The translations under genes were made by a program, and so were the position numbers. A stretch of 64,000 nt of DNA from a virus (lineage: Duplodnaviria; Caudoviricetes): the IMG/VR virus record IMGVR_UViG_3300019742_000001; one strand, 5' to 3'. Every line of letters begins with the position of its first letter. Position 1 is the first letter of the stretch. The notes beneath the pieces are model-generated. The model worked only from the letters and a program-made list of their open reading frames with translations. It was not told the origin of the DNA and did no database searches. Positions 1 to 64,000 of this stretch are shown here, piece after piece.

Positions 1-1054
1 TATTTAATTGTTCTTTGAACCAAATAACTGATACTCGGCTCACTAGAGGAAAGATCTGTTTGGGAACTAACCCTTGATTTCTCATTTCATCTGATTCTTC
101 TTTGATGATATCACTGTTAACTTTCTTTAAGAACTTCCCTACATCTTCAATGTCTAATAGTTCTTGGTTCTTTTCTTCCTGAACTTCTTTATACATCTGT
201 TCTAGTCGCCACGCTCTGCAGCAATACTCTGTCACAAAATCCTGTTTCTTCTGTTCTAATACATCATCAACAGGTTTTAGTGTTTTGACCTTACTTGAAC
301 TATGTTTTCCCCCTTTCACTTTAAACTTGTATACTTCACCATTAAATTCAAATGTGTATACATATCCTTCTAATGTATTATTCTCCACACCAAATGTATT
401 ACCAACAGGTGAATCGGATTCATTTTTTTCTAAGTTATTCAACATCTTATTGATACTTCTTTTTGGTTCATTAAAGTTAATCAATGTACTGACACTTGGA
501 AAATTGGTGATGTTCCACATCTGATTTTCTTGACTGTCAATCCATGTACTGTTGTACTTTGTTTCTACCCATGTATTCACACTGTCTTCGGTGGGTTCAA
601 TGTCATAAATCTTACAGTGACGGAAAATCATTAACTTTTTTCCTAATCCACTTACCGCAGATTTCTTTTGGATACTACCACCACACCACTCACCATAGAT
701 AATGATACCTTTGGACTCTAAATCTACACTGTACTGGACACTAAGTGATTTAATCATATCAATCATCACTTCTTGAATTCCTTCACAGTAGAACGCAAAT
801 CCATAGTGATCTTCTTCAACAGATAAAATACGTTTTTTACTCTGACACCAAAACCCATCCTTTTCATTAAAACTAAATCCTACATTAGTGCCGTGGATCT
901 TCTCTGTTCCGATGCAACTGATAATAGGTAATGGGTCGGTTGAGTATTTGACTTTCCCTTTCTCATCAAGACCTGTGTATCTTGCCTTATGAGTTACATC
1001 TTTTACAATTTGTTGGAAACTTTTAATACTTCCATAATTGATTAATCGTTTCAT
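1..1054 (-). CDS. RNA ligase, Rnl2 family (runs off the left edge of the window)
   Basis: Hand-translated, absent from the ORF track: MKRLINYGSIKSFQQIVK...TEKIHGTNVG (motif I)...IYGEWCG (III)...LEGYVY (IV)...FKVKG (V); AAGGAG RBS upstream. Confidence 0.85.
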   Translation of the reverse strand, partial: MKRLINYGSIKSFQQIVKDVTHKARYTGLDEKGKVKYSTDPLPIISCIGTEKIHGTNVGFSFNEKDGFWCQSKKRILSVEEDHYGFAFYCEGIQEVMIDMIKSLSVQYSVDLESKGIIIYGEWCGGSIQKKSAVSGLGKKLMIFRHCKIYDIEPTEDSVNTWVETKYNSTWIDSQENQMWNITNFPSVSTLINFNEPKRSINKMLNNLEKNESDSPVGNTFGVENNTLEGYVYTFEFNGEVYKFKVKGGKHSSSKVKTLKPVDDVLEQKKQDFVTEYCCRAWRLEQMYKEVQEEKNQELLDIEDVGKFLKKVNSDIIKEESDEMRNQGLVPKQIFPLVSRVSVIWFKEQLN

Positions 1055-1067
1055 TTATATCTCCTTA

Positions 1068-1244
1068 TTAAAGTGTGTCACCAATCCGAGTTTTCTTGAT
1101 TTTACCACAAATTTCACACTTCTGAACAAAAATTATTGATTCTGGTGTATTCTTGTATTCACTTACAACCTTAATTCTTTCGATGATTTCATATTTACAC
1201 AAATGAGTGTCACCAAATATTAACCATTTAAGTAATCTTATCAT
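1068..1244 (-). CDS. small hypothetical protein with CxxC (58 aa)
   Basis: Hand-translated MIRLLKWLIFGD...QKCEICGKIKK; ATG overlaps the upstream stop. Confidence 0.6.
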   Translation of the reverse strand: MIRLLKWLIFGDTHLCKYEIIERIKVVSEYKNTPESIIFVQKCEICGKIKKTRIGDTL

Positions 1245-1624
1245 TAGTACCTCTTATTCCACATTTTAGTTGTATATTCTTTTGCACGTTCCACGAATTC
1301 CTCACCGTAACGATAATCAATAAAATCATCCGATATTCGTTCTTCAATAGTCATAATATCACTGATTTGAACACATGACTGTGCCATTCCACACTGTTCA
1401 CACACAATTTCATACTGTGTGCCGTCACCAGATGGGTATTCTGGAACGGTATTACAAAATGGACATCCCAATAACCCTGTTTTGTCTTCATTCTCGTACC
1501 CATGAGAATGTTTCATTGATAAATCGTAGATTGTTCTGATATTAATGAAATGGTCACCTTCATCCATCATTAATAACCGACAAGTATTCTTAATCATTGA
1601 CATATCTTTTCTGATTTCAGACAT
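1244..1624 (-). CDS. Lar-like zinc-ribbon protein
   Basis: GCPFCN...IVCEQCG...MWNKR pattern typical of Lar restriction-alleviation-like proteins. Confidence 0.5.
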   Translation of the reverse strand: MSEIRKDMSMIKNTCRLLMMDEGDHFINIRTIYDLSMKHSHGYENEDKTGLLGCPFCNTVPEYPSGDGTQYEIVCEQCGMAQSCVQISDIMTIEERISDDFIDYRYGEEFVERAKEYTTKMWNKRY

Positions 1625-1830
1625 TATAATGCCACCTCTTTCTTTAATACTTCGGTTTCTACCAATTTATATGTCTTCTCATACATAACACAGGTAGTAC
1701 CATCATTTGAATACAATTTCATTGACTCAAAGTAATCTTCAACCTCATTTTTATCTGGTGATTTGATAAAATTTGTATACAAACCATCACTTTTCAAAAC
1801 ACCAGCCTCATATATTACAATTGTTTCCAT
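1624..1830 (-). CDS. hypothetical protein
   Basis: Coupled stop/start in a co-oriented run. Confidence 0.65.
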   Translation of the reverse strand: METIVIYEAGVLKSDGLYTNFIKSPDKNEVEDYFESMKLYSNDGTTCVMYEKTYKLVETEVLKKEVAL

Positions 1831-2087
1831 TATTTCCCCTTTAATTTGAATGTAACATAACCCAAATTGTGATTGAAATATTTAATCACATCAGGGTGTA
1901 ATGTTGCCGCAATACAACTACCAGCAACCCGACATCTATACTGTTTTCGTGGATCTTTGATAGATAAATTAAAAAAATCACATTGACGACACTCTTCTTT
2001 TACTTTTAACGACAATATGACTTCTTTGAACCTACCATTCTCAAATCTACATAATGTTTCTTTTAATGTTTCCGTCACCATATACAA
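1830..2087 (-). CDS. hypothetical Cys-rich protein
   Basis: CRQCDFF...CRVAGSC; coupled. Confidence 0.65.
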   Translation of the reverse strand: MYMVTETLKETLCRFENGRFKEVILSLKVKEECRQCDFFNLSIKDPRKQYRCRVAGSCIAATLHPDVIKYFNHNLGYVTFKLKGK

Positions 2088-2335
2088 ACCAAACGAATTG
2101 TTACATAAATAACCGCACAGATGCCTACAATGATGGCTACTTCTTTCCTTGCATCATCAAGACCACGATAATATGACTCTCTCACTTCTTTCTCTTGAGG
2201 TGTTTTACATGTATGAATATCCAAATCTCTTAATATTCTCTCAAAACTAGGCATTTTATTCCTTTCGTTGTTTATTTTTCCAATATCAAGAGTATATTCC
2301 TTTTTCTTGTGTGTTGTCAACAAAAAGACCCCCAA
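2075..2335 (-). CDS. hypothetical protein with C-terminal hydrophobic segment
   Basis: ORF in run; true start may be downstream (MPSFE). Confidence 0.55.
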   Translation of the reverse strand: MGVFLLTTHKKKEYTLDIGKINNERNKMPSFERILRDLDIHTCKTPQEKEVRESYYRGLDDARKEVAIIVGICAVIYVTIRLVCIW

Positions 2336-2381
2336 ACATACCTCATTTGGGGGTTAAAAACCGATTCACTACTATTTTTGT

Positions 2382-2795
2382 TTATTTGGATTCTAATTCT
2401 TTTACTTTTCGTAGATTTGACAACACAGACTTGTATACTGCCGCATGTGCAAGTGTCCATTCAAACATTTCATCCTCATCGTCACCACTTAATTGAAGAT
2501 TTGCCTGCATTTTGGAGTATTCTCGACACTTAGACTCCAACCATGACTCAAAGCTATCCCTATCAACAACTTCTGCCTGTAACATAAATGGATTTTTGGT
2601 AAGACCATCCATCATTTGATCAACAGACATCATCCCAGCATCTTTCATTTGTTCATCAATTGATTTCTTAGGGATTTGACAAGATTTACGAAGAACTTCC
2701 CACTCTTCTCTTGTAATACTGGAACGAGATACATCAATTGTGTTTCCAGAGGTGAACTTTAGTTCCATACTCTCTATAACATCATTTATTTCCAT
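2382..2795 (-). CDS. hypothetical protein
   Basis: 137 aa ORF in co-oriented run. Confidence 0.7.
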   Translation of the reverse strand: MEINDVIESMELKFTSGNTIDVSRSSITREEWEVLRKSCQIPKKSIDEQMKDAGMMSVDQMMDGLTKNPFMLQAEVVDRDSFESWLESKCREYSKMQANLQLSGDDEDEMFEWTLAHAAVYKSVLSNLRKVKELESK

Positions 2796-3006
2796 TAGTT
2801 TTTGCCTTCTCTAATATAGATTTGACGATTAACATACATTTCTCACAAGTAACAGTGTCAGTTGTAGTTTCAATGTACAATAATTGGGTTTGTTCAGTGT
2901 AAAACTCTACACCACACAAACAATGAGACAATCTGTTCAATGGATGTTCATAATGTACCACATTTTCGTGGGTTTTACTGTGCAATTTGACTTTTCTCAT
3001 CAACAA
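2782..3006 (-). CDS. hypothetical Zn-finger-like protein
   Basis: HCLCG...VTCEKC. Confidence 0.6.
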   Translation of the reverse strand: MLMRKVKLHSKTHENVVHYEHPLNRLSHCLCGVEFYTEQTQLLYIETTTDTVTCEKCMLIVKSILEKAKTNGNK

Positions 3007-3206
3007 TTACCCCCAAATTTAACATTAACTGTTTTTACTTTCTTAAATCCATTCTTTTTCAGTTCTTTGATGTATTTCTCAACATCTTCTGTTTTATTGG
3101 TGTTTTCACATCTATCAAATGGAGGAATCGGACCTTCTCCACACCAAATAGAGTCAGTTTGTTGTATATCAAAGTCACCATACACCATAATCTCTACAAA
3201 TACCAT
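3000..3206 (-). CDS. hypothetical protein
   Basis: Coupled ORF. Confidence 0.6.
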   Translation of the reverse strand: MVFVEIMVYGDFDIQQTDSIWCGEGPIPPFDRCENTNKTEDVEKYIKELKKNGFKKVKTVNVKFGGNC

Positions 3207-3397
3207 TATATAAGTTCCTTAATTACTATTCGCAAGACCTTTTTAAGATCTCTTAGTGTATCAACATCATCCAAATATGCCAATAAATCCTCTTTTGCGA
3301 TTTGTCGTTGAGCATCTTTTAATGAACAGTGGTGTTTTTGTATGTATACCATTATCCGTTCTTGTTTTGATGGTAGTTTTGATTCAATTTTTGACAT
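3206..3397 (-). CDS. hypothetical protein
   Basis: Coupled ORF. Confidence 0.6.
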   Translation of the reverse strand: MSKIESKLPSKQERIMVYIQKHHCSLKDAQRQIAKEDLLAYLDDVDTLRDLKKVLRIVIKELI

Positions 3398-3591
3398 TAA
3401 ACAGCCTCAAATTTCGTCTCAAACTCGGACATCTCTAGGATACCAAAAACAATATCTTCATCTTGACCAGCATCAACAAGACATGCCTCTTCGATTGTTG
3501 TACATCCCTCATAATGATCCAAATCTACATCATATTCAACTGTAATTGTCAATCTAATTCTTCCGTCTGCCATTTTATTTCTCCTATTCAA
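3397..3591 (-). CDS. hypothetical protein
   Basis: Coupled ORF. Confidence 0.6.
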   Translation of the reverse strand: MNRRNKMADGRIRLTITVEYDVDLDHYEGCTTIEEACLVDAGQDEDIVFGILEMSEFETKFEAV

Positions 3592-3820
3592 TACCCATTA
3601 TTTTAAGTTGTTCTTCAACATAAGATTCCAACATTTTCAGGTTATCTTTGCCTGTTACTTCATCATTAACATCTAATTTACCAAGAACGATTAAGATACC
3701 GTGAATAACCAATTCAGATCGTAACAGAACATCCAATTTATCATACTCTGAACTTTCTGTGTATCCACCACTCATCTTAGTTATGATTTGACTTATAATT
3801 TCTTTTGTGTTTTCTGACAT
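3584..3820 (-). CDS. hypothetical protein
   Basis: Coupled ORF. Confidence 0.6.
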   Translation of the reverse strand: MSENTKEIISQIITKMSGGYTESSEYDKLDVLLRSELVIHGILIVLGKLDVNDEVTGKDNLKMLESYVEEQLKIMGIE

Positions 3821-3821
3821 A

Positions 3822-4244
3822 TTATCCTCTCAATTCATTTACTAATTTTTCCAACCAATTGACATAAGTCTCACCATCAACACGATTTTTAAGATACTCA
3901 TCTGATAATGAATTACTCTCGACAAGTTCTAATCCAATATCGATATCATCGTGATCTAAATACAAAGATGAAATCTCTTCTGTCTCTGTATAAACCTCAA
4001 AATATTTTAATGTAGGGTTATGGTCTGAATCATACCAGTTCGGTAATGCAGTAGAATGGTTATGATCAATATATTTTGTACCATCTAATACAACCTCATA
4101 ACACTCACCATCATCACGGGCAAATGATACCTCAACGATCATACCTTTGTCACCAAAAATACCATCCTCATAGATACCTTTTTTCGTTTTACATAATATC
4201 TTGTTACCACCTTCTAATAAACTATGTAATTCATTTCCTGTCAT
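3822..4244 (-). CDS. hypothetical protein
   Basis: 140 aa ORF with RBS. Confidence 0.7.
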   Translation of the reverse strand: MTGNELHSLLEGGNKILCKTKKGIYEDGIFGDKGMIVEVSFARDDGECYEVVLDGTKYIDHNHSTALPNWYDSDHNPTLKYFEVYTETEEISSLYLDHDDIDIGLELVESNSLSDEYLKNRVDGETYVNWLEKLVNELRG

Positions 4245-4642
4245 TTGATTTCCTTTTCTTGTAGATAGTCAAAAACCACTTTTGCAAATCGTTCTGGATC
4301 TATAAGTTCTGAATTTAAAAAACTGTTAATAATCTTTCCTGTGTATGCCTCTCGGTAATGATACCCATATTGTGATAAAAAATCTTGTTTGTATTTACTG
4401 GCAAATAATCGTTCCTTGAGTTTACCAAATCCTTTCCATGTATAAAAATCGTTGTGGAACATAAAGTTCACTACATCCTCAGATGTTTCAAGCTCTAATT
4501 CTTCACCACAATCTTTACATTTCCACAGACTAACCTTTCTAGCCTTAAACTCACACCATGTTTCACTGCCTTTAATTGGTTCAAATGTATGCCAACACTC
4601 ACCAAGAACCTTTGTTAATCCTTTATTGATTACTTCTTGCAT
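4241..4642 (-). CDS. hypothetical protein
   Basis: CWH...CKDCG; GGAG RBS. Confidence 0.7.
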   Translation of the reverse strand: MQEVINKGLTKVLGECWHTFEPIKGSETWCEFKARKVSLWKCKDCGEELELETSEDVVNFMFHNDFYTWKGFGKLKERLFASKYKQDFLSQYGYHYREAYTGKIINSFLNSELIDPERFAKVVFDYLQEKEIK

Positions 4643-4725
4643 ATCATTCTCTCCCTTGTTTTAAATGTAATTAAACAATACACCAATTATACCTCACTGT
4701 CACTAAAAAACGATCCACTTTCTTA

Positions 4726-4754
4726 TTGACTATCTATCCATAATATCGTATCCT
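4726..4754 (+). promoter_or_regulatory. sigma70-like promoter for the + strand island
   Basis: TTGACT-17 nt-TATCCT. Confidence 0.5.
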
Positions 4755-4795
4755 CTCCTTACATTACTATAACTCTATTGAAAGGATTACCATAT

Positions 4796-4996
4796 ATGTT
4801 ATCAAATGAAACTGTTCGTGCTCTTGCTACTGCTCTCCGTTACTATGTACTATATGAAAGATCTAATCCAGAAGTCGGTATGGGTCCATCATTACCATGT
4901 CAAACCTCTGATATTCTTATTACTTCACAAATTGATGACACTAACGAAAATCGAACTCAAGTCATGACGGCTTATAATGAAAGATGGTCACGATGA
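4796..4996 (+). CDS. hypothetical protein
   Basis: AAGGA RBS before ATG 4796; stop overlaps the next ATG (ATGA). Confidence 0.5.
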   Translation: MLSNETVRALATALRYYVLYERSNPEVGMGPSLPCQTSDILITSQIDDTNENRTQVMTAYNERWSR

Positions 4997-5250
4997 ACAA
5001 ATTTAAAGTAGGGGATATCGTAAAAGTTAAACAGAATCTTACTGAGGTTGAGGGCAAATTTGGTGTCATTGACCGTATGAGAGAAATGTCTGGAAATACA
5101 TTTACTATATCTGAAGTGGTTGAACATTTTAACCCTCCAAGTAAATGCTCATATTCTTTAGATGGAGTGTCAAATCTTGGTTGGTACGATGAGTGGTTAG
5201 AACTATATGTTGAACCTGTCAAACTACCAGAGGATCTTTTTATATTATGA
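4993..5250 (+). CDS. small SH3/KOW-like protein with DLF tail
   Basis: MNKFKVGDIV...KLPEDLFIL*; start reassigned to the ATGA overlap. Confidence 0.8.
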   Translation: MNKFKVGDIVKVKQNLTEVEGKFGVIDRMREMSGNTFTISEVVEHFNPPSKCSYSLDGVSNLGWYDEWLELYVEPVKLPEDLFIL

Positions 5251-5501
5251 ACAACTTTAAAGTAGGGGATAAAGTTTGTGTCAAGACAGATTATACAAAT
5301 GAATATATGAATCCTAATAGTAGCCAATATAATAAAGAAAATAGTTTTCTGACTCATCACGGTCAACACCCATTCTATACCATATCTAGTATATCTGATT
5401 GTGGTAATTTTATTAGATTCAATGACTATGATAATGGATGGTCTAAAATCGTTTTTGAGTTATATAAAGAAACTTTTGATGAGGAGCTTTTTCATGTATA
5501 A
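5247..5501 (+). CDS. small protein with DLF tail
   Basis: MNNFKVGDKV...FDEELFHV*. Confidence 0.8.
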   Translation: MNNFKVGDKVCVKTDYTNEYMNPNSSQYNKENSFLTHHGQHPFYTISSISDCGNFIRFNDYDNGWSKIVFELYKETFDEELFHV

Positions 5502-5787
5502 AGTCGGTGATAAAATTAAAATTAAATCTTATAAAGAAATACATTCTCTATTGGAATTCGATAGTGACGGTGACGGTTTTACTAATACCATTCATTTTAA
5601 TGAAGAAAGAATGAAGAATGCCTGTGGTAAGACATTAACAATCATTAAAATAAGACCTTCTCCTGATGACCCTAATATTATATTATATGTTGCTCCAGTA
5701 AATGGTGATGAGTGGTGTTGGATTAAAGAATGGATCGAACCTTTTATCGAACCTGTTAAACTACCAGAGGATTTATTCATATTATGA
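5494..5787 (+). CDS. small protein with DLF tail
   Basis: MYKVGDKIK...KLPEDLFIL*; start reassigned from 5401. Confidence 0.8.
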   Translation: MYKVGDKIKIKSYKEIHSLLEFDSDGDGFTNTIHFNEERMKNACGKTLTIIKIRPSPDDPNIILYVAPVNGDEWCWIKEWIEPFIEPVKLPEDLFIL

Positions 5788-6008
5788 TATTCAAAAAAGG
5801 GGATGTAGTTGTGATTGACGAAAATACCAAATATGGTTTTTATAAAATGAAACTTAATCATCTTGTGGGTAAACCTCCGTATACCATATACAGTATATCA
5901 GAGAATGACCGTATCAAATTCTCTAAATTCGGTGACTCTTATCCTAATGACATGTTTGTATCATGCACTCAACCGATTCAACTTGATGATGACCTTTTTC
6001 AAATTTGA
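5784..6008 (+). CDS. small protein with DLF tail
   Basis: MIFKKGDVV...LDDDLFQI*. Confidence 0.8.
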   Translation: MIFKKGDVVVIDENTKYGFYKMKLNHLVGKPPYTIYSISENDRIKFSKFGDSYPNDMFVSCTQPIQLDDDLFQI

Positions 6009-6599
6009 CCATTAATACCTCTAAGGTTTCAACGTTTCCGGATACATATAAAAATACCCCTATAACTCATTCTATAGGGGTATCTCTCTCTATCTTTCTA
6101 ATATCATCTGTTTCTCTACTTCCGATTCTCGTTCATAATACTTTATCATATATGTTAATTCGGCATCTGTCTTTGAATAATCCCCTTCATCCAAATCCTT
6201 CTCTTTCTTTCTCAATATACTTATCTCTGAATCCAGTATAATGTCTCCTGCGCCCAGTTCTCTCAATCTATCAATCCGTTTCTTACGATTCTCTATATTT
6301 TCTTCACACTCTTGTTTTGTCGGTTTAGGAACTTCTGTAAATTCCTCTCCCATTAATTCTTTCCGACGTAACATTGCCTTCTCTCCTTGTTCTCTATACT
6401 CTTCCATATAGGCTTTCTCATCTTCATTAAACCGTTCAATGTCTTCTTGTAAATCTCGTGATGTAAATAACATTTCTTCTCTCCTTTAGGGTTATATTCA
6501 ATATCACTATCATACCACATATACCTCTAAGATTCCAACGTTTCCGGATATTCTCTCGTTTGACCATTTATACCCTAAAGGTTTCAACGTTTCCGGATA
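6004..6599 (+). repeat. direct repeat family with core CAACGTTTCCGGATA (6004-6044, 6521-6550, 6559-6599)
   Basis: Copies 1 and 3 match at 37/41 nt; copy 2 is a 30-nt partial copy. Confidence 0.9.
6090..6473 (-). CDS. hypothetical charged helical protein
   Basis: 127 aa; AAGGAG RBS; flanked by the direct repeats. Confidence 0.7.
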   Translation of the reverse strand: MLFTSRDLQEDIERFNEDEKAYMEEYREQGEKAMLRRKELMGEEFTEVPKPTKQECEENIENRKKRIDRLRELGAGDIILDSEISILRKKEKDLDEGDYSKTDAELTYMIKYYERESEVEKQMILER

Positions 6600-7781
6600 T
6601 ACCACATATGGTCTTTACGTCCCCGGATTATTAACATATTTCTATTTTTTTCTTCTTTCCTGTGTGTCGGTAAGATAACATACCTTTCTACCCTCCGTTA
6701 CCCTTTATCTCCCTTTTCAACCCCCCATACCCTCTCTATTCCTCTATAACTCCTATTCCTCTATAAATCCTATACTCTTTTACCCTCTATTCCCCCTATA
6801 TATCCTATACCTTATGTGGTATTCAAGGGATTTTGACCTTCATATCAATATACCTTCCGTTACTCAGTGTATAAGTTACTCAATTAGTTATATTTCACTC
6901 TTTTTACATCAATTCTGACAGGTTTTGTTCAAAAAAATTCTGTACACTAAAAATTCAGTCGGGTCTTTTTTTATCCCAAAAAGTTTTTCAAGTCAACTTT
7001 GTCAGGTTTGATTCTTAAAAATTACATAAGCAATGCACTATAGTTAAGGTATCCATTTAATTAAAAACTTTTTACACGGTTGACTTTTCACCTCACAGAA
7101 TCCTAATGTATATACTCTAATGAACACACACTAACTAATCTTCTCTCTCTAATCTTCTAATGTTTCTTTATTAATGCAATTATAATACTAATAGGCCATA
7201 ATAACATATTACTAATGAATACAATACTAATCATTAGAATTCCACAATTATTCGGGTAAACTCTGGTCTGCATAACTGAACAAAATATTCCCCATAATAT
7301 ACCAATAATAATATATACTACCATATCTGTTAATCTCCTTTTATATTTTCTAATTATATTTATCTTGTAGTGAATATGACTATATGGTATAATGGACTTG
7401 ACGACACAAAACTATATTCTAATGATAATATTTTTAATTATTAATTCTAATCTTAGTGTACAAATGACTCTCTACCATATGTGATGTCAAGTAAAAACTT
7501 ATCAACATATATGAAATGAGATATGTCTATAGTTAATTACCACATAAGGGGTGATGTAAGTATCTGTATTGATTAGGCATTATAATGAGTTAATGTAGTC
7601 AAAGTTTACATAATATACATTATACGACTTAAAATTTTCTAATTGTGGATAAGTTTTTGCTTGACATTTGGAATAATACACATATGGTATAACAGTTTTA
7701 TGTCGTCAATTCCATTATACCATATGACCCCATTATACACAAGATATAATTTAATACCATATGTGGTTACTGTAATAACGG

Positions 7782-8690
7782 TTACCCACGAACACATTCA
7801 GTCATCCATTCCTTTATATAATCTTCATCTGTTTTGTAATCTGACACATCAAGGAATATTGGATAACAATCACTTGGTGCATTATCATTTATACTATCTA
7901 ATACTACCATATCAAGTATATTTCCTCTACACTCTAATGTGAATTGCCTACCGTCTATTGATTTCTTTACTTTCATTACTTTATCCTTATGATACCCTAC
8001 AAACATTCTTACATATTTCTTATATAACTCATTATCATATAAGGTAGTCATATTAGATGTTTCCTGATCTACAACACTTATTACACTATTTTCATTAATT
8101 GGGGTAGTCACATTAGATGTTCCTTGATCTACAACACTTATTACACCATTTCTTAGTTTTTCACGATAACATACACCACATCTTGATCCTTTTCTCCAAT
8201 TATTATACAAAGTTTCAAAGATATGACCATTTGGACATCTCAACTTTAACTTCGTTCGTGCATTCCTATACCCTTCTATCAGTTCATACCCTTCCACTCT
8301 TATTATGTCTGATATTTCTCTTGACTTCTCTTCATTAATAGGTTTAGTGGTGGGTTCTTTTCTCACATATGGTATTGAGTCTGATTGTTGTTTCACTACC
8401 ACATAACCGCTCTTCCCACCTGTAGTCATATTATATCCATTGGGGTAGAGTGTACCTTTTAGTTCAATATAATATGATTCTAATACTTCCGCTTCTTCCT
8501 CTGTTATACCACTGACTAATATTTTCCATTCAAAATCATCCCAATTTTCACTTAGTGCTTGGGATATGGGTGTGGTAGTAGAGTTAATACTACTCCTATG
8601 GGAATTTTTTCTCTGTTCAAAGTTATTACACATTCCCACATAACCCTTACCATTAATGGTATTTGTTGCCTTGTATACTTGATATTTCAT
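7782..8690 (-). CDS. free-standing GIY-YIG homing endonuclease with C-terminal Zn-ribbon
   Basis: YQVYKATNTINGKGYVG...QRKNSH...EAEVLE...GYNMTTGG; CPNGH...CGVC. Confidence 0.85.
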   Translation of the reverse strand: MKYQVYKATNTINGKGYVGMCNNFEQRKNSHRSSINSTTTPISQALSENWDDFEWKILVSGITEEEAEVLESYYIELKGTLYPNGYNMTTGGKSGYVVVKQQSDSIPYVRKEPTTKPINEEKSREISDIIRVEGYELIEGYRNARTKLKLRCPNGHIFETLYNNWRKGSRCGVCYREKLRNGVISVVDQGTSNVTTPINENSVISVVDQETSNMTTLYDNELYKKYVRMFVGYHKDKVMKVKKSIDGRQFTLECRGNILDMVVLDSINDNAPSDCYPIFLDVSDYKTDEDYIKEWMTECVRG

Positions 8691-8724
8691 ATTTATCCTC
8701 CTGTAATAAAGTGTTATACATTAG

Positions 8725-8732
8725 TATTTATA
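8725..8732 (-). promoter_or_regulatory. T4-type late promoter TATAAATA
   Basis: Exact match 35 nt upstream of the GIY-YIG start. Confidence 0.6.
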
Positions 8733-8757
8733 CATTTATTACATTTATTACATTTAT
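8731..8757 (+). repeat. 9-bp tandem repeat TACATTTAT x3
   Basis: Seen directly. Confidence 0.9.
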
Positions 8758-9617
8758 TACACCTGATTATTATACTATATGTGATATGGTGTTGTAAATC
8801 AGTATTTATGTGATATGACTACCCTACCATATGTGATATACCCTTGTCAATCATTAGAATTGTCTATATTAGTGACATTTTCCTTGATTTTAGGTGTAAC
8901 TTGTGAGTTGGGTACTACATTCATCACATTTGTCATCGTAAATTAGAAGTTTTTTATTAATTAACCCTCTTTTTTCTCCTCAATTTTCATTTGTCAACTT
9001 TATCCGGAATTTTTCATTAAAAGGGTGCAAGTTGTCTAAGGTCATTATGCACATTAAGAAGATAGACACAAAAACCTATTGGTATCAAAGGGATTACAAA
9101 TTTATCATTAAAATATCAATAAAAAAGGTATTGGTATCAAAGGAATAAAAGGTATCAGCAAAAATTTTCAAAAGGGTTAAAATAGAGAAATGAAGTGAAT
9201 CCAATGAGTTATGTGGTATTACTACCTATGTAAAAGGTGTATATTTGTGTCAATTATTCCCTAAAATATCAATGATAAAAAGATCAATCATATCAATCAG
9301 TTAGAAGGGATCAAATAGTATAGGAGAAGTGAGAGGAATAGGAGATGAATAGGGTAATGATACTAAGTAGTTATAGAGGTATACTCTTTTTGTGTGTTCT
9401 ACCCCTATGATATCCACCTTACCTGTGTATAATCTAGTGTAATATGTGTGTTCCTACCCTATAATATATGTAAACTAATTAAATAACGTGTGATAATGAT
9501 GATTTATTAATGAGAAATATGTTAGAGGTTGATATAGATTAAATGAAGAGAAAAGTTGTTTTATGTTAATTTTTGAGAACAGTTGATATGTATGTTGTTA
9601 TATTGTTTAATCATTGT

Positions 9618-9920
9618 TTATACCTCAAAGAGATCATTGGGTAGATTGTTAATAGAAGGATCAATGAGAATGGTAGCATATTCATCGTAGTTGAGTGAGT
9701 GTTGTTGATGATCTTTGAAACGATTGTGATCAATGGATGTATGTTCAGTAGGATGTACAACTTTCATATTAATTAAGTCATATTCATATTTAGCGTTAGA
9801 TAATTGAATGATAGCATTGAAAGGGATTCTGTTGTTATCTTCGGAGTTATGAATAGTGACGAGAGTTCCAATAGGGAGATATTGTAATAGTTTTTTATTA
9901 TATTGTTGTTTCATGGTCAT
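9618..9920 (-). CDS. DLF-tail protein, subfamily I (PIGTxVTIHNS)
   Basis: Ends LPNDLFEV*. Confidence 0.85.
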   Translation of the reverse strand: MTMKQQYNKKLLQYLPIGTLVTIHNSEDNNRIPFNAIIQLSNAKYEYDLINMKVVHPTEHTSIDHNRFKDHQQHSLNYDEYATILIDPSINNLPNDLFEV

Positions 9921-9922
9921 GT

Positions 9923-10201
9923 TTATACCTCAAAGAGATCATTGGGTAGAGAAGAGTTAATGGTAGCATATTCGTTCTCATTAAGAGAGTGTTGGTTATG
10001 TTTTTTAAAACGACTGTGATTGATAGTTGTGGGTTCAGTAGGATGTACAACTTTCATATTAGAGTGGTCGTAACTGAATTCAATGATAGCTAATTGAATG
10101 ATAGCTTGGAATGGTTGATCATTGTTATCTTCGGAGTTATGAATAGTGACGTGTGTGCCAATAGGTAGATCTTGTAATTGTTGTTTATTATATCGTTTCA
10201 T
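9923..10201 (-). CDS. DLF-tail protein, subfamily I
   Basis: Ends LPNDLFEV*. Confidence 0.85.
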   Translation of the reverse strand: MKRYNKQQLQDLPIGTHVTIHNSEDNNDQPFQAIIQLAIIEFSYDHSNMKVVHPTEPTTINHSRFKKHNQHSLNENEYATINSSLPNDLFEV

Positions 10202-10203
10202 GA

Positions 10204-10488
10204 TTATACCTCAAAGAGATCATTGGGTAGATTGTTAATAGAAGGATCAATGAGAATAGTAGCGTATTCATTGGGTTCTAATAAGTGTTGATTATATTGA
10301 GTAAAGGTATGATGAGAAAGCATGATACCGACATCAGGGTTAATAGCCCGAGAATTGTTACCGTATACCAAAGAGTCTTGAGATATTTGAATGGTTCCAT
10401 TGAAAGGAGTAGGGTAAAAGTCAGAGTTATGAACAGTGACGTGAGTTCCAATAGGGAGATCATCAAGGTTATGGTATCGTTTATTCAT
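10204..10488 (-). CDS. DLF-tail protein, subfamily I
   Basis: Ends LPNDLFEV*. Confidence 0.85.
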   Translation of the reverse strand: MNKRYHNLDDLPIGTHVTVHNSDFYPTPFNGTIQISQDSLVYGNNSRAINPDVGIMLSHHTFTQYNQHLLEPNEYATILIDPSINNLPNDLFEV

Positions 10489-10490
10489 AG

Positions 10491-10757
10491 TTATACCTCA
10501 AAGAGATTGTCATCAAATAGGTTCGTCATTTTTGTTATGCCAGTTTTTGTTATGCCAGTAATTCTACATTCAGGTGTCCAATGAGTTCCATAGAATGTGA
10601 ATCTGCTGTGTCTTAGGTTATGGTTATTGTCAATAGGTTTAGTGCAATACCCAATAGCAGTGCTAGAGTTTTCAAATCCAACAATTCTTACATTGAATGA
10701 ATGATTGTCATGTTGTATTGTAACTAAATCGTTCACCTTATATTTGTGGTTATTCAT
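10491..10757 (-). CDS. DLF-tail protein, subfamily II
   Basis: Ends FDDNLFEV*; 95 bp identical to 11024-11290. Confidence 0.85.
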   Translation of the reverse strand: MNNHKYKVNDLVTIQHDNHSFNVRIVGFENSSTAIGYCTKPIDNNHNLRHSRFTFYGTHWTPECRITGITKTGITKMTNLFDDNLFEV

Positions 10758-10759
10758 AG

Positions 10760-11020
10760 TTATACCTCAAATAGATCATCATCAAATAGTGAGTCATCTA
10801 ATATAGAGAAGGTTTCTTTGTTAACGACATAGTGTTGTTTATTTTTTTTGTACATTGAGTGGTCCAAAAAGATATCAGGGTTAATAACTTTAATATTAGA
10901 GTTAGGAACAAATTGGACCGAACCATTGAAAGGTTTATAATCGTTATACTCAGAGTTATGAATAGTAACTCTAGTACCAATATGGATATTTTGTAGATGA
11001 TTAGGTTGATGTTTAATCAT
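10760..11020 (-). CDS. DLF-tail protein, subfamily I
   Basis: Ends LDDSLFDDDLFEV*. Confidence 0.85.
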   Translation of the reverse strand: MIKHQPNHLQNIHIGTRVTIHNSEYNDYKPFNGSVQFVPNSNIKVINPDIFLDHSMYKKNKQHYVVNKETFSILDDSLFDDDLFEV

Positions 11021-11023
11021 TGG

Positions 11024-11290
11024 TTATACCTCAAATAGATCATTAGGTAAAAGGTTTTTAGGTAAAAGGTTTTTAGGTTTAACTAATGAGATAACACATT
11101 TTTCCGTAATCCAATGAGTTCCATTTAATTTATATCTGGGATGGTCAAGTTTATGGTTATCATCAATAGGTTTAGTGCAATACCCAATAGCAGTGCTAGA
11201 GTTTTCAAATCCAACAATTCTTACATTGAATGAATGATTGTCATGTTGTATTGTAACAATATCATTCACCTTATATTTGTGAGTATTCAT
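11024..11290 (-). CDS. DLF-tail protein, subfamily II
   Basis: Ends LPKNLLPNDLFEV*. Confidence 0.85.
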   Translation of the reverse strand: MNTHKYKVNDIVTIQHDNHSFNVRIVGFENSSTAIGYCTKPIDDNHKLDHPRYKLNGTHWITEKCVISLVKPKNLLPKNLLPNDLFEV

Positions 11291-11292
11291 AG

Positions 11293-11559
11293 TTATACCT
11301 CAAAGAGATCATTAGGTAAAGGGTTAATGATCGTAAAAGATTCATTATCACTAAGGAAATGTTGTTTATTATTTTGGTAACGAGGATGATCTAATTGTAC
11401 ATCAGGTCTAACCAAGTTAATCTTATGTAGAGGATCTTTAGATAATTCAACAGTTCCAGAGAAAGGAATGCCATCATTATATTCAGTATTGGAAATATTG
11501 ATACGAGTACCAATAGGAAGATTTTGAATTAGATCATTAGGTTTATGTTTATCAGACAT
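11293..11559 (-). CDS. DLF-tail protein, subfamily I
   Basis: Ends LPNDLFEV*. Confidence 0.85.
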   Translation of the reverse strand: MSDKHKPNDLIQNLPIGTRINISNTEYNDGIPFSGTVELSKDPLHKINLVRPDVQLDHPRYQNNKQHFLSDNESFTIINPLPNDLFEV

Positions 11560-11562
11560 TGA

Positions 11563-11835
11563 TTATACCTCAAAGAGATCATTAGGTAAATGGTTAATGA
11601 TCGTAGCATATTCATCTTCACATATTTGGTGTTGTTTGTTTGATCTGTATCTGCCGTGGTCAATGAATACATCAGGGTTAATGACTTTGGTTTTCGATTC
11701 AGATATTTTTGTAGAGAATTGAACAGTGCCCGTGAAGGGTTGATTGTTATTATATGTAGTGTCATGGATAGTAACACGTGTACCAATAGGAAGATTTTCA
11801 ATAGATTGTTGATTATAATGTTTATTCATGTTCAT
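11563..11835 (-). CDS. DLF-tail protein, subfamily I
   Basis: Ends LPNDLFEV*. Confidence 0.85.
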   Translation of the reverse strand: MNMNKHYNQQSIENLPIGTRVTIHDTTYNNNQPFTGTVQFSTKISESKTKVINPDVFIDHGRYRSNKQHQICEDEYATIINHLPNDLFEV

Positions 11836-11837
11836 AG

Positions 11838-12116
11838 TTATACCTCAAAGAGATCATCAGGTAAGTTGTTACATTCGTAATTGATTATAGAGAAATATTC
11901 ACCATGGCACATAAAGTGTTGTTCGTGTATTCTATAGCGATCGTGTGATATTATAACGTGTTCATCAGGTTTAATAACTTTTTGGTTACGTTCATTACGG
12001 TCTAAGGATAGTTCTACCGTGGCATTAAAAGGTTTTCTATTATTGTATACCGAGTTATGAATAGTAACACGAGTACCAACATTTATAGATTGTAATTCTT
12101 CAGGGAGAAGTTTCAT
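11838..12116 (-). CDS. DLF-tail protein, subfamily I
   Basis: Ends LPDDLFEV*. Confidence 0.85.
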   Translation of the reverse strand: MKLLPEELQSINVGTRVTIHNSVYNNRKPFNATVELSLDRNERNQKVIKPDEHVIISHDRYRIHEQHFMCHGEYFSIINYECNNLPDDLFEV

Positions 12117-12529
12117 TATTTAACCAAACGGTAAGGTTTATTCCAAGTACCGATATTAATATCAATGTATCGTGAACGGTGGAAGTAGTCAGTCATAGAG
12201 TCATCGTTATTGAAGTAACCTTCCCCCTTCATAGCTTCGTGAAGTTCGTTAAGAACTTTGGCAAATTTGGGAGAGAAAGTGGAGTCAATATGATAGACAT
12301 TAACATTGATATTGTCAGTAGTAGTGTAAGGAGTTTCCCCGCGACGAACAGCGTTATAAGCCGATACTTCATTATAGTCAGTGAGGAAGTCCATGTAACC
12401 AGCGGCAATTTTGAGAACAAGAGTAGATCCGTTATGAACAGAGAGAGTACCCTTTAGTCCATTTTTGGAAAGAATGGCTTTGACTATAGGAGCGACAGCT
12501 TTTTTATCATCTTGAGATACATAAGCCAT
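12116..12529 (-). CDS. hypothetical protein without tail (MAYVSQDDKK type)
   Basis: 137 aa; AAAGGA RBS; higher GC than neighbours. Confidence 0.8.
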   Translation of the reverse strand: MAYVSQDDKKAVAPIVKAILSKNGLKGTLSVHNGSTLVLKIAAGYMDFLTDYNEVSAYNAVRRGETPYTTTDNINVNVYHIDSTFSPKFAKVLNELHEAMKGEGYFNNDDSMTDYFHRSRYIDINIGTWNKPYRLVK

Positions 12530-12603
12530 AATTGTGATCCTTTCAAAAAGAGTTAGTCTTGGTTACAGATCTATAGTAACACACTGGCATAATGAGTCAA
12601 GAG

Positions 12604-12855
12604 TTAAATAGTGAATAAGTCATTGTCAAGAATATGTATAGGTTTAGTGATATTGTCTAATGCAAGGTGATCTTCACAGTAAGAGTTGGATGATCCGGTA
12701 TCCCATTGTACCTTATAATTAAGTCTACCAGAATTATCGTCTTCAATAATAGTGCCAACAACCTTACCATATTTACCTCCATACTGAGGGTTGTTGATGT
12801 GGTCAGAATACTCATCTGTAATCAGTCTTACTCTATCATATATTTTAAATTTCAT
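12604..12855 (-). CDS. DLF-tail protein, subfamily IV (NNPxYGGKxG)
   Basis: Ends LDNDLFTI*; paralog of 13861-14112. Confidence 0.85.
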   Translation of the reverse strand: MKFKIYDRVRLITDEYSDHINNPQYGGKYGKVVGTIIEDDNSGRLNYKVQWDTGSSNSYCEDHLALDNITKPIHILDNDLFTI

Positions 12856-12858
12856 AAG

Positions 12859-13251
12859 TTATACCTCAAAGAGATTATCGTCAAAGGATGATTTCAAGTA
12901 AGTATCAACTTTATTACATACATCAACAGGAGCGTTACGTCGAGTATTGGTTATGTAATCAATGAAGTCATATTTATTTTCGGATGAATTTAAGTTTCTA
13001 ACGAATACCCCTCTCATGATATAGGCAACAGGTTTGATAAATTCCATTTCAAAGTGATGGAATGGGTCACCAAATTCATAAATATCGTATCCATGACCAA
13101 AACTATCATGTCCAAGTCGAATGAATCTGTTATCAGGTGACAGAGAAGTGATCATATAAGGAGGTTCACCATATCGGTCAAGGTGTTCTTTGGCATTTTG
13201 TGTTCTACCTGTCAATACTTGAACATAGTCACCTACTTTAAATGGATTCAT
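12859..13251 (-). CDS. DLF-tail protein (FKVGD start)
   Basis: Ends FDDNLFEV*. Confidence 0.85.
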   Translation of the reverse strand: MNPFKVGDYVQVLTGRTQNAKEHLDRYGEPPYMITSLSPDNRFIRLGHDSFGHGYDIYEFGDPFHHFEMEFIKPVAYIMRGVFVRNLNSSENKYDFIDYITNTRRNAPVDVCNKVDTYLKSSFDDNLFEV

Positions 13252-13253
13252 AG

Positions 13254-13580
13254 TTATACCTCAAACAGATCATTGTCAAGAAATTGTGGTTTAGTGATTA
13301 CAATGAAGCCATAGTCAACTTTCTGTTTATATTTCTGACAGTACATCATTAGTATTTCCATATCATTATCTAGTTTAATGGCGTATACAGTATCACGACT
13401 GAATTCATGTTGACTACTGTTAATAATAACACCAGTTAGTCCAACCAAATTTTCAGAGTCACTATACCCACTAACATAGTTTTTCAATTGAAGTTTGTTA
13501 GCCATGTCTTGGTATGTTGAGTAGCATTTACCAGTATCAACAATTTCAACATGGTCACCAATTTGTGGATCTTTATTCAT
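13254..13580 (-). CDS. DLF-tail protein, subfamily III (QIGDxV)
   Basis: Ends LDNDLFEV*. Confidence 0.85.
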   Translation of the reverse strand: MNKDPQIGDHVEIVDTGKCYSTYQDMANKLQLKNYVSGYSDSENLVGLTGVIINSSQHEFSRDTVYAIKLDNDMEILMMYCQKYKQKVDYGFIVITKPQFLDNDLFEV

Positions 13581-13582
13581 AG

Positions 13583-13858
13583 TTACACCTCAAATAATTT
13601 ATCATCGGTGAAGTCATTGATATTATATCGTTGACCTTTCCAAGTGTTATAGTTTTCGTTACGGCATTCAATAGGTACGTAATTTTCGATATACTGAATA
13701 TGGTCATTCCAAAATGGTTTGATCATAGGATGTGCGTGTAACAGTGCTTCATCATATCGACCACGTAATAATAATTCAGTACAAGAACCAGCAGGGATAC
13801 CGTGTTCTATCCACATATCAATAGCACTAACAATATTATCATCAACACATAGATTCAT
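13583..13858 (-). CDS. DLF-tail protein with an unrelated helical body
   Basis: IEHGIPAGS...; ends TDDKLFEV*. Confidence 0.8.
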   Translation of the reverse strand: MNLCVDDNIVSAIDMWIEHGIPAGSCTELLLRGRYDEALLHAHPMIKPFWNDHIQYIENYVPIECRNENYNTWKGQRYNINDFTDDKLFEV

Positions 13859-13860
13859 AG

Positions 13861-14112
13861 TTATACCTCAAATAAGTCATCATCAAAAAGAGGAGGTTGG
13901 ATATCCAATACCAGATCTTTATCACAATAATTGTTGTACCTGTCATCCGTCCACTTAACATTATATACGAATTGGCTATCTCCATCATTAATTGACGTAA
14001 TCTCACCAACAACATTTCCGTGTTTGCCGCCATATAATGGATTATTTGAAAGGTCACCATACTTACCACTAACATATCTTACTTTGTCACCTAATTTAAA
14101 CATAATTATCAT
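13861..14112 (-). CDS. DLF-tail protein, subfamily IV
   Basis: Ends FDDDLFEV*. Confidence 0.85.
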   Translation of the reverse strand: MIIMFKLGDKVRYVSGKYGDLSNNPLYGGKHGNVVGEITSINDGDSQFVYNVKWTDDRYNNYCDKDLVLDIQPPLFDDDLFEV

Positions 14113-14456
14113 ACCTCAAAGAGATTATCATCAAAAAGATTGGGAGTTGAAGTGACAATGAAACCACGATTTTGTTCCCCATAAGTATACTCGTATCCGA
14201 TAATAATATCAATAGGATTATTATCATCAAGTATGAGTCTGACACCATATACCATTCTATTTTCTTCTTGTAGGTGTTTGCCTTTTGCGACGATCACTCC
14301 TACCATACCTTCTTTGATTATATCACTACCAACAACTTTCATAAAATTAAAATATTCCAATTTAAGATTGATAGCCATTTCAAAGTAGCTGGGATATATC
14401 TCACCAGAATTGGTAATTTTTACATTATCGCCAATTTGTGGTTCTCTGTCAGTCAT
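14109..14456 (-). CDS. DLF-tail protein, subfamily III
   Basis: Ends FDDNLFEV*. Confidence 0.85.
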   Translation of the reverse strand: MTDREPQIGDNVKITNSGEIYPSYFEMAINLKLEYFNFMKVVGSDIIKEGMVGVIVAKGKHLQEENRMVYGVRLILDDNNPIDIIIGYEYTYGEQNRGFIVTSTPNLFDDNLFEV

Positions 14457-14458
14457 AA

Positions 14459-14758
14459 TTATACCTCAAATAGTGAGTCATCTAATATATTGGGAGTTGA
14501 AGTGACAATGAAACCACGATCTGATTCATCTGCACTGTAACCCATTAAAATATCAGTACCATTTTGTAATCGTATACCGTAAATTAACTTTCCTGTATCA
14601 GATCCAGAAATAACACCAATTTCTCCGTTCTTGGTGGTTAAATTAGATATGTAATTGGTAAGATTCAGTTTATCAGCCATTAATTGGTAAGTGGTATATT
14701 GTCTGCCATTGTTGGTGATTTTGACACTATCACCAATTTGTGGGAAATTTGTATTCAT
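14459..14758 (-). CDS. DLF-tail protein, subfamily III
   Basis: Ends LDDSLFEV*. Confidence 0.85.
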   Translation of the reverse strand: MNTNFPQIGDSVKITNNGRQYTTYQLMADKLNLTNYISNLTTKNGEIGVISGSDTGKLIYGIRLQNGTDILMGYSADESDRGFIVTSTPNILDDSLFEV

Positions 14759-14760
14759 AA

Positions 14761-15015
14761 TTATACCTTACCCTTTGCCATAGATTTGAAACCTTCACTA
14801 ATTAATTTCATCCGTGATGGTGTGTAATTACTGCAACCGAAGTCGTGATTAATACTTGATGGGTGTGTTTCAACTCTATCCATCAATGTAATTTTTTCAC
14901 CTTCTACTGGGCAATGAGTGATTTTGGTTTGTTGGTGATTACATTTAACAAGTTTACTGTCAAACATATTCCGACTTAACCATTTACAATCTTTACAAAA
15001 TATTTTTGGTTCCAT
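14761..15015 (-). CDS. hypothetical Cys-rich protein (no tail)
   Basis: FCKDCKW...KCNH...FGCSNY. Confidence 0.7.
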   Translation of the reverse strand: MEPKIFCKDCKWLSRNMFDSKLVKCNHQQTKITHCPVEGEKITLMDRVETHPSSINHDFGCSNYTPSRMKLISEGFKSMAKGKV

Positions 15016-15045
15016 AGATGTGCCTTTCTATTTGGTTATGGATAG

Positions 15046-15074
15046 ATATTACAGTAGGTGGTATGATGAGTCAA
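15046..15074 (-). promoter_or_regulatory. sigma70-like promoter driving the tail-gene array
   Basis: TTGACT-17-TAATAT. Confidence 0.65.
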
Positions 15075-15325
15075 GAGTTAAATGTATATGTATCAGGTAG
15101 TTGATCAGTGATGGGTTGGTCATCTTTGTAATGCCATAGTAATTGGAATCCTTCTGAGGTTAGAAAAATCCCCTCCAAGACGATAATACCAGCATGTGTT
15201 AATTTATGGCAATTTGGACATAGGAGGCAGATATTCGATTTAGAATTATCGCCCCCTTTTGACCTACTCTGTATGTGGTGTTTGTCCAATAGTGCTGGAG
15301 TGTTGCATATTTGACAAGGTTTCAT
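15071..15325 (-). CDS. HNH endonuclease
   Basis: CQIC...DKHHIQSRSKGGDNSKSNICLLCPNCHKLTH. Confidence 0.9.
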   Translation of the reverse strand: MKPCQICNTPALLDKHHIQSRSKGGDNSKSNICLLCPNCHKLTHAGIIVLEGIFLTSEGFQLLWHYKDDQPITDQLPDTYTFNS

Positions 15326-15360
15326 TAAGATATTATAGTATGTGTGTCACTTAATGTCAA

Positions 15361-16170
15361 TTACTCGTTAATCATTTCGTCTAATAGTTTTGTTTTAACC
15401 ACACTGGTATAGATATCATATCCAACAAGTATAGAGTTACCATCTGTCCAACATTCTCTATCATCATTCTTTGGTAATGCACCACCAGCAACGATTAGCT
15501 TGAATTTATAAGGTTTGAGTATTTCGTTCAACATTTCGGAACATGATTTATCGTGATCAACCATATATGTCAACAATTGATTTGATGTTTTATTAAAGAA
15601 TTCTATTCTGGCATCACTATTCATATTTGCCCACATTTCATCGATACGCATAACAGAATCTCTAAGAGTATTCCAATCTTTGGCAATGTATTTCTTTTCA
15701 CCTATGAGTCTATTATATAGTTCAGACAGTTCATAGTTAACATCAGCAATAGTGGTATAATATCCTTTGAAACTATCCCAGAAATCACTAGCAGGGCATA
15801 ATCCAATAGAAGAATTATCATAAGGTAGTACAAGGTATCGTTCATCCATAGTGCCATATGCCCCATCAAGACTACTTGAGCATATAAGTGATTGACTTCT
15901 TTTAGGAAATTTAGACCATTGTTTTGAGTTATCTATCCATAGAGTATAATGATTATCAGTATTTGCTGATTTTCTATTGAATTTGGATGGTTCAACATAA
16001 CCGAAGTCACTACGAATAGACACATGACCTCTAAATAGACCTTGTTTATCTTCTGTGAATCGTCTCCATGCTTTACGACAGTTTTTCTTGATGATTTGTG
16101 CTGCTTCATCCATGTTAACGACTTTGGTTCTACCTTCTTTTGATTCTGATATAAACGATTGTAATCTCAT
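15361..16170 (-). CDS. putative ADP-ribosyltransferase-fold virion protein, subfamily A
   Basis: Leader MRLQSFISE; LFRGH / SLICSSS / RECW. Confidence 0.55.
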   Translation of the reverse strand: MRLQSFISESKEGRTKVVNMDEAAQIIKKNCRKAWRRFTEDKQGLFRGHVSIRSDFGYVEPSKFNRKSANTDNHYTLWIDNSKQWSKFPKRSQSLICSSSLDGAYGTMDERYLVLPYDNSSIGLCPASDFWDSFKGYYTTIADVNYELSELYNRLIGEKKYIAKDWNTLRDSVMRIDEMWANMNSDARIEFFNKTSNQLLTYMVDHDKSCSEMLNEILKPYKFKLIVAGGALPKNDDRECWTDGNSILVGYDIYTSVVKTKLLDEMINE

Positions 16171-16200
16171 TGAATAATATTCTCCTGTGTGGTATACTAT

Positions 16201-16208
16201 TATTTATA
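16201..16208 (-). promoter_or_regulatory. late promoter TATAAATA
   Basis: Exact match about 30 nt upstream of 16170. Confidence 0.7.
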
Positions 16209-16256
16209 TTTACAGTGATAATTTATGGTGTTATATTATAGGAAAAGGGGGTATAT

Positions 16257-16535
16257 ATGTCGTTCAAAGAGGGTGATAGTGTTAGGTTACTTCTGTGTAA
16301 AGATATGAATGTATCTTTACGTACTGAGTGGGCTGAGTGGTGGAAGAAAAACAAAAATACAGTATTCACTTTATCGGAATATCGGACAAATGGTAATTGG
16401 TTTATGAAATATCCTAATGGTGATACTGTGTATAATCTACGTGGTGGTGGTGATGACCCAATAACATTTAATCATACAGAGATATATGTATGTAATCCAC
16501 CTATTAAATGGGAAGAGGATTTATTTGAGATATGA
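16257..16535 (+). CDS. DLF-tail protein
   Basis: MSFKEGDSV...WEEDLFEI*. Confidence 0.8.
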   Translation: MSFKEGDSVRLLLCKDMNVSLRTEWAEWWKKNKNTVFTLSEYRTNGNWFMKYPNGDTVYNLRGGGDDPITFNHTEIYVCNPPIKWEEDLFEI

Positions 16536-16888
16536 TTAAATATTATGCACTAAATGATGATAATATAGCAGTTGAGTGTAATATGGAGTATGCACTACTT
16601 TGTGGTACAGAGGATCTTGTTAGTAATATCATTCAACAAACAGATGTTAGTGATGGTTTGATGGTATCAACAATATTCTTGGGAATGGATCATTGTTTTG
16701 GTGGTAGTGAATCAACACCTTTGTTGTTTGAGACAATGTTGATGGGTAACACAGAAGAGGAAGAAGTATGTGTTAGATATGAAACATATGTTCAAGCAGT
16801 GGAAGGTCATTGGAATATGGTCAAAAGATATGGTGGTTCAAAACCAGTGTCGTTACCATTGTTAGATGATAATCTGTTTATCTTATAG
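16532..16888 (+). CDS. DLF-tail protein with an unrelated body (VSTIFLGMDH...LLFETM)
   Basis: Ends LDDNLFIL*. Confidence 0.8.
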   Translation: MIKYYALNDDNIAVECNMEYALLCGTEDLVSNIIQQTDVSDGLMVSTIFLGMDHCFGGSESTPLLFETMLMGNTEEEEVCVRYETYVQAVEGHWNMVKRYGGSKPVSLPLLDDNLFIL

Positions 16889-17143
16889 GGTGAACAGATC
16901 ATCTTTGAAATGATTTGGTTGGTATTCACATAGATCAGTACAGTCATCTTTATCTAAGAATTGGTTTACCACATCCCATGTCATTTTATGTGTAATATTA
17001 TCATCTAATGAGACAAACTCAATATGTTGTCGTATACAATCATTCATTACGCACACCCATATAATGGGATCGTTAACTTCTGCCGAGTCAATCTCAATAT
17101 ATTGTTGTCCTCTAATAAAGTCTTTTGCCTTAGTCATTTTCAT
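16883..17143 (-). CDS. DLF-tail protein
   Basis: Ends FKDDLFTL*; stop overlaps the convergent neighbour. Confidence 0.75.
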   Translation of the reverse strand: MKMTKAKDFIRGQQYIEIDSAEVNDPIIWVCVMNDCIRQHIEFVSLDDNITHKMTWDVVNQFLDKDDCTDLCEYQPNHFKDDLFTL

Positions 17144-17544
17144 GATGGATTCGTAATCATTGAATATAGAGTTAGTTTCTTGGTTAGTTTTATTCCCATC
17201 TTATTAAGAAGAATAGACCATATAATAGAAGAAATTGAAATTACATTACTTGACCATACATATACAACAGGAAGACCAATGCCATAAATTGATACTGACA
17301 AAATGAGTAATATGATTAATATAGCAACAACCATAACATTGAGATACCAAGTAGCAGAGAAGTTCAATACTTTCACTAAGTCACGATGAACAGTAAGTTC
17401 TTGTTCTCGTTCATATATCAGTTGTCTAGGCACATCTTGTCTTATCTTTGACAACACTCGTGCGGCATCAGTATAATCATTATCCATACCATGTAGAAAT
17501 ATTTTTTCACATTCTTTCATCATTTTTCTTTCGGATCTTGTCAT
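17140..17544 (-). CDS. hypothetical membrane protein
   Basis: Two hydrophobic segments in the C-terminal half. Confidence 0.7.
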   Translation of the reverse strand: MTRSERKMMKECEKIFLHGMDNDYTDAARVLSKIRQDVPRQLIYEREQELTVHRDLVKVLNFSATWYLNVMVVAILIILLILSVSIYGIGLPVVYVWSSNVISISSIIWSILLNKMGIKLTKKLTLYSMITNPS

Positions 17545-17577
17545 TCGTATATCCCTTTCCAGATTTTAGTTAAGATG

Positions 17578-17606
17578 ATAGTATCATAGGTGTAAGTGAG
17601 TGTCAA
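17578..17606 (-). promoter_or_regulatory. sigma70-like promoter
   Basis: TTGACA-17-TACTAT. Confidence 0.65.
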
Positions 17607-17610
17607 ATAT

Positions 17611-17618
17611 TATAAATA
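17611..17618 (+). promoter_or_regulatory. late promoter TATAAATA heading the leader-protein cluster
   Basis: Exact match 30 nt upstream of ATG 17648. Confidence 0.7.
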
Positions 17619-17647
17619 TAACTGAAACCAAAATATATGGAGAATAT

Positions 17648-18631
17648 ATGAGATTTGAAGATTTACTATTGAATGAGAAGGCAATGACACCGAAACAGGC
17701 TATCAAGTTTGCTACTGATACTGATTATAATAATATATCAAGTGCGTCAGAGAAAGAGTTCATTGAGACATGGAAAATGATAACCAAGGAGTGTAAAGGT
17801 TTCATTCGTGAATTGAGGAAAGGTGATCAATTATTGTTTAGAGGTATGAAAAACATAGACAATATGGGTAGCAGAGTACCGAGGAAGAATCGTAGACCTT
17901 TGGATACACCAACCGCAGTAAGTGACAAAGCCGATGAAATAATATTAGAGTTATTTGGATGGAAACCGAGACAAGAGGGTTTATTCACAACAGGAAATAC
18001 ATTGTTTGCTGGTGGGTATGGTGATATTTGCATGGTCTTTCCGGTAGACAAGTATGATATACTATGGAGTTCAAAGACAACTGATGCATATTCCAAATTA
18101 AGAGATAGGTCAATTGGTGATTACATTAGGAAGAACTACACAAAAGAATTGAAGACAATGTATGATAAAAAATTTGCTGAGGGACATGAGGGTGTGTATC
18201 GGATAAGAGATAAAGGATATAATGTACCACTCCAAAAGAAATATAGGATTAAAAAAGCTGCAATCAAGTATTATGTTGATTATATTAAACAAAGTAACTT
18301 GATTCAAGGGGATGTAGAAGAGTTCGTAAAAGATAATATATATTGGGACCCAGAGAGGTCATTTGATGGTTTCCTTAATTGGGTAAGACATGGGTATTTT
18401 CTTGATGAAGGTAGGAAGTCGTGGCCAGAAGGATTTGATAAATTATTCAGTGATGCTGTTGAGAAGATGGTAATTGATGAACTTGATTATAATGATAAAG
18501 ATTTAAGAAAGGCGATACAATCAGGTAATGAGATTCAAGTAAAGTGTGACAAATACTATTACATTGGACTGGAATGTATGCCATTAGTTGAATTATGTTT
18601 ATGGGGTAAGACGATAAGGAGTGAAATTTAA
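17648..18631 (+). CDS. putative ART-fold virion protein, subfamily B
   Basis: Start reassigned (GGAG RBS, MRFEDLLLNEK); LLFRGM / EGLFTTG / GNEIQV. Confidence 0.55.
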   Translation: MRFEDLLLNEKAMTPKQAIKFATDTDYNNISSASEKEFIETWKMITKECKGFIRELRKGDQLLFRGMKNIDNMGSRVPRKNRRPLDTPTAVSDKADEIILELFGWKPRQEGLFTTGNTLFAGGYGDICMVFPVDKYDILWSSKTTDAYSKLRDRSIGDYIRKNYTKELKTMYDKKFAEGHEGVYRIRDKGYNVPLQKKYRIKKAAIKYYVDYIKQSNLIQGDVEEFVKDNIYWDPERSFDGFLNWVRHGYFLDEGRKSWPEGFDKLFSDAVEKMVIDELDYNDKDLRKAIQSGNEIQVKCDKYYYIGLECMPLVELCLWGKTIRSEI

Positions 18632-19281
18632 TGAGATTACAACAATACATAACAGAAGGTGTTAGTGTAAAATATGATGACATATATGATATAATACCAC
18701 TAATAAAACGTGATTGTAAGAAGTGGATTAATGAAAGTAACGGACAGTTTGCGTTTAGAGGTATGAAAAACAAACCATTATTTATTAAACATGACGTAAG
18801 GAAAAACAGAAAACCAAAAGATACATCAAAGTCCCAACATGAATTGATGGATAACGTGATGAATGACAAATTTGGATGGCATCCTCGTTCTGAGGGTTTG
18901 TTTTGTTCGGGTGATATGATGTCAACAACTGATTATGGTGTTCCATACATGATATTTCCTATAGGTGATTATAGATATGTATGGAACCCAAAAGTTAAAG
19001 ATAGTTTTCTTGATACTTCTAACTTTTCATCATGGTGGGTCCAATTACTGAGTATTGCTATCGAAGATAAATTCTTAAATAAATTTATTATGGAAAAATC
19101 AACTAAAAAAATGTTGAAGGGGTACATTGATACTGGATTAAGTAACGCATTAAGACGAGATAATGAGGTAATGGTCGAATGTAAAGAGTATTATGCTATA
19201 CGAGCAGAATCCATACATAGTGTATATAATGATGACGCTCCATATGCATCATTCACAGACTTTTTGGTGGATATATCATGA
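18631..19281 (+). CDS. putative ART-fold virion protein, subfamily B
   Basis: MRLQQYITE; FAFRGM / EGLFCSG / DNEVMV. Confidence 0.55.
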   Translation: MRLQQYITEGVSVKYDDIYDIIPLIKRDCKKWINESNGQFAFRGMKNKPLFIKHDVRKNRKPKDTSKSQHELMDNVMNDKFGWHPRSEGLFCSGDMMSTTDYGVPYMIFPIGDYRYVWNPKVKDSFLDTSNFSSWWVQLLSIAIEDKFLNKFIMEKSTKKMLKGYIDTGLSNALRRDNEVMVECKEYYAIRAESIHSVYNDDAPYASFTDFLVDIS

Positions 19282-19874
19282 GATTACAACAATACATAAC
19301 AGAGAAGGCATCAAAGAACACCATTGTATGTGATGTTCAACCAATGTATGAACAATATCAGTCATTTGAGACATATGAGTTCACTGAATTCCTTAATACT
19401 CAAACTAAACAAGTTATGTATTATTTCAATGGACCTGATACTGTTGGTACTGATACAGAGAGTGATATCAAATACTGGTTGATTGAGAATGGATTGAATG
19501 AGGAAAAACTCAATGATATCACATTCTTTGATAAGGGGTATGCATATTTCCGATCATTTATGGATGAAGGTATATCCGAACATACAATAATCAAGATGAT
19601 TAGATATATGTTCAAGACAAGACAATGGGATTCACGTGATATAGAAAATGAAGAGTGGGAGAAGGCATTGGGTAGTGACTATGATAGTGATGTTGAACAT
19701 ATGTTAGACAGTGGTGATATGATTTATCCACCTGATATTGATATTCGTCAACTAAGGCAACACGGTGGAGGGTATATCGTAGGTGGTGGTAAGAGAGAAT
19801 GTTTGGCAGAACTTCAATTATTGATGTCTGCGTTTAATATAAAAGCAAGAGAAATTAAAAGATATGTATATTAG
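19278..19874 (+). CDS. isochorismatase/cysteine-hydrolase-like protein with leader
   Basis: MRLQQYITE; IVCDVQP...DKGY...IVGGGKRECL (D-K-C triad pattern). Confidence 0.55.
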   Translation: MRLQQYITEKASKNTIVCDVQPMYEQYQSFETYEFTEFLNTQTKQVMYYFNGPDTVGTDTESDIKYWLIENGLNEEKLNDITFFDKGYAYFRSFMDEGISEHTIIKMIRYMFKTRQWDSRDIENEEWEKALGSDYDSDVEHMLDSGDMIYPPDIDIRQLRQHGGGYIVGGGKRECLAELQLLMSAFNIKAREIKRYVY

Positions 19875-19883
19875 GAGATTATA

Positions 19884-20600
19884 ATGGTAAATTTAAAAGG
19901 TGCTTATGTTACAAAAGATGTGAAATTGGATAGATTACCCGATTTCGATGAAAGAAGTAAAAACTTTCCTATCAGAGAGTTGTCTGGTTCAAAGAAACAA
20001 CGGTCATACACTTGGCGTTGTAATGAACAATTAGATCAAGGACCAGATGGTGCATGTGTTGGGTTTGGTGTTGCACATGAGTTAATCGCAAGACCAGCAG
20101 AAGTTAAAGGTATCACTGACACTTATGCAAAACAGAATATCTATTGGGAAGCACAGAAGATTGATCCTTGGGATGGTGGTAGTTATCCCGGTGCATCACC
20201 ATTTTATGAAGGAACAAGTGTTCTTGCTGGTGTTAAAGTAGTTCATAAAATGGGTTGGATTGATTCATATCGTTGGGCATTTGGATTGGAAGACTTGATT
20301 CTTGGTGTTGGTCATAATGGTCCAGCCGTTATTGGTGTTGGATGGCACGGCAACATGTTTCAACCTGATTCAGATGGTTACATTCACGCATCAGGTGGTA
20401 TCTATGGTGGTCACTGTGTATTAGTAAATGCAGTTAATGTTAAGAAACAACGATTTACTATTCATAACTCATGGGGTAAATCATGGGGTATGAATGGTGA
20501 GTGTTATATTTCATTTGAAGATATGGGTAAACTATTGGCAGATCGGGGAGAAGCAGTATTCTTCTTAAAACGTCATAACAAAAAACAACCACAAATATAA
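19884..20600 (+). CDS. papain-like (C1) cysteine peptidase
   Basis: DQGPDGACVGFG, GGHCV, HNSWGKSWGMNG. Confidence 0.9.
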   Translation: MVNLKGAYVTKDVKLDRLPDFDERSKNFPIRELSGSKKQRSYTWRCNEQLDQGPDGACVGFGVAHELIARPAEVKGITDTYAKQNIYWEAQKIDPWDGGSYPGASPFYEGTSVLAGVKVVHKMGWIDSYRWAFGLEDLILGVGHNGPAVIGVGWHGNMFQPDSDGYIHASGGIYGGHCVLVNAVNVKKQRFTIHNSWGKSWGMNGECYISFEDMGKLLADRGEAVFFLKRHNKKQPQI

Positions 20601-20623
20601 TTAAAGTATGGAGGAATAATAGT

Positions 20624-21520
20624 ATGAGATTGGATCATTTTTTGGTGGAAGGTAGATCAAAATCACTAAAATTACAACAATTCAGAGATGAACTTGGTAG
20701 TGGGAAATATTCCGATGTATTAAAGTATTATAAAAGTTTGGATGATCCCACATCAGGGTTTATATACAGAGGTAATCGGTCATCCGATACATTGGCTGTT
20801 GTAGACCCTAAGACATCAACTAGGACTAGTCAAAACACAGATAATTATTACACTCTTTTTATTGATAATGATCCATCGTGGTCTAAATTCCCTAAAAGGA
20901 GTAAGTCACTAATCTGTACAACTGATTACTCAAAATCAATATTATATGGTAATGGTTATGTAATGTTCCCTGTTAACGGATCGGATATAGGAATTTGTCC
21001 AAAGGGAGATATATGGGGTAGTTTTAAGGGGTTAGAGTCTAGTGGGGGTAATGATGGGTTTTTGGCATTACTTTTTGAGTCATTTAACGATATGTTTACT
21101 GTTATTAACAAAAGCGGGGAGATAAAAGAATGTTTTAATGAAGATTTTTCTATAGAGTCTCTTGTGAATAGTATGCTTAGCAGATCTAAGCCAACTAAAC
21201 ATAAAACTTATGATGATGACATTGGAACATTTAAGAAACAACTGAAATATCTCGACCAACACATCAAAAAGAACGGACCAGATATATATTTGGGGTATCT
21301 ACCTCTGATTGATAAGTTGTTTAATACATTTTACAAAGGTGATATGTATAAGTGTATATCTGATATACTTGATCCCAAAAGAAGTGGGTTTAAGTTACAA
21401 AAGGTTGGCAAAAAACTACCAACCAATGGACATGAAGTATGGACTGATGGTAAATGTTTAATGATGGATGTTCATCTTTTTGGTCAATTACATGATTCAG
21501 GTGAATTGTATGATTTGTAA
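20624..21520 (+). CDS. putative ART-fold virion protein, subfamily A
   Basis: MRLDHFLVE; IYRGN / SLICTTD / HEVW. Confidence 0.55.
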   Translation: MRLDHFLVEGRSKSLKLQQFRDELGSGKYSDVLKYYKSLDDPTSGFIYRGNRSSDTLAVVDPKTSTRTSQNTDNYYTLFIDNDPSWSKFPKRSKSLICTTDYSKSILYGNGYVMFPVNGSDIGICPKGDIWGSFKGLESSGGNDGFLALLFESFNDMFTVINKSGEIKECFNEDFSIESLVNSMLSRSKPTKHKTYDDDIGTFKKQLKYLDQHIKKNGPDIYLGYLPLIDKLFNTFYKGDMYKCISDILDPKRSGFKLQKVGKKLPTNGHEVWTDGKCLMMDVHLFGQLHDSGELYDL

Positions 21521-21547
21521 AGAAATCACTAAAGAGGGTGGAAGTAT

Positions 21548-22387
21548 ATGAAATTACAGAGATATTTAATAGAAGGTCGTACCCAGAGTCTACCAAAAGA
21601 TGAATTCGAAAAACTGTTGAGAACTGACTATAGAGATTCTGTTATGTCAGTAATCAATGGAAAAGGGATGTTGTTTCGTGGTAACAAAGATACTCCACAA
21701 TATGGATATGTTGATACTTCAAAGGGGAAACTTAGACGATCTGCAAATACAAGTAATGAATATACACTGTGTATTGATAATTCGTCAAGGTGGAAGAATT
21801 ACCCTCGACGTGGTAGATCATTAATATGTTCCACCAGTTTATTATATGCTATTAATTATGGTCATCTTAATATTGTATTACCTATCAATGGATCATCTAT
21901 AGGTATATGTTCTGATGACGATTTTTGGTATAGTTTCCCATATATAGAGAAAGTGTTGCATATTAGAGATATGGATTCATTCAATAGTGAATTCAGGGAT
22001 CTATTACGTTGGGGTACAGGTAATAGAACCAATGATAAAAATTGGGCACAACTTAGATCGGCAATGAAAGAATTTGATAAGAAATTTGAGAATTATAATT
22101 ATGACTGGGACAATGTGTTTTCTGAAATATATTCGGGGATTAATTATACAAAATCTGCTTCTGCATGGGATGACGCATGGAAGGGTAGTTTACAAAAAAC
22201 TATCAATGATATAATAGATCCTGTAAATAATGAATTCAAGTTAGTCAATATTGGTGACCAGTTTGATGATGATTGTGAAGCATGGTTTAGTGGTAAATCA
22301 CTTGTTATCAATACTAACTATTTTGGTGACAAAGGTGAATATGAAAAAACATTGAATTATTTGATGTCAGTTATGGAGGGACATTAG
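21548..22387 (+). CDS. putative ART-fold virion protein, subfamily A
   Basis: MKLQRYLIE; LFRGN / SLICSTS / CEAW. Confidence 0.55.
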   Translation: MKLQRYLIEGRTQSLPKDEFEKLLRTDYRDSVMSVINGKGMLFRGNKDTPQYGYVDTSKGKLRRSANTSNEYTLCIDNSSRWKNYPRRGRSLICSTSLLYAINYGHLNIVLPINGSSIGICSDDDFWYSFPYIEKVLHIRDMDSFNSEFRDLLRWGTGNRTNDKNWAQLRSAMKEFDKKFENYNYDWDNVFSEIYSGINYTKSASAWDDAWKGSLQKTINDIIDPVNNEFKLVNIGDQFDDDCEAWFSGKSLVINTNYFGDKGEYEKTLNYLMSVMEGH

Positions 22388-22391
22388 GTTT

Positions 22392-22973
22392 ATGAAATTA
22401 CAGAGATATATAAATGAAATGGGGTTTGATGAGGAACAGGATTTATGGCAAAAAGAGATCTTGCCCAAACTTGAAAAGGATTGTAAACCATTCCTCAAAG
22501 AAAAGACATTACTTTATAGAGGTTTTGGTAGAAGATTTGATTTCGAATTTATCATACCTCGTAAGGATAGAAGACCATTGGATAGCCCACAGTGGTTCCA
22601 TGATGGTTTCGATAATGCATCTAAAAAAGTGTTTGGTTGGAAGTCGAGATCAGAGGGAGTCTTTGCATCATCTACATATTCAACAGCTAGTGCTTATGCT
22701 GGTAGTGGTACAGTGGCAATGGTATTCCCTAAAGGTAAATTCAAGTATATCTGGTCATCAAAGATCAATGATTTATTTGATGAACTCAATGATGAAGATT
22801 TCTCAATATTTGATGATGAAACTGCGTGGGTTCAATTCGTAAAACAGAACTACCAAGATAATAATTTAAGATCGGTTCGCAACGAAAACACAGAGATTAT
22901 GTTGTATTGTCCTAATGGATATTACGCGGTGGATGTGGCGTTTGATGAGGCTGTAAAAAAGGTGTTATTATGA
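22392..22973 (+). CDS. putative ART-fold virion protein, subfamily B
   Basis: MKLQRYINE; LYRGF / EGVFASST / NTEIML. Confidence 0.55.
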   Translation: MKLQRYINEMGFDEEQDLWQKEILPKLEKDCKPFLKEKTLLYRGFGRRFDFEFIIPRKDRRPLDSPQWFHDGFDNASKKVFGWKSRSEGVFASSTYSTASAYAGSGTVAMVFPKGKFKYIWSSKINDLFDELNDEDFSIFDDETAWVQFVKQNYQDNNLRSVRNENTEIMLYCPNGYYAVDVAFDEAVKKVLL

Positions 22974-23710
22974 GATTAGAATCGTATATAGATAGTAGTG
23001 ATATAACATATGAACAGTATGTATCAGGTATTGACTCATATTTCTCAGTGGATGAGGGTTTCAAAGAGGTCAAGGATAAGTCGGTTGCATTTGTTAAGAG
23101 ACAATTGAAGATGGCATCAGATGAATTTGATAAGATATCACATGAACTAGGGTTGTCATTGATTCAGATATCACATGCATTAACGGAAAAGAATGTGTTC
23201 AAGTTACTGAAATCAATAGGGTTTTCTTTCGTGAAACTTTTATCATCATTAAATGGATTATCAGGTATAGTTCGTCAAGGTCTGTTTGATGCATTTGAAG
23301 AATTATCCAAAACACAACTATGGATGAAGTTCAAGTCTGGTGTTGCTGCATGGGATGATATACTTGACCGATATCCAGTGATGAAAAAAGTAACTGGTGT
23401 GTTAGTCGCAGGTCTTTTGTTTTTCATGTGGACACAAATGACATTCATTGGAAATCTTGACTATGATTTTGATTTCACCTCAATTGCGTTGGCATTGAAA
23501 GGGAAATACTCACTGGAACAAATATTTGGTGGTCCTGAAGGTGCAATGTTATTGACACTGTTCGCTAGTGGATCATTAATTAGTGTTGCTTGGTTGGGTG
23601 AAACTGTATACAACCTGATCTTGGCATTGGTTTACACAGGTTCCAAGAAATTGTCAACTGTTGACCATAAGGTGGTTAACATAATCAAATCAAAAATGGT
23701 ATTCGAATGA
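22970..23710 (+). CDS. hypothetical membrane-associated protein with leader
   Basis: MRLESYI; hydrophobic segments VTGVLVAGLLFFMW and AMLLTLFASGSLISVAWL. Confidence 0.7.
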   Translation: MRLESYIDSSDITYEQYVSGIDSYFSVDEGFKEVKDKSVAFVKRQLKMASDEFDKISHELGLSLIQISHALTEKNVFKLLKSIGFSFVKLLSSLNGLSGIVRQGLFDAFEELSKTQLWMKFKSGVAAWDDILDRYPVMKKVTGVLVAGLLFFMWTQMTFIGNLDYDFDFTSIALALKGKYSLEQIFGGPEGAMLLTLFASGSLISVAWLGETVYNLILALVYTGSKKLSTVDHKVVNIIKSKMVFE

Positions 23711-24543
23711 GATTAGAACAGTATATTATCAACGAGAGTTCAAGATCAAAACCTTTGGACAAAGAAACGTTCGAAGAATTGTTGAGAACTGATTATAGTG
23801 ATGCTGCTAAGGCATTAGTCAAAAATGCCAGTAGTAGATTGTATCGTGGTAACTATGATCTTGCAAGATATGCCTTAACCGACCCTACCAAGGGAAGGTT
23901 ACGGAGATCATCTAACACATCAAATGAGTATACTCTGTTTATGGATAACAACAAGATATGGAATGAGTATCCTAATCGTGGTCGTTCCATTATATGTTCA
24001 ACCGATATGTTATCATCAGAACAGTATGGTGATAATGGGTTGGTTATCCCAATGAATGGCACACTACTTGGTCAATGTAATGAGTTTGATTTGTGGTCAT
24101 CATTCAAAGTATTGGAGAAATCACTTGATGTCGAGGATATGGATGATTTTAATCACACGTTACGTTTTCTAATTGGTGTAGGAAATGATACTAATTGGCG
24201 TACGTTACGTAAATCATTTACAACATTTGACAAGAAGCTAAAAGAGGGTGGTTGGGAATCGATATACAATGATATCATTACCAAGACTAAATATCAAAAG
24301 GAATATGCTCGTGAACTGGTTAGTAGGTGGGAGAAAATATGGAAGGGTTCTATGATGAAGACAATGGAATATCTATTAGATCCAAAGACTAACAAGTTTA
24401 AATTAAAGAAATCAGGTGACAAATTTGAACCAAATCGTGAGGTATGGGTTGGCGGTAAGGCGTTATATGTATCACTTGATTATCTTGACGCTACATCGGG
24501 TGATAAACACACAATCGATTATATAAAGAGGGTTATATCATGA
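23707..24543 (+). CDS. putative ART-fold virion protein, subfamily A
   Basis: MRLEQYIINE; LYRGN / SIICSTD / REVW. Confidence 0.55.
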   Translation: MRLEQYIINESSRSKPLDKETFEELLRTDYSDAAKALVKNASSRLYRGNYDLARYALTDPTKGRLRRSSNTSNEYTLFMDNNKIWNEYPNRGRSIICSTDMLSSEQYGDNGLVIPMNGTLLGQCNEFDLWSSFKVLEKSLDVEDMDDFNHTLRFLIGVGNDTNWRTLRKSFTTFDKKLKEGGWESIYNDIITKTKYQKEYARELVSRWEKIWKGSMMKTMEYLLDPKTNKFKLKKSGDKFEPNREVWVGGKALYVSLDYLDATSGDKHTIDYIKRVIS

Positions 24544-24986
24544 AATTATGTCAATACTTAATAGAATCCAATAGATTGAAGGTATACTTCGCACATCCAC
24601 GGGCAACGTATGGTAAACCAGAGGAAACAAAATGTATTAAAATGATAACTGACAAATTCCCTGAACATATCATTGTCACACCTAATAACAGTAATATCAT
24701 AGATCGTGCCAATAAGATGGGGTTTGATATATTCTTTGGGATTATTAATACAACACAGATAATGTGTGTTATGCCATTCAAAGATGGGATCATAGGTAAT
24801 GGCGCGTATCGTGAGTGTGAACATGCTAGTAAGAAGGGGATACCGATATTTGTTGTAAATCCTTGGAATAATACTATTACTGTAACACCATTTCATAAGT
24901 TGAAGGGTATCAGTCCAGAAGAAACGTTTGGTCGTATTGACAAAAAAGATCAACATAAATGGAAGGTACATGAGACAAGTGTATAA
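24540..24986 (+). CDS. nucleoside 2-deoxyribosyltransferase-like protein with leader
   Basis: MKLCQYLIE; KVYFAHP...GAYRECEHASKKGIPIFV. Confidence 0.6.
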   Translation: MKLCQYLIESNRLKVYFAHPRATYGKPEETKCIKMITDKFPEHIIVTPNNSNIIDRANKMGFDIFFGIINTTQIMCVMPFKDGIIGNGAYRECEHASKKGIPIFVVNPWNNTITVTPFHKLKGISPEETFGRIDKKDQHKWKVHETSV

Positions 24987-24989
24987 ATA
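24982..24989 (+). promoter_or_regulatory. late promoter TATAAATA
   Basis: Exact match upstream of the DHH gene. Confidence 0.65.
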
Positions 24990-25017
24990 GTTAAAGATCA
25001 AATAAAATTTAATTTAT

Positions 25018-26466
25018 GTGGAGAAATATATGAAGAACATGTTTGAACAAATTGAAAGGGCACAATCAGCAGTAGATCGTGTTGATGAAAGTGGTATTAA
25101 GAATATTAGAATGTGGGCAAAAAAGTATAAAGAAGCCGAAGGTTATTATCATATGGATACAGATGGTGTTACATCAGCTATCGCAATGAAAGCCTATCTT
25201 GAGGCGTATGGTATTAAAACAGTGGCAGTTCATAAGATTAACTATGGTTCCAATGAGTTCTCGGCAGTTAAGGCAAAGAAAGGTCGTTTGGTGTGGATGG
25301 TTGACTTTGCACACGGTAAACCTTTCCTTCATATTCATACTGATCATCATGACGCACAAACAGGTGATGCAGAAACTACTTCAACCGCATTTGAGAAAGC
25401 TCCTTCTAACGTACAAGCAATCAGTCAGAAGATTAGTCCAAGAGATTTATTCTCTGCGGAAGACATCAAGGTTATTTCGATGGTTGATACTGCCGACTTC
25501 GCTAAGAATGATATCACACCTGATCAAGTAATGAACGCAGCATTCGGATATGACAAAACATTGAATGTTGACCGTAATCACACTATGATGGGATTGGTTG
25601 TTAACAAACTCTTATTGGCATACAAGAATAAGAAAGGTTTCCTTGATAAATTGGTGTTACAAGCAAAACCTTCATTAATCAGCCTGTATACTGTTATCAA
25701 GAAAGTGGCAAAAGAAGAAAATTATAAGACACCAGCAGAAGTTGGTAGTGGTGTTGAAAACTACGTATCAGCACAGAAAGGTAAGATCATTGAACCAGAT
25801 ATTGATCCTAGTAAACTTAAAGGTGGACAGTCTACAATGTGGGGTTCAACTATCGTACAATACGGTGGTGGTGGTATGTTCAATGGTTATGACCGTTATA
25901 CACCATTCAAGAATAATCCAACAGCAGACTATTTGATCATTGCATGGCCTATGGGATTGGTTCAAGCATCAAAGAATCCATTCAAAGGTGGTAGTAATCC
26001 TCATCCATTAGGTGATTTGGCTATCAAGAAATTGTTAGGTAACAGTAAATGGAAGTCACGTCTAAGTAAAGTGAATGTATCGTTAGCTGAGATCAAGAGA
26101 ATCTTTGAAATGGATATCAAACCAGCAGATCGTGATGCTATGGGATTCAATTTTGAAGACTTTGCTTCGTTGGTTACCAAAGATCAAGTTAAAGGTATGG
26201 ATATAGAGGGTAATAGTGGTTACACTGGATTCATTAAATCACTGGCTAACGTAAAATTCAGTCAGTTGTCATACAAACAGAAACAAAACTTAGAGAAAGT
26301 CACTGTATCTGTATATGACATCATGGTTGCACAGTCTGGTGGTCATAGAGATATCACAAATGTTCAAGGTTTTAATTTTTTGGGTAAAGGATATGTTGAT
26401 ATAATGAAGGAGTTTATGAAAGATCTTGCTCTTGAGTTGAAAGACAAACGATTGGAGAAAAAATAA
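25018..26466 (+). CDS. DHH/DHHA1-family phosphoesterase
   Basis: HMDTDGVTS, MVDF, TDHH, VDTAD, SGGH; true start likely a few codons downstream. Confidence 0.75.
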   Translation: MEKYMKNMFEQIERAQSAVDRVDESGIKNIRMWAKKYKEAEGYYHMDTDGVTSAIAMKAYLEAYGIKTVAVHKINYGSNEFSAVKAKKGRLVWMVDFAHGKPFLHIHTDHHDAQTGDAETTSTAFEKAPSNVQAISQKISPRDLFSAEDIKVISMVDTADFAKNDITPDQVMNAAFGYDKTLNVDRNHTMMGLVVNKLLLAYKNKKGFLDKLVLQAKPSLISLYTVIKKVAKEENYKTPAEVGSGVENYVSAQKGKIIEPDIDPSKLKGGQSTMWGSTIVQYGGGGMFNGYDRYTPFKNNPTADYLIIAWPMGLVQASKNPFKGGSNPHPLGDLAIKKLLGNSKWKSRLSKVNVSLAEIKRIFEMDIKPADRDAMGFNFEDFASLVTKDQVKGMDIEGNSGYTGFIKSLANVKFSQLSYKQKQNLEKVTVSVYDIMVAQSGGHRDITNVQGFNFLGKGYVDIMKEFMKDLALELKDKRLEKK

Positions 26467-26690
26467 TGAGTAGATTAAGTGATTTATTAGAGTCTAACAA
26501 CAATCGTGGTAATGACAGACTTGATCCAGATGAATTAGCTGATCAAATAGGTGGATATTTTGAAGATGTTATGTTCAATCTTGAATCTATTAGTGAGTTG
26601 CCTGTTGTACCACCTAAATTGAAGACTCGTTTACGTAAAATATACAAAGATGTCTTGAACATCAAAGGTGATTTAGACAAGGAGTTATAA
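26466..26690 (+). CDS. hypothetical protein with leader
   Basis: MSRLSDLLES. Confidence 0.65.
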   Translation: MSRLSDLLESNNNRGNDRLDPDELADQIGGYFEDVMFNLESISELPVVPPKLKTRLRKIYKDVLNIKGDLDKEL

Positions 26691-26977
26691 TGGATTTACT
26701 ACAGAAGATTGACATATATATCAACGAAATGATTGAAGTTGAAGTGAATGGGTTAAGAAATGGTAAGAATATACTATTCACAGTAGGTAGACATAATCTT
26801 AGGGTATTTGTTGATAAGGTACAATTCAGTATTGCAACAAAATCTGTCACTAAAGAGAAATTCCTTTCGTCAAGTGATGGTAGGGCTGTCCATAGGGCAT
26901 ACATTAAGAACAAACAAGAGAACAGTGATTACTTTAATAATAAGAATCTTAATATACAAAAAATTATAAGGGCTTAA
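26690..26977 (+). CDS. hypothetical protein with leader-like N-terminus
   Basis: MDLLQKIDIYINE. Confidence 0.65.
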   Translation: MDLLQKIDIYINEMIEVEVNGLRNGKNILFTVGRHNLRVFVDKVQFSIATKSVTKEKFLSSSDGRAVHRAYIKNKQENSDYFNNKNLNIQKIIRA

Positions 26978-26979
26978 TT

Positions 26980-28494
26980 ATGACACTAAAAGATGAATAC
27001 GAAAAACTAAAATTAAACCCTGTTCTGACTGAGGTAGAAGGTATTGACTCTGATCCAGAAGGGGAAGAGACACCAGAGGTTGAATTAGTTGAAGGATTTA
27101 ACGTACTTATACTGACATCATCAACTGACTCAAAGAATAACAGAATGTCTAAGAAAAATCCAACTGTTGTTAAAATGGAGAATTGGTGTAAATCAAACGA
27201 TGTTCCTTATTACACGGCATTTGCTGACACAGCAATTTTAAGTGTGAACGATGGTGAGATCCGTATTCATAATATTAACGACACCGATGGATGTGTCATT
27301 GATCGTGATAAGACATTTGTTATCGCTCGTCGTGGTGTTATGTTCCATAGATATTCACTTAACCTAATGTCTCGTTTGGAGAGATATCGTTTCTGTTTCC
27401 TTAATGAACGTGTCGCTCTTGAGACATGTGAAGACAAATACTTAACAAACCTTAACCTTATTGAATCTAAGGTACCTATCCCTGATTCACATTTGGTGCC
27501 AACTGAGGAAATGATTACACTTGCTCACGAAAAAGTTGGTGGTAAATTCCCTATCGTGGTCAAGACATTGAATGGTACTCAAGGTAAAGGAGTGTTCATT
27601 GTCAACAATTACAAGGCATTGAAGTCAACACTACAGGCTATTTGGTCTGTTGGTGGTGATGTGGAAATGATGTTCCAACAATATATCAAGTCAGAATATG
27701 ATGTTAGAATACACGTACTTGGTGATGAAGTAATTGGTGCAATGAAAAGAACAGTAGTTGATAATGACTTCCGTTCTAATGTTCATTTAGGTGGTAAGAC
27801 CAGTAAATACAAACCATCCAAAGAAATTAAAGAGTTGGCTGTTAAAGCCGCTCAGGCTGTTAAATGTAAATGGGCTGGTGTTGATATTATGTTTGATTCT
27901 AAAGATAATCCATATGTATTGGAAGTTAATGCTTCAGCAGGTACAGATGGTATTGAAGATCTAACTGGTATTGATATTGTTGGTAATGTGATGGAGTTTT
28001 GCAAAAATGGTATCAATTGGAATAGACCACCTCAACAGGTAGGTGTGGTTGAAACTATGGAAATTGATGGTATTGGTGAATTAATAGCTCGGTTTGATAC
28101 TGGTAATGACGCTAATAGCTCCTCACTTGACGCACAAGACATTAAAATCAATGGAACCAAGGTTACGTGGAAGACTAACGGTAAAACTCTCACAGGGTCA
28201 ATCATTGGTAACGTACGTATGAAGAATAATCACGATCCAGATGAAAAACTTGATGCAAAACGTCCTATCGTATTATTGGATGTTACGTTCCAAGGTGTTA
28301 CTTATAAAGATGTTCCGTTTAATCTTAATAATAGAAGCAATAAAAAAACACCTATTTTGATCAATAAGAACTTTATGATCCAATCTGGTTCTGTTGTTAA
28401 TCCATCTAAAATTTATAGTGTAACATCAAAACCTGACTATTTAAAAAAGAAAAGAAAGAAAATAGTAAAAAAAGAAGAAAGAGACGAAAATTAA
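26980..28494 (+). CDS. RimK-family ATP-grasp ligase fused to a retropepsin-like (DTG) protease domain
   Basis: DKYLT, PIVVKTLNGTQGKGV, QQYI, DVRIHV, FRSNVHLGG, GVDI, VLEVNAS; C-terminal ARFDTGN. Confidence 0.85.
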   Translation: MTLKDEYEKLKLNPVLTEVEGIDSDPEGEETPEVELVEGFNVLILTSSTDSKNNRMSKKNPTVVKMENWCKSNDVPYYTAFADTAILSVNDGEIRIHNINDTDGCVIDRDKTFVIARRGVMFHRYSLNLMSRLERYRFCFLNERVALETCEDKYLTNLNLIESKVPIPDSHLVPTEEMITLAHEKVGGKFPIVVKTLNGTQGKGVFIVNNYKALKSTLQAIWSVGGDVEMMFQQYIKSEYDVRIHVLGDEVIGAMKRTVVDNDFRSNVHLGGKTSKYKPSKEIKELAVKAAQAVKCKWAGVDIMFDSKDNPYVLEVNASAGTDGIEDLTGIDIVGNVMEFCKNGINWNRPPQQVGVVETMEIDGIGELIARFDTGNDANSSSLDAQDIKINGTKVTWKTNGKTLTGSIIGNVRMKNNHDPDEKLDAKRPIVLLDVTFQGVTYKDVPFNLNNRSNKKTPILINKNFMIQSGSVVNPSKIYSVTSKPDYLKKKRKKIVKKEERDEN

Positions 28495-28505
28495 AGGAGG
28501 TTATT

Positions 28506-28772
28506 ATGGAAATTGTATTTGGTTTGATTGGTGCATTTGCTTTGTTTCTCTTAGGTGCGTTATGTCTTCCATTACTGTTGTTCTTGAGGGCAAGACGTGA
28601 TGGTGATTGGGATGATTCTAATATAACAAATATGTATCGTGTTGTGGCACATTTAGGTGCCCACCCAAGTGATTTCGGTAAAATGATGTATTCGGATGGA
28701 AAGAAACCATTTTGGTATATCAACAAGGATGAACTTAGTGATGTGGTTGATTCAAGACCTAGTGATGATTAA
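28506..28772 (+). CDS. hypothetical membrane protein
   Basis: N-terminal hydrophobic helix; GGAGG RBS. Confidence 0.7.
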   Translation: MEIVFGLIGAFALFLLGALCLPLLLFLRARRDGDWDDSNITNMYRVVAHLGAHPSDFGKMMYSDGKKPFWYINKDELSDVVDSRPSDD

Positions 28773-28774
28773 AT

Positions 28775-28808
28775 AAAAAGGGGGATGACTAATAATCATC
28801 CCCTTTTT
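28775..28808. terminator. bidirectional intrinsic terminator
   Basis: AAAAAGGGGGATGA-ctaataa-TCATCCCCTTTTT between convergent genes. Confidence 0.85.
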
Positions 28809-29090
28809 CTATTCACCGTGATATTGCCATAACACTGCATTACAACGACTATGAACAGATCCTATTGTCATACCTGTGTCGTGACAATGATGTAAATGTA
28901 CAGGCCACCTAAAGAACCCTTGTGGAAATAGTTTTTTGTTCACATGCTTCTTCATAACTTCATTCGTTGGGTTACCATTCAAAGGGTTTTTACAATACCA
29001 ACATAAACCATTCTGTCGTTTTGTGTATTCTTCCCTTACCAATTTCCTTATAGTATAGTGTGTATCATTGTAGTTTACAGGTAATTCCAT
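28809..29090 (-). CDS. Endonuclease VII-like His-Me finger nuclease
   Basis: QNGLCWYC...HLHHCHDTG...GSVHSRCN. Confidence 0.8.
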   Translation of the reverse strand: MELPVNYNDTHYTIRKLVREEYTKRQNGLCWYCKNPLNGNPTNEVMKKHVNKKLFPQGFFRWPVHLHHCHDTGMTIGSVHSRCNAVLWQYHGE

Positions 29091-29093
29091 AGT

Positions 29094-29951
29094 CTAACCT
29101 TTCCGTTTCCATTCTAATTCAAATGGTAGTTCTAAGCATTGAAATCCCGATGCATTTTTATGTCCACCACCACCAAGTGATTTTGCAATTGATCCTACAT
29201 CAACACCATTCTTGGTAGAATACATTGACACTGAATAATTCTTATTTGTGTAACCAAAACATAACATTGCATCGTGTTTGGATGGATCAAATTTAGAATC
29301 AAATATCTTTGAGTTACTACCAAGTGCATTGATAGCCAGAAAACGATATCCTTTCCAATCCAATTCAAATGAATGTGATTTGCAGTTGTTGTAGTTAATA
29401 TTGTCGTGGTAATTACAACATAGTTGACCCTCTTTAATGAGTTCATCCAAATGATCGTCACTTGTTAAATGAGTTTTCCAGAATGTGTCACTGTTAGAAT
29501 CAACACCATACAATGTTAATGCGGATTGTAATGGAAACAATTTATCACTGTATTTGATATCCCATACATCATAACGACCAATTAATCGTACAATCTCTGG
29601 CATCTTCTCATCACTGAAATATTCCCATGTTAACTCACACCCAGCATCACCAATTCGTTGAGTTCCATTGATCTTTTGACCTGATTTCTTGAGGTCATCA
29701 ATAGCAGTTTTGTGGTGATCAATCCAGATGAAATTATCACCCTTCATTTTCTTGATCTTTAACATTTCTTTGAATGGTTGTAATCCAAAGTCTGTCATAT
29801 ACACTTTTCGTGCCTGTTTGATCTTGTTCCACGGTATATCATAACCGTAGTTCATGTGGTGAATAGTAACATTCTCCTCAAAGTGTTTTACAATTGCACC
29901 TGAACACCATCCGTCACTATCCGTGTGCGTGATACATAGTACATCAATCAT
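29094..29951 (-). CDS. DHH/DHHA1 phosphoesterase
   Basis: HTDSDGWCS, MTDF, WIDHH, GGGGHKNASG. Confidence 0.9.
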   Translation of the reverse strand: MIDVLCITHTDSDGWCSGAIVKHFEENVTIHHMNYGYDIPWNKIKQARKVYMTDFGLQPFKEMLKIKKMKGDNFIWIDHHKTAIDDLKKSGQKINGTQRIGDAGCELTWEYFSDEKMPEIVRLIGRYDVWDIKYSDKLFPLQSALTLYGVDSNSDTFWKTHLTSDDHLDELIKEGQLCCNYHDNINYNNCKSHSFELDWKGYRFLAINALGSNSKIFDSKFDPSKHDAMLCFGYTNKNYSVSMYSTKNGVDVGSIAKSLGGGGHKNASGFQCLELPFELEWKRKG

Positions 29952-30489
29952 ATTGTCTAATCTTCCCTTCTTCGTATTTTAGGTTGACAACCTTATGTAA
30001 TAACACAAGATCCATACCTTTCTTTAATCCAAATCGTCTTGCCAACTTTAAATCTGATTTGTCGTAGTATATATCTACTTTGCCGACCCATCTATCATCC
30101 ATCAGGTCATTAACTAAGAACACACCTAACCCATATATGTATATCCTATGACCTAACATGTATCGTAAGTCATGTGATACGGCAACAGTATATCCCGGAA
30201 CTACTCTGTTCATAATTGCTGTTATATTTGGTGTACTATCACATTCAACAACTCTATTGGTGTATGCTGATACATCAACTGTAATCATACGTTCTTGTTG
30301 ATATACAATGATCTCTTTTTTATATGATTTACTTAGGGATATATAGAAATCACTTACTTCTTGTTGGTGTAATAAGTCTGACTGTAGACCATCTATTGCT
30401 TGATACTGAACACCTGTCACAAACAAAGATACTAATAACATAATTACCACAAATATTTGACACTTCTTGTAATCGTTTAGATTTATCAT
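29944..30489 (-). CDS. 3D-domain protein with N-terminal membrane anchor
   Basis: VSAYT...VAVS...GHRIYIYGLG...VNDLM...VDIY. Confidence 0.75.
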   Translation of the reverse strand: MINLNDYKKCQIFVVIMLLVSLFVTGVQYQAIDGLQSDLLHQQEVSDFYISLSKSYKKEIIVYQQERMITVDVSAYTNRVVECDSTPNITAIMNRVVPGYTVAVSHDLRYMLGHRIYIYGLGVFLVNDLMDDRWVGKVDIYYDKSDLKLARRFGLKKGMDLVLLHKVVNLKYEEGKIRQYD

Positions 30490-30500
30490 AGTATCTCCTA

Positions 30501-31055
30501 TTAAGGTGGATGTTCTTCTATATACTTTTCTAATATAGATATTCTGTGTTCTAACACATCGATTCGGTGTTGTTGGTTTGTTGATGTTGTTGCAACATCA
30601 ACTTGTGATGCCATCATATCACATCTAATCGTGTTCAGGGTATCGGATAATTGTGTTCCATCATGATATATCTGTGTTGATTGTATATCATAAAGATCGG
30701 CTACTATCTCATCTAAGACAACATCTAATGAGGTGTCTCTAAATCTGATCTGATCTGCTTGAAGGTTACTTATCACACTACCATCAATCACAGTAGTAGT
30801 AGTAGTATTATTAATAAAACCTGTATTAAGATTTGTGATATCAACACCCACACCACCCGTATTGAGACTGTCTATTGATGGGATAGGTTCTGGTATGACA
30901 GGAGTATTTGGTGTTATATCCAACCCAAGTCTTCGCAATGAGTCATCAAATGATTCTTCGTCATCAAATGATTCTTCGTCATCAAATGATTCTTCGTCAT
31001 TAGTAGTCATCGGTGCTCCATCTATCAGTATTATATGTTCTCCATTCTGGTTCAA
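30501..31055 (-). CDS. acidic low-complexity protein with C-terminal coiled coil
   Basis: DEESFD repeats; RIDVLEHRISILE. Confidence 0.65.
   Translation of the reverse strand: MNQNGEHIILIDGAPMTTNDEESFDDEESFDDEESFDDSLRRLGLDITPNTPVIPEPIPSIDSLNTGGVGVDITNLNTGFINNTTTTTVIDGSVISNLQADQIRFRDTSLDVVLDEIVADLYDIQSTQIYHDGTQLSDTLNTIRCDMMASQVDVATTSTNQQHRIDVLEHRISILEKYIEEHPP
30943..30996 (+). repeat. 18-bp tandem repeat x3
   Basis: TCATCAAATGATTCTTCG x3. Confidence 0.95.
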
Positions 31056-31539
31056 CCCAATCAGAATAACTTACTGTTCGTTCTCGTTCTCGTTCTCTTT
31101 CTATGCTCAGTTCTTGTGCATATCTGATTAATCGTGATGTCGTATCGTCTGAACCATCTTCTAATTCATCGTCTGATCTCCATGATTGTACTGGAACACC
31201 ATCAGGAATATCATCTTCTTCAATAGGTTCATCATTCCATTCGGTAGGTTCACCAGAAACACCTAACCGATTAATTCTGGTATCATCATCAATATCAGAT
31301 TCTAAATCAAATGGGTCAATATCTACAATAGACGGTTCTACTGTTTGTGACACTGTTTGTGACACTTCTTCCACTAAATGCCGACCAAATTCTTTGTCCA
31401 ATAGATCAAAAACATTTGATCCATCACCACCATCAGAAAGAATGAACTTTCTCCATTCGTCTAACATTTGATGGTAGAATTCGCCCATATGTTGAATTTC
31501 AAAATCATCATAATCATAATCATAATATTCCATAATCAT
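31000..31539 (-). CDS. acidic hypothetical protein
   Basis: D/E-rich; ERERERER tract. Confidence 0.65.
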   Translation of the reverse strand: MIMEYYDYDYDDFEIQHMGEFYHQMLDEWRKFILSDGGDGSNVFDLLDKEFGRHLVEEVSQTVSQTVEPSIVDIDPFDLESDIDDDTRINRLGVSGEPTEWNDEPIEEDDIPDGVPVQSWRSDDELEDGSDDTTSRLIRYAQELSIERERERERTVSYSDWVEPEWRTYNTDRWSTDDY

Positions 31540-32612
31540 TCTTCTTTCGAGTATAAATTTAGAATTATTTCGTTTGACTTACCACGATCATAATAACTGG
31601 TGATTTTATCACCGTCAAGCAGTGATTTAACCACATCTTCAATCTCACTGTATATAATTTTAAACTCTTCAATTGTTAAATAACCCAACTTAACAGTCTT
31701 TAATAATATGGCAGATGATAATGGGTAGATTACTTTACCTGTTGTTAATAACTCATGTGCTTCATATAATGCCCTCAAAGAATGAGATAATGATTTCCAA
31801 TCATTACAACCCATTTGTGCCGCAGTGTGTGATCGTTTACCGTATTTCTCATATTCATTTGTGATTCGTTCCTTAAAGGTGTCCAATAAAATTGTAGATT
31901 GATGTTCTTTCTTTGCTACTGTCAGAAAAAGATCACCATTTGATCTCGCATTTAGTGATATATAATCGTCACCCTTTGAATCTTGACTCTGACACTCTTC
32001 AATTAGATCAGCAAGATCAAGATCACCAAGTGTAGTTGTTTCACCAAGTTCTCTCCGATCTTCAAGATACACCAAAATGTTAAGTAATACAGTTAATCGG
32101 GAACCTTTTATCCCATATTTCATTGACTGACTACTGGCGAATCCTACAAAACCTTCAACCTTATTGGGATTATATAGGAATTGGTAGTTTTCAACCACAC
32201 CTTCCATCAAAGGATCTGCAAATATTACGTGTTCCATATTAAATGTTGAGAATAGAACGGACAGTGCATTGGAATCACCATCAGACATTAACTTGATCCA
32301 CTCTTGGATAGACCACAGTTCAATGTCTACGTCATCCTTAGAGTTTTTTGTGTCATCGTCACCACTCTGATAACGGAATAAGTTGGGTGTTTCACCTAAC
32401 AGACAAGAATCTTTCATTGGTAAGAAAATACCTTTGTAATCACTATCAGATTCAGGTGTTTCTGTGCCGTGAAGTCGTGAACCACTCTTACAAACATACA
32501 ATAGTTTATGTGGAGCTGTTAATGCGTTACAATATTCAATAACTTTGTAATCACTCCACGTTGACGTATTCTTTGTCTCTACTCTTTTTCTAAAATCAAC
32601 AGAACTTCCCAT
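31536..32612 (-). CDS. Pol-beta-superfamily nucleotidyltransferase (T4 NrdC.11/YcgL-like)
   Basis: SGSRLHGTETPESDSDYKGIF; WKSLSHSLR. Confidence 0.8.
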   Translation of the reverse strand: MGSSVDFRKRVETKNTSTWSDYKVIEYCNALTAPHKLLYVCKSGSRLHGTETPESDSDYKGIFLPMKDSCLLGETPNLFRYQSGDDDTKNSKDDVDIELWSIQEWIKLMSDGDSNALSVLFSTFNMEHVIFADPLMEGVVENYQFLYNPNKVEGFVGFASSQSMKYGIKGSRLTVLLNILVYLEDRRELGETTTLGDLDLADLIEECQSQDSKGDDYISLNARSNGDLFLTVAKKEHQSTILLDTFKERITNEYEKYGKRSHTAAQMGCNDWKSLSHSLRALYEAHELLTTGKVIYPLSSAILLKTVKLGYLTIEEFKIIYSEIEDVVKSLLDGDKITSYYDRGKSNEIILNLYSKEE

Positions 32613-32893
32613 TGTAAATCCCTATCATCAGGGTCAACTAAATGCCCTTCACCAAGATCCATTAAAACACCACGTGCTCCGTGAAATTTTGCCGACTCAC
32701 CTACACAGTGAGAAAACTCTTCATATAGATCAATATCTTCACGGTCACACTCATCATCACCATAGTATTGAGGGTCATCTTGCATCAGAAATCCCTCCTC
32801 ACCAGCTTTTTCATTGTAATGTACATCATATACACCAAGAGCAAAGTCTTTATGTTTCTCTAACCATTCAAAAAATATTTCTTCATTATTCAT
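32579..32893 (-). CDS. hypothetical protein
   Basis: Acidic 104 aa ORF. Confidence 0.6.
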   Translation of the reverse strand: MNNEEIFFEWLEKHKDFALGVYDVHYNEKAGEEGFLMQDDPQYYGDDECDREDIDLYEEFSHCVGESAKFHGARGVLMDLGEGHLVDPDDRDLQWEVLLILEKE

Positions 32894-33038
32894 TAATATC
32901 TATCTCCATATTTCTCTTTAATAACTGCCTCAACAGTAATACTTTTACATTTGTCACAGTATTTAGATCCATTTGGTAAAGTTGATAGGTTAGGATTACC
33001 ACAATAAATACATCCTTTTAACTGACACGGTGTAACCA

Positions 33039-33770
33039 TTATGAATCCCTCCCATCTATAAACTTTTGAGTTGTTCGTATTCTACTTCTTACATCCATAC
33101 ATGTCAACACTTCATTGAACACACAACCACTATCAAGGTTAATACGACCTTGGTCTTTGTTATCTTCATTGTATTTAATCATTTCATATCGTTCCATTGG
33201 TGTATGTCCGTGAACAATAACCCTGCCTTTCATTGGTGTGCCTTGTGAGTAAAGGAATTTGTCCCGTATCCATAACAGATCGTGTAACTGTTGTTCTTCC
33301 ATAGGATAGTTTGGATCTATACCAGCGTGAACAAACACAAACTCATCTTCTTCGTATGCATATTTAAGGTTATCATAAAAATTTTGGTGTGATTCGGGTA
33401 GGTCACTAAATGATAGATCACCTTCTATTCCAAGGTTATCACTATAAGAATCTAATGTTACCGTACCACCATTGAACATAAACATACTGTGGTCATCATT
33501 TGACATTCTATCCCAACCACCTGAATTTACTGATCTTTTTAGATAGTTGAGTAGCATACTTTCGTGGTTGCCCATCAAAAAGACACAATTGTACAGTTCC
33601 ATTAGTTCAATTAAATACTCAATGGTTTCGAATACTCGTGGACCACGGTCAATCATATCTCCAAGAAAGATCAAAGTGTCATTCGGTGTGGGTGACACTT
33701 TGTCAATTAAGGATTTCAATGTATTAGCGCAACCATGTACGTCCCCGATAGCAAGTAACCTTCCTCTCAT
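33039..33770 (-). CDS. calcineurin-like Ser/Thr phosphatase-family metallophosphoesterase
   Basis: GDVHG, GDMIDRG, GNHE, HAG, HGHT; start reassigned to MRGRLL with AGGAG RBS. Confidence 0.9.
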   Translation of the reverse strand: MRGRLLAIGDVHGCANTLKSLIDKVSPTPNDTLIFLGDMIDRGPRVFETIEYLIELMELYNCVFLMGNHESMLLNYLKRSVNSGGWDRMSNDDHSMFMFNGGTVTLDSYSDNLGIEGDLSFSDLPESHQNFYDNLKYAYEEDEFVFVHAGIDPNYPMEEQQLHDLLWIRDKFLYSQGTPMKGRVIVHGHTPMERYEMIKYNEDNKDQGRINLDSGCVFNEVLTCMDVRSRIRTTQKFIDGRDS

Positions 33771-33809
33771 TTCATAACTCCTTTTAAAAATTGAACTTTT
33801 TGTGATTTT

Positions 33810-33817
33810 TATAAATA
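33810..33817 (+). promoter_or_regulatory. late promoter TATAAATA for the LAGLIDADG gene
   Basis: Exact match 30 nt upstream; GGAGG RBS follows. Confidence 0.7.
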
Positions 33818-33847
33818 CATATAACAACCAATCATAGGAGGTTATAC

Positions 33848-34450
33848 ATGGAAACAAAATCTATAATTTATGGTACTCTATTAGGTGACGCTTACATACC
33901 AAAACCAAGGATAATAAAAACCAAGAGTCGTGGAGGTCAGAACAATAATCTCAGATACACCCATTCCAAGAAACAACAAGATTGGGCTTTATACAAGGCT
34001 GTGAGAATAAATATGCCTTTCACTGTATACCAACGAGACAGATACGATAAACGAACAGGTAAAACACATGGTTCTTTTGAGATAATCCATTCCGCTAATT
34101 CGTATTTTAATGATATTAGAGAGACATTTTACCCCAATGGAACCAAGATTGTTACCCAAGAAATTCTTGATGTTTTAACACCAGAGGCTATTGCTGTTTG
34201 GTATTGTGACGATGGTAATTTATATACTAACAAAAAACAATACCTTTGTCATCTTACCCTCTCAACCAATAGTTTTAGTGATGGTGAGAGGGCATTAATC
34301 ATAGATTATTTCAAATCCAACTATGGTCTTAATTTCAAATCAACAACTCAAGGTGCCATTAGATTAACTAACAAATCACAGGCTGAATTATTTCTATCAC
34401 ATTTTGGTCAATATATACCTGAATGTATGAAATATAAAACTCTGATTTGA
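33848..34450 (+). CDS. free-standing LAGLIDADG homing endonuclease
   Basis: IIYGTLLGDAYI and IAVWYCDDGNL motifs; antisense to its neighbours. Confidence 0.9.
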   Translation: METKSIIYGTLLGDAYIPKPRIIKTKSRGGQNNNLRYTHSKKQQDWALYKAVRINMPFTVYQRDRYDKRTGKTHGSFEIIHSANSYFNDIRETFYPNGTKIVTQEILDVLTPEAIAVWYCDDGNLYTNKKQYLCHLTLSTNSFSDGERALIIDYFKSNYGLNFKSTTQGAIRLTNKSQAELFLSHFGQYIPECMKYKTLI

Positions 34451-34479
34451 TCGCCAATGGCAAGCAACCTTCCTTTCAT
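34450..34479 (-). pseudogene. orphaned original 5' end of the phosphatase gene (MKGRLLAIGD)
   Basis: Encodes 9 of the same first 10 residues as 33741-33770, with different synonymous codons. Confidence 0.85.
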
Positions 34480-34480
34480 T

Positions 34481-34726
34481 TCATATCACCCATCCGTTAT
34501 CAACCAGTTTTACATTGTTAAAATATATTGATTTATAATCTTTAATCTTTTTTGTGATTTCAGGTGATCTAAGATCATCACCCAATGTTGTGTTAGGATT
34601 CAAATCAATAATCTTATATTTGATATCCTCTCCGTGAATCAACTGAATGAAATTACCACCCCTATCAGGTTTGATTTCAAATACATTAACTATACCAGTT
34701 TTTGTGACCATTATTAGTTGATTCAT
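34481..34726 (-). CDS. hypothetical protein
   Basis: ORF in run. Confidence 0.6.
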   Translation of the reverse strand: MNQLIMVTKTGIVNVFEIKPDRGGNFIQLIHGEDIKYKIIDLNPNTTLGDDLRSPEITKKIKDYKSIYFNNVKLVDNGWVI

Positions 34727-34727
34727 T

Positions 34728-35609
34728 TCAACTACTTATCCTTTCATCGGAAATTTTGATGTAGTCATCTTGGATCTCATACCCTATGTATTTCCTGTCC
34801 AATGATAACGCAACTTTTGCCGTTGTTCCACTACCCATGAACGGATCAAGAACAATTCCACCTACAGGACAACTTGACTGTATTGGGTCAATGATAAGTT
34901 CAGGTGGAAACACAGCAAAATGTGCTCCTTTGTATGACCTTGTAGAAATATCCCACACTGTAAACTTTGGTCGTGTTGGAACTTCCCCTGCCATTATACG
35001 TTCACGCATCTTTTCATAGTGTTTGTCTTGACTCTCACTTGAAAGAGCAAATCCGTCCTTATCGTTCTTTCCTTGATCTTTTCTCTCGGCAAGATTGTTC
35101 TTAGAGAAAGCCCTTTTTATAGAGATTTCTTTCTGTGGTACCCGTGGTTGGTCAAAATAATATTTTTTCTTTTTCACGAACATAAACAGTTTTTCGTGAT
35201 TAGTCCAAAATCTATCTCTGGCTGACATAGGTTGAGGGTTTGGTTTTGACCAAATGATTTCGTTACGCAAAATCCAACCTCTGTCTGACATAGCAATCTC
35301 AAATCTACTAGGTATTTGTAACAACCCCTTGTTTTTATACGTATCACCGATATTCACCCAACACACACCTTCTGGTTTAAGTGTTCGATAAACCTCATCA
35401 AATATAAGACATAAGTTCTCAATATATTCTGCTGGTGTCGGTTCCATCCCCAATTGTTTAAAGTCATCTGTGTAACTTCTTAGGTTGTAATATGGTGGCG
35501 AGGTGACACACATATCAATTGAACCTTCTGGTAATTGTTTCATTCCTTCTATACAATCACAGTTATGAATTATGTTAGTTTCCATTATATCTCCAATGTT
35601 TTGTGTCAA
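34728..35609 (-). CDS. N4-cytosine/N6-adenine DNA methyltransferase (beta class)
   Basis: CVTSPPY, HAVFPPELI-like HFAVFPPEL, VLDPFMGSGTT; start likely METN. Confidence 0.9.
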   Translation of the reverse strand: MTQNIGDIMETNIIHNCDCIEGMKQLPEGSIDMCVTSPPYYNLRSYTDDFKQLGMEPTPAEYIENLCLIFDEVYRTLKPEGVCWVNIGDTYKNKGLLQIPSRFEIAMSDRGWILRNEIIWSKPNPQPMSARDRFWTNHEKLFMFVKKKKYYFDQPRVPQKEISIKRAFSKNNLAERKDQGKNDKDGFALSSESQDKHYEKMRERIMAGEVPTRPKFTVWDISTRSYKGAHFAVFPPELIIDPIQSSCPVGGIVLDPFMGSGTTAKVALSLDRKYIGYEIQDDYIKISDERISS

Positions 35610-35806
35610 ACAGTGTCACAATCATTACGAATTGTGACACCATTAACAAAACTGATCAGGACTTGTTTTTCTGATTCAAAGTTCCTGATTTTTTCTAATT
35701 CCATGATCTTACAATGAGGACAGGTTTCTGATAACAACCTGTGTATACATCGTTTATTTTCTAATGTGATTGTACCATACCTTGGGTATAGTTGTTTCAT
35801 ATCCAA
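35606..35806 (-). CDS. hypothetical protein
   Basis: CIH...CPHC. Confidence 0.55.
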   Translation of the reverse strand: MDMKQLYPRYGTITLENKRCIHRLLSETCPHCKIMELEKIRNFESEKQVLISFVNGVTIRNDCDTV

Positions 35807-35810
35807 TCTC

Positions 35811-36356
35811 CTACTTGATTTTATTGATTACACCATCAGCAAAACCCATTTCAATTGATTGGTCTGAGTCTAAATATGCTGTGCGTTCAATCAAGTTCTT
35901 AACTGAGTCTTTGTCTAAGTTACTATTCTTTGCTATTTGTGTCAAGAACAATTCACGACAACGTTGAATTTCATCCAATTCGATCTGGATATCTGGTACA
36001 GAACCCTCAAACCCAGCAATTGGATTGTGGATCATTAGTCGGGCATGTTTGGTCATGAATCGTTTACCTTTGGCACCTGATGAGAATAAAAACTGTCCTG
36101 CTGACATAGCCTTACCGATACAAATAGTTCTGATATCACATGTAATCAACTCCATCATATCTACAATTGAGAATGCGGCAAACATATCACCACCATAACT
36201 ATCAATCAATAACGTTATGTCTTCTAAAGGGTCTTCCCGTTGTAACCTCATCATTTCACAATTAATTTCCATTGATGTTTGTTCATCAATCACACCACAT
36301 AGATAAATCAATCGTCCGTTATTCCGTGTATGCATATCCATTCGTCTATCTTCCAT
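35811..36356 (-). CDS. clpP: ClpP-like protease subunit
   Basis: IDSYGGD, IGKAMSAG (Ser), MIHNP (His), ERTAYLDSDQSIEMGFAD. Confidence 0.9.
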   Translation of the reverse strand: MEDRRMDMHTRNNGRLIYLCGVIDEQTSMEINCEMMRLQREDPLEDITLLIDSYGGDMFAAFSIVDMMELITCDIRTICIGKAMSAGQFLFSSGAKGKRFMTKHARLMIHNPIAGFEGSVPDIQIELDEIQRCRELFLTQIAKNSNLDKDSVKNLIERTAYLDSDQSIEMGFADGVINKIK

Positions 36357-36368
36357 TAAAATCTCCTT

Positions 36369-36716
36369 TTAATATAATCCGTGTAATATTTTCTTACTAT
36401 CATGATCTAAGAACATTAGGTTTATTGCTATTCTATCACGACAATCAATCCAATTATCAAGATGTTGTCTATATGAAAATGAGCTTCTAATCAAAGTCAC
36501 CATAAACACTGGTTGAAGTCGGTTTAATTCAACTGATTTCAATAACTCATCAATTCCAGATAAACCATAAATTTCTATTGTTTCCTCAATACATTTGATT
36601 AAGGATGCTACAACACGAGCATCTGTAACCTCGTATTCAACATCATAAAACTCTTCCATCCAACTAATATCTAACATTACACTCTCCAAAGAAATGTTCC
36701 AATGATCCCACATCAA
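36369..36716 (-). CDS. hypothetical protein
   Basis: 115 aa ORF. Confidence 0.6.
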   Translation of the reverse strand: MMWDHWNISLESVMLDISWMEEFYDVEYEVTDARVVASLIKCIEETIEIYGLSGIDELLKSVELNRLQPVFMVTLIRSSFSYRQHLDNWIDCRDRIAINLMFLDHDSKKILHGLY

Positions 36717-37734
36717 CCTTTATTTTTCTATCACAATAACTAACAAAGAATCTGTCACATTTGTGGTGATCTGAACATGTAAACAACACTCTTGTCTTAA
36801 TTGATGTGTCATTCAACTCAAGATTTGCCATCTTAATAGAATACTCAAGTAAATCAATATCAAGTATGGTCTTTCTGAAAGAACCTTGGTGTTCGTTAAA
36901 CTCATTCGTTTCAATCACATCATCACGTAGATCCAATAAGTCAGATAGATCTTCATTGTTGAGTGGACCATCACCGTGACGTGTGGAATAAGTTCTTGAT
37001 ACGTAATTTATCAATACAGTATCAGTTAGATTGAATTCTTTGATCAGTTGTAGTGCGTTACATGCCGTTGTTTTAGATCTTGTGACATGAGGGAAAAACC
37101 CTAGATCCTGATCCAGTAGGATACCTTGGGCTCCCTCAAAGATTGGTTGTTTGATGTCTGTTGGTCGTTTAATCTTAATGTTCTTTATGGATAACAATTC
37201 TTTGCAGTTATCGTAGAACTCCGACATATCGACATCACAATCATAATACCACTTCTCCATCATACTAATCTTTTGTTTGAGTACACTCATGTTCAAAAGA
37301 TCACCAGCATAAATCTTGAAATGATCCTCGTTGCGTTGAATTGTTTGACCAAATCCAACACCTACGGTTCCATGACTCGTTTGGTTTAATACAATATCTT
37401 GTGGTAGGGTCAACGGACACATAGGGTCAATGTATAACACTGGATCGTAACCTAGTTCCGTCAACGTTTCGTGTTCATTTAGCAGTCCGAGAGGGTGAAC
37501 GGTACAGAATTTGCTCCAATAAGTGGGGATATTCTTAAATGTGCCACAACCAAAGTTTGAAAATACATGTCTATGATTTTCAAATACTACGGTATGACCC
37601 GCTTGATGTCCACCATTGAATCTAATAACATAATCGTTGGGGTTACCCTTAAATATGTTGTCACAGATGAGGTCAAAAACTGTTTGTCCTTTACCTTCAT
37701 CACCAAATCCTGCACCGATCACGATATCTAACAT
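36664..37734 (-). CDS. purA: short, divergent adenylosuccinate synthetase-like protein
   Basis: GFGDEGKG, RFNGGHQAGHTV, HGTVGVG, EGAQGILLD, HVTRS. Confidence 0.8.
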   Translation of the reverse strand: MLDIVIGAGFGDEGKGQTVFDLICDNIFKGNPNDYVIRFNGGHQAGHTVVFENHRHVFSNFGCGTFKNIPTYWSKFCTVHPLGLLNEHETLTELGYDPVLYIDPMCPLTLPQDIVLNQTSHGTVGVGFGQTIQRNEDHFKIYAGDLLNMSVLKQKISMMEKWYYDCDVDMSEFYDNCKELLSIKNIKIKRPTDIKQPIFEGAQGILLDQDLGFFPHVTRSKTTACNALQLIKEFNLTDTVLINYVSRTYSTRHGDGPLNNEDLSDLLDLRDDVIETNEFNEHQGSFRKTILDIDLLEYSIKMANLELNDTSIKTRVLFTCSDHHKCDRFFVSYCDRKIKVDVGSLEHFFGECNVRY

Positions 37735-37746
37735 GTCAACCCTTTC

Positions 37747-38646
37747 TTATAGGATGATTTCTTCCTGACCATTTACGACAGGATTAACATTTCCAACAGT
37801 ATCAGTCACATCGACGGATTCGAAATGGTCAACTGTTGATCCTCCACGTACGTTCTTCAAAACGAGTTCTGATACAACAGTAGGGATTTCGGTATGATCT
37901 CTAATTACGATCAAGTGGTCACCTAACAATTGTTTCCACGCATCATCAACACGACGATAAGAGCTTTCAATGAAGATGTGATAAATCTCGTTCTGTTTTC
38001 CTGCCTCAGCAAGCAATTCTTCTGCTGTTACTGTGGATTGAACTCTACAAGTGTCACCCATAATCTCTTTAAGTGAACTCATAGGGTATGTTGGTAGAAA
38101 TGGTTCATCACCAATTGTTACAACAATACCTTTCTTTCCTCGTTTATCAAAACTATCTGTGGATGTGTGGTATGAGGAGAAATACCAAGCCAACGGATAA
38201 GACTCTCCTGCGTTACCACCTCCACCACCTTCAAGATAGGTTCGTGTCAACCACATATCAAGTTCTGCGTCACCTGACTCAAACTGTGCTACTTGTAGGG
38301 GGTATCTATCACACTCATGGTCACCGATAGCACCAAACATAAGTGAAATGTCTGGAATACCACTCTGGATGATCTTGCTAATCAATGTTGGCAGACCATC
38401 TTTGATTAGTTGGTGGGGGATATGACCCATTGACCCTGTTACATCCAAGTATAACTGTAGTGGTACAGTATTTGGATGGGCATCACTGTCACGACATTCA
38501 CGAACATCAATATTCTTTGATGACATTTCAGCGTGAGACTTCCGTTCTGATTGTTGTTGAAAGATCTGATTGATACTTTTTGTTGCGTATCCTACATTGG
38601 TACTACGCATTGAACGATCTAATGTTGAATAAGAACTGTATCCCAT
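37747..38646 (-). CDS. vWA-domain protein
   Basis: LYLDVTGSMG (MIDAS DxTxS), AIGDH, GGGGNAGESY, TIGDE. Confidence 0.8.
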   Translation of the reverse strand: MGYSSYSTLDRSMRSTNVGYATKSINQIFQQQSERKSHAEMSSKNIDVRECRDSDAHPNTVPLQLYLDVTGSMGHIPHQLIKDGLPTLISKIIQSGIPDISLMFGAIGDHECDRYPLQVAQFESGDAELDMWLTRTYLEGGGGGNAGESYPLAWYFSSYHTSTDSFDKRGKKGIVVTIGDEPFLPTYPMSSLKEIMGDTCRVQSTVTAEELLAEAGKQNEIYHIFIESSYRRVDDAWKQLLGDHLIVIRDHTEIPTVVSELVLKNVRGGSTVDHFESVDVTDTVGNVNPVVNGQEEIIL

Positions 38647-38648
38647 AA

Positions 38649-38993
38649 TTAAATCCCCTCACCGAATAAGTGGTCATAACGCTCTTTAGCAATCTCTAAT
38701 TTAATTGTGAGATTACGAATTTCGATACCAAATTGAATATCACGGTCAACAAATTGTTTACTGTCAAAATCACTTGCTACAACAAGACTCATTGCATTAT
38801 CAGGTGACATATCAAGCATATTTTCCCGTTCTCGTTCCAAACGACGAATATTGATACCAAGATCTTCTACTTCTCGTTTGTATCGGATACAGGCATCCTC
38901 ACCAATAGTTGCCGCTCGGTCTTGACGAATTTGTTTGTTGTTTCTTACCAGTGATTCAATAAATGCGCCTTTAATGTTTTCTTGTTCTGACAT
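38649..38993 (-). CDS. coiled-coil hypothetical protein
   Basis: Heptad-rich; co-operonic with vWA and purA. Confidence 0.7.
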   Translation of the reverse strand: MSEQENIKGAFIESLVRNNKQIRQDRAATIGEDACIRYKREVEDLGINIRRLERERENMLDMSPDNAMSLVVASDFDSKQFVDRDIQFGIEIRNLTIKLEIAKERYDHLFGEGI

Positions 38994-39189
38994 TTTGTTT
39001 CTCCCTCGTTTATTGTTTATTGTATCTTTCCCAAAAGTTCCTATAACCTTTGGATCTTACGATATCAGAACTTTTACATTCTAAATATCCATCACCTTTA
39101 ACATCATAAGGAACTTCTTTCCACTCTTTTTTCTCTTTGTCCCATTTCCCTCTGTATGAGAACATATCAGAAATCCATTTGAACATTGT

Positions 39190-39507
39190 CTAATCTTCCA
39201 TAATATTTTCAGATGTGTCTTCTGTGCCACCATCAATACTATTATCTCGTTTGTAGTCTCTGTAACGTTTCATCATTGATTTTATACCAAACCACCACGA
39301 TACTGGCCAAAACGTAACACTAACAAACCATAACAGAATTAGACTTCCTGTGGTGTGTTGATGTTCTTCAATTAAAACTTTCTTTCGTTTCCTCAAACAA
39401 CCTTTAGTGATGAATAATTGAATAAACATCCCAATTAGATATACCACTCCACCTATGTAATATGGATTTGATATGATTGTTTGATAGATAATAAGTAATG
39501 TTAACAT
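39190..39507 (-). CDS. hypothetical membrane protein
   Basis: Hydrophobic segments; FWP motif. Confidence 0.65.
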   Translation of the reverse strand: MLTLLIIYQTIISNPYYIGGVVYLIGMFIQLFITKGCLRKRKKVLIEEHQHTTGSLILLWFVSVTFWPVSWWFGIKSMMKRYRDYKRDNSIDGGTEDTSENIMED

Positions 39508-39566
39508 TTCTTCCCCTTTGTGATTATTAGTCTATATTACATCTTCACTGTTGATATGTAAACACA

Positions 39567-39752
39567 TCAATCCATCATGTTCGTTATGTTGATTAGGTTA
39601 TCATCAATTTCTATATTTGTTTCGTGTAGATTAACTGCCTTTTGCCACCGTTCAAGATAATATTTGAATTCATCAAGATCAGTGAATAAAATCTCACCTG
39701 AAAATACTGATGCATCCATATCATCCATTTGATCACTATAATTATGTCCCAT
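39567..39752 (-). CDS. hypothetical protein
   Basis: GAGG RBS. Confidence 0.55.
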   Translation of the reverse strand: MGHNYSDQMDDMDASVFSGEILFTDLDEFKYYLERWQKAVNLHETNIEIDDNLINITNMMD

Positions 39753-39906
39753 TAATCAGTCTCCTCTTCGTCATCTTCTTCGCCATCGTGGTCACCAATA
39801 CAACAAGTACCATCATCCATCTGGGCACATTCATAACAGTTTTCCAAACATGGTGATTCAGTACACCCAATACAGTTGTTATCTTTGTTAGGTAGGTTAC
39901 AACACA

Positions 39907-40428
39907 TTATTCCACAATTACTCCAAAGATCTTAGGTAGTTGATATTCCATATAGAAATCATGGGCTTCTTGGTTGAAGTCAGCTACCGCATTACTATCA
40001 ACCATGATTGAATAGTCACGATTGGCAAGATCTGCAATGGTTTGTGCCACACAAATTGATGTACAACAACCAACTACTTCAACAAGATCAGGTTTTTGGT
40101 CTAACAACAGTTGTTCAAGGATGGTTCCGTAGAATCCACTGTAACGTTTTTTACTGATAATAAAATCATACTCCTGTGGGGTTAGTTCGTCAATAACCTT
40201 TGCACCCCATGTACCGTCAACTGCATGTGTCGGGAACCGTTCAAATTCAGTATCAAATTGATAGTGATTATCATTAAGGTAAACGATAATATCACCATTC
40301 TTACGGTATTCTTCTAACTTTTGTTTGATTACTGGTACAATCGGGTAACCGTTTTCTTTCAGTGACAATACACCAGCCTCATCAATGAAATCATTAAGCA
40401 TATCAACAACTAAAATAACTTTTTTCAT
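39907..40428 (-). CDS. pncA: nicotinamidase
   Basis: VVDMLNDF, DNH, FPTHAVDGTWGA, KKRYSGF, VGCCTSICV. Confidence 0.85.
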   Translation of the reverse strand: MKKVILVVDMLNDFIDEAGVLSLKENGYPIVPVIKQKLEEYRKNGDIIVYLNDNHYQFDTEFERFPTHAVDGTWGAKVIDELTPQEYDFIISKKRYSGFYGTILEQLLLDQKPDLVEVVGCCTSICVAQTIADLANRDYSIMVDSNAVADFNQEAHDFYMEYQLPKIFGVIVE

Positions 40429-41258
40429 ACAATATCCTCTCTTGGAATGTTATAGGGATTTTCTCTCTTGAAGTGAGTTGCATTATACCGCGTAATGACA
40501 GGATGTGTTACCATTAGTTTACAGTCATCAGGTAGGTTAAGATAACCAATCATAATCTGATCAACCTCCTCATATGAATCAGCACCTAGTTGGTCAAGAT
40601 CTGAATTAGTAATACCAAGACCATCGGTTGGTGTTGCATCAATACAATCATTTAATGACATAGCACGAAAATGGCAATTTAATCTACGATACATATCAAC
40701 AATATAACTTGATAGACCATAAACCTCAGTCTTCCAAAGGTTTTGAACCATACCATAATCACCAACATCACCGTTGAGTGTCCAGAAACCCATCAACAGT
40801 TCAGTGTAATTGTCTGTTCCTAACACCATCCCACCTGTTACACCAGCAAGGTGATAGAGTTGAATCATCCGAATTCGTGCTTTAATATTTCCTTTTGCAA
40901 TTTTACCAGCATAACTGTCTTCGTCCATATCACCTAAGTCAAGTTCGGTGAGGTTATCAAAAAACAAATTAGTCAAATCAATTTCTTCAAAGTCATCACA
41001 AAAATAACCACCAATTGAGTCAGCTCGTGAAATTTCATCCTCTTTGTTTGTTTCGATCACAATGGAACGACCAATAAGTGGGATACCAGTACCAGACTTA
41101 TCAATAGCATGTCGTGCAAGTGCCGCAACCAGTGCTGAGTCAATCCCACCACTAACACCTAACACCAGTGATTTTACCCCACTACTGATAATGTAATCCG
41201 ATAATTTCTTGGTAGTATTATCAAACATCTTTTCATAGTTTGTTGACAGTTCATACAT
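40425..41258 (-). CDS. nadE: NH3-dependent NAD+ synthetase
   Basis: LGVSGGIDSA, GNIKARIRM, GTDNYTE, GFWTLNGD, PTDGL. Confidence 0.9.
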   Translation of the reverse strand: MYELSTNYEKMFDNTTKKLSDYIISSGVKSLVLGVSGGIDSALVAALARHAIDKSGTGIPLIGRSIVIETNKEDEISRADSIGGYFCDDFEEIDLTNLFFDNLTELDLGDMDEDSYAGKIAKGNIKARIRMIQLYHLAGVTGGMVLGTDNYTELLMGFWTLNGDVGDYGMVQNLWKTEVYGLSSYIVDMYRRLNCHFRAMSLNDCIDATPTDGLGITNSDLDQLGADSYEEVDQIMIGYLNLPDDCKLMVTHPVITRYNATHFKRENPYNIPREDIV

Positions 41259-41282
41259 ATGATAGTTTCTCCTTGTCGTTTG

Positions 41283-41792
41283 TTATGAAGTGGATTTTAC
41301 ATCTTTCATAGGATTAAAAATCACCTTCTTGTCAACACCATCAAAATATTGAAAGTAATCAATCAGGATACGAGCATGGTCAAATGGAACGTGATTTAAA
41401 GATATCAATCTTTCAATTTGTTTTCTTGACAAGAACTTTGCCTCACGTGCATCTGATGCTGCTAAAGGTTCTTGTTTTTGATAGACACGATGACCAATAA
41501 ACACGGTTGTTGTGTTGTGTTGTCGTGGGTCACGGTTAGGGTCAGAGTATGTATAGAACATTTCGTCTAACCAAATGTCGAGGGAAACTTCCTCTTTCGC
41601 TTCACGAACAGATGCATTTTCAAACGATTCACCTTCATCAACGAATCCTCCCGGTAATGCCCACCCAAAAGGGGCATTTTCTCTGGAAATCATCATAATT
41701 AAAGGACCACCCTCACATACAGGATTCATTTCTGTGATGATGATATCGACTACTGGTGTTGGATTTCTATATTCAGACATTTTATACCTCAT
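41283..41792 (-). CDS. Nudix hydrolase (ADP-ribose pyrophosphatase-like)
   Basis: WALPGGFVDEGESFENASVREAKEE; DPNRDPR. Confidence 0.85.
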   Translation of the reverse strand: MRYKMSEYRNPTPVVDIIITEMNPVCEGGPLIMMISRENAPFGWALPGGFVDEGESFENASVREAKEEVSLDIWLDEMFYTYSDPNRDPRQHNTTTVFIGHRVYQKQEPLAASDAREAKFLSRKQIERLISLNHVPFDHARILIDYFQYFDGVDKKVIFNPMKDVKSTS

Positions 41793-41798
41793 ATGTTG

Positions 41799-43022
41799 TT
41801 AAACTACTTTGAATACCTTCTTGATGTATGCCTCAAATTCAGGATCTTCACACATTCCCTTACCTTGACTGTCAGAAATCTTACACACTGGCATCCCATC
41901 CAATTCAATCATTTTCAATACGATACTGATTGGTTCACATCCCATATCATTCATCAGGTTAGTACCAATACCGAAACTCACATTAATAAACGGACTGAAT
42001 CGTTTGAATAGGTTGTATGCGGTGTTGAAAGTAAGACCATCAGAGAATACAGCAGTTTTGGTCTTTGGGTCAATACCTAATTTACGGTAGTGATCAATTA
42101 GTTTTTCACACCATACAACAGGATCACCACTATCATGACGACAACCATCAAATAACTTGGCAAAGAACAGATCAAAGTCTTCCAAGAATGCATCAAACCC
42201 ACAGATATCACTCAAGGCAATACCAAGTTCACCACGGTACTCTTGTGCCCATACATCTAGTGATTCCTTCTGACTATCAACCAAACGACCACCTAATTGT
42301 TGGTGTGCTTGGAACCATTCATGAGCCATTGTACCAATTGGTGTAAGATCATACTTCATTGCGAAGAATAGGTTGGATGTACCAACAAGAACTCCTGCGG
42401 GTAACTTTTCAATTAGTTCTGATAACACGAACCCTTGCCATTCAAAACTATACCGACGACGAGTACCAAAGTCAGCAAATTTAAATCCTTCTAATGAACC
42501 AACCTTGTTAAGTAAGTTGAGAGATTCAATTTTATATTTTAATAGGTCACGACCACTTGGAATAGTAGTTGCTTGCATCTTACATTGACTGTGTAGTTCT
42601 GAAACAATAGCAAGAACAGGTACTTCCAACCCTGTAACGGCAACCCACGGTCCGTCTAAGACAATATCCAATGATCCATCACTCATAACCTCAACCTTTA
42701 CGTGGTCACGGTTATATTTGAACATACGAAGGTAGTCAACATAATCATCTTTGAAGATTTGTGTTCCGATTTTAGACCGAATATTACGAACAAAATCTAA
42801 TTCTTCTGTTGTATATGACAGATTACACAGGTGGTCAATACTCTGGTTCAGTGCCAATAGAAATTCACTGTCACCAACACCATTTGATGGGAATCCATTA
42901 CCTTTACGAGCTTTGAATCTCCATTTGGTAGTGGCAGATGTATATCGATGGAACATTGCCTGTCCCATCGACAATTTATACAGATCAGTGTCCAACATAC
43001 TTTCAATCAATACTGGTTTCAT
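41799..43022 (-). CDS. pncB: nicotinate phosphoribosyltransferase
   Basis: LDTDLYKLSM, DFGTRRR, GTSN, GTMAHEW, RHDSGDP, FSDGL, KISD. Confidence 0.95.
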   Translation of the reverse strand: MKPVLIESMLDTDLYKLSMGQAMFHRYTSATTKWRFKARKGNGFPSNGVGDSEFLLALNQSIDHLCNLSYTTEELDFVRNIRSKIGTQIFKDDYVDYLRMFKYNRDHVKVEVMSDGSLDIVLDGPWVAVTGLEVPVLAIVSELHSQCKMQATTIPSGRDLLKYKIESLNLLNKVGSLEGFKFADFGTRRRYSFEWQGFVLSELIEKLPAGVLVGTSNLFFAMKYDLTPIGTMAHEWFQAHQQLGGRLVDSQKESLDVWAQEYRGELGIALSDICGFDAFLEDFDLFFAKLFDGCRHDSGDPVVWCEKLIDHYRKLGIDPKTKTAVFSDGLTFNTAYNLFKRFSPFINVSFGIGTNLMNDMGCEPISIVLKMIELDGMPVCKISDSQGKGMCEDPEFEAYIKKVFKVV

Positions 43023-43036
43023 ATCATTCCTTATAT

Positions 43037-43095
43037 AAAAATGGGGTTATCCGAAAGACAACCCCATTCTATCTACTATTCACTTATAAGTCAAG
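43037..43095 (-). promoter_or_regulatory. promoter-stem-loop cassette, copy 1
   Basis: TTGACT-17-TAGAAT followed by a GGGGTTGTC/GATAACCCC hairpin and T-run. Confidence 0.85.
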
Positions 43096-44383
43096 ATGTT
43101 TTAAGATTCATCACTGGAACAACACGATGTACAATATCCGCAGTCGGTCCAATACAGTTTTCAATGGTCTTTGCTGACTTGTATGCTAATGGTGATTCAT
43201 CTAATGGTTTAACTGAGGCATACACCCCTTCCATCACATCTTCAGCATCTTCCTTTGATATGGTTTGTTTTGCCTTTGAACGGGAAAACAATCTCCCTGC
43301 TCCGTGTGGTGATGAACAGTTCCACTCTTCGTTAGACTTACCCTCAACAATCAATAATCCATCTGCTGGATTAAATGGGACTATCATTTTCTCACCCACA
43401 TAAGATCTAATAGAACCTTTACGAATGACCCAATCATCAAAGTCAATGAAGTTGTGAACAGTTGAGATATACTCTATCACAAACTTACCGATAATATCAA
43501 GGATATCAAAAATCATCACATTACGACTAAGATCAGCATATTTTTGAGCAATCAACATGTCTACCAGATACCCATACATATCTTCACCTTCAAGATATTC
43601 TGTTCCTTTAGGTACATTTGATTGTTTACCCATATATTTGTCGAATTTTGCAATCTCTTGTTGCCATTTGTCTCGTTTGAACATTGATTTGACCTGTGCA
43701 ACATACTCAACTTTTGACATTGTAGGTTCAGTCATTCGTTGTCGTGCAATCTCTTGCCAATATTCAGCAACACATTTCCCGAAATTACGTGATCCTGAGT
43801 GGACAGTTACCCAATAGTCATCCTTTTCATCCTTACCAATCTCAATGAAATGGTTACCTCCACCTAATGTACCAATTGACATCAAGGCACGTTGGGGGTT
43901 ACATCCAACTTTGGTGAACATACTAACCAATTTCTCACTGTCCATCACAACTGGATTCATTCTCAGATTGAACTTCTTGTTGAATCTCATTGTAAACAGA
44001 CGAATCTCTTCATTGATTTCTTTCCATTTAAATACTGCGTCAGATGATACTTTGTCACGGATGTTAGTTCCAAATGGTATTGACTTACGAATAGAATTGT
44101 CCAAGATTTTCATGGACATATCATCAAATAAATCAGACCCAACATTACATGACACCATTCCACATCCAATATCTACACCGACAGTGTTAGGTATAATTTT
44201 ATCCCCTAATGGCATAGTAAATCCAATTACACTACCTTTACCAGCGTGACAGTCAGGCATAATGGCAATCGGTTCCGTGAATGCTGGGTGATTTGTCATT
44301 GCAACAATTTGTGACATACAAGTTTCATCGACACTATCGATCATTATTTTTGCTGATGTATATTTTCCTGTTACTTCTATCAT
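43091..44383 (-). CDS. rtcB: RtcB RNA ligase
   Basis: MPDCHAGKG, GVDIGCG, GTLGGGNHFIE, HSGSR, HNF, HGAGR. Confidence 0.95.
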   Translation of the reverse strand: MIEVTGKYTSAKIMIDSVDETCMSQIVAMTNHPAFTEPIAIMPDCHAGKGSVIGFTMPLGDKIIPNTVGVDIGCGMVSCNVGSDLFDDMSMKILDNSIRKSIPFGTNIRDKVSSDAVFKWKEINEEIRLFTMRFNKKFNLRMNPVVMDSEKLVSMFTKVGCNPQRALMSIGTLGGGNHFIEIGKDEKDDYWVTVHSGSRNFGKCVAEYWQEIARQRMTEPTMSKVEYVAQVKSMFKRDKWQQEIAKFDKYMGKQSNVPKGTEYLEGEDMYGYLVDMLIAQKYADLSRNVMIFDILDIIGKFVIEYISTVHNFIDFDDWVIRKGSIRSYVGEKMIVPFNPADGLLIVEGKSNEEWNCSSPHGAGRLFSRSKAKQTISKEDAEDVMEGVYASVKPLDESPLAYKSAKTIENCIGPTADIVHRVVPVMNLKTS

Positions 44384-44568
44384 TATTCCACCTCTATTTG
44401 TTTGTATCGTTCTTTCCCTGTGCCATCACAAGCACCACATTTAGGTGATCCTGTGTTGTCATATATTCCACTACCATTACATGCAACACAATCTCGTAAC
44501 TTCCAACCAAATACATTTCCTAAGTAATATTTGGTTCGTTCTAATTTTCTTTTGTGGTAATTAGTCAT
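44383..44568 (-). CDS. DnaJ-type Zn-finger small protein
   Basis: CVACNGSG...CGACDGTG. Confidence 0.7.
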   Translation of the reverse strand: MTNYHKRKLERTKYYLGNVFGWKLRDCVACNGSGIYDNTGSPKCGACDGTGKERYKQIEVE

Positions 44569-44831
44569 TTTCGACTCACCTTCATTATAGACAAGGGGTA
44601 ATTCTTTGTCTCGGATAATTCAAATGTCTTCGATTTGTTTATGAATTCAGGATATACCCTGTTAACTTCATTGTCAAGTTCTTCCCACATTGCGGCAACA
44701 GTTTCAAATGATTTGATTTGTTTGTCCCTTCGCCACCAAAATCCCTGACTATCCCTATTCGCAATAATATACTCCTGTGCCATTCTGGCGAGTTTGTCAT
44801 ATAAGATAATGTCATAAAATTGTATTTTCAT
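44565..44831 (-). CDS. hypothetical protein
   Basis: Coupled ORF. Confidence 0.6.
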   Translation of the reverse strand: MKIQFYDIILYDKLARMAQEYIIANRDSQGFWWRRDKQIKSFETVAAMWEELDNEVNRVYPEFINKSKTFELSETKNYPLSIMKVSRK

Positions 44832-44837
44832 TTGTTT

Positions 44838-45071
44838 CTATCTCCACATAGTAATAAAATCACCAAAGTTGTCATCCATTACCTGAACTAAGTTTTCATA
44901 ATCAGATGACATCATGTTGGCAATAATCTCATCAACATTCATTGACAGTTGATTACCAAGTGTGCGAGCAATACTCATAAGTGCATATGCATTTCCATCA
45001 GGGCCACTAAGGTCAATTTCAATTCGGTTAGGATATTTACGGTCTTGTAATGATTTGATCGCCATTATCAA
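44838..45071 (-). CDS. conserved small phage protein (DLSGPDGNAY type)
   Basis: IDLSGPDGNAYALM...MMSSDYENL. Confidence 0.75.
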   Translation of the reverse strand: MIMAIKSLQDRKYPNRIEIDLSGPDGNAYALMSIARTLGNQLSMNVDEIIANMMSSDYENLVQVMDDNFGDFITMWR

Positions 45072-45242
45072 TTCCCTTTCTTGAAGAATTTTTTGAGAAA
45101 AAGTTCAGGTCCGTAATAACCAAGCATTGCACTACCAAGAATACCAGCAATGATAAAATCTGTTCCTGTATAAATTCCGATTAGAATAATTGAGATAAAA
45201 AATTTGATTATGTTTGATTGTTTTTCCGTCATGGTAATCTCC

Positions 45243-45304
45243 AAAAGAAAAGGGTCATCCGTTAAGACAACCCCATTCTATCTACTATTCACTTGTTAGT
45301 CAAG
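45243..45304 (-). promoter_or_regulatory. promoter-stem-loop cassette, copy 2
   Basis: TTGACT-17-TAGAAT + hairpin + TTTTCTTTT. Confidence 0.85.
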
Positions 45305-45427
45305 TCTATTCTTCATCGTCACCAAACATATCTTCACACTCAGATTGTTCTACACATTCACTACAAACTTCACCTTCTGGAACACCATGTTCACATTCCT
45401 CTGTATTTTCATATAGTCCAGCCATAA

Positions 45428-45877
45428 CTACTCCTTTGGGTAAACGGTAAAAGATCCATCATCCTGTAGGTTGTTTGATATAGACACAAACATATCCATT
45501 ACTCTTGACTGTTGTGATGGATGAAGATATGTCTCTGGTTCATTCACAAAGAAAGGAAGGATTCTCTTGTGTGTTTGCATCAACTTGATAGGGAGGTCAC
45601 ACAATCCAATTATGTGTGCCTCAGACAACACACGGTCTTCTGGCGGTACATTCTCAAGTTGGTAACCAAGGATATGTTCTGCCCATGCTTTTGCAACAGG
45701 ATCGATATTTACCACTCTCCTACCGTGATATACTGTCACCTCAGAGTCTAATGGTAGTTGATCTGTTGGTTCTACCCTTACATCACCTTGATGACATATT
45801 ATAGTAAGTGGTTGTTCACCAATATCTGATTCTGTCCATTCAGTTTCACCTACTGCACGTGATTTAATTCCACCCAT
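45428..45877 (-). CDS. hypothetical protein
   Basis: 149 aa; contains NEPETYLHP (resembles an ABC Walker-B/D-loop remnant). Confidence 0.6.
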   Translation of the reverse strand: MGGIKSRAVGETEWTESDIGEQPLTIICHQGDVRVEPTDQLPLDSEVTVYHGRRVVNIDPVAKAWAEHILGYQLENVPPEDRVLSEAHIIGLCDLPIKLMQTHKRILPFFVNEPETYLHPSQQSRVMDMFVSISNNLQDDGSFTVYPKE

Positions 45878-46046
45878 TACTCTACCTCTTCCTTAACGAT
45901 AAATCCTTCTTCATAAAATCCATGACATGGTTGTTTGGATTGGGAGTTGAAATGATATACTGGAAATATGAAGGAATTTGATGACTTACGTATACCCACA
46001 ATCTTACCACAAATATTACATTTCATTTTTTGTTGTGATGACATTA

Positions 46047-46256
46047 TTACCAACCCTTCGTATAGTGTTTCCTAAAGATATCAAAGTAGATATTACGTGT
46101 GTCTTGCATATATTCATAAATCACACAATCAATGGTATGGTTCTCACCCTCAAGACCCCATTCCTTTAACTCATCTTCACAGGATTTTAACAATTTCTTT
46201 TGTTTTTGGAGTCGTGATATTTCCATTTGAATGTCATGAATTTCTGAATCAAACAT
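46047..46256 (-). CDS. hypothetical protein
   Basis: GGAG RBS downstream of cassette 3. Confidence 0.65.
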   Translation of the reverse strand: MFDSEIHDIQMEISRLQKQKKLLKSCEDELKEWGLEGENHTIDCVIYEYMQDTRNIYFDIFRKHYTKGW

Positions 46257-46266
46257 AGTATCTCCA

Positions 46267-46330
46267 TAAAAGAAAAGGGGTTATCCGTTAAGACAACCCC
46301 ATTCTACCCAATATTCAATCTTGTGTCAAG
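46267..46330 (-). promoter_or_regulatory. promoter-stem-loop cassette, copy 3
   Basis: TTGACA-17-TAGAAT + same hairpin + T-run. Confidence 0.8.
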
Positions 46331-46632
46331 AACTTAAATTCACCAGTTCCGTTCATACAAACATCAAAAGTTGACTTTTGATCATCTGGAACACTATCAC
46401 CATATAACAAATTTTCCAGTTTTGTGTAAATAGGAATGGTTTCTAACAGGTTAATGACAGCATCATAATCTTCCTGTGTTAACAAAGGTTCGCCACATTT
46501 AGGACAAGGTTTGTTCAAGTAGTTATTTGATGTTTCCGTAATTTCCTCGGAAGTATTACCCCAATTGCCCTCAAGTTCCTCGTAATCACACATCCTGTTA
46601 TCACATTTAATACCTTTGATATTCAATTCCAT
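46315..46632 (-). CDS. Zn-ribbon hypothetical protein
   Basis: KCDNRMCD...CPKCG. Confidence 0.7.
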   Translation of the reverse strand: MELNIKGIKCDNRMCDYEELEGNWGNTSEEITETSNNYLNKPCPKCGEPLLTQEDYDAVINLLETIPIYTKLENLLYGDSVPDDQKSTFDVCMNGTGEFKFLTQD

Positions 46633-46633
46633 T

Positions 46634-47680
46634 TTACACCTCTTCTATTAAGTTTAGTTCTGCCCAGATTGGATAACCAAATTCTTCAATCAACTCTTTA
46701 TTTGATCGTTGGTTATAGTATGTTTTCATCAACCACTTACCTGATTTGACCTGAACACTGCCGAATTCCTTGTGAGTTTTTTCTTTCTTATATGATTCAA
46801 GATCAAATCCGTAGTCAGCAAACCCTTGATGGTCAACTAATTCAATTCGCCATACATCACAACAAACATCACTTACTTTCTCCCAACCTTCTGGTGTTGG
46901 TATTTCTTCATCACCATAATATGGATCACCATCACCATAATCTTCGTCATCGGCTTCTTCATAATCGTAACAAGGATCACTCTGTGTGACAACCAGTTTA
47001 GTATCACTTACTTTCCATACAGTACAATATGTGTTACCCAATTGACCGTATGCCATATTTCGATTGTCTGCTAACCATTGTGCTGTGTTCTGACGACCTA
47101 ATTCATTACAAATACTGTATTCTCGTTTGTATTGAATATCTTTTGGTAAGTCATCAAATCCTTGGTCATCTTCACAGAAATAATTTGATACTTCAATCAT
47201 ACCTGTAGGGAAATTAACAACCACATCTTCACTTCGTTTTGTCATAACCTCAGTGTATTGTTGTGCCCGATCAATGATTTCATCCCGTGTACAAAATATG
47301 TATTCTTCTATCGGGTGTTGTGTTCCGTCAGCATCAATACGAAATACATCAATCGCATCAACACCTTCAACACGAAACATGTAATATTTTGACTTTTCTC
47401 TTGATTCACCTACTTGTTTGACAATGACCTTACCAACTTGAAATACATCAGTAATCATTTCATCGAATATTGAAAATTGAAGGTGTTTTGTCTTAACATC
47501 AGTTTGAGGTTCACCGCTGGAACCAAGTTCACCCTCGTATTTCTCACCAATTTCATAACATTTAGTGATTACATCCTCTGGTGACGAATAAATGAATCCG
47601 TATTTTGAATTACGAACAATACCACATAGTTCATTCCAATTTTTCGTATACATATTATGCCTTATCCAAGGAGAACTCAT
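46634..47680 (-). CDS. hypothetical protein
   Basis: 348 aa ORF. Confidence 0.75.
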   Translation of the reverse strand: MSSPWIRHNMYTKNWNELCGIVRNSKYGFIYSSPEDVITKCYEIGEKYEGELGSSGEPQTDVKTKHLQFSIFDEMITDVFQVGKVIVKQVGESREKSKYYMFRVEGVDAIDVFRIDADGTQHPIEEYIFCTRDEIIDRAQQYTEVMTKRSEDVVVNFPTGMIEVSNYFCEDDQGFDDLPKDIQYKREYSICNELGRQNTAQWLADNRNMAYGQLGNTYCTVWKVSDTKLVVTQSDPCYDYEEADDEDYGDGDPYYGDEEIPTPEGWEKVSDVCCDVWRIELVDHQGFADYGFDLESYKKEKTHKEFGSVQVKSGKWLMKTYYNQRSNKELIEEFGYPIWAELNLIEEV

Positions 47681-47933
47681 ACCATAAGTTACTATGGATA
47701 TGAAGAACTAGGTTAGTATCATCTTCGTTAACAGTTAATTTGGTTCGTTTCATACGGTCATTGGTAAGATCTTTTTCGAAAATTGCAGCAACTGAACCAT
47801 AACTCTTGATCATGTTCTCGGTACAATCTTGAGCAGTGAAACAGTTTGAAAGGGAATAACAACGAATTGACTTGACTCGTTCAGCGTATGCAGCAAGTTT
47901 CTTACGTGAGTTCCGACGAATGTTTATTGACAT
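47655..47933 (-). CDS. hypothetical protein
   Basis: AAAGGA RBS behind its own promoter. Confidence 0.7.
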   Translation of the reverse strand: MSINIRRNSRKKLAAYAERVKSIRCYSLSNCFTAQDCTENMIKSYGSVAAIFEKDLTNDRMKRTKLTVNEDDTNLVLHIHSNLWYEFSLDKA

Positions 47934-47963
47934 GTTTTGTTCCTTTCGTGTGAGGATTAGAAC

Positions 47964-47992
47964 AGTATAACTATATTCATCCGTGAGGTCAA
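47964..47992 (-). promoter_or_regulatory. sigma70-like promoter
   Basis: TTGACC-17-TATACT. Confidence 0.7.
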
Positions 47993-48188
47993 GAAGTTAT
48001 ATCGTAATCCCAATTAATAAGATCCTGTACCTTTTCCATACACATCTCATCAATTTCTTCAGTTGTCATATTATCCAAATCCTCTTGGTCAATATCAAAA
48101 CTGCGTTCACATTCAGATCCAACCATATTTGTAGATACTCTTACTGTGATTGTTGCCATGTTTTATTCCTTCCGTATGAGGTAAGAAC

Positions 48189-48217
48189 AGTATAGACCCA
48201 CCAATACAAACAGTCAA
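48189..48217 (-). promoter_or_regulatory. sigma70-like promoter
   Basis: TTGACT-17-TATACT. Confidence 0.7.
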
Positions 48218-48220
48218 TAC

Positions 48221-48424
48221 TTATTTTGGTCGATTCATTATTTTAAAGAATAGAATGGGTATAAAAATAAACCAGAATACACACATAAACAAGATTTTAC
48301 ATTCTGACCAACACTTTGACAAGAATGATTTGTTGCCAGTATTCTTTACCTCAGATAATAGAATCAATGACATTATAATACCAATAACATACAAACTAAC
48401 AAGAATAATAAGAGTTGTAGACAT
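48221..48424 (-). CDS. small membrane protein
   Basis: Two hydrophobic segments. Confidence 0.6.
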   Translation of the reverse strand: MSTTLIILVSLYVIGIIMSLILLSEVKNTGNKSFLSKCWSECKILFMCVFWFIFIPILFFKIMNRPK

Positions 48425-48625
48425 TTTTAATTCCTCATTGATTAGAAGTTACAATCTTTACATACAGGACAAAAAACATGATGTTTATGGCCTTCTTTGT
48501 GTTGTTGGTCACATCCCATCAAATGACCTCTTTTACACCTTGGACACAAACCACCCTTTTTGTGGTATTTGTCCCTCTTCTTTCTATTGGCACCTTTTCC
48601 ATCACGATTTGACATGTTTATCTCC

Positions 48626-48865
48626 TTAATCGTCAGGTAAGATCTGTTTTAATTGTCGTAGAAAGTTATCACACTTGGCAATAACATCTTCTCTCAATGG
48701 GAATTCTGCGTAAAGTGAAGTTCTGCGTCGTTGAATATATGAAATATCCATATTAATTTGACTGATAACACCACGTCTTGACCATTTTGATACCAAATCT
48801 GATTTGCCTTGTGTCTCAAGGATAACTGTTTTGTATTCTGATAATCGTTTTGTCGATGGTTTCAT
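48626..48865 (-). CDS. hypothetical protein
   Basis: GGAG RBS downstream of cassette 4. Confidence 0.65.
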   Translation of the reverse strand: MKPSTKRLSEYKTVILETQGKSDLVSKWSRRGVISQINMDISYIQRRRTSLYAEFPLREDVIAKCDNFLRQLKQILPDD

Positions 48866-48875
48866 ATTATCTCCA

Positions 48876-48936
48876 TAAAAAAAGGGTCATCCGTTAAGAC
48901 AACCCCATTCTATCTACTATTCACTTGTAAGTCAAG
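48876..48936 (-). promoter_or_regulatory. promoter-stem-loop cassette, copy 4
   Basis: TTGACT-17-TAGAAT + hairpin + T-run. Confidence 0.85.
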
Positions 48937-48939
48937 ACA

Positions 48940-49530
48940 TTACTCTGTCTCTGTTTTCTTTTTCTTCTTCGTATACTTTCGTTTCTTTTTTGGTTCCTCA
49001 ACTACTTCTTCACCATCAGTAGTTTTCTTTTTCCTCTTTGTATACTTCCTCTTCTTTTTTACTTCTTCAACAGGTTTCATTTGTTGTTCCTCTTCAACCC
49101 GTTCTACAATTACATGTGGATCTTCCTCAACTACTTGTGTTCCAGTGACATACAAGAATACTACATTGGGGTATTTTTGTAAAACCTTTAATCCGTCACG
49201 GATGACACGTTGCCAGATATGAAACTTATTGGCCAAACCACCACCTAATCTTGATATAAGATATGTTTTGTCTGGATTACTCTCAATCTCAGTCATCAAC
49301 AAAGACAATTCCTTCTCAAACACATCTTTGTATTCAATAGATCTATAAAATGCATTTGGTAGTAACGAAGGTCGTTTCTTTGTAATAAAACCATATACAT
49401 TAGGTTCATCTCTAAGGAATGCGGCACCTTTCTTACCCTTACGGAGAAGATTATCACCAAACACAAAAACATGGTTTGGATTTGCTTCTAAATATTCTTT
49501 TGTTATGTCTCTACCTGTTACAGTTTCCAT
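48940..49530 (-). CDS. FVFGDN-motif protein with Lys-rich tail
   Basis: HVFVFGDNL...GFITKK...RLGGGLA; KKKRKYTK twice. Confidence 0.65.
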   Translation of the reverse strand: METVTGRDITKEYLEANPNHVFVFGDNLLRKGKKGAAFLRDEPNVYGFITKKRPSLLPNAFYRSIEYKDVFEKELSLLMTEIESNPDKTYLISRLGGGLANKFHIWQRVIRDGLKVLQKYPNVVFLYVTGTQVVEEDPHVIVERVEEEQQMKPVEEVKKKRKYTKRKKKTTDGEEVVEEPKKKRKYTKKKKKTETE

Positions 49531-49736
49531 TTTATCATTTCATCCTTTTCTATTAATTTCAACTTCTTTAATTTCGATAGTTCTAATGTTTGTTCATATG
49601 ATAAGTAACCTCTAACTTCATCCAGATCCTCTATCTTTTTCTTAAATAACTTGTATTTTTCCATGTGTAGTCTGAACTTAGGGGACTCTCGTTGTGGTGA
49701 ATCCTCTGTTCCAAAAAGTGTTGTGTCCATAAACAA
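49518..49736 (-). CDS. hypothetical protein
   Basis: GGAGG RBS. Confidence 0.6.
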   Translation of the reverse strand: MFMDTTLFGTEDSPQRESPKFRLHMEKYKLFKKKIEDLDEVRGYLSYEQTLELSKLKKLKLIEKDEMIKWKL

Positions 49737-49748
49737 CCTCCTATTTTA

Positions 49749-52517
49749 TTACCCGAAAAAAGCCTTAAATGCTTGATTCTGGCTGAGTATATGTGTCTTT
49801 CCTGCTGGTTCTAATAACATTAACATTTTCTGATGAAGAAACTTGTCTATCATCTTTTCGTAATCTGGTTCCACACCTGCAATATTGAACTCTTTAGGCC
49901 ACCTGTCATACATAATACAATTGATTCTATATGGATTAGGTTTGACATATACCAATTTATTCTTAGTATCTTCTTCTATTTTTGGGTATGTGTCTTCCAA
50001 CTCAAGTTCAGATAGTAATCTATGGTACATTGCAACCGCTCTTACGTGATATGGAGTTCCTTTTATTGGTTCACCGTCAACGATATATTTTGATAAACCC
50101 TTAACACCTTTATTTTCTGATATTTCTTCTGGATATGATGCCTTTGCCAGTTTCTTATGTTTCTTGTATGTTTCTAATATGACATCATCATCTTCATTAC
50201 GTAATACCATCCCTAACATTTCTCTTAATGCTTCACGGAATACGGATGGTGTTTCTGATCTAATGATTTCAAGACCTGTTACATCAATTTTATCACAAGG
50301 ATCACCTTCATCATTAACTACGTGATATCCATACTTCTTTTTCTGGATAAACAATGCTGATTTACACACGATCTCTTGTTTGAATGTGATAGCAAAATCA
50401 TCTTTTGCCATACGTGCATTATATCCTTGTAACTGTGTCTCTTCATAAGCACAATCATTGATATATGTTTCAACAATTTTTGACACTTTTAGGATAACAT
50501 CAATGATGGTTTCCTCTGGTAATACTTTCTTCCAATCACCATCAGGGTTTGTTATCACTTGATCAAGGAAATTCCCTAATGTAATAAAAACAGAGTCAGT
50601 ATCAATATAAGCAACTTGGTCGTTATCAACTACTTTACTGGTATCAACATCACCCAAACGAGATAGTTCTGTTATTGTCTCGTCAGTCAACCAATGACCA
50701 TCTTTGAACCATCTGTTAACGAACTTCTGACCATCAATAATTGAACGTCTACCACAAGATGTTATTGCTTCTGAGATATTGACATTAAAGTAACGGGAAT
50801 ATGGTACACCTGTTACACCATAAGCAGAGTTCAATACGATTTTTAGTGCCCATTGTAGAGCGTAAAGGTTAGCGGCTCTAATTTCGTGTTCTCGTTTATT
50901 CTCTGGATTTCTTGCCCTTGATGCTTTTGCTCTGGCTTCTTTCATCAGGTTTTTGATGTCAGATCTTTTTTTATAGGTTTCTTGTTCTACCTGTGAGAAA
51001 TGACCTCTCTTAGTTTGCATGAACATTGACCCACATGGTGAGACACAAATCAGACCCTTTTCTAATGCCATATTAAACTTGTCTAACTTAACACCTTCAA
51101 TCGTAGTAACACCAGTATCTTTCATCAATTTAAATCTTGGTAGTTTACGTTTTCTTATATACTCAGTGATTGGTGTTTCTAATTTAGCAACCTCTTCAAT
51201 ATCAATCTCATCACGTCCATTGATCATATCAATCATTCTACCATGTTCATCTTCATACGCAATCAAACGACCATAATACGTCTCTGGTGACATATTAAGA
51301 GTGATGATTGCTGTTGGGTAGGATGATGCGATATCAAGGTCTACAACCCAATCATATTGTCCTCGTCGTGGTTCTTTAACGAATGCGGCAGGAAACCATG
51401 TCTGATTACCACCTTCAAGTCGTGGCGCACATAAACCATTACGACGATAGTGAGTCATCATCAGACCCTCTACTAATGGTGTTGCCGCCATATAGTTCTC
51501 CATCTTGGTACGACATAATAGTGCCAAGTTCTGTGCTAGTCGGATATACCCTAACTTATCCTCCAACTCTTCAATTCTCTTATCATCGACCGCATTATAG
51601 TCAACATACAAATTGAAATTCTCATGATATAGAGTTTTAAGGTCAGTGTATTCAGAGTAATCAAGTTTACCAAGCTTCAACTCTTCACGACAAATTGTAT
51701 CCAATTTATAGTTCTCTGGATTCTTTGGTGAATACCACTTATACAGAGCGTAGTAATCCAAGAGAGAAACACCAGCAATATCAAGGTTTAATGCACCTGA
51801 TTCACTGTCTTCCCAACATCTTACGACACTGATAGGTGATAATTTCTTGTACAATACTGATTTAGGTCCGAATAGGTTCTTTGAACGGTTAACGATATAT
51901 GGAAAGTCAAACCCACCACGTTTGTTCATCTTATTATTGGGGCAGATGTTCCAACCAGTTACAACATCAGGGGCATTGTTATGCCACCAATCAAAGTACT
52001 TCTGTAACATTTGAGCCTCATCTAAACATTGAATGTATTCGATGTTCTCTTCATTATCACCTGTATACGGCTTGAATCCCCATGTAATATTATGACCTCC
52101 ACCAAACTCACGGATATTTATAAGGGATATTGGATGTTCTGCGGTATTTGCATGGGGAAACCCCTTTTCAGATTGAACTTCAATATCTAAGGAATAGATT
52201 TTGAGTTTGGGTACTTCGATATCTGCATCAGCAATTGGATGATATTTTTCCGTTAAGAATTGAACATCCTTCGGAACTTCATTCTCATAAATTGTATCTG
52301 CATGATATTTTTGATAATCTGAGTAATCCTTGAACGTACCAAACTTCTTCTGTTGGACAGGAATACCTTCGATTGTTTTGATGATACCATTAGGGTTTTC
52401 TTCATACACGTATGGAACCCAATCAACAATGGTGTAATCATTAACGCCATTCTTCTGTTCCCATAGGTACATTCTGCTTCTTTTATTGTCGTAAAAAACA
52501 TTCTTAAACAAATTCAC
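49749..52517 (-). CDS. family B DNA polymerase (gp43-like)
   Basis: LDIEV, GWN...FD, YNAVD, DLDIASSYP, QWALKIVLNSAYG, YIDTDS. Confidence 0.95.
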   Translation of the reverse strand: MNLFKNVFYDNKRSRMYLWEQKNGVNDYTIVDWVPYVYEENPNGIIKTIEGIPVQQKKFGTFKDYSDYQKYHADTIYENEVPKDVQFLTEKYHPIADADIEVPKLKIYSLDIEVQSEKGFPHANTAEHPISLINIREFGGGHNITWGFKPYTGDNEENIEYIQCLDEAQMLQKYFDWWHNNAPDVVTGWNICPNNKMNKRGGFDFPYIVNRSKNLFGPKSVLYKKLSPISVVRCWEDSESGALNLDIAGVSLLDYYALYKWYSPKNPENYKLDTICREELKLGKLDYSEYTDLKTLYHENFNLYVDYNAVDDKRIEELEDKLGYIRLAQNLALLCRTKMENYMAATPLVEGLMMTHYRRNGLCAPRLEGGNQTWFPAAFVKEPRRGQYDWVVDLDIASSYPTAIITLNMSPETYYGRLIAYEDEHGRMIDMINGRDEIDIEEVAKLETPITEYIRKRKLPRFKLMKDTGVTTIEGVKLDKFNMALEKGLICVSPCGSMFMQTKRGHFSQVEQETYKKRSDIKNLMKEARAKASRARNPENKREHEIRAANLYALQWALKIVLNSAYGVTGVPYSRYFNVNISEAITSCGRRSIIDGQKFVNRWFKDGHWLTDETITELSRLGDVDTSKVVDNDQVAYIDTDSVFITLGNFLDQVITNPDGDWKKVLPEETIIDVILKVSKIVETYINDCAYEETQLQGYNARMAKDDFAITFKQEIVCKSALFIQKKKYGYHVVNDEGDPCDKIDVTGLEIIRSETPSVFREALREMLGMVLRNEDDDVILETYKKHKKLAKASYPEEISENKGVKGLSKYIVDGEPIKGTPYHVRAVAMYHRLLSELELEDTYPKIEEDTKNKLVYVKPNPYRINCIMYDRWPKEFNIAGVEPDYEKMIDKFLHQKMLMLLEPAGKTHILSQNQAFKAFFG

Positions 52518-52538
52518 ACCTTTCCCATTACATATTTA

Positions 52539-52568
52539 AATACCCCTCATATTACCATAAGGGGTATT
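52539..52568. terminator. hairpin upstream of the polymerase gene
   Basis: AATACCCCT...AGGGGTATT. Confidence 0.5.
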
Positions 52569-52581
52569 GTGTGTAAATCAA

Positions 52582-52746
52582 CTATTTAGGGGCTTCTTCT
52601 TCTGAATTAGCAGTTCCTTTTTTCTTTTTCGGACCACCCATATTCTTCCTACCACGACCATTAGTTATAACTTTATCCATAACTGCCGCATCACCATTTG
52701 AATCACCTTCATCTAAATATTTTTTAATTTTCTCCGTGATATCCAT
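52582..52746 (-). CDS. small basic protein with leader-like N-terminus (54 aa)
   Basis: Hand-translated MDITEKIKKYLDEG...PKKKKG; GGAGG RBS. Confidence 0.6.
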   Translation of the reverse strand: MDITEKIKKYLDEGDSNGDAAVMDKVITNGRGRKNMGGPKKKKGTANSEEEAPK

Positions 52747-53332
52747 ATTGCCTCCATTTAATATCTAACTTCTTGTCATACACTTTCAAGAATCTGTGTT
52801 TTTGTGAACGTAATCTCCATTCACCCTTACATCCTTTTACTGAACCTCTTGAATGCTTCTTAAACGTACCGTCTTCCAACTCAAAAAAGAAATCTTTCTT
52901 CTTATCTGTAAGACCATAATAATCAAATCCTAAAGCCTTATAGATAGTACCCTTGTGGTAATCGTTATCGGCGTATGACAGTATAAGTTTAACATCAGTG
53001 TCTTTACGTAGTTGTCGTATTGAACGAGCGACAAACCAACTGGTGATGTTATATTCTGATTCTTGAACATCAGGGTGTATTACTAATCTTGACAGCTCAA
53101 ACAACCCATCTTGTGAGTCATTGAAATTACCACCTAACATACCCTTCAATAGTTCTTTTACTGGTATACCTGTGAATAAACAGGCACCTACAACATCACC
53201 ATTATAGTACAAAGCATAATTATAGCCACTTTTGAACCCTCTCTGTATTTTCGACAGGTAGTGGTGTTCATCCAAAAGTGGCTTAACTTGATCTTTTGTT
53301 GTTAATTTAACCCCAAAATCTTCTTTTGACAT
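52724..53332 (-). CDS. Mom-like GNAT DNA-modification acetyltransferase
   Basis: HHYL, ELSRLVI, SWFVARS, ILSYAD, HKGTIYKALGFDYYG. Confidence 0.75.
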   Translation of the reverse strand: MSKEDFGVKLTTKDQVKPLLDEHHYLSKIQRGFKSGYNYALYYNGDVVGACLFTGIPVKELLKGMLGGNFNDSQDGLFELSRLVIHPDVQESEYNITSWFVARSIRQLRKDTDVKLILSYADNDYHKGTIYKALGFDYYGLTDKKKDFFFELEDGTFKKHSRGSVKGCKGEWRLRSQKHRFLKVYDKKLDIKWRQYGYHGEN

Positions 53333-53337
53333 ATAAT

Positions 53338-54453
53338 TTAATACACTTTTATATACTCAGAACTCAATGATGACATTGATGATGCTGATAGGAACCATGA
53401 GTTCACTAGATCATCAGCCACCCCTTTATTCTTCTCCATAAAGATAGATAATTCAAGAGATTGGATTAGTGACAACCAAAATGTCCATGTATGTTCTGGT
53501 GTTTTTGTATATACATCAGTTGATCTCCCTATCTTATGATCCCAATATGTATTTACTTGACTCTCTGTCCAAGTATACCCTAAATCCTTCCATAACTTGA
53601 GTACGTGACTTCTAAGAACATTTTCTATACCATCGTATACCATCATGTTCTTGATTGATTGTGGGGTAATCTGAGGGATACAGTAATCCTTGATAGATTT
53701 TTTGAAGACGGACGATTGAACTTTACCGTGTCTTGCACCCCCACCTTTAGCACCCATCAGTTCACCAGTAATACTAGCTCCCTTATTGAATGATCTAAAG
53801 TTGATATTGTTTTTGTTAGTTGAGATATTGACACCTGTACCGAAAGGACCATTTTTCTTTGGTGGAACGATACCTTTGTATACAACTGGTTCGTGTTCAC
53901 TAGCAGGTTCAATGTGTGATACTTTTGCACCACCTTTACCAATCTTCTTCAATGAAATACCAACAAATACACCAGATTTCAAGTTGTCTGAGATATAACT
54001 GTTGTATTCCACCAAAGATCTGAAATTTCCACTGACAGATGGGATTTTACTCGCCCATATGTCAGAAGGATTCCATTTATCATCCCCACTGAAACCACCT
54101 TCTTTTTTAAAAGGTTGGAATTGTTTGTAAAGAGTGTTCATAAACCCTCTACCTCTTGAAAAGGTGTAATTACCTTTCAAATAACCAGACTTCACTACAG
54201 CATCAACACTTGCAACCACACTCTTCACGTAATCAGGTCGTTTTTGTGCAAATTCCCATAATTCAGAGGTTGTTGAATCTGTCTCACAATATTTCTGGTG
54301 TGCCTGAGTGAATAACTCCGCATCATTCAGCAGTTGAATTGTTAGTTTACCCTTCAACTGTCGTATAGCAAATCCAACACAAGCAAGACCTTCTTGTAGT
54401 TTAGTTGTTAGGGTATCATTTTTTTCTTCTTTTATATAACTACCTAATCTCAT
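53338..54453 (-). CDS. putative PD-(D/E)xK nuclease with leader
   Basis: MRLGSYIKEE; LQEG...DKWNPSDIW...VGISLKK. Confidence 0.5.
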   Translation of the reverse strand: MRLGSYIKEEKNDTLTTKLQEGLACVGFAIRQLKGKLTIQLLNDAELFTQAHQKYCETDSTTSELWEFAQKRPDYVKSVVASVDAVVKSGYLKGNYTFSRGRGFMNTLYKQFQPFKKEGGFSGDDKWNPSDIWASKIPSVSGNFRSLVEYNSYISDNLKSGVFVGISLKKIGKGGAKVSHIEPASEHEPVVYKGIVPPKKNGPFGTGVNISTNKNNINFRSFNKGASITGELMGAKGGGARHGKVQSSVFKKSIKDYCIPQITPQSIKNMMVYDGIENVLRSHVLKLWKDLGYTWTESQVNTYWDHKIGRSTDVYTKTPEHTWTFWLSLIQSLELSIFMEKNKGVADDLVNSWFLSASSMSSLSSEYIKVY

Positions 54454-54492
54454 TCATATCACCTTTGAGTATTTAATGTATTACGAGATTAT

Positions 54493-55344
54493 TTATGTTT
54501 TAATTTCGTAATTGGTAATAATAAGTTCGTTTTTCATTCGTGATTTCTTACCATCATCAGTCTGTTCAAAAGACATACAGTAACGATACTCTTCATCCTG
54601 AATATAGTAATCTTTGTACCATTCTCTCAACTGTTCGTTATCATTGTAAGTAATCAACCACTTACATTCCAATTTATTGACAGCCTCAAAGAATTCTTTG
54701 TGGTCAAACCCAGCATGGATCTTTCCATCAGGTCCGTATAACATATCTTTAATGTCATATGGGGGGTCAAGGAAGATAAAATCATCAGGTTTTGTCATAT
54801 CAAATAGTTCACGATAATCTGCGTTAGTGATCTTATAATCTTTGATGATTTCTGAAATGATTAATAGTTTTCTGGTGTTATTATCATTGAATGTGTCACG
54901 ATATGCTAGTTTTGACACACCACCCATCATTCCACTGAAACTAATCTTGTTCTTTACGAAGAACGCAACTGCTCGGTCAAGACTATCACCTGTGTCATGC
55001 AACAAGTTCATATCAGTAAATAACAACTTTCCATATTCAGTGACATTATCCTTTGGATATTTTTCACGTATTTCAATACATCTTTTGACTAACTCATCAG
55101 CATTATCCCTAACATTGATCCATAGATTATACAAATCAGTGTATAAGTCGTTGATATGAATGACCCTATCAGGATTAGTCTCTCCTTGGTAAATAGATAC
55201 TACCCCTGATCCAATGAATGGCTCAAAGAATTCACCACTAAATTCAGGAAACATTGCAGTTAACTTCTTAGTTTTTCTTGCTTTACTTCCGGGATATCTT
55301 ACTAATGGTTTTGTTGTAACAGTTTTTGATTTTGCCATAAACAC
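54493..55344 (-). CDS. Dam-family DNA adenine methyltransferase
   Basis: RYPGSK, FFEPFIGSGVV, INDL, FLDPPY. Confidence 0.9.
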   Translation of the reverse strand: MFMAKSKTVTTKPLVRYPGSKARKTKKLTAMFPEFSGEFFEPFIGSGVVSIYQGETNPDRVIHINDLYTDLYNLWINVRDNADELVKRCIEIREKYPKDNVTEYGKLLFTDMNLLHDTGDSLDRAVAFFVKNKISFSGMMGGVSKLAYRDTFNDNNTRKLLIISEIIKDYKITNADYRELFDMTKPDDFIFLDPPYDIKDMLYGPDGKIHAGFDHKEFFEAVNKLECKWLITYNDNEQLREWYKDYYIQDEEYRYCMSFEQTDDGKKSRMKNELIITNYEIKT

Positions 55345-55350
55345 CTCTTT

Positions 55351-55551
55351 TTAATAAAGTCTATCTGCTCTTGCGTGATCGTCATACTCCTTCCGTGAAA
55401 TTTCTACCACTTCAATGAATATTGTATTACCTGTCTCTTGCATTTCCAAGAAATTGTACACCAACCTCATTACACTATCATCCCTTTCACGATAATAGAA
55501 TGGTCCACCATCATAATCTGATATCTTATATGCAAACATTATACGTTCCAT
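55351..55551 (-). CDS. hypothetical protein
   Basis: Coupled ORF. Confidence 0.55.
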   Translation of the reverse strand: MERIMFAYKISDYDGGPFYYRERDDSVMRLVYNFLEMQETGNTIFIEVVEISRKEYDDHARADRLY

Positions 55552-55742
55552 TCACTGTTTTGTTCAAGAGCAACACGAACACATTGAATATATTCACGAT
55601 CTGCTTCATCCAAGACAGTCCAACACTTGGCGATGTTTTCAACGAGATCTTCAACTTGTTTTTTGTTGGTTAGATGATCGTTTTCTTCCATCATTTCTTG
55701 GAGTTTATCCAAACGATCTTCTGTCAATTTTTTAATGCTCAT
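55539..55742 (-). CDS. hypothetical protein
   Basis: Coupled ORF. Confidence 0.6.
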   Translation of the reverse strand: MSIKKLTEDRLDKLQEMMEENDHLTNKKQVEDLVENIAKCWTVLDEADREYIQCVRVALEQNSEWNV

Positions 55743-56515
55743 AATGTCACCACCTTGTTTGGGTTAAAATCACTGTTTTCTATGCCATTTTCGTAATTCA
55801 ACGGATACCCTTGAGGATTACATATAATTCGTGTTTTGTCTACCATATAATCAAAACCGTCATGAGTATGACCGTGAATCCAAAGTTCTGGTTTGTATTG
55901 TTCGATCAAATCTTCCCATCGATTACCAAAACAAACATTTAACGGACTACCCTCAAATTTAGGAGATAATGACTTCGGATGAGGATAGTGATGTGTTACA
56001 ACACATAATCTCATATCTGGATGGTTATGTCTATAATAATGCATCTTTGAAGCAAGAAAAGTCTTAGATTTCCTACCCCATGCAATACCATTAAGATTTT
56101 TTTCATCCATCAGGTCATATATCATACGAAAATCATTTAATCCGTGTTGTACTGTTAACCCAATAGATCCATTTGATTCATCCCACCAACCAGTTGATCC
56201 TATAAACACAACTCCACCAATACAAATATCATCTTCAATGAGAACATGTATCTTATTATTAATATGTTTAATGTATTTCAACTCTTTGTCTAATGTTCTC
56301 CGTGTTGTACCATAATATTCATGGTTTCCAGAAACAAAGATAATTCTCTTACCTGAATCTTCTTGTATACGAACTAGATCATCAGTGATGTTATCACAAC
56401 CTGAAATATCCCCTGATAACACTAATATATCAGCAGGGGTATTAACAATTTCATCATATAATGATGTGATCTGTCCGAATTCAAGATGTAGATCTGAGCA
56501 AATTTGCACTCTCAT
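55739..56515 (-). CDS. calcineurin-like metallophosphoesterase
   Basis: SDLHLEF, SGD, GNHEYY, THH, HGHTH. Confidence 0.9.
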   Translation of the reverse strand: MRVQICSDLHLEFGQITSLYDEIVNTPADILVLSGDISGCDNITDDLVRIQEDSGKRIIFVSGNHEYYGTTRRTLDKELKYIKHINNKIHVLIEDDICIGGVVFIGSTGWWDESNGSIGLTVQHGLNDFRMIYDLMDEKNLNGIAWGRKSKTFLASKMHYYRHNHPDMRLCVVTHHYPHPKSLSPKFEGSPLNVCFGNRWEDLIEQYKPELWIHGHTHDGFDYMVDKTRIICNPQGYPLNYENGIENSDFNPNKVVTL

Positions 56516-56801
56516 ATAATTTCCTTATTTGTTCAACACCCAACCTCATTTTATTTACAGCAGATGGATTTGCTGAATGGATTAAAATGCGTGGTGGAAC
56601 AAAATCATTAATGGCAACTTGTTCCTCAATCCATAAGAGAACATCATTACCTGTACCGATACCATCATCGTCACCCAAATCGTGGTCAAGTGAGATATGG
56701 GTTACTTCCCCTGTCTCTAATAGTGCAATTGCTTGTGATGGATCAAACACACGATACCAATCTTCGGGAGTCTTTCTTTCATCATCAAGAAATACTTTCA
56801 T
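56481..56801 (-). CDS. cyclic-phosphate-processing receiver-domain protein
   Basis: KVFLDDER, SLDHDLG, IHSANP. Confidence 0.8.
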   Translation of the reverse strand: MKVFLDDERKTPEDWYRVFDPSQAIALLETGEVTHISLDHDLGDDDGIGTGNDVLLWIEEQVAINDFVPPRILIHSANPSAVNKMRLGVEQIRKLYESANLLRSTS

Positions 56802-56818
56802 TTATACCACCAATCTTA

Positions 56819-57031
56819 TTATTCGATGTTTTTGATTTTTCTGACCAGTTGTTCCAATGACTCAGATATCTCTAAATCCTCACCTGTATCCAATGATAAT
56901 TTTATACTATCATCATACTGTGTGAATTTAACAATCCGTGAAGGATCTAAATGGAATTTCTTGTTAGTGTCACCACTTTTTGTTCCATATCTTTTCTCTG
57001 GTCTATAATATGTTAATTCTATAAATCTCAT
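56819..57031 (-). CDS. hypothetical protein
   Basis: ISESLEQL pattern. Confidence 0.6.
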   Translation of the reverse strand: MRFIELTYYRPEKRYGTKSGDTNKKFHLDPSRIVKFTQYDDSIKLSLDTGEDLEISESLEQLVRKIKNIE

Positions 57032-57140
57032 TTCATTTCCTTTTATTTCAACAAAGCCATAGTAACCACAGGGTGAACCATGAATACATACATAACAATA
57101 ACAATATTGACCATTGCCAATCCAATTTTATTCTTATCCA

Positions 57141-57686
57141 TTATAACTCCTTGAATATTCTCAACACTTCTTTCATTTTTTCTTTACCTTTGGGGTTATT
57201 TTTCATTATTGACGGTGGTAAAGATAAGACCGTCTGAACAACTCTGTTATTAAGTCGTGGTTTGATAACCATTCCGTGATGATCAGTTATCCCTTTAAAC
57301 TCACCTATACATTCTTCCATAGGTATGTTACCAAACACAATCATTTTCTTTGGTTTTATGATTTTAATATACTCATCAAACCATTTTCTACATTCTGATC
57401 GATGGATAATGGATGGTCTGTTATATTTCTTGGTTCGTTTGTTCATATCAGGAAAACATTGTACAGTTGATATTTGTAGGAAATATTCCTCTTCTAATGA
57501 GAATTCTTTTGCCAACTTCCAAAAGTCTTTCATGAATTTAGGTTTTTCTTTGAAAGGATGTTCAGTATACAACACATATCGTACTTTTGGTGACCAAATA
57601 GGTAATTGATGGATGTTACGGCATAAGTAACATCCATCACAACTCTTTATTTTAACATCTAACTCATGTAATTCAGCAATTTCCAT
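57141..57686 (-). CDS. family-4 uracil-DNA glycosylase-like protein (divergent)
   Basis: CDGCYLC, TVQCFP, ECRKWF...KPKKMIVFGN; start reassigned to the TGATG overlap. Confidence 0.65.
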   Translation of the reverse strand: MEIAELHELDVKIKSCDGCYLCRNIHQLPIWSPKVRYVLYTEHPFKEKPKFMKDFWKLAKEFSLEEEYFLQISTVQCFPDMNKRTKKYNRPSIIHRSECRKWFDEYIKIIKPKKMIVFGNIPMEECIGEFKGITDHHGMVIKPRLNNRVVQTVLSLPPSIMKNNPKGKEKMKEVLRIFKEL

Positions 57687-58270
57687 CAATCCCACCAACG
57701 AAATAGATATTTATTGATCATCTTTGTCACATACTCAAGATCTTGTTTCTTGAGATAATCAGGTCTTCTCATCAACAAACGATATTCCTTCGTCTCTTGT
57801 TCTTTTTGTTCTGGTGTAGTGGCATTATCACGTGTTATCTCCAACTCACTATAACCAGATCTGTCATCACATGGGATAAAGTTAAAGTGACTGTTCCCCC
57901 ATTTTTTATCATGGAACATGTATACATTCTCATGATACTCATCGGCAATAATTCGTTTGATCGCCAATCTGGTCTTGTGGATATTATCAACATCTTTGTT
58001 TGAATCCAAATGATGTCCGTGATCTCGTATCAGTGCCTCCATACGAGATAGTTTGAGTTCCATGAAACCAAGGACATCCATGTAATCATAATCACGTGTA
58101 TTCCAAACAATATTGAAATAGAATTTTAGATTACTAATCCCATATTTCAAGTCATACCACGGATGTAGCCATTTGACATCACTGAATTTATTCAAAAACG
58201 ACCAATTGGAAAAGACTTTCTTAGTCCACGATAAGATGCGGAACTTCGGTGTTTTCATTTTTATTTTCAT
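57686..58270 (-). CDS. hypothetical protein
   Basis: 194 aa; DYDY...WWD end. Confidence 0.7.
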   Translation of the reverse strand: MKIKMKTPKFRILSWTKKVFSNWSFLNKFSDVKWLHPWYDLKYGISNLKFYFNIVWNTRDYDYMDVLGFMELKLSRMEALIRDHGHHLDSNKDVDNIHKTRLAIKRIIADEYHENVYMFHDKKWGNSHFNFIPCDDRSGYSELEITRDNATTPEQKEQETKEYRLLMRRPDYLKKQDLEYVTKMINKYLFRWWD

Positions 58271-58406
58271 CAGTTTTTTCCCTTTCTAACCAGACTTGAT
58301 ACTCAGTTACGGCAATCACACACCAACTATCTTCAGCAAGACTATTCAAAAGTTCCTCTGTTTTTCTTGTGTTACGCAAACTCTCTATAATTTTATACTC
58401 TTTCAT
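58221..58406 (-). CDS. hypothetical protein
   Basis: Short ORF. Confidence 0.55.
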   Translation of the reverse strand: MKEYKIIESLRNTRKTEELLNSLAEDSWCVIAVTEYQVWLEREKTDENKNENTEVPHLIVD

Positions 58407-58426
58407 AAATCCTCTTTGTTTAATAT

Positions 58427-59014
58427 TTATTTTTGTGTTGACAAAAAGTCAAGGAATTCATTAATCCACGAAACTTGGTCATCTGTAAACTTCCACCTTT
58501 TATTGATGTTTTGTTCTGCCCATTTATGTGCAGAATTTGAATTAGATCTCTCTTGTGACATCGAAACCCAATCACAACACATTTCAGCAATACAAACTCT
58601 ATCCATCTTGGTACCGTCAACCATTTTTTCAGGTATTCCATCACGGTCTTCTGAACTTAATGAATTCTCATCAAAACCGTCATCCCAATATTCAGGGTGA
58701 TGTTTGTTGTTTGTAACATGATGAACTGTCGCCTCATGCATTTTCTCAATCATACCACTAGGTGGTTCATAAGTCACCCCTTCTGCGGATAATTTATATT
58801 TATGTGTGATATGTAGATATGGGGTATATTCTGGTTCACTAAATTTAGACTCATCGTGATTAATTACCTGTGACATTAATTCATTGCCTATATCTTTGAA
58901 TTTCTTCTGTAAAAATAGACAGTTCTTAATCACACGGTTTATATGTTCTTTTGTTCGTTTTTCAAAATGTTGTTTCATGTCATCATCTATCATATCATAC
59001 CTATTTAATTTCAA
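58427..59014 (-). CDS. HD-like phosphohydrolase (DUF5662-like)
   Basis: EHINRV, HDESK, HHVTNNKHHPEYW, EMCCDW. Confidence 0.7.
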   Translation of the reverse strand: MKLNRYDMIDDDMKQHFEKRTKEHINRVIKNCLFLQKKFKDIGNELMSQVINHDESKFSEPEYTPYLHITHKYKLSAEGVTYEPPSGMIEKMHEATVHHVTNNKHHPEYWDDGFDENSLSSEDRDGIPEKMVDGTKMDRVCIAEMCCDWVSMSQERSNSNSAHKWAEQNINKRWKFTDDQVSWINEFLDFLSTQK

Positions 59015-59345
59015 ATTTTAGTTCTAAAGATTTTTTTAACATATCTTCAAATACTGGTGGTCGGGTCATCCCTCTAATGGTGTATACAGGAATTCCATAA
59101 ACAAAGAACATTATTGAAGGATAATGTGTTATAGTAAAAGACTCTTTGAATTCAGACTGTTGATCATTATCTACACTATAGTAATGTATTTTTGTGTCAT
59201 TGTAAATACTATAATTCTCAGCCCACTTATGGAAATGTGGTTTAAATGCCTTACAAGGACCACACCAATCAGCATAAACTTTGACCACTGATAATCTATT
59301 ACCTGCCAATACTTCTTTCCAGTTCTCTTTTAATTCAGTTACCAT
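59001..59345 (-). CDS. thioredoxin
   Basis: WCGPC; YP. Confidence 0.9.
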   Translation of the reverse strand: MVTELKENWKEVLAGNRLSVVKVYADWCGPCKAFKPHFHKWAENYSIYNDTKIHYYSVDNDQQSEFKESFTITHYPSIMFFVYGIPVYTIRGMTRPPVFEDMLKKSLELKFEIK

Positions 59346-59674
59346 TATGTCTCCTCGTTAAATTCTTCAACACTTTTCTTACTGTACCGTGGAAGGTTAG
59401 CCCAGTACACAATATTTTTAACATGACCTTCGGGAAAAGGTGTTAAATCATCAACCCCCCAATACTCTCTCCCATATTTATCTACCATGTAAGATAGTTG
59501 TACAACCTCTGGATCATCACAATCATCGTCGGAATTGACCAAAACAATCACATTATCTCCAATACAACAACTTAAATCTTCTCTAGGAAACTTCTTAAAG
59601 AAATCATCAAATGGCTTTTTGTCATCAATGTGATACCACTTTAATTCCAATTTACCGTTAAATATAGTTTTCAT
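59345..59674 (-). CDS. hypothetical protein
   Basis: Start reassigned to MKTIF (AAGGA RBS). Confidence 0.6.
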   Translation of the reverse strand: MKTIFNGKLELKWYHIDDKKPFDDFFKKFPREDLSCCIGDNVIVLVNSDDDCDDPEVVQLSYMVDKYGREYWGVDDLTPFPEGHVKNIVYWANLPRYSKKSVEEFNEET

Positions 59675-59870
59675 AATCCTTATTCCTTCTTGGTGTTGGT
59701 GGCGGTGGCGGTGATGGTCTTGGTGACCGTTCAGCATCTTTACATACATAAAAACCATCAAACTCAACACATCGAATTTTTGTCTCCCAAAGGAAACCGA
59801 TAAATTTTCTGGTATGTATATTACAGTAACCGAAATCATTAAAATGTTTACAGTTCACTTTTTTCATCAT
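59658..59870 (-). CDS. Cys- and Pro-rich small protein
   Basis: CKHF...CNIH...PSPPPPPTP. Confidence 0.55.
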   Translation of the reverse strand: MMKKVNCKHFNDFGYCNIHTRKFIGFLWETKIRCVEFDGFYVCKDAERSPRPSPPPPPTPRRNKDYENYI

Positions 59871-61261
59871 CGTCTTTGTCCTGTTGGTTGGTCATCCCTG
59901 TGTTCGGCAATTTGTCTATCGTCTCCTGATGATTCAATATCACCCATCCATACATCCATTTCACTTGAACAATACATCTTCATTGATCTCGCATCATAAA
60001 AGAACTTGTCCATCTCTCCAACACGTCCACCCAATCTATTCTTTACGATCTTATAGTGAACCTCGTTGTTGTATACCATTCCTTCATCGTTTGCACCCAT
60101 AATCATCATAAAGTCGGCGGTAGCAGGTACACCCATTGATTCAGCAATACTATTGAAATCGACATCCTCAAATGACATAAATGTACCAGATCTATTCAAC
60201 TGACTAACTGATATCATTGGAATATCAAATTCAAATCCCATTGCACGTGTCTCTTCTGCAATACTCTTTACAACACTGTATGAGTTATCACCTTTCTCAA
60301 CCTCTTCTGATGACATCAAATTCAAGTAATCAAAATAGAACGCATCAATTTCAACACCACGGAGTTTCAACTCTCGTACCCAGATACGAAAGTCTGCAAC
60401 TGAGGCTTTACCTGTAGGGAACGATTTGATATACAACTGACCTCTTCCCTCTGTTCCTTTGATATCTCTCAAACGAGTCATCAATTCCCGTTTCAATCTC
60501 TCATTAAAATAGAACTTGTTGATATCCAGTTTTGAATAGATACCATCAAATCGTTGAGCAAACATTTCTTCACTCATTTCTAATGATGCCAATGCGATAT
60601 TATGACCCGCCATTACTTGACGAGCAATCATATTAGCCATAACGTTTGATTTAAAACCGTGAATCTTTGCGACAAACACACTCAATGTTTTTGGAGGCAA
60701 TCCACCATTGATAAACTCATCAAACACTGGAAAATATGTTTTGAGTCTCATTGTATCATCGGTGAACATCTTTTGCAGACGAGGACCAAGATCACCAAAG
60801 TAATTCAATCCAAGGTCAACGTCCATTGTACGACACAAGGCTTCTTCAACCAATCGTCTAATTTCTTGTGTGTTTTCTGATCCATCAATGATATCAACTG
60901 ACCTACGGATAGCATCTTTAATTGCCTTATCACGAAGATATAGGTCGGTTTGTGACATCAACCAATCTCTATGTGACGAAATATCAATGTCTAAGTGGTC
61001 AATTTCACTGAAGTATTGTCGTACGGGTTCCTTGTTTGATTCAGGAATGCTGTTGATGATTTGATCTTTTGTTGGTAACTCTTTATGGGCATCAAAATAG
61101 TTTTTGACATAGGAATAAATTTCCTTTGCCTCGGCAGAATCAAAGTAGTCATCTTCAAAGACTCTTGTAACATTTACAACGAAGTCCTTGTCACACAGGA
61201 ATGCTTTGGTCATTACCTGTTCAAGATATTGGATATTTGGGCTTAAAATTTCATCAGACAC
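59867..61261 (-). CDS. replicative DNA helicase (gp41/DnaB family)
   Basis: SLEMSE, DYLNLM, SVSQLNR, TADFM, KNRLGG; deviant Walker A AKIHGFKS; start codon is non-ATG. Confidence 0.9.
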   Translation of the reverse strand: MSDEILSPNIQYLEQVMTKAFLCDKDFVVNVTRVFEDDYFDSAEAKEIYSYVKNYFDAHKELPTKDQIINSIPESNKEPVRQYFSEIDHLDIDISSHRDWLMSQTDLYLRDKAIKDAIRRSVDIIDGSENTQEIRRLVEEALCRTMDVDLGLNYFGDLGPRLQKMFTDDTMRLKTYFPVFDEFINGGLPPKTLSVFVAKIHGFKSNVMANMIARQVMAGHNIALASLEMSEEMFAQRFDGIYSKLDINKFYFNERLKRELMTRLRDIKGTEGRGQLYIKSFPTGKASVADFRIWVRELKLRGVEIDAFYFDYLNLMSSEEVEKGDNSYSVVKSIAEETRAMGFEFDIPMISVSQLNRSGTFMSFEDVDFNSIAESMGVPATADFMMIMGANDEGMVYNNEVHYKIVKNRLGGRVGEMDKFFYDARSMKMYCSSEMDVWMGDIESSGDDRQIAEHRDDQPTGQRR

Positions 61262-61513
61262 TAATTTATTACTCCTACTTTCTACAGATTTAATGGTTAA
61301 TAATACCAGAGTTGAGACTATCCGTCAACTGGTGTGTACTGGTTACATACAACAATAACAACATTACGAAATTGTTTACACCTTTTCATACATTTGAGAC
61401 ATTTTGGGTTTATATTGGGTTTTTTCACATTACCTTCCTTTTTCAACACTTTATACTGATAAATACTATATGTAAACGTTTACCGATATTATTATATATG
61501 GTATATTACTCCA

Positions 61514-61771
61514 ATGAATCCAAAAATATTATACATGTCGTTTGCTGAATCTGTTAGATCAGATAATCACTCTGTTTCTATGCGTCTACGTCCACTCGTT
61601 AAGGATTTGTTAGATATTCATATACGAATACCTGATAAATCACTACTTGATTTGTTTAGACGTAAATTATTTATGGAAAAACTTGAGTTTTCGTCTAACA
61701 CGACCAAATCAGTTGAAACAGAGTTGATAGATATTTTTGGATCTGACTACGAAGATCTATTTAGGATGTGA
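61514..61771 (+). CDS. hypothetical protein
   Basis: First ORF of the divergent unit. Confidence 0.6.
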   Translation: MNPKILYMSFAESVRSDNHSVSMRLRPLVKDLLDIHIRIPDKSLLDLFRRKLFMEKLEFSSNTTKSVETELIDIFGSDYEDLFRM

Positions 61772-61772
61772 T

Positions 61773-62261
61773 ATGAGTGAAAAAAATTACGAAGAATTAT
61801 TAAATGTTTACAATGAAGATACACGTACAGTTATACAAAAAATTAGGGATGAACTCAATGAAGATACCCTATTTGGTAAACTTGAGGAAGAATATAATGT
61901 TTATGATATTTTGATGTTCAATGAGTTCAATCTCAAAGACCGTCTTGAAAGAAACTCATTCCATTATAAAGACTTTCGTTTGAAATATCTACAAGAATTG
62001 GCAAAGGTTGAACTGGTACGTGATAGATTAGATAAAGTGGTTGGTGAAAAGTATAAGAGTCTCAAGGAAGGTGCTGTTACTTTATCAAAGACTGAGATTG
62101 AAAAGTATTATTTACCAACAGATGAAGAAGTTCTGAAATTAAAGTCATTGTTACGCAAACAAGAGATACGAGCTCAGTATTTTGAGGCGGTTACACAGGC
62201 TTTTGACAAACAATCTTGGAATATCAAGAATTTCATAGATCAAAATAAGGGTGGTTTTTAG
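61773..62261 (+). CDS. UvsY-like recombination mediator
   Basis: LSKTEIEKYYLPTDEE...WNIKNFID; directly upstream of UvsW. Confidence 0.7.
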   Translation: MSEKNYEELLNVYNEDTRTVIQKIRDELNEDTLFGKLEEEYNVYDILMFNEFNLKDRLERNSFHYKDFRLKYLQELAKVELVRDRLDKVVGEKYKSLKEGAVTLSKTEIEKYYLPTDEEVLKLKSLLRKQEIRAQYFEAVTQAFDKQSWNIKNFIDQNKGGF

Positions 62262-63721
62262 TGGTTGAGTTTATATTAAAAGATCCATTACATGTACAAA
62301 TTGAGACTGAAAATTGGGATTACCTACGTAGTGTAAAAGATCATCTTAGTTATTATGTAGATGGATATAAATTTATGCCACTTTACCGTTGTGGTCAATG
62401 GGACGGAAAAACATCACTGTTTAATTCTGTAGACAGAACTATTCCTTATGGTTTAATGTTAGAATTATTAAAGTTTCATAAGAAAGAATGGTATGACCTA
62501 CCATACACGTTATCAGATGATGTTAAAAGACTATTTGTTGGTATCAAACCAGAGTATGAAAAGAACTTGACATTTGAACCATATGAATACCAAGATGATT
62601 GTATTTCTACTTGTTTGAAAACATCTAAGGGTATCATACGTTCTGCTACTGCCAGTGGTAAAAGTTTAATGATTTCATACCTTACCAAAGGTTTGTGGGA
62701 AAATAACGCCATTGAGAACGCCATAATCATTGTACCATCTATTGGTCTGGTGACACAGTTCTATGGTGATATGGAAGAGTATGGACTTGATATGTCTCTC
62801 ATTGGTCGTGTCGGTGACGATTGGAGAGAATGGGACAAAGAAATTGTCATTAGTACATGGCAATCTCTCAACAATGTACCTGAGAAAATGGAACGAATGG
62901 ATTTGGTTATTGTCGATGAAACTCACGGATGTAAAGCCAAAGTATTGTGTGAATTACTGAAACAATCACCTAAAGCCAAGTATCGTTATGGTTTCACTGG
63001 TACAATGCCATCATCTGTCCTTGAACAAATGCAGGTACAATCATATCTCGGACCTGTGTTAAGAGAATATGGTTCGGTTGAATTGGCGAAGTTGGGTTAT
63101 GTGGCTGAATGTAAGATTAACATGGTGTACGTGAATTACAAAACCAAACCACCATCCAAATCAACATACAACGAAGTTAAGGATATTGTCTTTAATAACC
63201 CATTCCGTCTGGGCATCATCAAGAATATTATATTGAAGACAGATGGTAACATTCTTTTGTTGGTTGGTAAGGTAGAAGACGAGGGAGAAGTATTAAAACA
63301 ACTACTCCAAGATGATCCTCTATTTGACAAATTTGATGTGGAATTTTTGTCTGGTCGTGACTCAGGTGATGAACGGGAAAAATGGCGTAAGTATATGGAC
63401 ACCTCTAATAACACAATACTTATAGCTACTTATGGTATTTTCCAACAAGGGATCAATATCAAATCATTGTCTAACTTGATCCTTGTATCACCATTTAAGA
63501 GTAAAATTAGAGTATTACAGTCTATCGGTAGAACTTTGAGGTTACATGCGGATAAGAAAAATGGTGCGGTTATTTGGGATGTTTGTGATAATGTTAAACA
63601 CTTAGATAAACACGCTGCGGCTAGATTGAAACATTATAGTATTGAAGGATTTGATGTCATTGATAAGATAATGACAGAAGGTGACATCTTTAACAACGAA
63701 ACCCTATTCACAATCGAATAG
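62261..63721 (+). CDS. uvsW: UvsW-like SF2 helicase
   Basis: YQDD (Q motif), SATASGKS, DETH, FTGT, QGINIK, QSIGRTLR. Confidence 0.9.
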   Translation: MVEFILKDPLHVQIETENWDYLRSVKDHLSYYVDGYKFMPLYRCGQWDGKTSLFNSVDRTIPYGLMLELLKFHKKEWYDLPYTLSDDVKRLFVGIKPEYEKNLTFEPYEYQDDCISTCLKTSKGIIRSATASGKSLMISYLTKGLWENNAIENAIIIVPSIGLVTQFYGDMEEYGLDMSLIGRVGDDWREWDKEIVISTWQSLNNVPEKMERMDLVIVDETHGCKAKVLCELLKQSPKAKYRYGFTGTMPSSVLEQMQVQSYLGPVLREYGSVELAKLGYVAECKINMVYVNYKTKPPSKSTYNEVKDIVFNNPFRLGIIKNIILKTDGNILLLVGKVEDEGEVLKQLLQDDPLFDKFDVEFLSGRDSGDEREKWRKYMDTSNNTILIATYGIFQQGINIKSLSNLILVSPFKSKIRVLQSIGRTLRLHADKKNGAVIWDVCDNVKHLDKHAAARLKHYSIEGFDVIDKIMTEGDIFNNETLFTIE

Positions 63722-63740
63722 GGTTTCACTTTTAAGTGTT

Positions 63741-63986
63741 TTAGAAGTGTGACATAATATCTGGGAAAAGGTCTTCATATCCCATTGCATCACTATAATC
63801 CAGAACAACATATTCGTCAGTTTTGGTATCCTTGCGTTTTTTAGATAGTTTCTTCATATCAGAAGTACTACCAGAATCCAAAACCTTATAATCAGTGACT
63901 CTACCTTTACTATCTTTCATCACCTTCATCAACACAGCATCTTTGGATTCAGACAAATACCGTTCAATTACATTATCAATTGACAT
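63741..63986 (-). CDS. hypothetical protein with leader-like N-terminus
   Basis: MSIDNVIERYLSES; AAGGAG RBS. Confidence 0.65.
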   Translation of the reverse strand: MSIDNVIERYLSESKDAVLMKVMKDSKGRVTDYKVLDSGSTSDMKKLSKKRKDTKTDEYVVLDYSDAMGYEDLFPDIMSHF

Positions 63987-64000
63987 ATTTAATCTCCTTT

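Follow-up and report, generated by a model that had tools for sequence, protein, structure and literature searches.

Genes and features of the locus

The DNA analysed here, a 64-kb stretch referred to below as the window, belongs to an uncultured giant T4-like phage whose relatives also carry the C-terminal tail described in this section. A check of the open reading frames (ORFs) showed that all 23 candidates in the window end in the pattern [LFW]-[PDE]-[NDE]-x-L-F-x-[VIL]-stop, with L-F at positions -4 and -3 in every case (Table 1). Their positions and ends agree with those given in a first-pass annotation made from the sequence alone. The third gene most likely begins at 5494 and not at the listed 5401, as its ATG (MYKVGD) overlaps the preceding stop. 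Early expression of the minus-strand array is plausible, judging from the perfect sigma-70 promoter at its head. The set also extends beyond the window, with four further tail genes immediately to its left (L012).

The single tail-less gene inside the array occupies the same place in the related phages G001 and G003 and occurs in many other phages, which rules it out as a specific partner. An additional ORF between the gp41 helicase and uvsW genes is uncertain as a 24th tail gene because G001, G003 and G004 yielded no homolog.

Table 1. Tail genes and other features of the window.
Feature	Position	Strand	Remarks
Tail gene 1, SH3-like (MNKFKVGD...)	4993..5250	+	ends KLPEDLFIL; longest ORF from 4984
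Tail gene 2, SH3-like	5247..5501	+	ends TFDEELFHV
Tail gene 3, SH3-like (MYKVGD...)	5494..5787	+	ends KLPEDLFIL; longest ORF from 5401
Tail gene 4, SH3-like	5784..6008	+	ends QLDDDLFQI
Nine tandem tail genes, one paralog family (LPIGT/YKVND type)	9618..12116	-	all end [LF][PD][ND][DN]LFEV; each EV (GAGGTA) serves the next gene as Shine-Dalgarno site
Tandem members 1-5	9618-9920, 9923-10201, 10204-10488, 10491-10757, 10760-11020	-	
Tandem members 6-9	11024-11290, 11293-11559, 11563-11835, 11838-12116	-	
Tail-less gene inside array (LPD29-like, phrog_10415)	12116..12529	-	
Tail gene, MIB/HERC2-like SH3/Tudor barrel	12604..12855	-	ends ILDNDLFTI
Tail gene, 130 aa, SH3-like N-terminus and extra domain	12859..13251	-	ends SFDDNLFEV
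Tail gene, PQIGD family	13254..13580	-	ends FLDNDLFEV
Tail gene, all-helical body	13583..13858	-	ends FTDDKLFEV
Tail gene, MIB/HERC2-like SH3/Tudor barrel	13861..14112	-	ends LFDDDLFEV
Two tail genes, PQIGD family	14109-14456, 14459-14758	-	end LFDDNLFEV, ILDDSLFEV
Sigma-70 consensus promoter, perfect (TTGACA-17-TATAAT)	15332..15360	-	heads minus-strand operon through array
Tail gene, SH3-like	16257..16535	+	ends KWEEDLFEI; G001 homolog also tailed
Tail gene, different fold, widely found in phages	16532..16888	+	ends LLDDNLFIL
Tail gene, body without clear fold match	16883..17143	-	ends HFKDDLFTL; no significant BLAST match to other 22
DNA polymerase (gp43-like)	49749..52517	-	ends QNQAFKAFFG, T4-type clamp tail, not DLF tail
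Possible 24th tail ORF, 85 aa	61514..61771	+	ends DYEDLFRM; between gp41 helicase and uvsW
UvsW helicase	62261..63721	+	ends FNNETLFTIE, tail-like with one extra residue

Conservation of the tail

The tail consensus is hydrophobic-[D/P]-[E/D/N]-[D/E]-L-F-x-[V/I/L]-COOH, usually preceded by a proline-containing linker. The last residue is always hydrophobic and the distance of the motif from the C-terminus is nearly fixed. Shuffling of residues within each ORF gave an expectation of 0.003 strict C-terminal motifs per window, whereas 22 were present; for the looser pattern LF.[VIL]$, 23 were observed and 0.6 expected. Only one strict match was internal, in what is probably a spurious ORF.

Codon usage shows that selection on the tail acts at the protein level, as had been suggested from the window alone. 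The Leu of the 23 window tails is encoded by CTC (9), TTA (5), CTT, CTA and CTG (3 each), and the Phe by TTT (20) and TTC (3). Among 88 tails pooled from seven phage sequences, the amino acids are fixed while the codons vary: the -4 Leu is written as CTA (22), TTA (20), TTG (15), CTC (10), CTG (9) or CTT (8), and the Phe as TTT (53) or TTC (35). The use of all six Leu codons across phages, together with pN/pS values well below those of the bodies (0.26-0.36 vs 0.59-0.77, with synonymous differences present), supports this conclusion.

The final two residues are a special case. In 15 window tails, the terminal E-V is encoded by GAG GTA and followed by TAA, 2-3 nt and an ATG. Placed just before the next start codon, the E-V codons thus double as the Shine-Dalgarno site of the following gene, and the tail of the gene at 12604 lacks EV because no gene follows closely. 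Such dual coding is limited to the final "EV" in the window phage. The "EV" part of the motif is therefore shaped by the overlapping ribosome-binding site.

Bodies and distribution among related phages

An N-terminal F-K-x-G-D-x-V strand, of the kind typical for SH3/KOW-like barrels, is common to most of the tailed bodies. BLAST of the tail-stripped bodies gave 10 clusters among the window's 23 proteins, with three singletons (13583, 16532 and 16883) that had no significant match to the remaining bodies, and 28 clusters among 52 tail proteins. Structural evidence for a non-barrel fold was obtained for 13583 and 16532, not for 16883. The body of 13583 was modelled as all-helical with pLDDT above 90 and had no PDB fold match, while its tail fell below 50. 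Structural matches to 16532 end near residue 105 of 118, and the AlphaFold2 model of 13861..14112 combines a barrel at pLDDT 89-97 with a tail at about 70. The tail is thus predicted to be flexible, either loosely ordered or disordered.

At least four fold types carry the tail. Four homologs of 13583 in other phages are tailed, while three in the library (P0004, P0006 and P0007) and a copy on viral contig L048 are tail-less. The tail is therefore portable between folds, occurring on SH3/Tudor barrels as well as on helical and other folds. The original description of "several unrelated families" was overstated, as most bodies fall within one SH3/Tudor-like superfamily.

The window phage and its relatives encode 15 to 40 small early proteins with the same eight-residue end. 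A scan of relatives, which the first-pass annotation had called for, found the strict motif 14 times in G001, 28 times in G003 (51 kb), 10 times in G004 and seven times in L013 (4.1 kb); looser ORF scans raised each count slightly (to about 16 for G001 and 9-10 for L013). The barrel family gave 677 matches, and of its 150 best representatives 42 end in the tail. Other carriers include the UvsW of G005, with the exact tail FDLPEDLFEV, and two G001 proteins encoded between gp46 and uvsX, one of them P-loop and the other Cys-rich. Near-consensus but not strict tails were found on a DUF932 protein of G001 (two residues after F-V) and on a 191-aa protein between the clamp loader and clamp of G004 (two residues after F-x-M). 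In general, tail genes cluster near gp46, uvsX, uvsW and clamp-loader genes. A search with the phage LpxC, as a possible clue to the host, returned no close relative.

A candidate docking signal

The tail is very probably a portable short linear peptide that docks its carriers on a hub of some kind. A clade of giant T4-like phages would have attached it to many early-expressed small proteins, mostly SH3/Tudor (MIB/HERC2-like) barrels, the rest being helical, P-loop, DUF932 or Cys-rich proteins, with UvsW in one relative. The variable bodies would each have their own target, and through the constant tail every carrier would be tied to a single shared hub. This hub is quite possibly, and more probably than any other candidate, a DNA sliding clamp, which could be the gp45-type clamp of the phage or the beta clamp of the host. 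Docking there could concentrate the toolbox on DNA or allow it to compete for the clamp. That the tail docks in trans, and on which hub, is inferred.

Resemblance to clamp-binding tails, already pointed out in the first-pass annotation, is the best lead. It is strengthened by sister phages, which have the canonical beta-clamp motif QLxLF in the corresponding position at the C-terminus: their barrel-family members end in QLKLF, QLNLFRG, QLRLF and the like. The motif is also shared by neighbours of the barrels, one of which, judged by eye, has no evident sequence likeness to them. Other sister-phage barrels end in a DWD-type tail. The likeness gains further from RB69 gp43, which ends SLFDMFDF, so that D-M-F-D-F stands in register with D-L-F-E-V. 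The tails of T4 gp43 (SLDFLFG) and gp55 (SLDFLYEAND) are likewise acidic-plus-hydrophobic and located at the extreme C-terminus. As in T4-type phages, where several unlike proteins dock on one hub by C-terminal peptides, the DLF tail is found on unlike proteins. The relative G001 encodes gp44, gp62 and a gp45-type clamp. For phage Mu, MuC contains QHDLF and QPDLF, Mor retains only DLF of the superfamily consensus Qx[D/E][L/M]F, and L-to-A substitutions eliminate clamp binding by MuC and, in Mor, both toxicity and transcription (PMC12867686). The beta-clamp motif QL[SD]LF and the Mu peptides share a [D/E]-[L/M]-F core with the DLF tail and, like it, are used by small phage-encoded proteins, in this case regulators.

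Several differences need to be accommodated. In T4 and RB69, the clamp tail is found on the polymerase and late transcription factors, whereas the DLF tail is found on 15-40 mostly small early proteins, and a clamp reading must account for so many different proteins on one clamp. The DLF tail also has two or three acidic residues between its first hydrophobic residue and L-F, unlike the T4 and RB69 tails. The window phage's polymerase has a T4-like tail different from the DLF tail, as do those of G001 (QNQAFNFFFGG) and G004 (SKCFDIFF); the G001 gp55 homolog has no such tail. If gp45 is the hub, these two ligand types must therefore share the clamp. The host beta clamp would appear less suited as a hub, since the tail lacks the glutamine of QL[SD]LF and has an acidic instead of a hydrophobic residue at position 2. 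The tail moreover always runs on for two more residues, the last being V, I or L, a feature that beta-clamp motifs do not need, and the distance of QLxLF from the C-terminus varies in sister phages. The near-fixed spacing and hydrophobic last residue would fit a receptor that reads a free C-terminus, which counts against the clamp.

A likeness to the SSB tail (FDDDIPF) had also been proposed. The SSB tip (DDDIPF) and the acidic tails of T7 gp2.5 and gp4 resemble the DLF tail in that a stretch of acidic residues leads into an aromatic one at the C-terminus, and in docking many partners. However, the DLF tail does not finish in Pro-Phe, and other residues follow its Phe. The DLF tail is also a distinct signal, because in G001 the exact SSB tip LDDDIPF is found on a separate protein of 121 aa and the gp32 ends ALLAELSDM; the SSB reading is therefore unlikely.

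Alternative explanations

The peptide could lack a function and be a nucleotide-level by-product of translational coupling or of 3'-end recombination or gene conversion. This would fit the use of GAGGTA as a Shine-Dalgarno site in the window, the ATGA overlaps after most tails in relatives and the lower pS of the tail in the largest family (0.28 vs 0.61 in the body). It is nevertheless highly improbable and largely refuted by the codon variation described above, by the retention of the L-F core and acidic positions with or without a ribosome site inside the tail, and by the persistence of the tail on unrelated genes even where the polymerases of the phages concerned share only 45-68% identity. 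Less improbable, but still very unlikely, is that the tail binds SH3/Tudor-like barrels, in cis or between proteins, giving autoinhibition, oligomerisation or a multivalent network. Most carriers are barrels of a peptide-binding type, the barrel-borne tail was modelled as not fully disordered, and position -7 is often a proline, as it can be in SH3 ligands. Yet folds other than barrels carry the tail too, and there the model shows it as disordered, and sister-phage barrels with QLxLF or DWD tails fit external hubs better.

A shared degradation signal or protease tether, acting in timed removal of early proteins or in SspB-type adaptors that deliver targets to an AAA+ protease, is unlikely. SspB is a small beta-barrel with a flexible linker and a conserved ClpX-binding tail at its extreme C-terminus. 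The tail carriers have the same layout, non-polar C-termini are classical degrons, and G001 has a putative phage metallopeptidase flanked by two tail genes and by another whose end is tail-like. However, the tail is acidic and has no sequence likeness to LAA or to the LRVVK of SspB, no protease partner or link was found here, and helicase, ATPase and DUF932 proteins would also have to be short-lived or adaptors. Somewhat more credible, though still doubtful, is docking on a hub other than the clamp that reads a free C-terminus, such as a PDZ-like or other C-terminal receptor, a protein of recombination or replication (gp32, UvsX or gp46/47, for example), host RNA polymerase or phage ubiquitin-like conjugation enzymes; for these enzymes the variable bodies would be interchangeable substrate receptors. 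The nearly fixed spacing and hydrophobic end favour such a hub, as does the position of tail genes beside gp46, uvsX, uvsW and clamp-loader genes, and in formal terms an F-x-[VIL]-COOH end qualifies as a class II PDZ ligand. No PDZ_2 domain is encoded by G001, G003 or G004, though, and PDZ proteins of bacteria are for the most part periplasmic. In favour of the conjugation enzymes, the bodies are similar to the MIB/HERC2 domain found in E3 ligases, and both G001 and G004 have a ThiF-type E1; this co-occurrence, however, comes from two related genomes and discriminates nothing. None of these hubs has a known ligand motif like the tail.

Docking on a common hub by C-terminal tails is a known principle, exemplified by T4 gp43, gp33 and gp55, T7 gp2.5 and gp4, and Mu MuC. 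No published description of the DLF tail was found in the literature, so the earlier view that no such phage system had been described applies to the motif and its scale and not to the principle. Across these phages, one protein family, the barrels, can be traced through three alternative tail types.

A shared C-terminal tail under protein-level selection

All 23 small open reading frames (ORFs) reported in the first-pass annotation to share a C-terminal octapeptide, [LFW]-[PDE]-[NDE]-x-L-F-x-[VIL]-stop (the DLF tail), are present in the window and end as described there. Leucine and phenylalanine occupy positions -4 and -3, counted from the C-terminus, in 23/23 window tails and in 88/88 strict tails (those matching the full pattern) pooled from the window, its left flank, the related phages G001, G002, G003 and G004, and the metagenome contig L013. 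With residues shuffled within ORFs, 0.003 strict hits per window were expected, compared with 22 observed, and the one internal occurrence in the window lies inside a probably spurious ORF. Four further tail genes, adjoining an LpxC-like gene, are found directly left of the window (L012). Among 52 tails, position -7 is D in 30, P in 14, N in 3, E in 2, K in 2 and T in 1, and never Q; -6 is E, D or N; -5 is D in 28 and E in 14; -4 is L in 49; and -3 is F in all 52. Proline is enriched upstream of the motif, at -11/-12.

The proposal that selection acts on the protein is well supported. In the pooled tails Leu(-4) is encoded by all six codons (CTA 22, TTA 20, TTG 15, CTC 10, CTG 9, CTT 8) and Phe by TTT (53) or TTC (35); the window tails use CTC, TTA, CTT, CTA and CTG for Leu, and both Phe codons. 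Synonymous differences do occur in the tails of window paralog families, where pN/pS (Nei-Gojobori) is 0.26-0.36, compared with 0.59-0.77 in the bodies. This points to conservation of the protein and not of the nucleotides.

Within the motif as first described, the terminal E-V is dual-coded. In the window phage these residues are encoded by GAG GTA, followed by TAA, 2-3 nt and ATG, so that GAGGT is suitably spaced to act as the Shine-Dalgarno site of the following gene. Tails with no gene behind them, or with an ATGA overlap at the next start, finish in IL, HV, QI, TI or TL, and most tails of the relatives end x-[L/I/V] followed by an ATGA overlap. We therefore take the peptide under selection to be [L/F]-[D/P]-[E/D/N]-[D/E]-L-F-x-[V/L/I]-COOH. 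A T4 prohead-protease site (L-x-E) was rejected, because the E is found only in the window phage and is accounted for by the ribosome-binding site.

Proteins that carry the tail

Once stripped of their tails, the bodies of the window proteins fall into 10 BLAST clusters, and those of a set of 52 tail proteins into 28. Many of these clusters have in common an N-terminal F-K-x-G-D-x-V strand (SH3/KOW-like barrels). For the family of window ORFs 13861 and 12604 (numbered by start coordinate), AlphaFold2 predicts a barrel (pLDDT 89-97; tail about 70), whose best fold matches are YorP (2HEQ), PsaE and PHF1 Tudor. Its sequence profile matches both MIB/HERC2 domains of MIB1 (E 6.5e-4), with a Pfam MIB_HERC2 match below threshold; by profile and predicted fold, the body is an MIB/HERC2-like SH3/Tudor barrel. 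ORF 13583 is modelled with an all-helical body (pLDDT >90; tail <50) for which the PDB yielded no fold match. ORF 16532 represents a separate fold, widespread in phages, and its structural matches end at about residue 105 of 118, just ahead of the tail. Word-based homolog searches with 16532 and 13861 recovered only the query proteins themselves.

Tails are also found outside these families. For example, the UvsW helicase of the related contig G005 ends in a strict tail, FDLPEDLFEV, and that of the window ends FNNETLFTIE. In G001, two proteins encoded between gp46 and uvsX, one P-loop and one Cys-rich, end in strict tails, as does a P-loop protein of G004. Near-consensus tails, running one to three residues beyond the motif, occur on a DUF932 protein of G001 (...SDLFVVS) and on a 191-aa protein of G004 between clamp loader and clamp (...SNLFSMDE); the latter was considered as gp62 and rejected.

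Prevalence in uncultured phages

The source of the window is an uncultured, distantly T4-like phage. The window, with a GC content of 31-38%, carries genes for a gp41-type helicase, UvsW, RtcB, NAPRTase, PurA and a RimK-like ligase, and its B-family DNA polymerase shares 29% identity with the polymerases of T4-like cyanophages. The longest sequence of this phage is 239,651 bp. The nearest complete relative fetched is G001 (IMG/VR 3300037424_000434; 235,765 bp, 98% complete), with a polymerase 68% identical to that of the window; for G004 the identity is 45%. Neither a near-identity DNA search with the tail array nor a tblastn search with one tail protein matched any cultured phage, and a host search through the phage LpxC identified none.

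As a check on portability, it had been asked whether homologs of 13583 elsewhere lack the tail, and both kinds were found. Tailed homologs in other metagenomic phages end LDKELFKI, LDEDIFTL, FDDEVFEL and KNEVFEL, and three others terminate before any tail. L013, which has a tailed homolog, carries strict tails on 7 of 17 genes (9-10 by a looser scan), whereas L014 and L048, where the homolog is untailed, have zero tail genes. Tailed homologs amid tail genes, and untailed ones amid none, indicate that the tail is a property of the lineage, gained or absent per family.

A profile of the barrel family retrieved 677 representatives from 1.84 billion proteins. Among the best 150 of these, 42 have the strict tail, 5 a QLxLF tail and 10 a tail of the [D/E]-W-[D/N] type. 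Scanning IMG/VR with an exact-codon pattern gave chance single matches only, and a degenerate nucleotide pattern gave 67 loci, 9 of them real and the remainder chance. In summary, the tail is a real and portable feature that is selected as protein and occurs widely among giant T4-like phages of an uncultured clade.

Features of the window and related sequences (empty cells, no value reported)
Sequence	Coordinates	Strand	Feature	Remark
Window	7782-8690	-	GIY-YIG homing-endonuclease-like gene	flanks tail arrays
Window	12116-12529	-	LPD29-like gene (phrog_10415)	place in tail arrays kept in 3/3 phages
G001	55847-56473		LPD29-like gene (phrog_10415)	as above
G003	5455-5841		LPD29-like gene (phrog_10415)	as above
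Window	15071-15325	-	small HNH gene	flanks tail arrays
Window	15360-15332	-	perfect TTGACA-17-TATAAT promoter	heads operon running through HNH gene and 16-gene tail array
Window	15361-24543		proteins with leader-like N-terminus
G003 (L120-L122)	1497, 10752, 11327, 14957, 15451, 39542, 45358, 46677		proteins with leader-like N-terminus
Window	26980-28494	+	RimK-type ATP-grasp ligase fused to PF05618 'Zn_protease' (RimB-like) domain
Window	49749-52517	-	polymerase	ends QNQAFKAFFG
G001	28414-31179		polymerase	ends QNQAFNFFFGG
G004	117047-117871		polymerase	ends SKCFDIFF
Window	61514-61771		possible 24th tail ORF
G001	4722-5483		gp45-type clamp	phrog_223 (processivity factor), E 3.9e-8
G001	81629-81994 (L039:1629-1994)	-	121-aa protein	ends LLDDDIPF
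G001	181777-184224 (L044:1777-4224)		gp46 (SbcC-like)	intein-like N-terminal insert
L052	370-687, 726-968, 1019-1204		neighbouring small proteins	end GWDPDRNW, ETDWDL, GDWDEAGNRG
G001			14 strict tail genes	about 16 by ORF scan
G002			3 strict tail genes
G003 (51-kb fragment)			28 strict tail genes	pattern control 1
G004			10 strict tail genes	plus ~6 near-consensus, often ending M, up to three extra residues

Other tails in sister phages

Different tails are carried by the same barrel family in sister phages. On L049/L050, four adjoining small proteins end QLNLF, QLNLFRG, QLKLFSEEVNIS and QLKLFGGEI, one of which has no evident sequence likeness to the barrel proteins when judged by eye. The tails on L051, L143, L144 and L145 are QLSLFGE, QLKLF, QLRLF, QLPLF..., QLKLFKE and QLNLFSKEEK. 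On L052, neighbouring small proteins share a third tail type, DWD. QL[SD]LF is an established beta-clamp-binding motif of bacteria. Sister phages therefore place a recognised clamp ligand at the same C-terminal site of the same family, and the layout of many neighbours with one tail is also used there for a clamp ligand. The QLxLF-phage contigs are all <5 kb, and a locus search for their relatives found none.

Candidate hubs

The DLF tail is best read as a C-terminal hub-docking peptide, and among the candidate hubs a sliding clamp ranks first. The likeness to clamp-binding tails put forward earlier holds in part. T4-family tails that bind the clamp (gp45), like the DLF tail, lie at or near the C-terminus: in the sequences fetched, T4 gp43 (polymerase) ends SLDFLFG, T4 gp55 SLDFLYEAND and RB69 gp43 SLFDMFDF. 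Counted from the C-terminus, D-M-F-D-F of RB69 and D-L-F-E-V of the DLF tail are in register, but the spacing differs from L-D-F-L-F of T4. The beta-clamp motif has Q first and a hydrophobic residue second; the DLF tail has neither, although it contains the [S/D]-L-F core, and QLxLF in sister phages adds to the likeness. Deviation at position 2 is also seen in two functional motifs of phage Mu, QHDLF and QPDLF. Both bind the beta clamp in MuC, and in Mor, where DLF alone is left of the superfamily consensus Qx[D/E][L/M]F, a Leu-to-Ala change leads to loss of toxicity and transcription activation (PMC12867686).

The clamp gene itself lies outside the window. In G001 it is accompanied by gp44 and gp62 (clamp loader), and a homolog is present in G004; the G001 clamp was matched by the PHROG model and by none of the Pfam gp45 models. 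The clade polymerases end in T4-type tails, which resemble the T4 LDFLFG clamp tail and are unlike the DLF tail. This weighs against a clamp as the hub, and the idea that the DLF tail is the polymerase's own was rejected. The gp55 homolog of G001 has no DLF-like tail. A 280-aa protein ending NFFG was rejected as a second clamp ligand, being a baseplate protein.

The resemblance to SSB tails that had also been suggested does not hold. The SSB tip is an acidic run followed by I-P-F-COOH and none of the DLF tails ends PF, while in G001 a separate protein ends in LLDDDIPF. Mimicry of the gp32 tail was likewise rejected, because G001 gp32 ends ALLAELSDM. Taken together, these two G001 ends show that the DLF tail is neither a gp32 nor an SSB signal. 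The LLDDDIPF protein, whose end is an exact match to the bacterial SSB tip, adjoins the tail-gene region and has no Pfam or PHROG match; it is either a small protein that mimics the SSB tail or an SSB that has diverged greatly.

A PDZ-like protein or a protease as receptor, instead of the clamp, would also fit. At the sequence level, all window tails have the class II PDZ ligand pattern F-x-[V/I/L]-COOH. The two-residue extension after L-F, ending V, I or L, is nearly fixed, unlike in QLxLF tails; this suggests that a receptor reads the free C-terminus, as a PDZ-like protein or protease might. PF13180 (PDZ_2) was not found in G001, G003 or G004, in searches whose controls matched. A ThiF-type E1 is encoded in G001 and G004 and discriminates between no hub readings. 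The LPD29-like gene of the arrays was rejected as a specific tail receptor because it is common in phages. Its surroundings have all turned over among the window phage, G001 and G003.

With the sliding clamp as leading candidate, a broader reading can be offered tentatively, as possible but on balance doubtful. One octapeptide would serve as an address tag, bringing 15-40 early proteins of varied folds to one hub, probably the clamp on DNA. The barrel family would have swapped tails (DLFx-hydrophobic, QLxLF, DWD-type) to switch hubs, and the barrels would act as interchangeable adaptors, carrying varied targets, such as those of host defence or takeover, to the hub.

Novelty and implications

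T4 gp45 ligands, beta-clamp motifs and the tails of SSB and T7 proteins already exemplify the docking-tail principle. The literature searched gave no account of the DLF motif, of its use on this scale (15-40 proteins per genome) or of tail swapping inside a single barrel family. To our knowledge, most early genes of large phages are without known function. A shared tag offers one experimental handle on dozens of early proteins, and naming the hub would place them together in a single pathway. Should that hub be a sliding clamp, its 'tool-belt' role would reach beyond the few factors of replication and transcription to include a large and rapidly evolving set of phage effectors. Swaps between QLxLF, DWD and DLF in one family would show how phages rewire proteins between hubs. 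The motif also provides a practical annotation marker for a large uncultured phage clade.

Expression and gene context

Besides the promoter heading the 16-gene array, good sigma-70-like sites lie upstream of 16257 and of the 17544-16883 pair. As a class, promoter-like sites show no enrichment over shuffles, so early expression of the tail arrays is only plausible. The flanking GIY-YIG and HNH genes are possible agents of local gene turnover.

Several further observations were made in this clade. In bacteria, the RimK/RimB pair attaches glutamates to the C-terminus of ribosomal protein S6 and trims them; no link was found between the RimK/PF05618 fusion of the window and the DLF tail. In G004 the polymerase is divided between two ORFs ~5 kb apart, and the gp46 insert of G001 has weak Intein_splicing and PT-HINT matches. 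Many proteins of the window phage and G003 begin with M-[R/K]-[L/F]-x-x-Y-L-x-E, which resembles the T4 capsid-targeting leader. The clade thus seems to have an N-terminal tag in addition to the C-terminal one, and genes with the two tags are interleaved.

Follow-up and report, generated by a model that had tools for sequence, protein, structure and literature searches.

A T4-type capsid-targeting leader proposed for a large set of proteins in an uncultured T4-like phage

Gene content of the leader-bearing cluster

The window (i.e., the whole 64-kb stretch of DNA that was analyzed) carries, at 15361..16170 on the - strand, a gene for a 269-aa protein of family A (PHROG 12810) with the N-terminal leader MRLQSFISE. 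A TATAAATA motif resembling a late promoter is located 38 nt upstream of its start at 16170 (16201..16208, - strand). Another TATAAATA motif (17611..17618, + strand) stands at the head of a tightly packed + strand unit at 17648-24986, in which the intergenic gaps never exceed about 30 nt. This unit opens with two family B genes, encoding proteins of 327 aa (17648..18631; PHROG 11975; leader MRFEDLLLNE) and 216 aa (18631..19281; leader MRLQQYITE), followed by a gene for an alpha/beta protein of 198 aa (19278..19874), which also begins with MRLQQYITE and belongs to a virus-only family unrelated to families A and B. Downstream are a papain-like peptidase of 238 aa that lacks the leader (19884..20600), two family A proteins of 298 aa (20624..21520; MRLDHFLVE) and 279 aa (21548..22387; MKLQRYLIE), and a 193-aa minimal form of family B (22392..22973; MKLQRYINE); the 298-aa and 193-aa proteins are represented by AF2 models. 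The next product, g22970 (246 aa; 22970..23710), starts with MRLESYIDS, a leader-like sequence that lacks (I/L)xE, and the C-terminal half of this protein contains hydrophobic, transmembrane-like segments. The unit closes with a further family A protein (278 aa; 23707..24543; MRLEQYIINE) and g24540 (148 aa; 24540..24986; MKLCQYLIE), a DUF4406/nucleoside-2-deoxyribosyltransferase-like protein.

A third TATAAATA motif (24982..24989, + strand) is found at the head of the unit at 25018/25030-28494. Also on the + strand are genes for a small protein of 74 aa starting with MSRLSDLLE, a loose short leader (26466..26690), and for a small basic protein of 95 aa with the long-form leader MDLLQKIDIYINE (26690..26977). 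Three - strand genes complete the set, namely, a 54-aa ORF with the long-form leader MDITEKIKKYLDE (52582..52746), g53338, a 371-aa member of a virus-only family (PHROG 1462) with the leader MRLGSYIKE (53338..54453), and a gene for an 81-aa protein with the long-form leader MSIDNVIERYLSE (63741..63986). An earlier note, made from the sequence alone, had listed these N-termini, and in each case a genuine ORF was found to begin there, at its first ATG; the TATAAATA sites that it had placed at 16201, 17611, and 24982 were all recovered as given. A megablast search of the leader-gene cluster against GenBank phages returned no match.

Pattern and frequency of the leader

Ten genes in the window bear a strict leader, defined as M[RK][LF]xx[YFL][ILV]x(x)E, versus 0.01 expected from amino acid composition (123 genes; P of about 1e-27). 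These genes start at 16170 (- strand), 17648, 18631, 19278, 20624, 21548, 22392, 23707, 24540, and 54453 (- strand). When the pattern was relaxed to [YF][IL]x(x)E, starting anywhere in the first 11 residues, 15 genes were detected versus 1.9 expected. Seven of the 10 strict cases are not independent, because they are paralogs within one superfamily (families A and B). The strict consensus, M-[RK]-[LF]-x-x-[YF]-[IL]-x-E, spans 9 to 10 residues, and a longer, 13-residue variant ends in Y-[IL]-x-E. MSRLSDLLE is a loose match to the short form, and MDLLQKIDIYINE, MDITEKIKKYLDE, and MSIDNVIERYLSE represent the longer form; these four are weaker matches. The same longer form is borne by P0123, a family B homolog from another phage. 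All 10 strict leaders and all 4 long or loose ones end in (I/L)-x-E, which is absent from g22970. From the list of leaders drawn up previously, 10 entries are strict, MRLESYIDS at 22970 has the leader minus its terminal Glu, and MSRLSDLLE is a loose match. The near-identity reported for the first 27 nt of the genes at 18631 and 19278 was reproduced, with 26 of the 27 identical. Across the 239-kb genome of this uncultured T4-like phage, at least 17 proteins carry the leader; most of them are unrelated to one another, and many are enzyme-like.

Modularity and constraint

With the 12 N-terminal residues removed, g19278, g22970, g24540, and g53338 are similar neither to one another nor to the A/B superfamily. 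The leader is shared by five or more families in the window that are unrelated in sequence, and by others outside it; the flanking DNA of the same genome encodes seven further leader proteins, two of which are Zeta_toxin kinases. Within the leader, conservation is seen at positions 2, 3, 6, 7, and 9, with free variation at 4, 5, and 8; homologs from metagenomes repeat this pattern identically in three families that are unrelated to one another (A, B, and DUF4406-like). A strict leader is present in 50 of 116 family A homologs, and the leader is kept in all of the DUF4406-like homologs found in other phages (20-21). Its conservation is at the amino acid level, with codons varying synonymously, and holds across phages of different composition. 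Identity between the protein bodies is 19-41%, and the leader is conserved far better. In both AF2 models (family A and family B), the leader has a pLDDT of <50, and structural alignments of g24540 (Atlas) mostly begin at residues 7-13. In these predictions, the leader is separate from the folds rather than part of them.

Predicted folds of the cargo families

The function of the main cargo family is found in neither Pfam nor PHROG, and a Pfam scan of all 78 family A members revealed no recurrent family. About 40 of the 50 structural matches listed (VIA-wide) for the family B AF2 model (pLDDT 89) are proteins of the ADP-ribosyltransferase (ART) fold, with a Z score of only 6.4 for the best match, BC2332 (rmsd 3.8; 131 aligned), and of 5.0, 5.1, and 4.8 for exotoxin A, Arr, and diphtheria toxin, respectively. 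For the family A model, Arr (Z 5.8) and diphtheria toxin (Z 5.0) are intermixed with cNMP-binding domains. Neither model had a significant Foldseek match in the PDB, a search of AFDB clusters recovered uncharacterized proteins only, and the family A profile against PDB sequences yielded only helical noise and nothing relevant. R49, S93, S95, and E271 are nearly invariant among the 78 family A sequences; among 16 family B sequences, R43, E88, and E168 are invariant and S87 is nearly so. The predicted fold of the main cargo family, together with its conserved Arg, Ser, and Glu, resembles that of ADP-ribosyltransferases, and in the models of families A and B these residues lie on or beside the strands expected for an ART (Arg on strand 1, Ser-x-Ser on strand 2, and the catalytic Glu on strand 5). 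A designation of family A as a homolog of T4 Alt was dropped because the hhalign probability against T4 Alt was 0.4%. The enzyme-rich cargo envisaged in the earlier note stands at the level of fold or family only: the window contributes seven ART-fold-like paralogs and one DUF4406/nucleoside-deoxyribosyltransferase-like protein, and two Zeta-toxin-type kinases are encoded beyond it.

Head module and comparison with T4

The internal proteins of T4 carry a capsid-targeting sequence (CTS) of ~10 aa (MKTYQEFIAE type), which the prohead protease removes after Glu; (I/L)-x-E is the cleavage motif of T4 gp21, and T4 Alt is a head-packaged ART. In the head module of the present genome, Portal_T4, Peptidase_S77, T4_CASP, and Gp23 adjoin one another (L040). 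The gp21-family S77 prohead protease matches Peptidase_S77 with an E value of 1.7e-25, and the gp22-like scaffold matches T4_CASP at 34.5 bits (cut-off, 27) and contains 16 (I/L)xE sites. The protease has MKKGLLITE as its own N-terminus, and in three phages the protease N-terminus ends with the same motif as the leader. The leader-gene units and the portal operon have the TATAAATA motif 32-48 nt upstream. This sequence was also considered as an enriched motif and rejected as such, with 6 occurrences in the window versus 9.1 +/- 2.8 in shuffles; because its count is not above that in shuffles, it is informative by position only.

T4 ipII and ipIII both begin with MKTYQEFIAE, and T4 Alt begins with MELITELFDE. 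After a one-residue shift, T4 CTS residues 4, 7, 8, and 10 align with L3, Y6, I7, and E9 of the leader; in T4, residues 4 and 7 serve in targeting and residues 8 and 10 serve in processing (PMC9026906). The two systems share a short N-terminal tag common to otherwise unrelated proteins, with a hydrophobic or aromatic residue at P7 and P4, I or L at P3, and Glu at P1. They are also alike in the gp21-family protease and gp22-like scaffold of the genome, the upstream TATAAATA motifs, the near-identical leader DNA on adjacent genes (compare T4 ipII/ipIII), and one cargo class with a predicted ADP-ribosyltransferase-type fold (compare Alt). They differ in that the leader here has 9 residues (MRLxxY[IL]xE) rather than the 10 of MKTYQEFIAE and is carried by at least 17 proteins, versus about 4-5 in T4. 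The cargo here is mostly 20-40 kDa and enzyme-like, whereas that of T4 is small and basic, and no similarity in sequence could be detected between Alt and the ART-fold-like family. The phage itself is very distant, with a DNA polymerase 29% identical to cyanophage gp43.

Leader-bearing proteins of Atu_ph07

The Agrobacterium phage Atu_ph07, a cultured relative, resembles this phage in possessing family A and B homologs, a tandem array, and a phage-specific leader ending in L-x-E. The Atu_ph07 version, M-[RK]-W-x-[QD]-L-x-E, occurs on 13 gene starts and differs in having 8 residues and Trp at position 3. In addition, Atu_ph07 gp53 is a fusion of an A domain and a Zeta-toxin domain, whereas the Zeta-type kinases are separate leader proteins here. 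Published ESI-MS/MS of Atu_ph07 virions listed 131 of 714 proteins (PMC6102473), and mapping by exact molecular weight placed all 13 leader proteins (gp53-62, gp381, gp408, and gp482) in this list. They do not count as independent observations, because 10 of the 13 are paralogs in a single array lying in a virion-protein-rich cluster. The virions were PEG purified only, and the data attest to virion association, not head location or leader removal (PMC6102473). In that publication, they are entered as hypothetical virion proteins (Attai et al. 2018, PMC6102473), and the parts of it consulted make no mention of a shared N-terminus or a link to a CTS. A literature search of incomplete coverage found no description of the leader in Atu_ph07-like or other non-T-even phages. 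Virion proteomics of RsoM2USA covered the ten strongest gel bands only and is thus silent on the leader proteins of that phage.

Proposed role of the leader and alternatives

We consider it probable (roughly 75%) that the leader, in its 9- to 10-residue form and its 13-residue variant, is a T4 CTS-type capsid-targeting propeptide with an unusually large cargo, which would be cleaved, located in the head, and injected. This reading, already put forward in the earlier note, is supported by a modular tag under the same constraint in three families and with an (I/L)-x-E end; by the encoded S77 protease, gp22-like scaffold, and gp23; by the TATAAATA motif common to the leader units and the head operon; and by the presence of 13 of 13 tagged proteins of Atu_ph07 in its published virion proteome. 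The leader genes would be transcribed late, along with the head genes, from TATAAATA promoters, whose motif and positions are observed and whose function is putative. By analogy with T4, the leader would dock proteins onto the gp22-like scaffolding core during prohead assembly, and the gp21-family S77 protease would cut after the Glu of (I/L)-x-E, freeing the mature protein in the head. At infection, the cargo would exit with the DNA and act on the host before phage gene expression. It would comprise seven unannotated ART-fold-like paralogs, the nucleoside-deoxyribosyltransferase-like protein, and small proteins, with two Zeta-toxin-type kinases and others from outside the window. The CTS and head-packaged ARTs are established for T4, and the finding extends known biology and introduces no new principle.

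The leader might instead address the virion in a manner other than as a gp21-cleaved head-core propeptide, docking proteins to the neck, tail, or fibers or staying uncleaved. The Atu_ph07 virion proteome, which attests to association and not location, is compatible with this, as are the RsoM2USA family A genes adjoining fiber-like genes and the tagging of g22970 without a cleavage motif. We nevertheless regard it as unlikely in view of the protease motif at the tag end, the similar end of the protease N-terminus in three phages, the spacing that fits the T4 CTS, and the similar N-terminus of T4 Alt, a head-packaged ART. Marginally less likely still is a function apart from the virion, such as docking to some other machine of the phage, signaling for regulated proteolysis, or a role in the translation initiation of late mRNAs. 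Amino acid-level conservation with synonymous codon variation, across phages of different composition, argues against such functions, as do the 13 of 13 leader proteins in the Atu_ph07 virion list, whereas the many small proteins of this genome that share a C-terminal tag indicate that peptide tags with other purposes exist. The presence of the papain-like peptidase g19884 within the cluster might also favor a nonvirion function, and this enzyme was considered as a dedicated leader peptidase, which it probably is not; it does not co-occur with the leader, because its homologs are found in non-T4-like actinophages and it has no match in Atu_ph07 or RsoM2USA.

Common descent and local recombination of tandem paralogs alone, with no signal function, would account for the placement of 7 of the 10 strict cases in one superfamily and for the 18631/19278 leaders, whose 26 of 27 identical nucleotides look like recent copying. 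This explanation is already contradicted, because the leader occurs on nonhomologous proteins, some of them 30 kb off and elsewhere in the genome; the excess of leader conservation over that of the bodies and the positional pattern kept in the 20-21 DUF4406-like homologs from other phages likewise make it highly improbable.

Beyond the capsid-targeting reading itself, we lean slightly toward a broader proposal in which a clade of uncultured T4-like/jumbo phages uses a lineage-tuned tag of 8-10 residues as a general address label. In this phage, the label would mark 20 or more proteins, seven or eight of them from an expanded ART-like family not recognized before, an injected enzyme arsenal several times that of T4; the short and long forms and the uncleavable, membrane-type g22970 might specify different fates. 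If this address-label reading is true, the injected proteome of each phage would be readable from sequence.

Implications and known head-packaging systems

Provided that the tag operates as it does in T4, the injected proteins of uncultured T4-like/jumbo phages would be predictable from a short regular expression combined with the presence of an S77 protease; these would be the first phage proteins to face host defenses. PHROGs 12810 and 11975, which have no Pfam entry, would constitute a new, widespread ART-fold family, and the packaged kinases and nucleoside-transferase-like enzymes would be candidate host-takeover or counterdefense effectors. The same reading would account for the hypothetical virion proteins that form a block in Atu_ph07 and would supply phage-based protein delivery with new packaging tags that are shorter.

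In the phiKZ-like giant phages, among them SPN3US and phiKZ, many head-packaged, host-injected ejection proteins are cut after Glu by a gp21-related prohead protease (PMC5694885). The phiKZ-like motif is A/S-x-E and most propeptides exceed 100 residues, versus the 9-residue tag here, and the cargo families differ. ARTs are also packaged in heads as MuF fusions or within polyvalent proteins (Iyer et al. 2022, PMC9503650). The cargo proteins here are single-domain proteins of 54-371 aa with no MuF or ART-PolyVal Pfam match. MuF and polyvalent ARTs owe their packaging to fusion with a MuF/portal-associated structural domain within a single long polypeptide, whereas the ART-fold-like proteins of this phage are separate and small, each with a putatively cleavable tag; what the systems would have in common is a broad strategy in which enzymes of the ART fold, a predicted fold here, are delivered from a myovirus head.

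A leader shared by unrelated protein families

The N-termini that an earlier note had quoted as capsid-targeting-like leaders were all recovered, each beginning at the first ATG of the respective ORF, by ORF listing and a regular-expression scan. The pattern M[RK][LF]xx[YFL][ILV]x(x)E begins 10 genes, against 0.01 starts expected from the amino-acid composition of the 123 likely genes; nine lie within 15361-24986, and the remaining one is 53338-54453(-). Three small ORFs carry a 13-residue leader ending in Y-[IL]-x-E (26690; 52582-52746 and 63741-63986, both on the minus strand), and the start MSRLSDLLE at 26466 matches the short leader more loosely. The 13-residue form is not accidental, because P0123, a homolog from another phage of the family-B proteins described below, starts with the long-form leader MTKMDINEVVQKYLKE. 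The leader DNA at 18631 and 19278, reported to be near-identical, does match at 26 of 27 nt, comparable to the identical 30-nt leader that T4 ipII and ipIII have in common.

A single superfamily with two branches accounts for seven leader proteins, namely, those at 15361, 20624, 21548, and 23707 (family A) and at 17648, 18631, and 22392 (family B). Arg-Gly, Arg, Asp, Arg, Tyr-Gly, Pro, and Trp are invariant in both branches. After removal of the 12 N-terminal residues, the products of the genes at 19278, 22970, 24540, and 53338 showed no similarity among themselves or to families A and B; thus, at least five unrelated families are tagged within the window. The 24540 product resembles DUF4406/nucleoside 2-deoxyribosyltransferase proteins, and those of 19278 and 53338 belong to virus-only families without known function. 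The gene at 22970-23710(+) starts with the leader-like MRLESYIDS, which has no Glu at the expected place and so no (I/L)xE site. Two or three hydrophobic, transmembrane-like segments are present in the C-terminal half of its product, which could be packaged, be active on membranes, and retain its tag. A walk along contigs of the same phage revealed seven further leader proteins outside the window (confirmed starts include MKLKNILLE and MRLNDYILNE), two of which pass the Pfam Zeta_toxin threshold.

Metagenomic homologs of family A (n = 119), family B (n = 13), and the DUF4406-like protein (n = 21) revealed the same pattern of constraint in these three unrelated families: positions 2 (R/K), 3 (L/F), 6 (Y/F), 7 (I/L), and 9 (E) are conserved, and variation is free at positions 4, 5, and 8. 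Recognizable variants of the leader occur in other lineages: MKINEVxxE and MITFKEFINE among the metagenomic homologs, MTTFKEYLTE in Ralstonia phage RsoM2USA, and M[RK]Wx[QD]LxE in Agrobacterium phage Atu_ph07. The leader is the sole low-confidence segment (pLDDT of <50) in both AF2 models, those of the 20624 and 22392 products (pLDDT, 83.8 and 89.1, respectively).

Leader proteins in virions of Atu_ph07

A pattern search placed the leader variant at 13 gene starts of Atu_ph07, and the reversed-pattern control gave none. These proteins were matched by calculated molecular weight to Supplementary Table S5 of Attai et al. 2018 (PMC6102473). All 13 correspond to virion-detected proteins: gp53 to gp62, which form a tandem array, gp381 (20.00 kDa), gp408 (30.60 kDa), and gp482 (31.68 kDa). 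Between 2 and 31 unique peptides were detected for each, in a virion list of 131 of 714 proteins; the virions were purified with PEG only, and the list speaks to presence rather than to N-terminal processing (PMC6102473). The 778-aa virion protein gp53 (MF403008.1, 39484-41820) contains a family-A domain and a Zeta-toxin domain. In the phage studied here, the Zeta-type kinases are separate leader-tagged proteins.

Families A and B are predicted to resemble ADP-ribosyltransferases in fold

Families A and B had no Pfam match, their PHROGs (12810 and 11975) carry no assigned function, and a Foldseek search of their models against the PDB returned nothing significant. With an exhaustive structural aligner, about 40 of the 50 listed rows for the compact family-B model were ADP-ribosyltransferase (ART)-fold proteins, including BC2332 (Z = 6.4), exotoxin A, Arr, diphtheria and cholix toxins, DarT, Tpt1, and PARPs. 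For the family-A model, Arr (Z = 5.8) and diphtheria toxin (Z = 5.0) ranked at the top, interspersed with unrelated beta folds. In the predicted models, the conserved Arg, Ser, and Glu lie on or next to the strands that bear them in R-S-E ARTs. A profile comparison with T4 Alt found nothing, and membership in the Alt family was rejected. Together, the structural matches, the conserved residues, and the empty Alt comparison lead us to regard families A and B as a putative divergent ART-fold family, probably of active NAD-using enzymes.

Head operon and promoter motif

The window derives from an uncultured phage of approximately 239 kb, represented by contigs of 239,309 to 239,651 bp in several ENA assemblies, whose DNA polymerase shares just 29% identity with gp43 of T4-like cyanophages. 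Around the circular map, a T4-type head operon is located about 48 kb away from the start of the window, on contig L040. It encodes Portal_T4, a Peptidase_S77 (gp21-family) protease (L040:12416-13045; E = 1.7e-25), a T4_CASP (gp22-like) scaffold with 16 (I/L)xE prohead-protease cleavage motifs, and a 431-aa Gp23 capsid protein (L040:14002-15297), with a very acidic 72-aa protein between portal and protease (L040:12181-12399). The propeptide of T4 gp23 has 65 residues. The only (I/L)xE within the first 190 residues of the capsid protein here is at residues 16 to 18, which suggests a much shorter propeptide. The proteases start with MKKGLLITE in this phage, MSTKLTE in Atu_ph07, and MIKQQILIE in RsoM2USA; in T4 gp21, an LIE site is located at residue 9 (PMC9026906).

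A papain-like cysteine peptidase (PHROG 16701; 19884-20600, +) is encoded without a leader in the middle of the presumably late leader-gene operon. It is unlikely to process the leader, because its homologs occur in actinophages, mostly of Mycobacterium, Gordonia, and Streptomyces, and a search gave no match in Atu_ph07 or RsoM2USA.

Six copies of the late-promoter-like motif TATAAATA are present in the window, a count not above that of shuffled sequences. Five of them are correctly oriented and precede a start codon by 36 to 48 nt; three of these five head the leader-gene units. Outside the window, the motif precedes two more leader units and the portal operon. Copies at 8725-8732(-) and 33810-33817(+) precede, by about 40 nt, a GIY-YIG homing-endonuclease-like gene (7782-8690, -) and the gene at 33848-34450(+), respectively, which suggests that both may be expressed late.

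Comparison with T4 and proposed mechanism

The T4 capsid-targeting sequence (CTS) is the 10-residue MKTYQEFIAE, in which residues 4 and 7 govern targeting and residues 8 and 10 govern processing; replacement of residue 10 by Asp blocks processing but not packaging, and CTS-like sequences have been noted on other T-even phage proteins (PMC9026906; PMC3012670). After a one-residue shift, positions 4, 7, 8, and 10 correspond to L3, Y6, I7, and E9 of the leader. Head-packaged ARTs are common in myoviruses, via MuF fusions, polyvalent proteins, or Alt-like contexts (PMC9503650). In the literature searched, no paper was found that describes this leader or ties Atu_ph07 virion proteins together by their N-termini. 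Since the CTS and packaged ARTs were already known and the leader was not found in this literature, we regard the leader set as a new case of this known mechanism, unusual for its size, that occurs in a distant lineage and involves a new principal cargo family. By analogy with T4, the leader would dock to the scaffold core and be cleaved by the S77 protease, and the cargo would be located in the head, not in another part of the virion, and be ejected into the host.

Neighboring genes

The presumably late unit at 25018-28494(+), downstream of the TATAAATA copy at 24982, encodes a weakly DHH-like protein (478 to 482 aa) and a 504-aa protein in which a RimK-type ATP-grasp ligase is fused to a PF05618 retropepsin-like "Zn_protease" domain. 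A Mom-family protein (PF25680, E = 1.4e-19; 52724-53332, -) adjoins the leader gene at 53338. The region 36664-44383(-) includes a PurZ-like adenylosuccinate-synthetase homolog (PHROG 1211), an NAMPT-like protein (41799-43022), and RtcB (43091-44383), which jointly suggest functions in modified-base synthesis, NAD salvage, and RNA repair. Many small proteins encoded on both strands of 4993-17143, including nine tandem paralogs of about 86 to 100 aa (9618-12116, -), have in common an acidic-Leu-Phe-x-x C-terminal tail (e.g., ..DLFEI and ..DSLFEV), which is a tag system distinct from the N-terminal leader.

Follow-up and report, generated by a model that had tools for sequence, protein, structure and literature searches.

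An antisense LAGLIDADG endonuclease gene between two copies of a phosphatase gene start in an uncultured T4-like phage

Homing endonucleases in essential coding sequence are usually said to hide in self-splicing introns or inteins, or to sit between genes. The gene for I-SceI lies in a group I intron in mitochondrial rDNA, and enzymes of the I-SceI family recognize an asymmetric site of about 18 to 22 bp and cut it with 4-nt 3' overhangs. Mitochondrial gene hybrids known as 'mORF' hybrids have been described for atp6, atp9, cox2, and nad3 of Glomus sp. (PMC3630166) and, as that paper relates from the original report, for atp6 of Allomyces macrogynus. In these hybrids an endonuclease ORF, often of the LAGLIDADG type, lies in the coding region without an intron and carries a foreign gene terminus, by which the gene stays whole; the native terminus remains as a diverged duplicate, to which the inserted copy is similar in protein and divergent in nucleotides (PMC3630166). 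Partial N-terminal duplications of atp9 have also been described in the fungal mitochondrial literature.

The free-standing Seg and Mob proteins of T4-type phages show intronless homing: double-strand-break repair spreads the endonuclease gene and co-converts markers beside it, and the target of the resident allele has a different sequence (PMC2988022). Some phage genes are split by an endonuclease gene, as with mobE in nrdA of Aeromonas phage Aeh1, mobA in T4 gene 60/39, and a seg gene in gene 43 of phage 25 (PMC2988022). The same T4 review mentions neither a duplicated gene start nor LAGLIDADG enzymes (the string 'duplicat' is absent from its text), and a recent survey of endonuclease genes in phages is likewise silent on stubs of the kind reported below. 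A literature search, with most subscription journals outside its reach, found no description of a LAGLIDADG clade that targets phosphatases.

The repeated gene start and the endonuclease gene

We analyzed a 64-kb stretch of DNA (the window) from microbial mats; it belongs to a T4-like phage, uncultured and ~240 kb in size. An earlier note on this DNA had claimed that the start of a phosphatase gene is duplicated around an antisense LAGLIDADG gene, with five codons synonymously changed. Reading of the sequence and a 33/41 repeat bore this out. The features of the locus are as follows, in window coordinates.

33039..33770, minus strand: calcineurin-like metallophosphatase gene, intact, 243 aa (PF00149, E 9e-19)
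33741..33781, minus strand: repeat copy B, RBS-proximal bases and the working first ten codons, MRGRLLAIGD (repeat alignment)
33771..33847, no strand: divergent spacer, 77 nt, from endonuclease start to phosphatase start (layout common to L007, L008, and L009)
33778..33783, minus strand: AAGGAG, ribosome-binding site of the restarted phosphatase (sequence reading)
33810..33817, plus strand: TATAAATA, T4-late-promoter-type box, 30 nt before the endonuclease ATG (perfect match)
33836..33841, plus strand: AGGAGG, endonuclease ribosome-binding site, 6 nt before the ATG (sequence reading)
33848..34450, plus strand: LAGLIDADG homing endonuclease gene, intact, two-motif, 200 aa (PF03161)
34408..34479, minus strand: stub ORF of 23 codons plus stop, ten phosphatase codons followed by antisense read-through (sequence reading)
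34450..34490, minus strand: repeat copy A, 11 nt plus the stub MKGRLLAIGD, 33/41 identity to copy B, ending exactly at the Asp codon of GDxHG
34481..34726, minus strand: 81-aa ORF, the upstream neighbor (no Pfam match)

The 81-aa ORF ends in a stop codon at 34483-34481 on the minus strand, and its final codons contain the old ribosome-binding bases of the stub, whose ATG follows one base on, at 34479. The stub (ATG AAA GGA AGG TTG CTT GCC ATT GGC GAT, 34479-34450, minus strand) encodes MKGRLLAIGD. Beyond GAT (34450) its frame is antisense to the 3' end of the endonuclease gene and meets a stop after 23 codons (34408); base 34450 is common to the GAT of the stub and the stop codon of the endonuclease. 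The stub ORF is probably a relic. The intact phosphatase gene starts at 33770 on the minus strand with ATG AGA GGA AGG TTA CTT GCT ATC GGG GAC GTA CAT GGT, and carries the motifs GDVHG, GDMIDRG, GNHE, and GHT. Its start reads MRGRLLAIGDVHGC with AAGGAG ahead (33783-33778), in agreement with the previous report that the restarted gene has a ribosome-binding site of its own. A GDxHG-type motif, in a few cases with A or S for the first G, lies within the first 10 to 40 residues of all 60 homologue N-termini that we inspected. Elsewhere in the window, an ORF at 55742-56524 gives a second, weak match to the phosphatase profile (E 1.4e-4) and has no endonuclease beside it.

The two starts align as a 41-nt repeat (34490-34450 versus 33781-33741, minus strand; 33/41 identity) that takes in RBS-proximal bases, the ATG, and nine codons, giving MKGRLLAIGD in one copy and MRGRLLAIGD, followed by VHGC, in the other. 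It includes 11 nt 5' of each ATG, of which nine are identical, and both copies are preceded by TATGAA, as noted before. Runs of identity within the repeat are all 10 nt or shorter. Apart from the stub copy, no 41-mer on either strand of the 64-kb window resembles the gene start at 26/41 or better, and for this reason a chance origin of the repeat is excluded. The coding parts of the copies differ at six positions, five of them synonymous third-position changes and one a K/R replacement (P = 0.018 for at least five of six at third positions). We therefore take both copies to have diverged under protein-level selection, as alleles in different genomes, and not by decay of one of them in place.

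The endonuclease gene is antisense to the surrounding minus-strand operon and has its own start, RBS, and stop. Residues 5-169 match PF03161 (LAGLIDADG_2; E 3.5e-33, 115 bits versus a cut-off of 25), with the LAGLIDADG motifs GTLLGDAYI (D14) and WYCDDGNLY (D121/D122). In an alignment of 23 endonuclease homologues, G9, D14, D121, D122, and G123 are invariant. The nearest solved structures are I-SceI-type monomers, PDB 1r7m and 6x1j, with weak similarity (E 5e-7 at best), and a Pfam search of the endonuclease locus found no Hint domain.

The earlier note had also placed a late promoter in a mobile cassette. The box TATAAATA is indeed present, but on the plus strand, so that it faces the endonuclease and not the phosphatase. 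Because of this strand and its position 30 nt ahead of the endonuclease ATG, we assign it to the endonuclease, which it would drive. Elsewhere in the window, three copies are followed at 28-34 nt by an ORF start on their own strand, and the sequence is not enriched across the window (6 found versus 9 expected); the position of the boxes relative to start codons, and only that, is suggestive of a promoter role. A scan of 33500-34800 for sigma-70 promoters and terminators gave nothing above chance. At 30501-31539 the window also has two adjacent ORFs for very acidic proteins with short tandem repeats (DEESFD three times; ERERERER).

Related loci, stubs, and an empty allele

The closest homologues of the endonuclease, in L007-L010 (76, 55, 52, and 51% identity), are all antisense and directly upstream of a Metallophos gene. 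The spacers of L007-L009 are like that of the window, with an RBS and a same-strand TATAAATA for the endonuclease and AAGGAG for the phosphatase; the box is lacking before the antisense endonuclease of L010. The spacer thus appears, from this shared layout, to travel with the endonuclease. In L012, L013, and L092-L097 (42-46% identity) the orientation is sense, and the endonuclease stop abuts or overlaps the phosphatase start. We scanned 170 loci with a clade profile and called their phosphatases by motif scan; an initial phosphatase HMM had missed divergent Metallophos genes, for example that of L010. Loci scoring above 240 bits always abutted a GDxHG phosphatase start, and the lower-scoring ones (~150) never did. 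The endonuclease lies directly 5' of such a start, in either orientation, in 16/16 distinct clade loci (the window, L007-L010, L012, L013, L092, L094-L097, L172, L174, L175, and L178), and in none of the ~150 more distant relatives of the enzyme. Among these 16 loci the phosphatases fall into at least three subfamilies, and the genes upstream are of many kinds. By this genomic association, the clade appears to be specialized on the 5' end of phage metallophosphatase genes.

Several loci of the clade have features of their own. The endonuclease gene of L010 (3501-4226) translates whole only with TAG read as Gln, and this phage therefore probably uses a stop-codon-recoded genetic code. L009 has a second, weaker Metallophos gene (1812-2504) just upstream of the endonuclease, such that the element lies between two phosphatase genes. 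L013, L096, and L097 share a conserved mini-ORF, MEF(V/C)IFV(V/I), ~20-50 nt 5' of the ATG of their stub-less sense endonucleases; it may represent either the remains of a stub or a leader with a regulatory role.

Phosphatase stubs are present at six other distinct loci, L172, L092, L175, L094, L174, and L178, all in sense orientation and all ending at (G/A/D)(D/E) codons: ...AIGD in L172 and in L092/L093, ...AIGE in L175-L177, ...VLGD in L094, ...AID in L174, and ...LDD in L178. Each is fused in frame to the endonuclease core, and the endonuclease is followed at once by a full phosphatase gene with a new start; relatives without a stub start M-K-E-Q-I-L-L-G-T. The earlier claim that the break falls within GDxHG thus found support, both in the window stub, which ends at the Asp codon, and in the same stub, endonuclease, and restart layout at these six loci. 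That all sense stubs are in frame with the endonuclease has P of about 0.004-0.012 if the joins were random. The clearest of the sense loci is L172, where the stub MESKFVPRRIVAIGD and the new start MNSQFKPRRIVAVGD have 11 of 15 residues in common; nine codons differ synonymously and only two are identical. The nearest relatives of the L172 phosphatase are 53% identical, too distant for a comparison of its stub with endonuclease-free alleles.

In the endonuclease tree, stubs occur in at least four lineages (the window; the L172/L092/L175 clade; L094; L174). The stub of the window stands inside an otherwise stub-less antisense clade, and L092 and L175 keep the same junction although their endonucleases have diverged. 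Five sense and four antisense members of the clade have no stub, and a stub is therefore not an obligatory product. In L178 (1044-1256) the restarted phosphatase reads ...LISLGDT followed by CVTPDTLITTKDGYKKIKEI..., a sequence that resembles an intein's N-terminal splice block and would lie at the second metal-binding motif (GDxxDRG). If so, the same phosphatase gene was invaded twice, at two conserved motifs.

One relative provides an occupied and an empty allele. L011 encodes the same 238-aa phosphatase as L007 (238/238 identical) without an endonuclease gene, and the upstream ClpP flank is identical at 139/139 positions, up to the ClpP stop codon. The insert in L007, ~620 nt of endonuclease and spacer, lies between the ClpP stop and the phosphatase RBS; there is no stub, and the left junction falls at the stop codon of the upstream gene. 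We observed that the last 13 codons of the L007 endonuclease (4065-4103) are the antisense of the ClpP 3' end, recipient sequence that is identical in L011, and the insertion has therefore replaced the native C-terminal tail of the enzyme. Over the 717-nt phosphatase gene the two alleles differ at five bases. Three of these are synonymous, at the third positions of consecutive codons 6, 7, and 8, immediately before GGT GAC (P = 0.002 for the clustering). Between the insert and GD, 4/43 positions differ, versus 2/687 in the remaining gene. The cluster could record gene conversion that extended from the insert as far as a break near GD, could consist of changes that make the target immune, or could reflect both.

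The endonucleases of the window and L007 are 76% identical in protein and 77% in DNA, whereas the flanking proteins are less similar (ClpP 61, phosphatase 46, 104-aa protein 41, DHH 50, and 181/169-aa protein 44% identity). This difference between 76% and 41-61% indicates lateral movement of the endonuclease.

We also looked for endonuclease-free alleles closer to the window, a check that the earlier note had named; L011 is such an allele for the relative L007, but none was found for the phage of the window itself, either among contigs with the exact phosphatase or in four mat metagenomes. Every contig with the exact phosphatase has the identical arrangement, three of them matching the window fully over 1800 nt. 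Contigs from four microbial-mat metagenomes carry the occupied arrangement with zero differences, and none of these assembled contigs has a joint that skips the endonuclease. The syntenic loci L004, L005, and L006 (phosphatases 53-59% identical) have ClpP or a methylase followed directly by an uninterrupted phosphatase gene. The nearest endonuclease-free phosphatase is 59% identical to that of the window, too distant to point to a donor or a recipient. Among 50,697 phage records there was no close nucleotide relative, just a weak methylase match, and IMG/VR scans with the phosphatase, the 81-aa protein, and the exact 24-nt stub sequence returned no matches. The 81-aa ORF is absent from L004 and L005. 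In L004 both small ORFs that flank the phosphatase region, of 81 aa (34481-34726) and 48 aa (32893-33039), are missing, which marks this neighborhood as a hotspot of small-gene gain and loss.

How the layout may have arisen

We hypothesize, and think it likely, that the locus arose by intron-free homing at GD|xHG, in which the RBS and first ten codons of a donor were brought in and the start of the recipient was left behind as the stub. The endonuclease would be a free-standing, I-SceI-like LAGLIDADG enzyme. Its cut would most likely fall in endonuclease-free alleles within metal-binding motif I, on the GD|xHG codon boundary or beside it, ~30 nt into the gene, and an endonuclease-bearing genome would serve as the repair template. 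The right-hand broken end would pair with the donor phosphatase gene, and leftward synthesis would copy the donor's first ten codons, RBS, spacer, and endonuclease gene. The 81-aa ORF of the recipient would have had no counterpart in the donor, and the left end would thus have been sealed where it broke, with homology slight or absent. This would have stranded the recipient's original RBS and ten initial codons as a dead stub and made the gene in use a hybrid of donor start and recipient body, with repeat copy B probably derived from the donor. Because the element brings a complete translation start, no splicing would be needed.

The same process could give loci with and without a stub. A left end joined at the break would leave one, as in the window; resected further, it would leave none. 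With one and the same upstream gene in donor and recipient, intronless homing of the ordinary kind would result, which may explain L007 and other stub-less loci. In sense orientation, translation of the endonuclease from the old start would persist only where the join is in frame, a restriction that would account for the in-frame position of every sense stub. What we infer from these sequences is where the cut falls (from junctions and a conversion tract only), which way transfer ran, how the left end was joined, and that the resident site would be immune. A donor with another upstream gene would not be expected to yield the 9/11 match ahead of the two ATGs; the donor may have shared the 81-aa gene junction, or chance and RBS constraint may account for the match.

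A donor-derived start must escape cutting, and the earlier note had proposed that its codons were recoded for this purpose. The synonymous differences would be explained equally well by cleavage resistance or by a diverged donor allele copied in during repair, and the changes beside GD in L007 and L011 would fit both. We could extract by eye no shared 'immune' spelling of the endonuclease-linked sites across the 16 loci; the enzymes are too diverged for a single immune rule to be expected. The mobile cassette proposed in the earlier note did not hold as a fixed unit, as the left border varies: in L007, with an endonuclease 76% identical to that of the window, the insertion is intergenic and stub-less, with its junction at the upstream stop codon.

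Alternatively, the stub could be a working part of the element, serving as left homology arm and, in the sense relatives, also as the translation start of the endonuclease, so that stub, endonuclease, and restarted 5' end home as a unit into any phosphatase cut at GD|xHG, whatever lies upstream. A common end motif of the stubs, seen in no fewer than four endonuclease lineages, would be expected of such a unit, as would the in-frame fusion of every sense stub and the junction shared by L092 and L175 despite the divergence of their endonucleases. The short runs of identity (10 nt or less) in the window repeat would, in addition, hinder its loss by repeat recombination. However, the window alone has a stub in the antisense subclade, and its closest relative, L007, has none and a left junction elsewhere; the in-frame fusions could be mere survivors of selection for endonuclease expression; and an arm of 30-41 nt is short for homologous repair. 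On balance we regard this account of the window as rather unlikely. We put forward somewhat less doubtfully, and still tentatively, a general heritable layout in which the element carries the gene's first codons and translation signals, the stub acts as homology arm (and, in sense orientation, as translation start), and the carried copy is respelled to avoid cutting and recombinational loss. If it were true, one LAGLIDADG clade would track GDxHG in several phage lineages and in several metallophosphatase subfamilies unrelated to one another.

It seems to us very improbable that the gene start was duplicated locally in tandem, independently of an endonuclease that landed between the copies later, and that the differences arose in place. 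The repeat does take in 11 nt 5' of the ATG with 9/11 identity, as a local duplication would. Yet a dead stub should drift at all codon positions, and five of the six changes are synonymous; the ~20% divergence needs a long time, and the stub has acquired neither frameshift nor stop. The stub also ends exactly at the endonuclease stop codon, at the same protein motif as the stubs of six unrelated loci.

Group I introns follow a 5' exon that ends in U. We found only noise for Rfam intron families in 32500-35500, even at E up to 10 and with no RF00028-type match, and no Rfam intron at gathering scores in seven related loci. That a group I or II intron, or another join at the RNA level, links the stub at 34450 to GTACATGG at 33740, making the upstream copy a real first exon, is hardly credible: the would-be exon does end in U (GAU) and the join would restore MKGRLLAIGDVHG in frame, but the hypothetical intron (34449 to 33741) would end ...GGGGAC, in C and not G, the antisense endonuclease leaves only 77 nt of non-ORF sequence for a ribozyme, the downstream copy, complete with AAGGAG and ATG, repeats an exon, which an intron does not need, and relatives without a stub have the same spacer and a complete gene. 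The earlier note's intron-less reading accordingly stands.

Comparison with known systems

The endonuclease resembles I-SceI in its PF03161 domain and its two LAGLIDADG motifs with conserved acidic residues, features that imply a site and a cut of the type usual in this family; unlike I-SceI, it is free-standing in a phage, and its similarity to the solved structures is weak. As in Seg and Mob homing, the endonuclease gene lies outside any intron or intein and adjoins a conserved target gene, and the L007/L011 pair behaves exactly in this way. The T4 enzymes are of the GIY-YIG or HNH type and may cut far from the site of insertion, whereas here the enzyme is a LAGLIDADG protein and, to judge by the stubs, insertion took place at the presumed cut. 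The genes split by mobE, mobA, and seg likewise have a free-standing endonuclease inside a conserved phage coding region and keep their function without splicing. In contrast to the window, where a ten-codon upstream piece is replaced by a duplicate and nothing reassembles, both halves of those genes are translated and reassemble as subunits.

The stubs can be viewed as natural footprints, which map the probable cut site of the clade to the 14-nt stretch GGN GAY NTN CAY GG. Ten of its 14 bases are fixed by the universal metal-binding motif, and the stretch would be a candidate target for new rare-cutting enzymes. The layout also accounts for some odd annotations, namely short orphan ORFs, N-terminally extended endonucleases, and phosphatases with chimeric starts.

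The closest precedent appears to be the mORF hybrids, in which, too, an endonuclease ORF is flanked by a duplicated gene terminus with one copy used and the other a relic. The two differ in that mORF hybrids replace the 3' (C-terminal) end of genes in organelle genomes, and the element of the window replaces a 5' end in a phage. Because the 5' end is replaced, the element must bring an RBS and a start codon. A further difference is that the phage endonuclease can be antisense, and that in the sense relatives the stub donates the translation start of the endonuclease. By this analogy, the phage case may be regarded as the 5' mirror image of the fungal hybrids. This locus and its relatives would represent a third route in phages, in which an element brings a replacement for the gene part that it displaces, a route documented so far mainly for the 3' ends of fungal mitochondrial genes.

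Follow-up and report, generated by a model that had tools for sequence, protein, structure and literature searches.

Can a phage gene cluster that holds three enzymes of deamidating NAD+ salvage and a Nudix hydrolase, and that has no gene for the adenylylation step between them, serve to make NAD+ in the infected cell, and how did such a cluster arise? This question is raised by four genes at 39907-43022 of a T4-like phage from microbial mats, with a genome of about 239 kb (239,309 bp; ENA contig ERZ27248004:k141_198771), of which the whole 64-kb stretch analysed here is referred to as the window. Much of the conflict between bacteria and phages centres on NAD+, and experiments have demonstrated three routes by which phages reconstitute it. 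We consider it quite probable that the four genes constitute a Preiss-Handler NAD+ salvage module without nadD, derived from a five-gene cluster that has been passed down in a clade of T4-like jumbo phages.

The four enzymes and their predicted transcription unit

A preliminary description of this DNA had listed four contiguous genes, pncB-Nudix-nadE-pncA, and our analysis confirmed these at 39907-43022, where they lie co-directionally and tightly packed on the minus strand, with a gap of 6-18 bp between pncB and the Nudix gene, a gap of 24 bp between the Nudix gene and nadE and a 4-bp overlap of nadE with pncA. Catalytic motifs are intact in all four products. The features of the locus, from high to low coordinates, are as follows.

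43040..43094, minus strand: promoter-like element leading into a GC-rich hairpin with a T run; the cassette recurs elsewhere in the window
41799..43022, minus strand: pncB, nicotinate phosphoribosyltransferase, 407 aa (TIGR01514, NF003704, motifs)
41283..41792, minus strand: Nudix hydrolase, 169 aa when counted from the first ATG (PF00293, Nudix box)
41259..41282, minus strand: 24-bp spacer carrying an AAGGAG ribosome-binding site, where relatives have nadD (approximately 520-570 bp) (junction alignment, gene maps)
40425..41258, minus strand: nadE, single-domain ammonia-type NAD+ synthetase, 277 aa (TIGR00552, PP-loop)
39907..40428, minus strand: pncA, predicted nicotinamidase, 173 aa (PF00857, catalytic and metal residues, fold)
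39752..39907, minus strand: small Cys-rich, acidic ORF, 51 aa, with a TAATG stop-start overlap with pncA (translational coupling)
39567..39752, minus strand: small acidic ORF, 61 aa, with TAATG coupling to the 51-aa ORF

The only type II phosphoribosyltransferase in the window passes the NAPRTase equivalog, identifying it as PncB: it scored 411 bits against TIGR01514 (cut-off 269.55) and 481 bits against NF003704, likewise past the cut-off of that model, and its best solved relative is 1yir, annotated as Nicotinate phosphoribosyltransferase 2 (E 1e-111). The motifs FGTRRR, GTMAHE and RHDSGD are found at residues 185, 230 and 295, respectively. NadE scored 118.7 bits against TIGR00552 (cut-off 63.65), carries an SGGIDS PP-loop at residue 36 and has no glutaminase domain; its best solved relatives are mostly NH3-dependent NAD synthetases, including all of the top seven.

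The product of the gene at 39907..40428 matches the Isochorismatase family (PF00857) with an E value of 5e-36. Nicotinamidases are separated from other isochorismatase-like hydrolases by a metal site made up of an Asp-x-His motif and a downstream His, and the corresponding ligands of the phage protein (D53, H55 and H68) do not vary among 38 homologues; nor does the catalytic triad (D9, K93 and C126), which aligns with that of Bacillus subtilis PncA (5zn8). The AF2 model (pLDDT 91.8) has as its top fold matches the solved nicotinamidases of B. subtilis (5zn8, TM 0.93), S. pneumoniae, S. mutans, S. aureus and P. horikoshii, with TM values of 0.92-0.94 to 5zn8/6a8l, 3s2s and 3o9x and of 0.90 to 1ilw. 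From its residues and modelled fold, the protein is predicted to be a true nicotinamidase.

The Nudix protein matches the NUDIX profile (PF00293) with an E value of 1e-14 and is likely to start at 41780 (165 aa), the start favoured by relatives and by public gene calls. Its Nudix box (GX5EX7REUXEEXGU, residues 49-71) has S in place of the final G, with the REx2EE core invariant; YSDPxRDPRxH is also invariant in the family. Matches by sequence and fold comprise 2yyh, 2fml, the ADP-ribose pyrophosphatase domains of NadM (2qjt, 2qjo and 2r5w) and 3gz8, a complex of NrtR with ADPR. Fold by itself does not reveal the substrate of a Nudix enzyme, the protein most similar in structure (2yyh) is uncharacterised, and the NCBIfam matches to NtrR and NadM-Nudix are partial and below the equivalog cut-offs. 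The resemblance in fold and sequence to the ADP-ribose-binding NadM-Nudix/NrtR clade suggests that the enzyme is probably an ADP-ribose pyrophosphatase.

The promoter cassette assigned to the genes in the preliminary description is real as a sequence element. A TTGACT-17-TAGAAT element at 43094-43066, in which 10 of 12 positions agree with the consensus, is directly followed by the GC-rich hairpin (z -3.7) and T run, and the stop codon of the RtcB gene falls within its -35 hexamer. The 35-mer of the cassette has further copies at 45269-45303 and 48901-48935, where none are expected by chance; assembly contigs break at the cassette, and word depth is approximately threefold higher there. Judged by its sequence, the cassette is a putative early-type promoter, and it would drive the four genes as one transcription unit. 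This unit probably extends past 39907 to take in the two small downstream ORFs. The 51-aa ORF has no homologue in the related phage loci; the 61-aa ORF, 58% identical to L001:16877-16990 from a related phage contig, is a backbone gene that in that contig sits outside the NAD cluster. Megablast with the operon as query retrieved nothing from the phages in GenBank, and an exact 40-mer had no counterpart in IMG/VR.

Loss of nadD from a five-gene cluster

Four related phage contigs (L001, L082, L084 and L087) carry a five-gene cluster in one and the same order, pncB-Nudix-nadD-nadE-pncA, and these loci have a neighbourhood of ClpP, RlaP, metallophosphatase and PolB genes in common with the window. 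Compared with L001, L082 and L084, the window proteins are 70-75% (PncB), 60-63% (NadE) and 60-61% (PncA) identical. RtcB, however, is encoded upstream of the cluster in the window but downstream of it in the five-gene relatives, and the window lacks nadD. In L082, a gene resembling those of homing endonucleases is inserted behind pncB. The NadD of L084 scored 117.6 against TIGR00482, for which the equivalog cut-off is 112.45. In the window, the 24-bp spacer stands where this gene would be; contigs of three runs span this junction with zero differences, those of a fourth microbial-mat run stop at 41240-41279, and the layout without nadD recurs in independent ENA and Logan assemblies.

In a PncB tree, all nine viral sequences group together in a single clade (support 100/100), within which the arrangement (L001,(window,(L082,L084))) has support of 99/97. 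As the window is thus nested among three relatives that bear nadD, a single loss of nadD in its lineage, from a complete ancestral cluster, appears the most parsimonious reading of these sequences. The nearest bacterial PncBs are 43-45% identical and do not have nadE, pncA or a Nudix gene nearby; because of this, and with the phage PncBs in a clade of their own, recent capture of a bacterial operon from the sampled lineages was ruled out. Similarly, the window Nudix protein is 36% identical to that of L001 and 70-71% identical to its orthologues in L082 and L084, which rules out that it was swapped in from elsewhere; the divergent pairing is that with L001.

The preliminary description saw no NadD or PRPP synthetase in the window, and this was upheld. 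No NadD was detected in the 64 kb by tblastn, by an HMM built for NadD and used with --max (best E 0.71) or by Pfam scans, the last comprising every sizeable ORF of the window together with precomputed Pfam calls on public contigs. There is no NMNAT, Nampt or PRPP synthetase in this 64-kb part of the 239-kb genome, and the window scans gave no PRPS-like or Nampt-like ORF and no PF01467-type protein. The nucleotidyltransferase at 31536, previously put forward as a candidate NadD, matches RlaP (PF10127), a Pol-beta-type RNA-repair enzyme, and was rejected as a NaMN adenylyltransferase on that basis.

Further information comes from beyond the window. Each of five related viral records, of which two reach 98% completeness, has exactly one PF01467 gene and no PRPP synthetase, which suggests that a second adenylyltransferase is not usual in this phage group. 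A search for homologues of the L001 NadD gave no match on a contig of approximately 239 kb, although the same search also missed the NadD type of L082, and a scan of JGI metagenomes with the L084 NadD recovered only that phage and one relative at 86%. The approximately 175 kb of the genome outside the window may hold a relocated or non-homologous NMNAT. Nevertheless, because NadD, NMNAT, Nampt and PRPP synthetase are all missing from the window, we infer that the module most likely leans on the NadD and Prs of the host.

Proposed pathway and its role

The gene identities, the integrity of the motifs, the synteny, the phylogeny and the loss of nadD were read directly from the data, and the deamidating route of the preliminary description (nicotinamide to nicotinate, NaMN, NaAD and NAD+) is well supported. 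Our current working model is that PncA would convert nicotinamide to nicotinate, which PncB would join to PRPP to give NaMN; host NadD would then form NaAD, and NadE would use ammonia to convert NaAD to NAD+. The Nudix enzyme would most likely cleave ADP-ribose to AMP and ribose-5-phosphate, from which host Prs can remake PRPP. The likely benefit would be a sustained supply of NAD+ during infection, whether in the face of NAD-degrading defences or to serve NAD-consuming enzymes of the phage.

The fact that nadD has gone where four related contigs retain it could also mean that the pathway no longer works and that the cluster is on its way out. We consider such decay very unlikely, given that none of the four ORFs still present is truncated or has lost a catalytic residue, that a regular spacer with a ribosome-binding site stands at the point of deletion and that the same intact form without nadD is present in several samples. 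To our knowledge host NadD is nearly universal, and for this reason nadD would be the most dispensable phage gene of the cluster. A different order of steps can also be envisaged. In Francisella, the NMN synthetase route has NaMN as the substrate of NadE and NMN as its product, and were the phage NadE to do likewise, the missing step would be that of an NMN adenylyltransferase, which host NadR or NadM could provide. Among the solved relatives of NadE is indeed 3fiu, an NH3-dependent NAD synthetase that we take to be the Francisella enzyme, and the Nudix protein resembles the Nudix domain of NadM enzymes. However, the orthologous NadE of the relatives (62-63% identity) is encoded directly next to a NadD-type enzyme, the top solved relatives of NadE are ordinary NH3-dependent NAD synthetases, and an adenylyltransferase would still be needed, so that this order is highly improbable.

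As regards the purpose of a working Preiss-Handler module, it is conceivable that it is dedicated to counter-defence, rebuilding NAD+ from both products of defence NADases in a manner akin to NARP1 and NARP2 but via deamidated intermediates. Both products would indeed be covered, nicotinamide by PncA and ADP-ribose by a Nudix enzyme that probably belongs to an ADP-ribose-binding clade; the putative promoter is of an early type; and NARP1, NARP2 and NARP3 show that rebuilding NAD+ counteracts such defences. On the other hand, the route would cost more ATP and more steps than NARP1 or NARP2 and would require two host enzymes in addition, our literature search found no activity, expression or infection-phenotype experiment on any phage Preiss-Handler cluster, and the same data fit a general metabolic role. 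We therefore hold this reading only tentatively. That the operon without nadD is in fact a working counter-defence route from both NADase products, with host NadD and Prs borrowed, we regard as rather doubtful; if counter-defence were nonetheless its role, the loss of nadD would imply that the adenylylation step does not limit the pathway when NAD+ is depleted, and this would be the first validated deamidating route of phage NAD+ reconstitution. A general metabolic role, in which more NAD+ is made available to phage enzymes and inhibitory nicotinamide is removed independently of host immunity, is likewise possible without being the expected outcome. It agrees with the idea of 'independent synthesis and utilisation' proposed for NAD-jumbo phages, where NAD synthesis genes co-occur with NAD-consuming genes and complement host pathways (PMC11662467). 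Within the window, however, neither an NAD-dependent ligase nor a sirtuin was found, and the seven ART-like enzymes that the operon had been proposed to feed are represented by neighbouring ORFs with no Pfam match.

Comparison with known phage and bacterial systems

The idea that the operon represents a novel third phage route does not survive comparison with the literature: phage Preiss-Handler clusters (pncB-nadD-nadE) were published in 2024 in jumbo phages (Microbiome; PMC11662467), and the name NARP3 is taken by a pair of PnuC and NadR (PMC13464706). The published clusters, such as pncB-nadD-nadE of Kuafu_71, are likewise from jumbo phages, cluster pncB with nadE and would make NAD+ from nicotinate; as for the window, a supply of NAD+ during infection is proposed for them from bioinformatic evidence only (PMC11662467). 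However, they carry nadD, whereas the window does not and has pncA and the Nudix gene within the operon, and the published phages are those of gut Bacteroidota whereas ours is a T4-like phage of microbial mats. The published definition of an NAD-jumbo phage asks for a genome of more than 200 kb in which one NAD+ pathway or more is encoded in full (PMC11662467). Of the Preiss-Handler set, PncB and NadE are present and NadD is absent in the 64 kb searched, so the 239,309-bp phage would fall outside this definition unless an adenylyltransferase is encoded elsewhere in its genome.

The distinction from NARP1 and NARP2 that had been drawn for this operon is borne out by gene content. NARP2 (Nampt and Nmnat, represented by NadV and NatV of Vibrio phage KVP40) also begins at nicotinamide with a type II phosphoribosyltransferase, and in NatV a Nudix module is joined to the adenylyltransferase. 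However, NARP2 is amidated throughout (nicotinamide to NMN to NAD+) and comprises two steps with an adenylyltransferase of its own, whereas the module described here would deamidate first, requires NadE and has no adenylyltransferase. NARP1 (Adps and Namat) and the present module would both salvage nicotinamide together with the ribose phosphate of ADP-ribose, but NARP1 makes ADPR-pyrophosphate and joins nicotinamide to it directly, while here the predicted fate of ADP-ribose is hydrolysis and not pyrophosphorylation, and the PRPS-like Adps and Nampt-like Namat genes are absent from the window. NARP3 (PnuC and a NadR-like enzyme) also restores NAD+ in phage infection but imports nicotinamide riboside (PMC13464706), and neither family was found in the window scans. 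Among bacteria, the pncA-pncB1-nadE operon of Pseudomonas aeruginosa unites the same three enzymes, also with no nadD (PMC7318152), but the phage PncBs form a clade of their own.

Among large uncultured phages the deamidating route is a common one. The locus by itself is one more instance and brings no new principle. What is specific to the window is the clean loss of nadD from a cluster in which four related contigs keep it. The clade offers a natural comparison of five-gene clusters with a four-gene cluster without nadD, and this could reveal which steps of NAD+ salvage a phage must supply for itself.

The NAD operon and its promoter-like cassette

The four contiguous open reading frames of the NAD operon are present as previously described, and their families were assigned at high confidence by Pfam and NCBIfam.

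Genes and repeated element of the NAD operon
41799-43022, minus: pncB, 407 aa (PncB; NAPRTase models)
41283-41792, minus: Nudix gene, 169 aa (165 aa from 41780, the start used by public gene calls and by relatives)
40425-41258, minus: nadE, 277 aa (NadE; TIGR00552)
39907-40428, minus: pncA, 173 aa (PncA; isochorismatase-family protein)
43060-43094, 45269-45303 and 48901-48935, minus: promoter-like 35-mer, at least three copies, each followed by a strong hairpin and T run

PncB scored 411 and 481 bits on two NCBIfam NAPRTase models, far over the curated cut-offs, and contains the motifs FGTRRR, GTMAHE and RHDSGD. NadE scored 118.7 bits on TIGR00552 (cut-off 63.65) and has the SGGIDS motif; it consists of one PP-loop domain without a glutaminase domain and is therefore of the ammonia-dependent type, and NH3-dependent NAD synthetases make up the majority of its best solved relatives. 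The PncA assignment was the weakest of the four, no model reaching its NCBIfam equivalog cut-off. The catalytic residues Asp9, Lys93 and Cys126 and the metal ligands Asp53, His55 and His68 are invariant among 38 homologues; Asp/His metal ligands distinguish nicotinamidases from other isochorismatase-like hydrolases. An AlphaFold model (pLDDT 91.8) gave TM scores of 0.90-0.94 to solved nicotinamidases of B. subtilis, S. pneumoniae, S. mutans and P. horikoshii and of 0.74-0.84 to that of S. aureus. On conserved residues and modelled fold, the assignment of PncA as a predicted nicotinamidase holds up. The Nudix protein has a complete Nudix box, and its sequence and fold matches include Nudix proteins that are uncharacterised, the NrtR-ADP-ribose complex and the ADP-ribose pyrophosphatase domains found in bifunctional NadM enzymes; ADP-ribose hydrolysis is therefore our best guess at its activity.

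The 68 bp gap between RtcB and pncB contains TTGACT-17-TAGAAT, followed directly by a strong hairpin and T run and then by the pncB ribosome-binding site. The 'own promoter cassette' ascribed to the operon is a genuine repeated element, since the 35-mer has two further copies upstream in the window (chance expectation zero) and public assemblies break at the cassette, where word depth is approximately three-fold. Together, the promoter-like 35-mer and hairpin look like a combined terminator/restart element for early genes. Downstream of pncA lie two small ORFs (51 and 61 aa), joined by TAATG overlaps, and the transcription unit probably comprises six genes, ending ahead of the next promoter-like site near 39562. 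The product of the 51-aa ORF (39752-39907, minus), which is translationally coupled to pncA, has ten cysteines and its tail is acidic; the related phage loci yielded no homologue.

Absence of nadD from a conserved cluster

The cluster pncB-Nudix-nadD-nadE-pncA was found, in the same order, in four related phage contigs.

Related phage contigs with the five-gene cluster including nadD
L001: IMG/VR, 51 kb
L082: ENA, 217 kb
L084/L085: ENA, 31-46 kb
L087: IMG/VR, 236 kb

In all four (L001, L082, L084, L087) nadD overlaps the Nudix 3' end, and the L084 NadD is over the NadD equivalog threshold. Identities to the window proteins are 70-75% for PncB, 60-63% for NadE and 60-61% for PncA (L001, L082, L084), and 70-71% for Nudix (L082 and L084). 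In a maximum-likelihood PncB tree the nine viral sequences form one clade (100/100), separate from the sampled bacterial PncBs and resolved as (L001,(window,(L082,L084))) with support of 99/97. Because the window is bracketed by nadD-bearing lineages, parsimony favours a single loss of nadD on the branch leading to it. On either side of the junction, the 3' end of Nudix and the 5' end of nadE align to the relatives, with 24 bp containing AAGGAG instead of nadD. An assembly artefact is ruled out as the cause, since four assemblies have the nadD-less layout and contigs of three runs span the junction with zero differences. In a fourth microbial-mat run, at approximately 5x depth, contigs end at 41240 and 41279, either side of the Nudix-nadE junction, which could be coincidence or could point to a coexisting variant.

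The preliminary description saw no NadD or PRPP synthetase in the window, and the searches agree: tblastn with a relative's NadD gave no match, a custom NadD profile run unfiltered over all six-frame ORFs gave a best E-value of 0.71, and PF01467, Nampt, PRPP synthetase, NadR and PnuC were absent from Pfam scans of every sizeable window ORF. The nucleotidyltransferase at 31536, once a speculative NadD candidate, proved to be RlaP, a Pol-beta-type nucleotidyltransferase of RNA repair, consistent with RtcB close by. Indirect evidence points to no adenylyltransferase in the other 175 kb of this phage genome, because each of five viral records from relatives (98% complete at 236-241 kb in two cases) has exactly one PF01467 gene, within the NAD cluster in four and unplaced in the fifth. 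PRPP synthetase was found in none of the five, and homologue and metagenome scans with the relatives' NadD, which are weak tests, gave nothing attributable to the window phage.

The nearest bacterial PncBs (43-45% identity) are from Desulfuromonadales, Desulfobulbales and Psychromonas. The cluster looks to have been assembled and inherited within phages, without recent capture, because none of these is accompanied within 6 kb by nadE, pncA or Nudix, in a bacterial sample that the search method biased. Further arrangements on viral contigs are pncA-pncB-nadD-nadE, pncB-pncA pairs and pncB with nadE near; the viral association of NAD genes is recurrent and its composition variable.

Source phage and neighbouring genes

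The window sequence also lies on a 239,309-bp ENA contig and several shorter contigs from other samples, and occurs in four microbial-mat metagenome runs. It encodes the T4-type replication proteins PolB (29% identity to cyanomyovirus polymerases), UvsW, UvsY, a gp41-like helicase and thioredoxin, as well as RtcB, RlaP, ClpP and Mom-like and Dam-like proteins. The source is a distant member of the T4-like phages, of jumbo size, and no GenBank phage was closely related to it. Approximately 1.5 kb past the window's left end the phage encodes an LpxC homologue (PF03331; L086:10048-10851), which suggests a Gram-negative host. An RNA-repair set is distributed around the NAD operon: RtcB ligase (43091-44383), RlaP (31536-32612), a metallophosphatase (33039-33857) and an RNA ligase (2-1054). 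Between the operon and ClpP, a PurA-like protein (PF00709) adjoins a 299-aa phrog_2971 protein (36664-38646), a pair not found at the corresponding position in L001 and L082. Neither the paralogous ART-like genes (17600-24543, plus) nor the leader-tagged 'cysteine hydrolase' (19278-19874) had a Pfam match at E 0.01. A homing-endonuclease-like gene (DUF723) lies between pncB and Nudix in the 217-kb relative (L082:6981-7931), and a LAGLIDADG endonuclease gene is present in the window on the opposite strand (33848-34450); mobile endonucleases may drive rearrangements around the cluster.

Proposed pathway and known phage NAD+ routes

In the proposed pathway, PncA would convert nicotinamide to nicotinate and ammonia, PncB would form NaMN from nicotinate and PRPP with ATP, host NadD would convert NaMN to NaAD, and NadE would use NaAD, ammonia and ATP to yield NAD+; these four steps follow from established pathway knowledge. 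The Nudix protein would cleave ADP-ribose to AMP and ribose-5-phosphate, from which host Prs would presumably supply PRPP. The suggestion that ammonia from PncA is the NadE substrate fits the stoichiometry, ammonia being released and consumed one for one, a balance that does not in itself point to channelling. Amidation by NadE of NaMN instead of NaAD is unlikely, since in the relatives the orthologous NadE adjoins NadD. A counter-defence role for the operon is reasonable but unproven.

Among described phage routes, NARP1 comprises Adps and Namat and NARP2 Nampt and Nmnat; the NARP preprint does not discuss the deamidating route. The claim of a novel third route has to be given up, as NARP3 consists of PnuC and a NadR-like enzyme (PMC13464706) and Preiss-Handler clusters (pncB-nadD-nadE), and also phage pncA, were described from gut jumbo phages in 2024, solely by bioinformatics (PMC11662467). 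Neither 'NARP4' in a phage context nor an experiment testing a Preiss-Handler route of a phage was found in the literature. The gut jumbo-phage clusters include nadD, whereas the operon in the window does not. The specific interest of this locus lies in the loss of nadD, documented here, from a five-gene cluster that is otherwise conserved.
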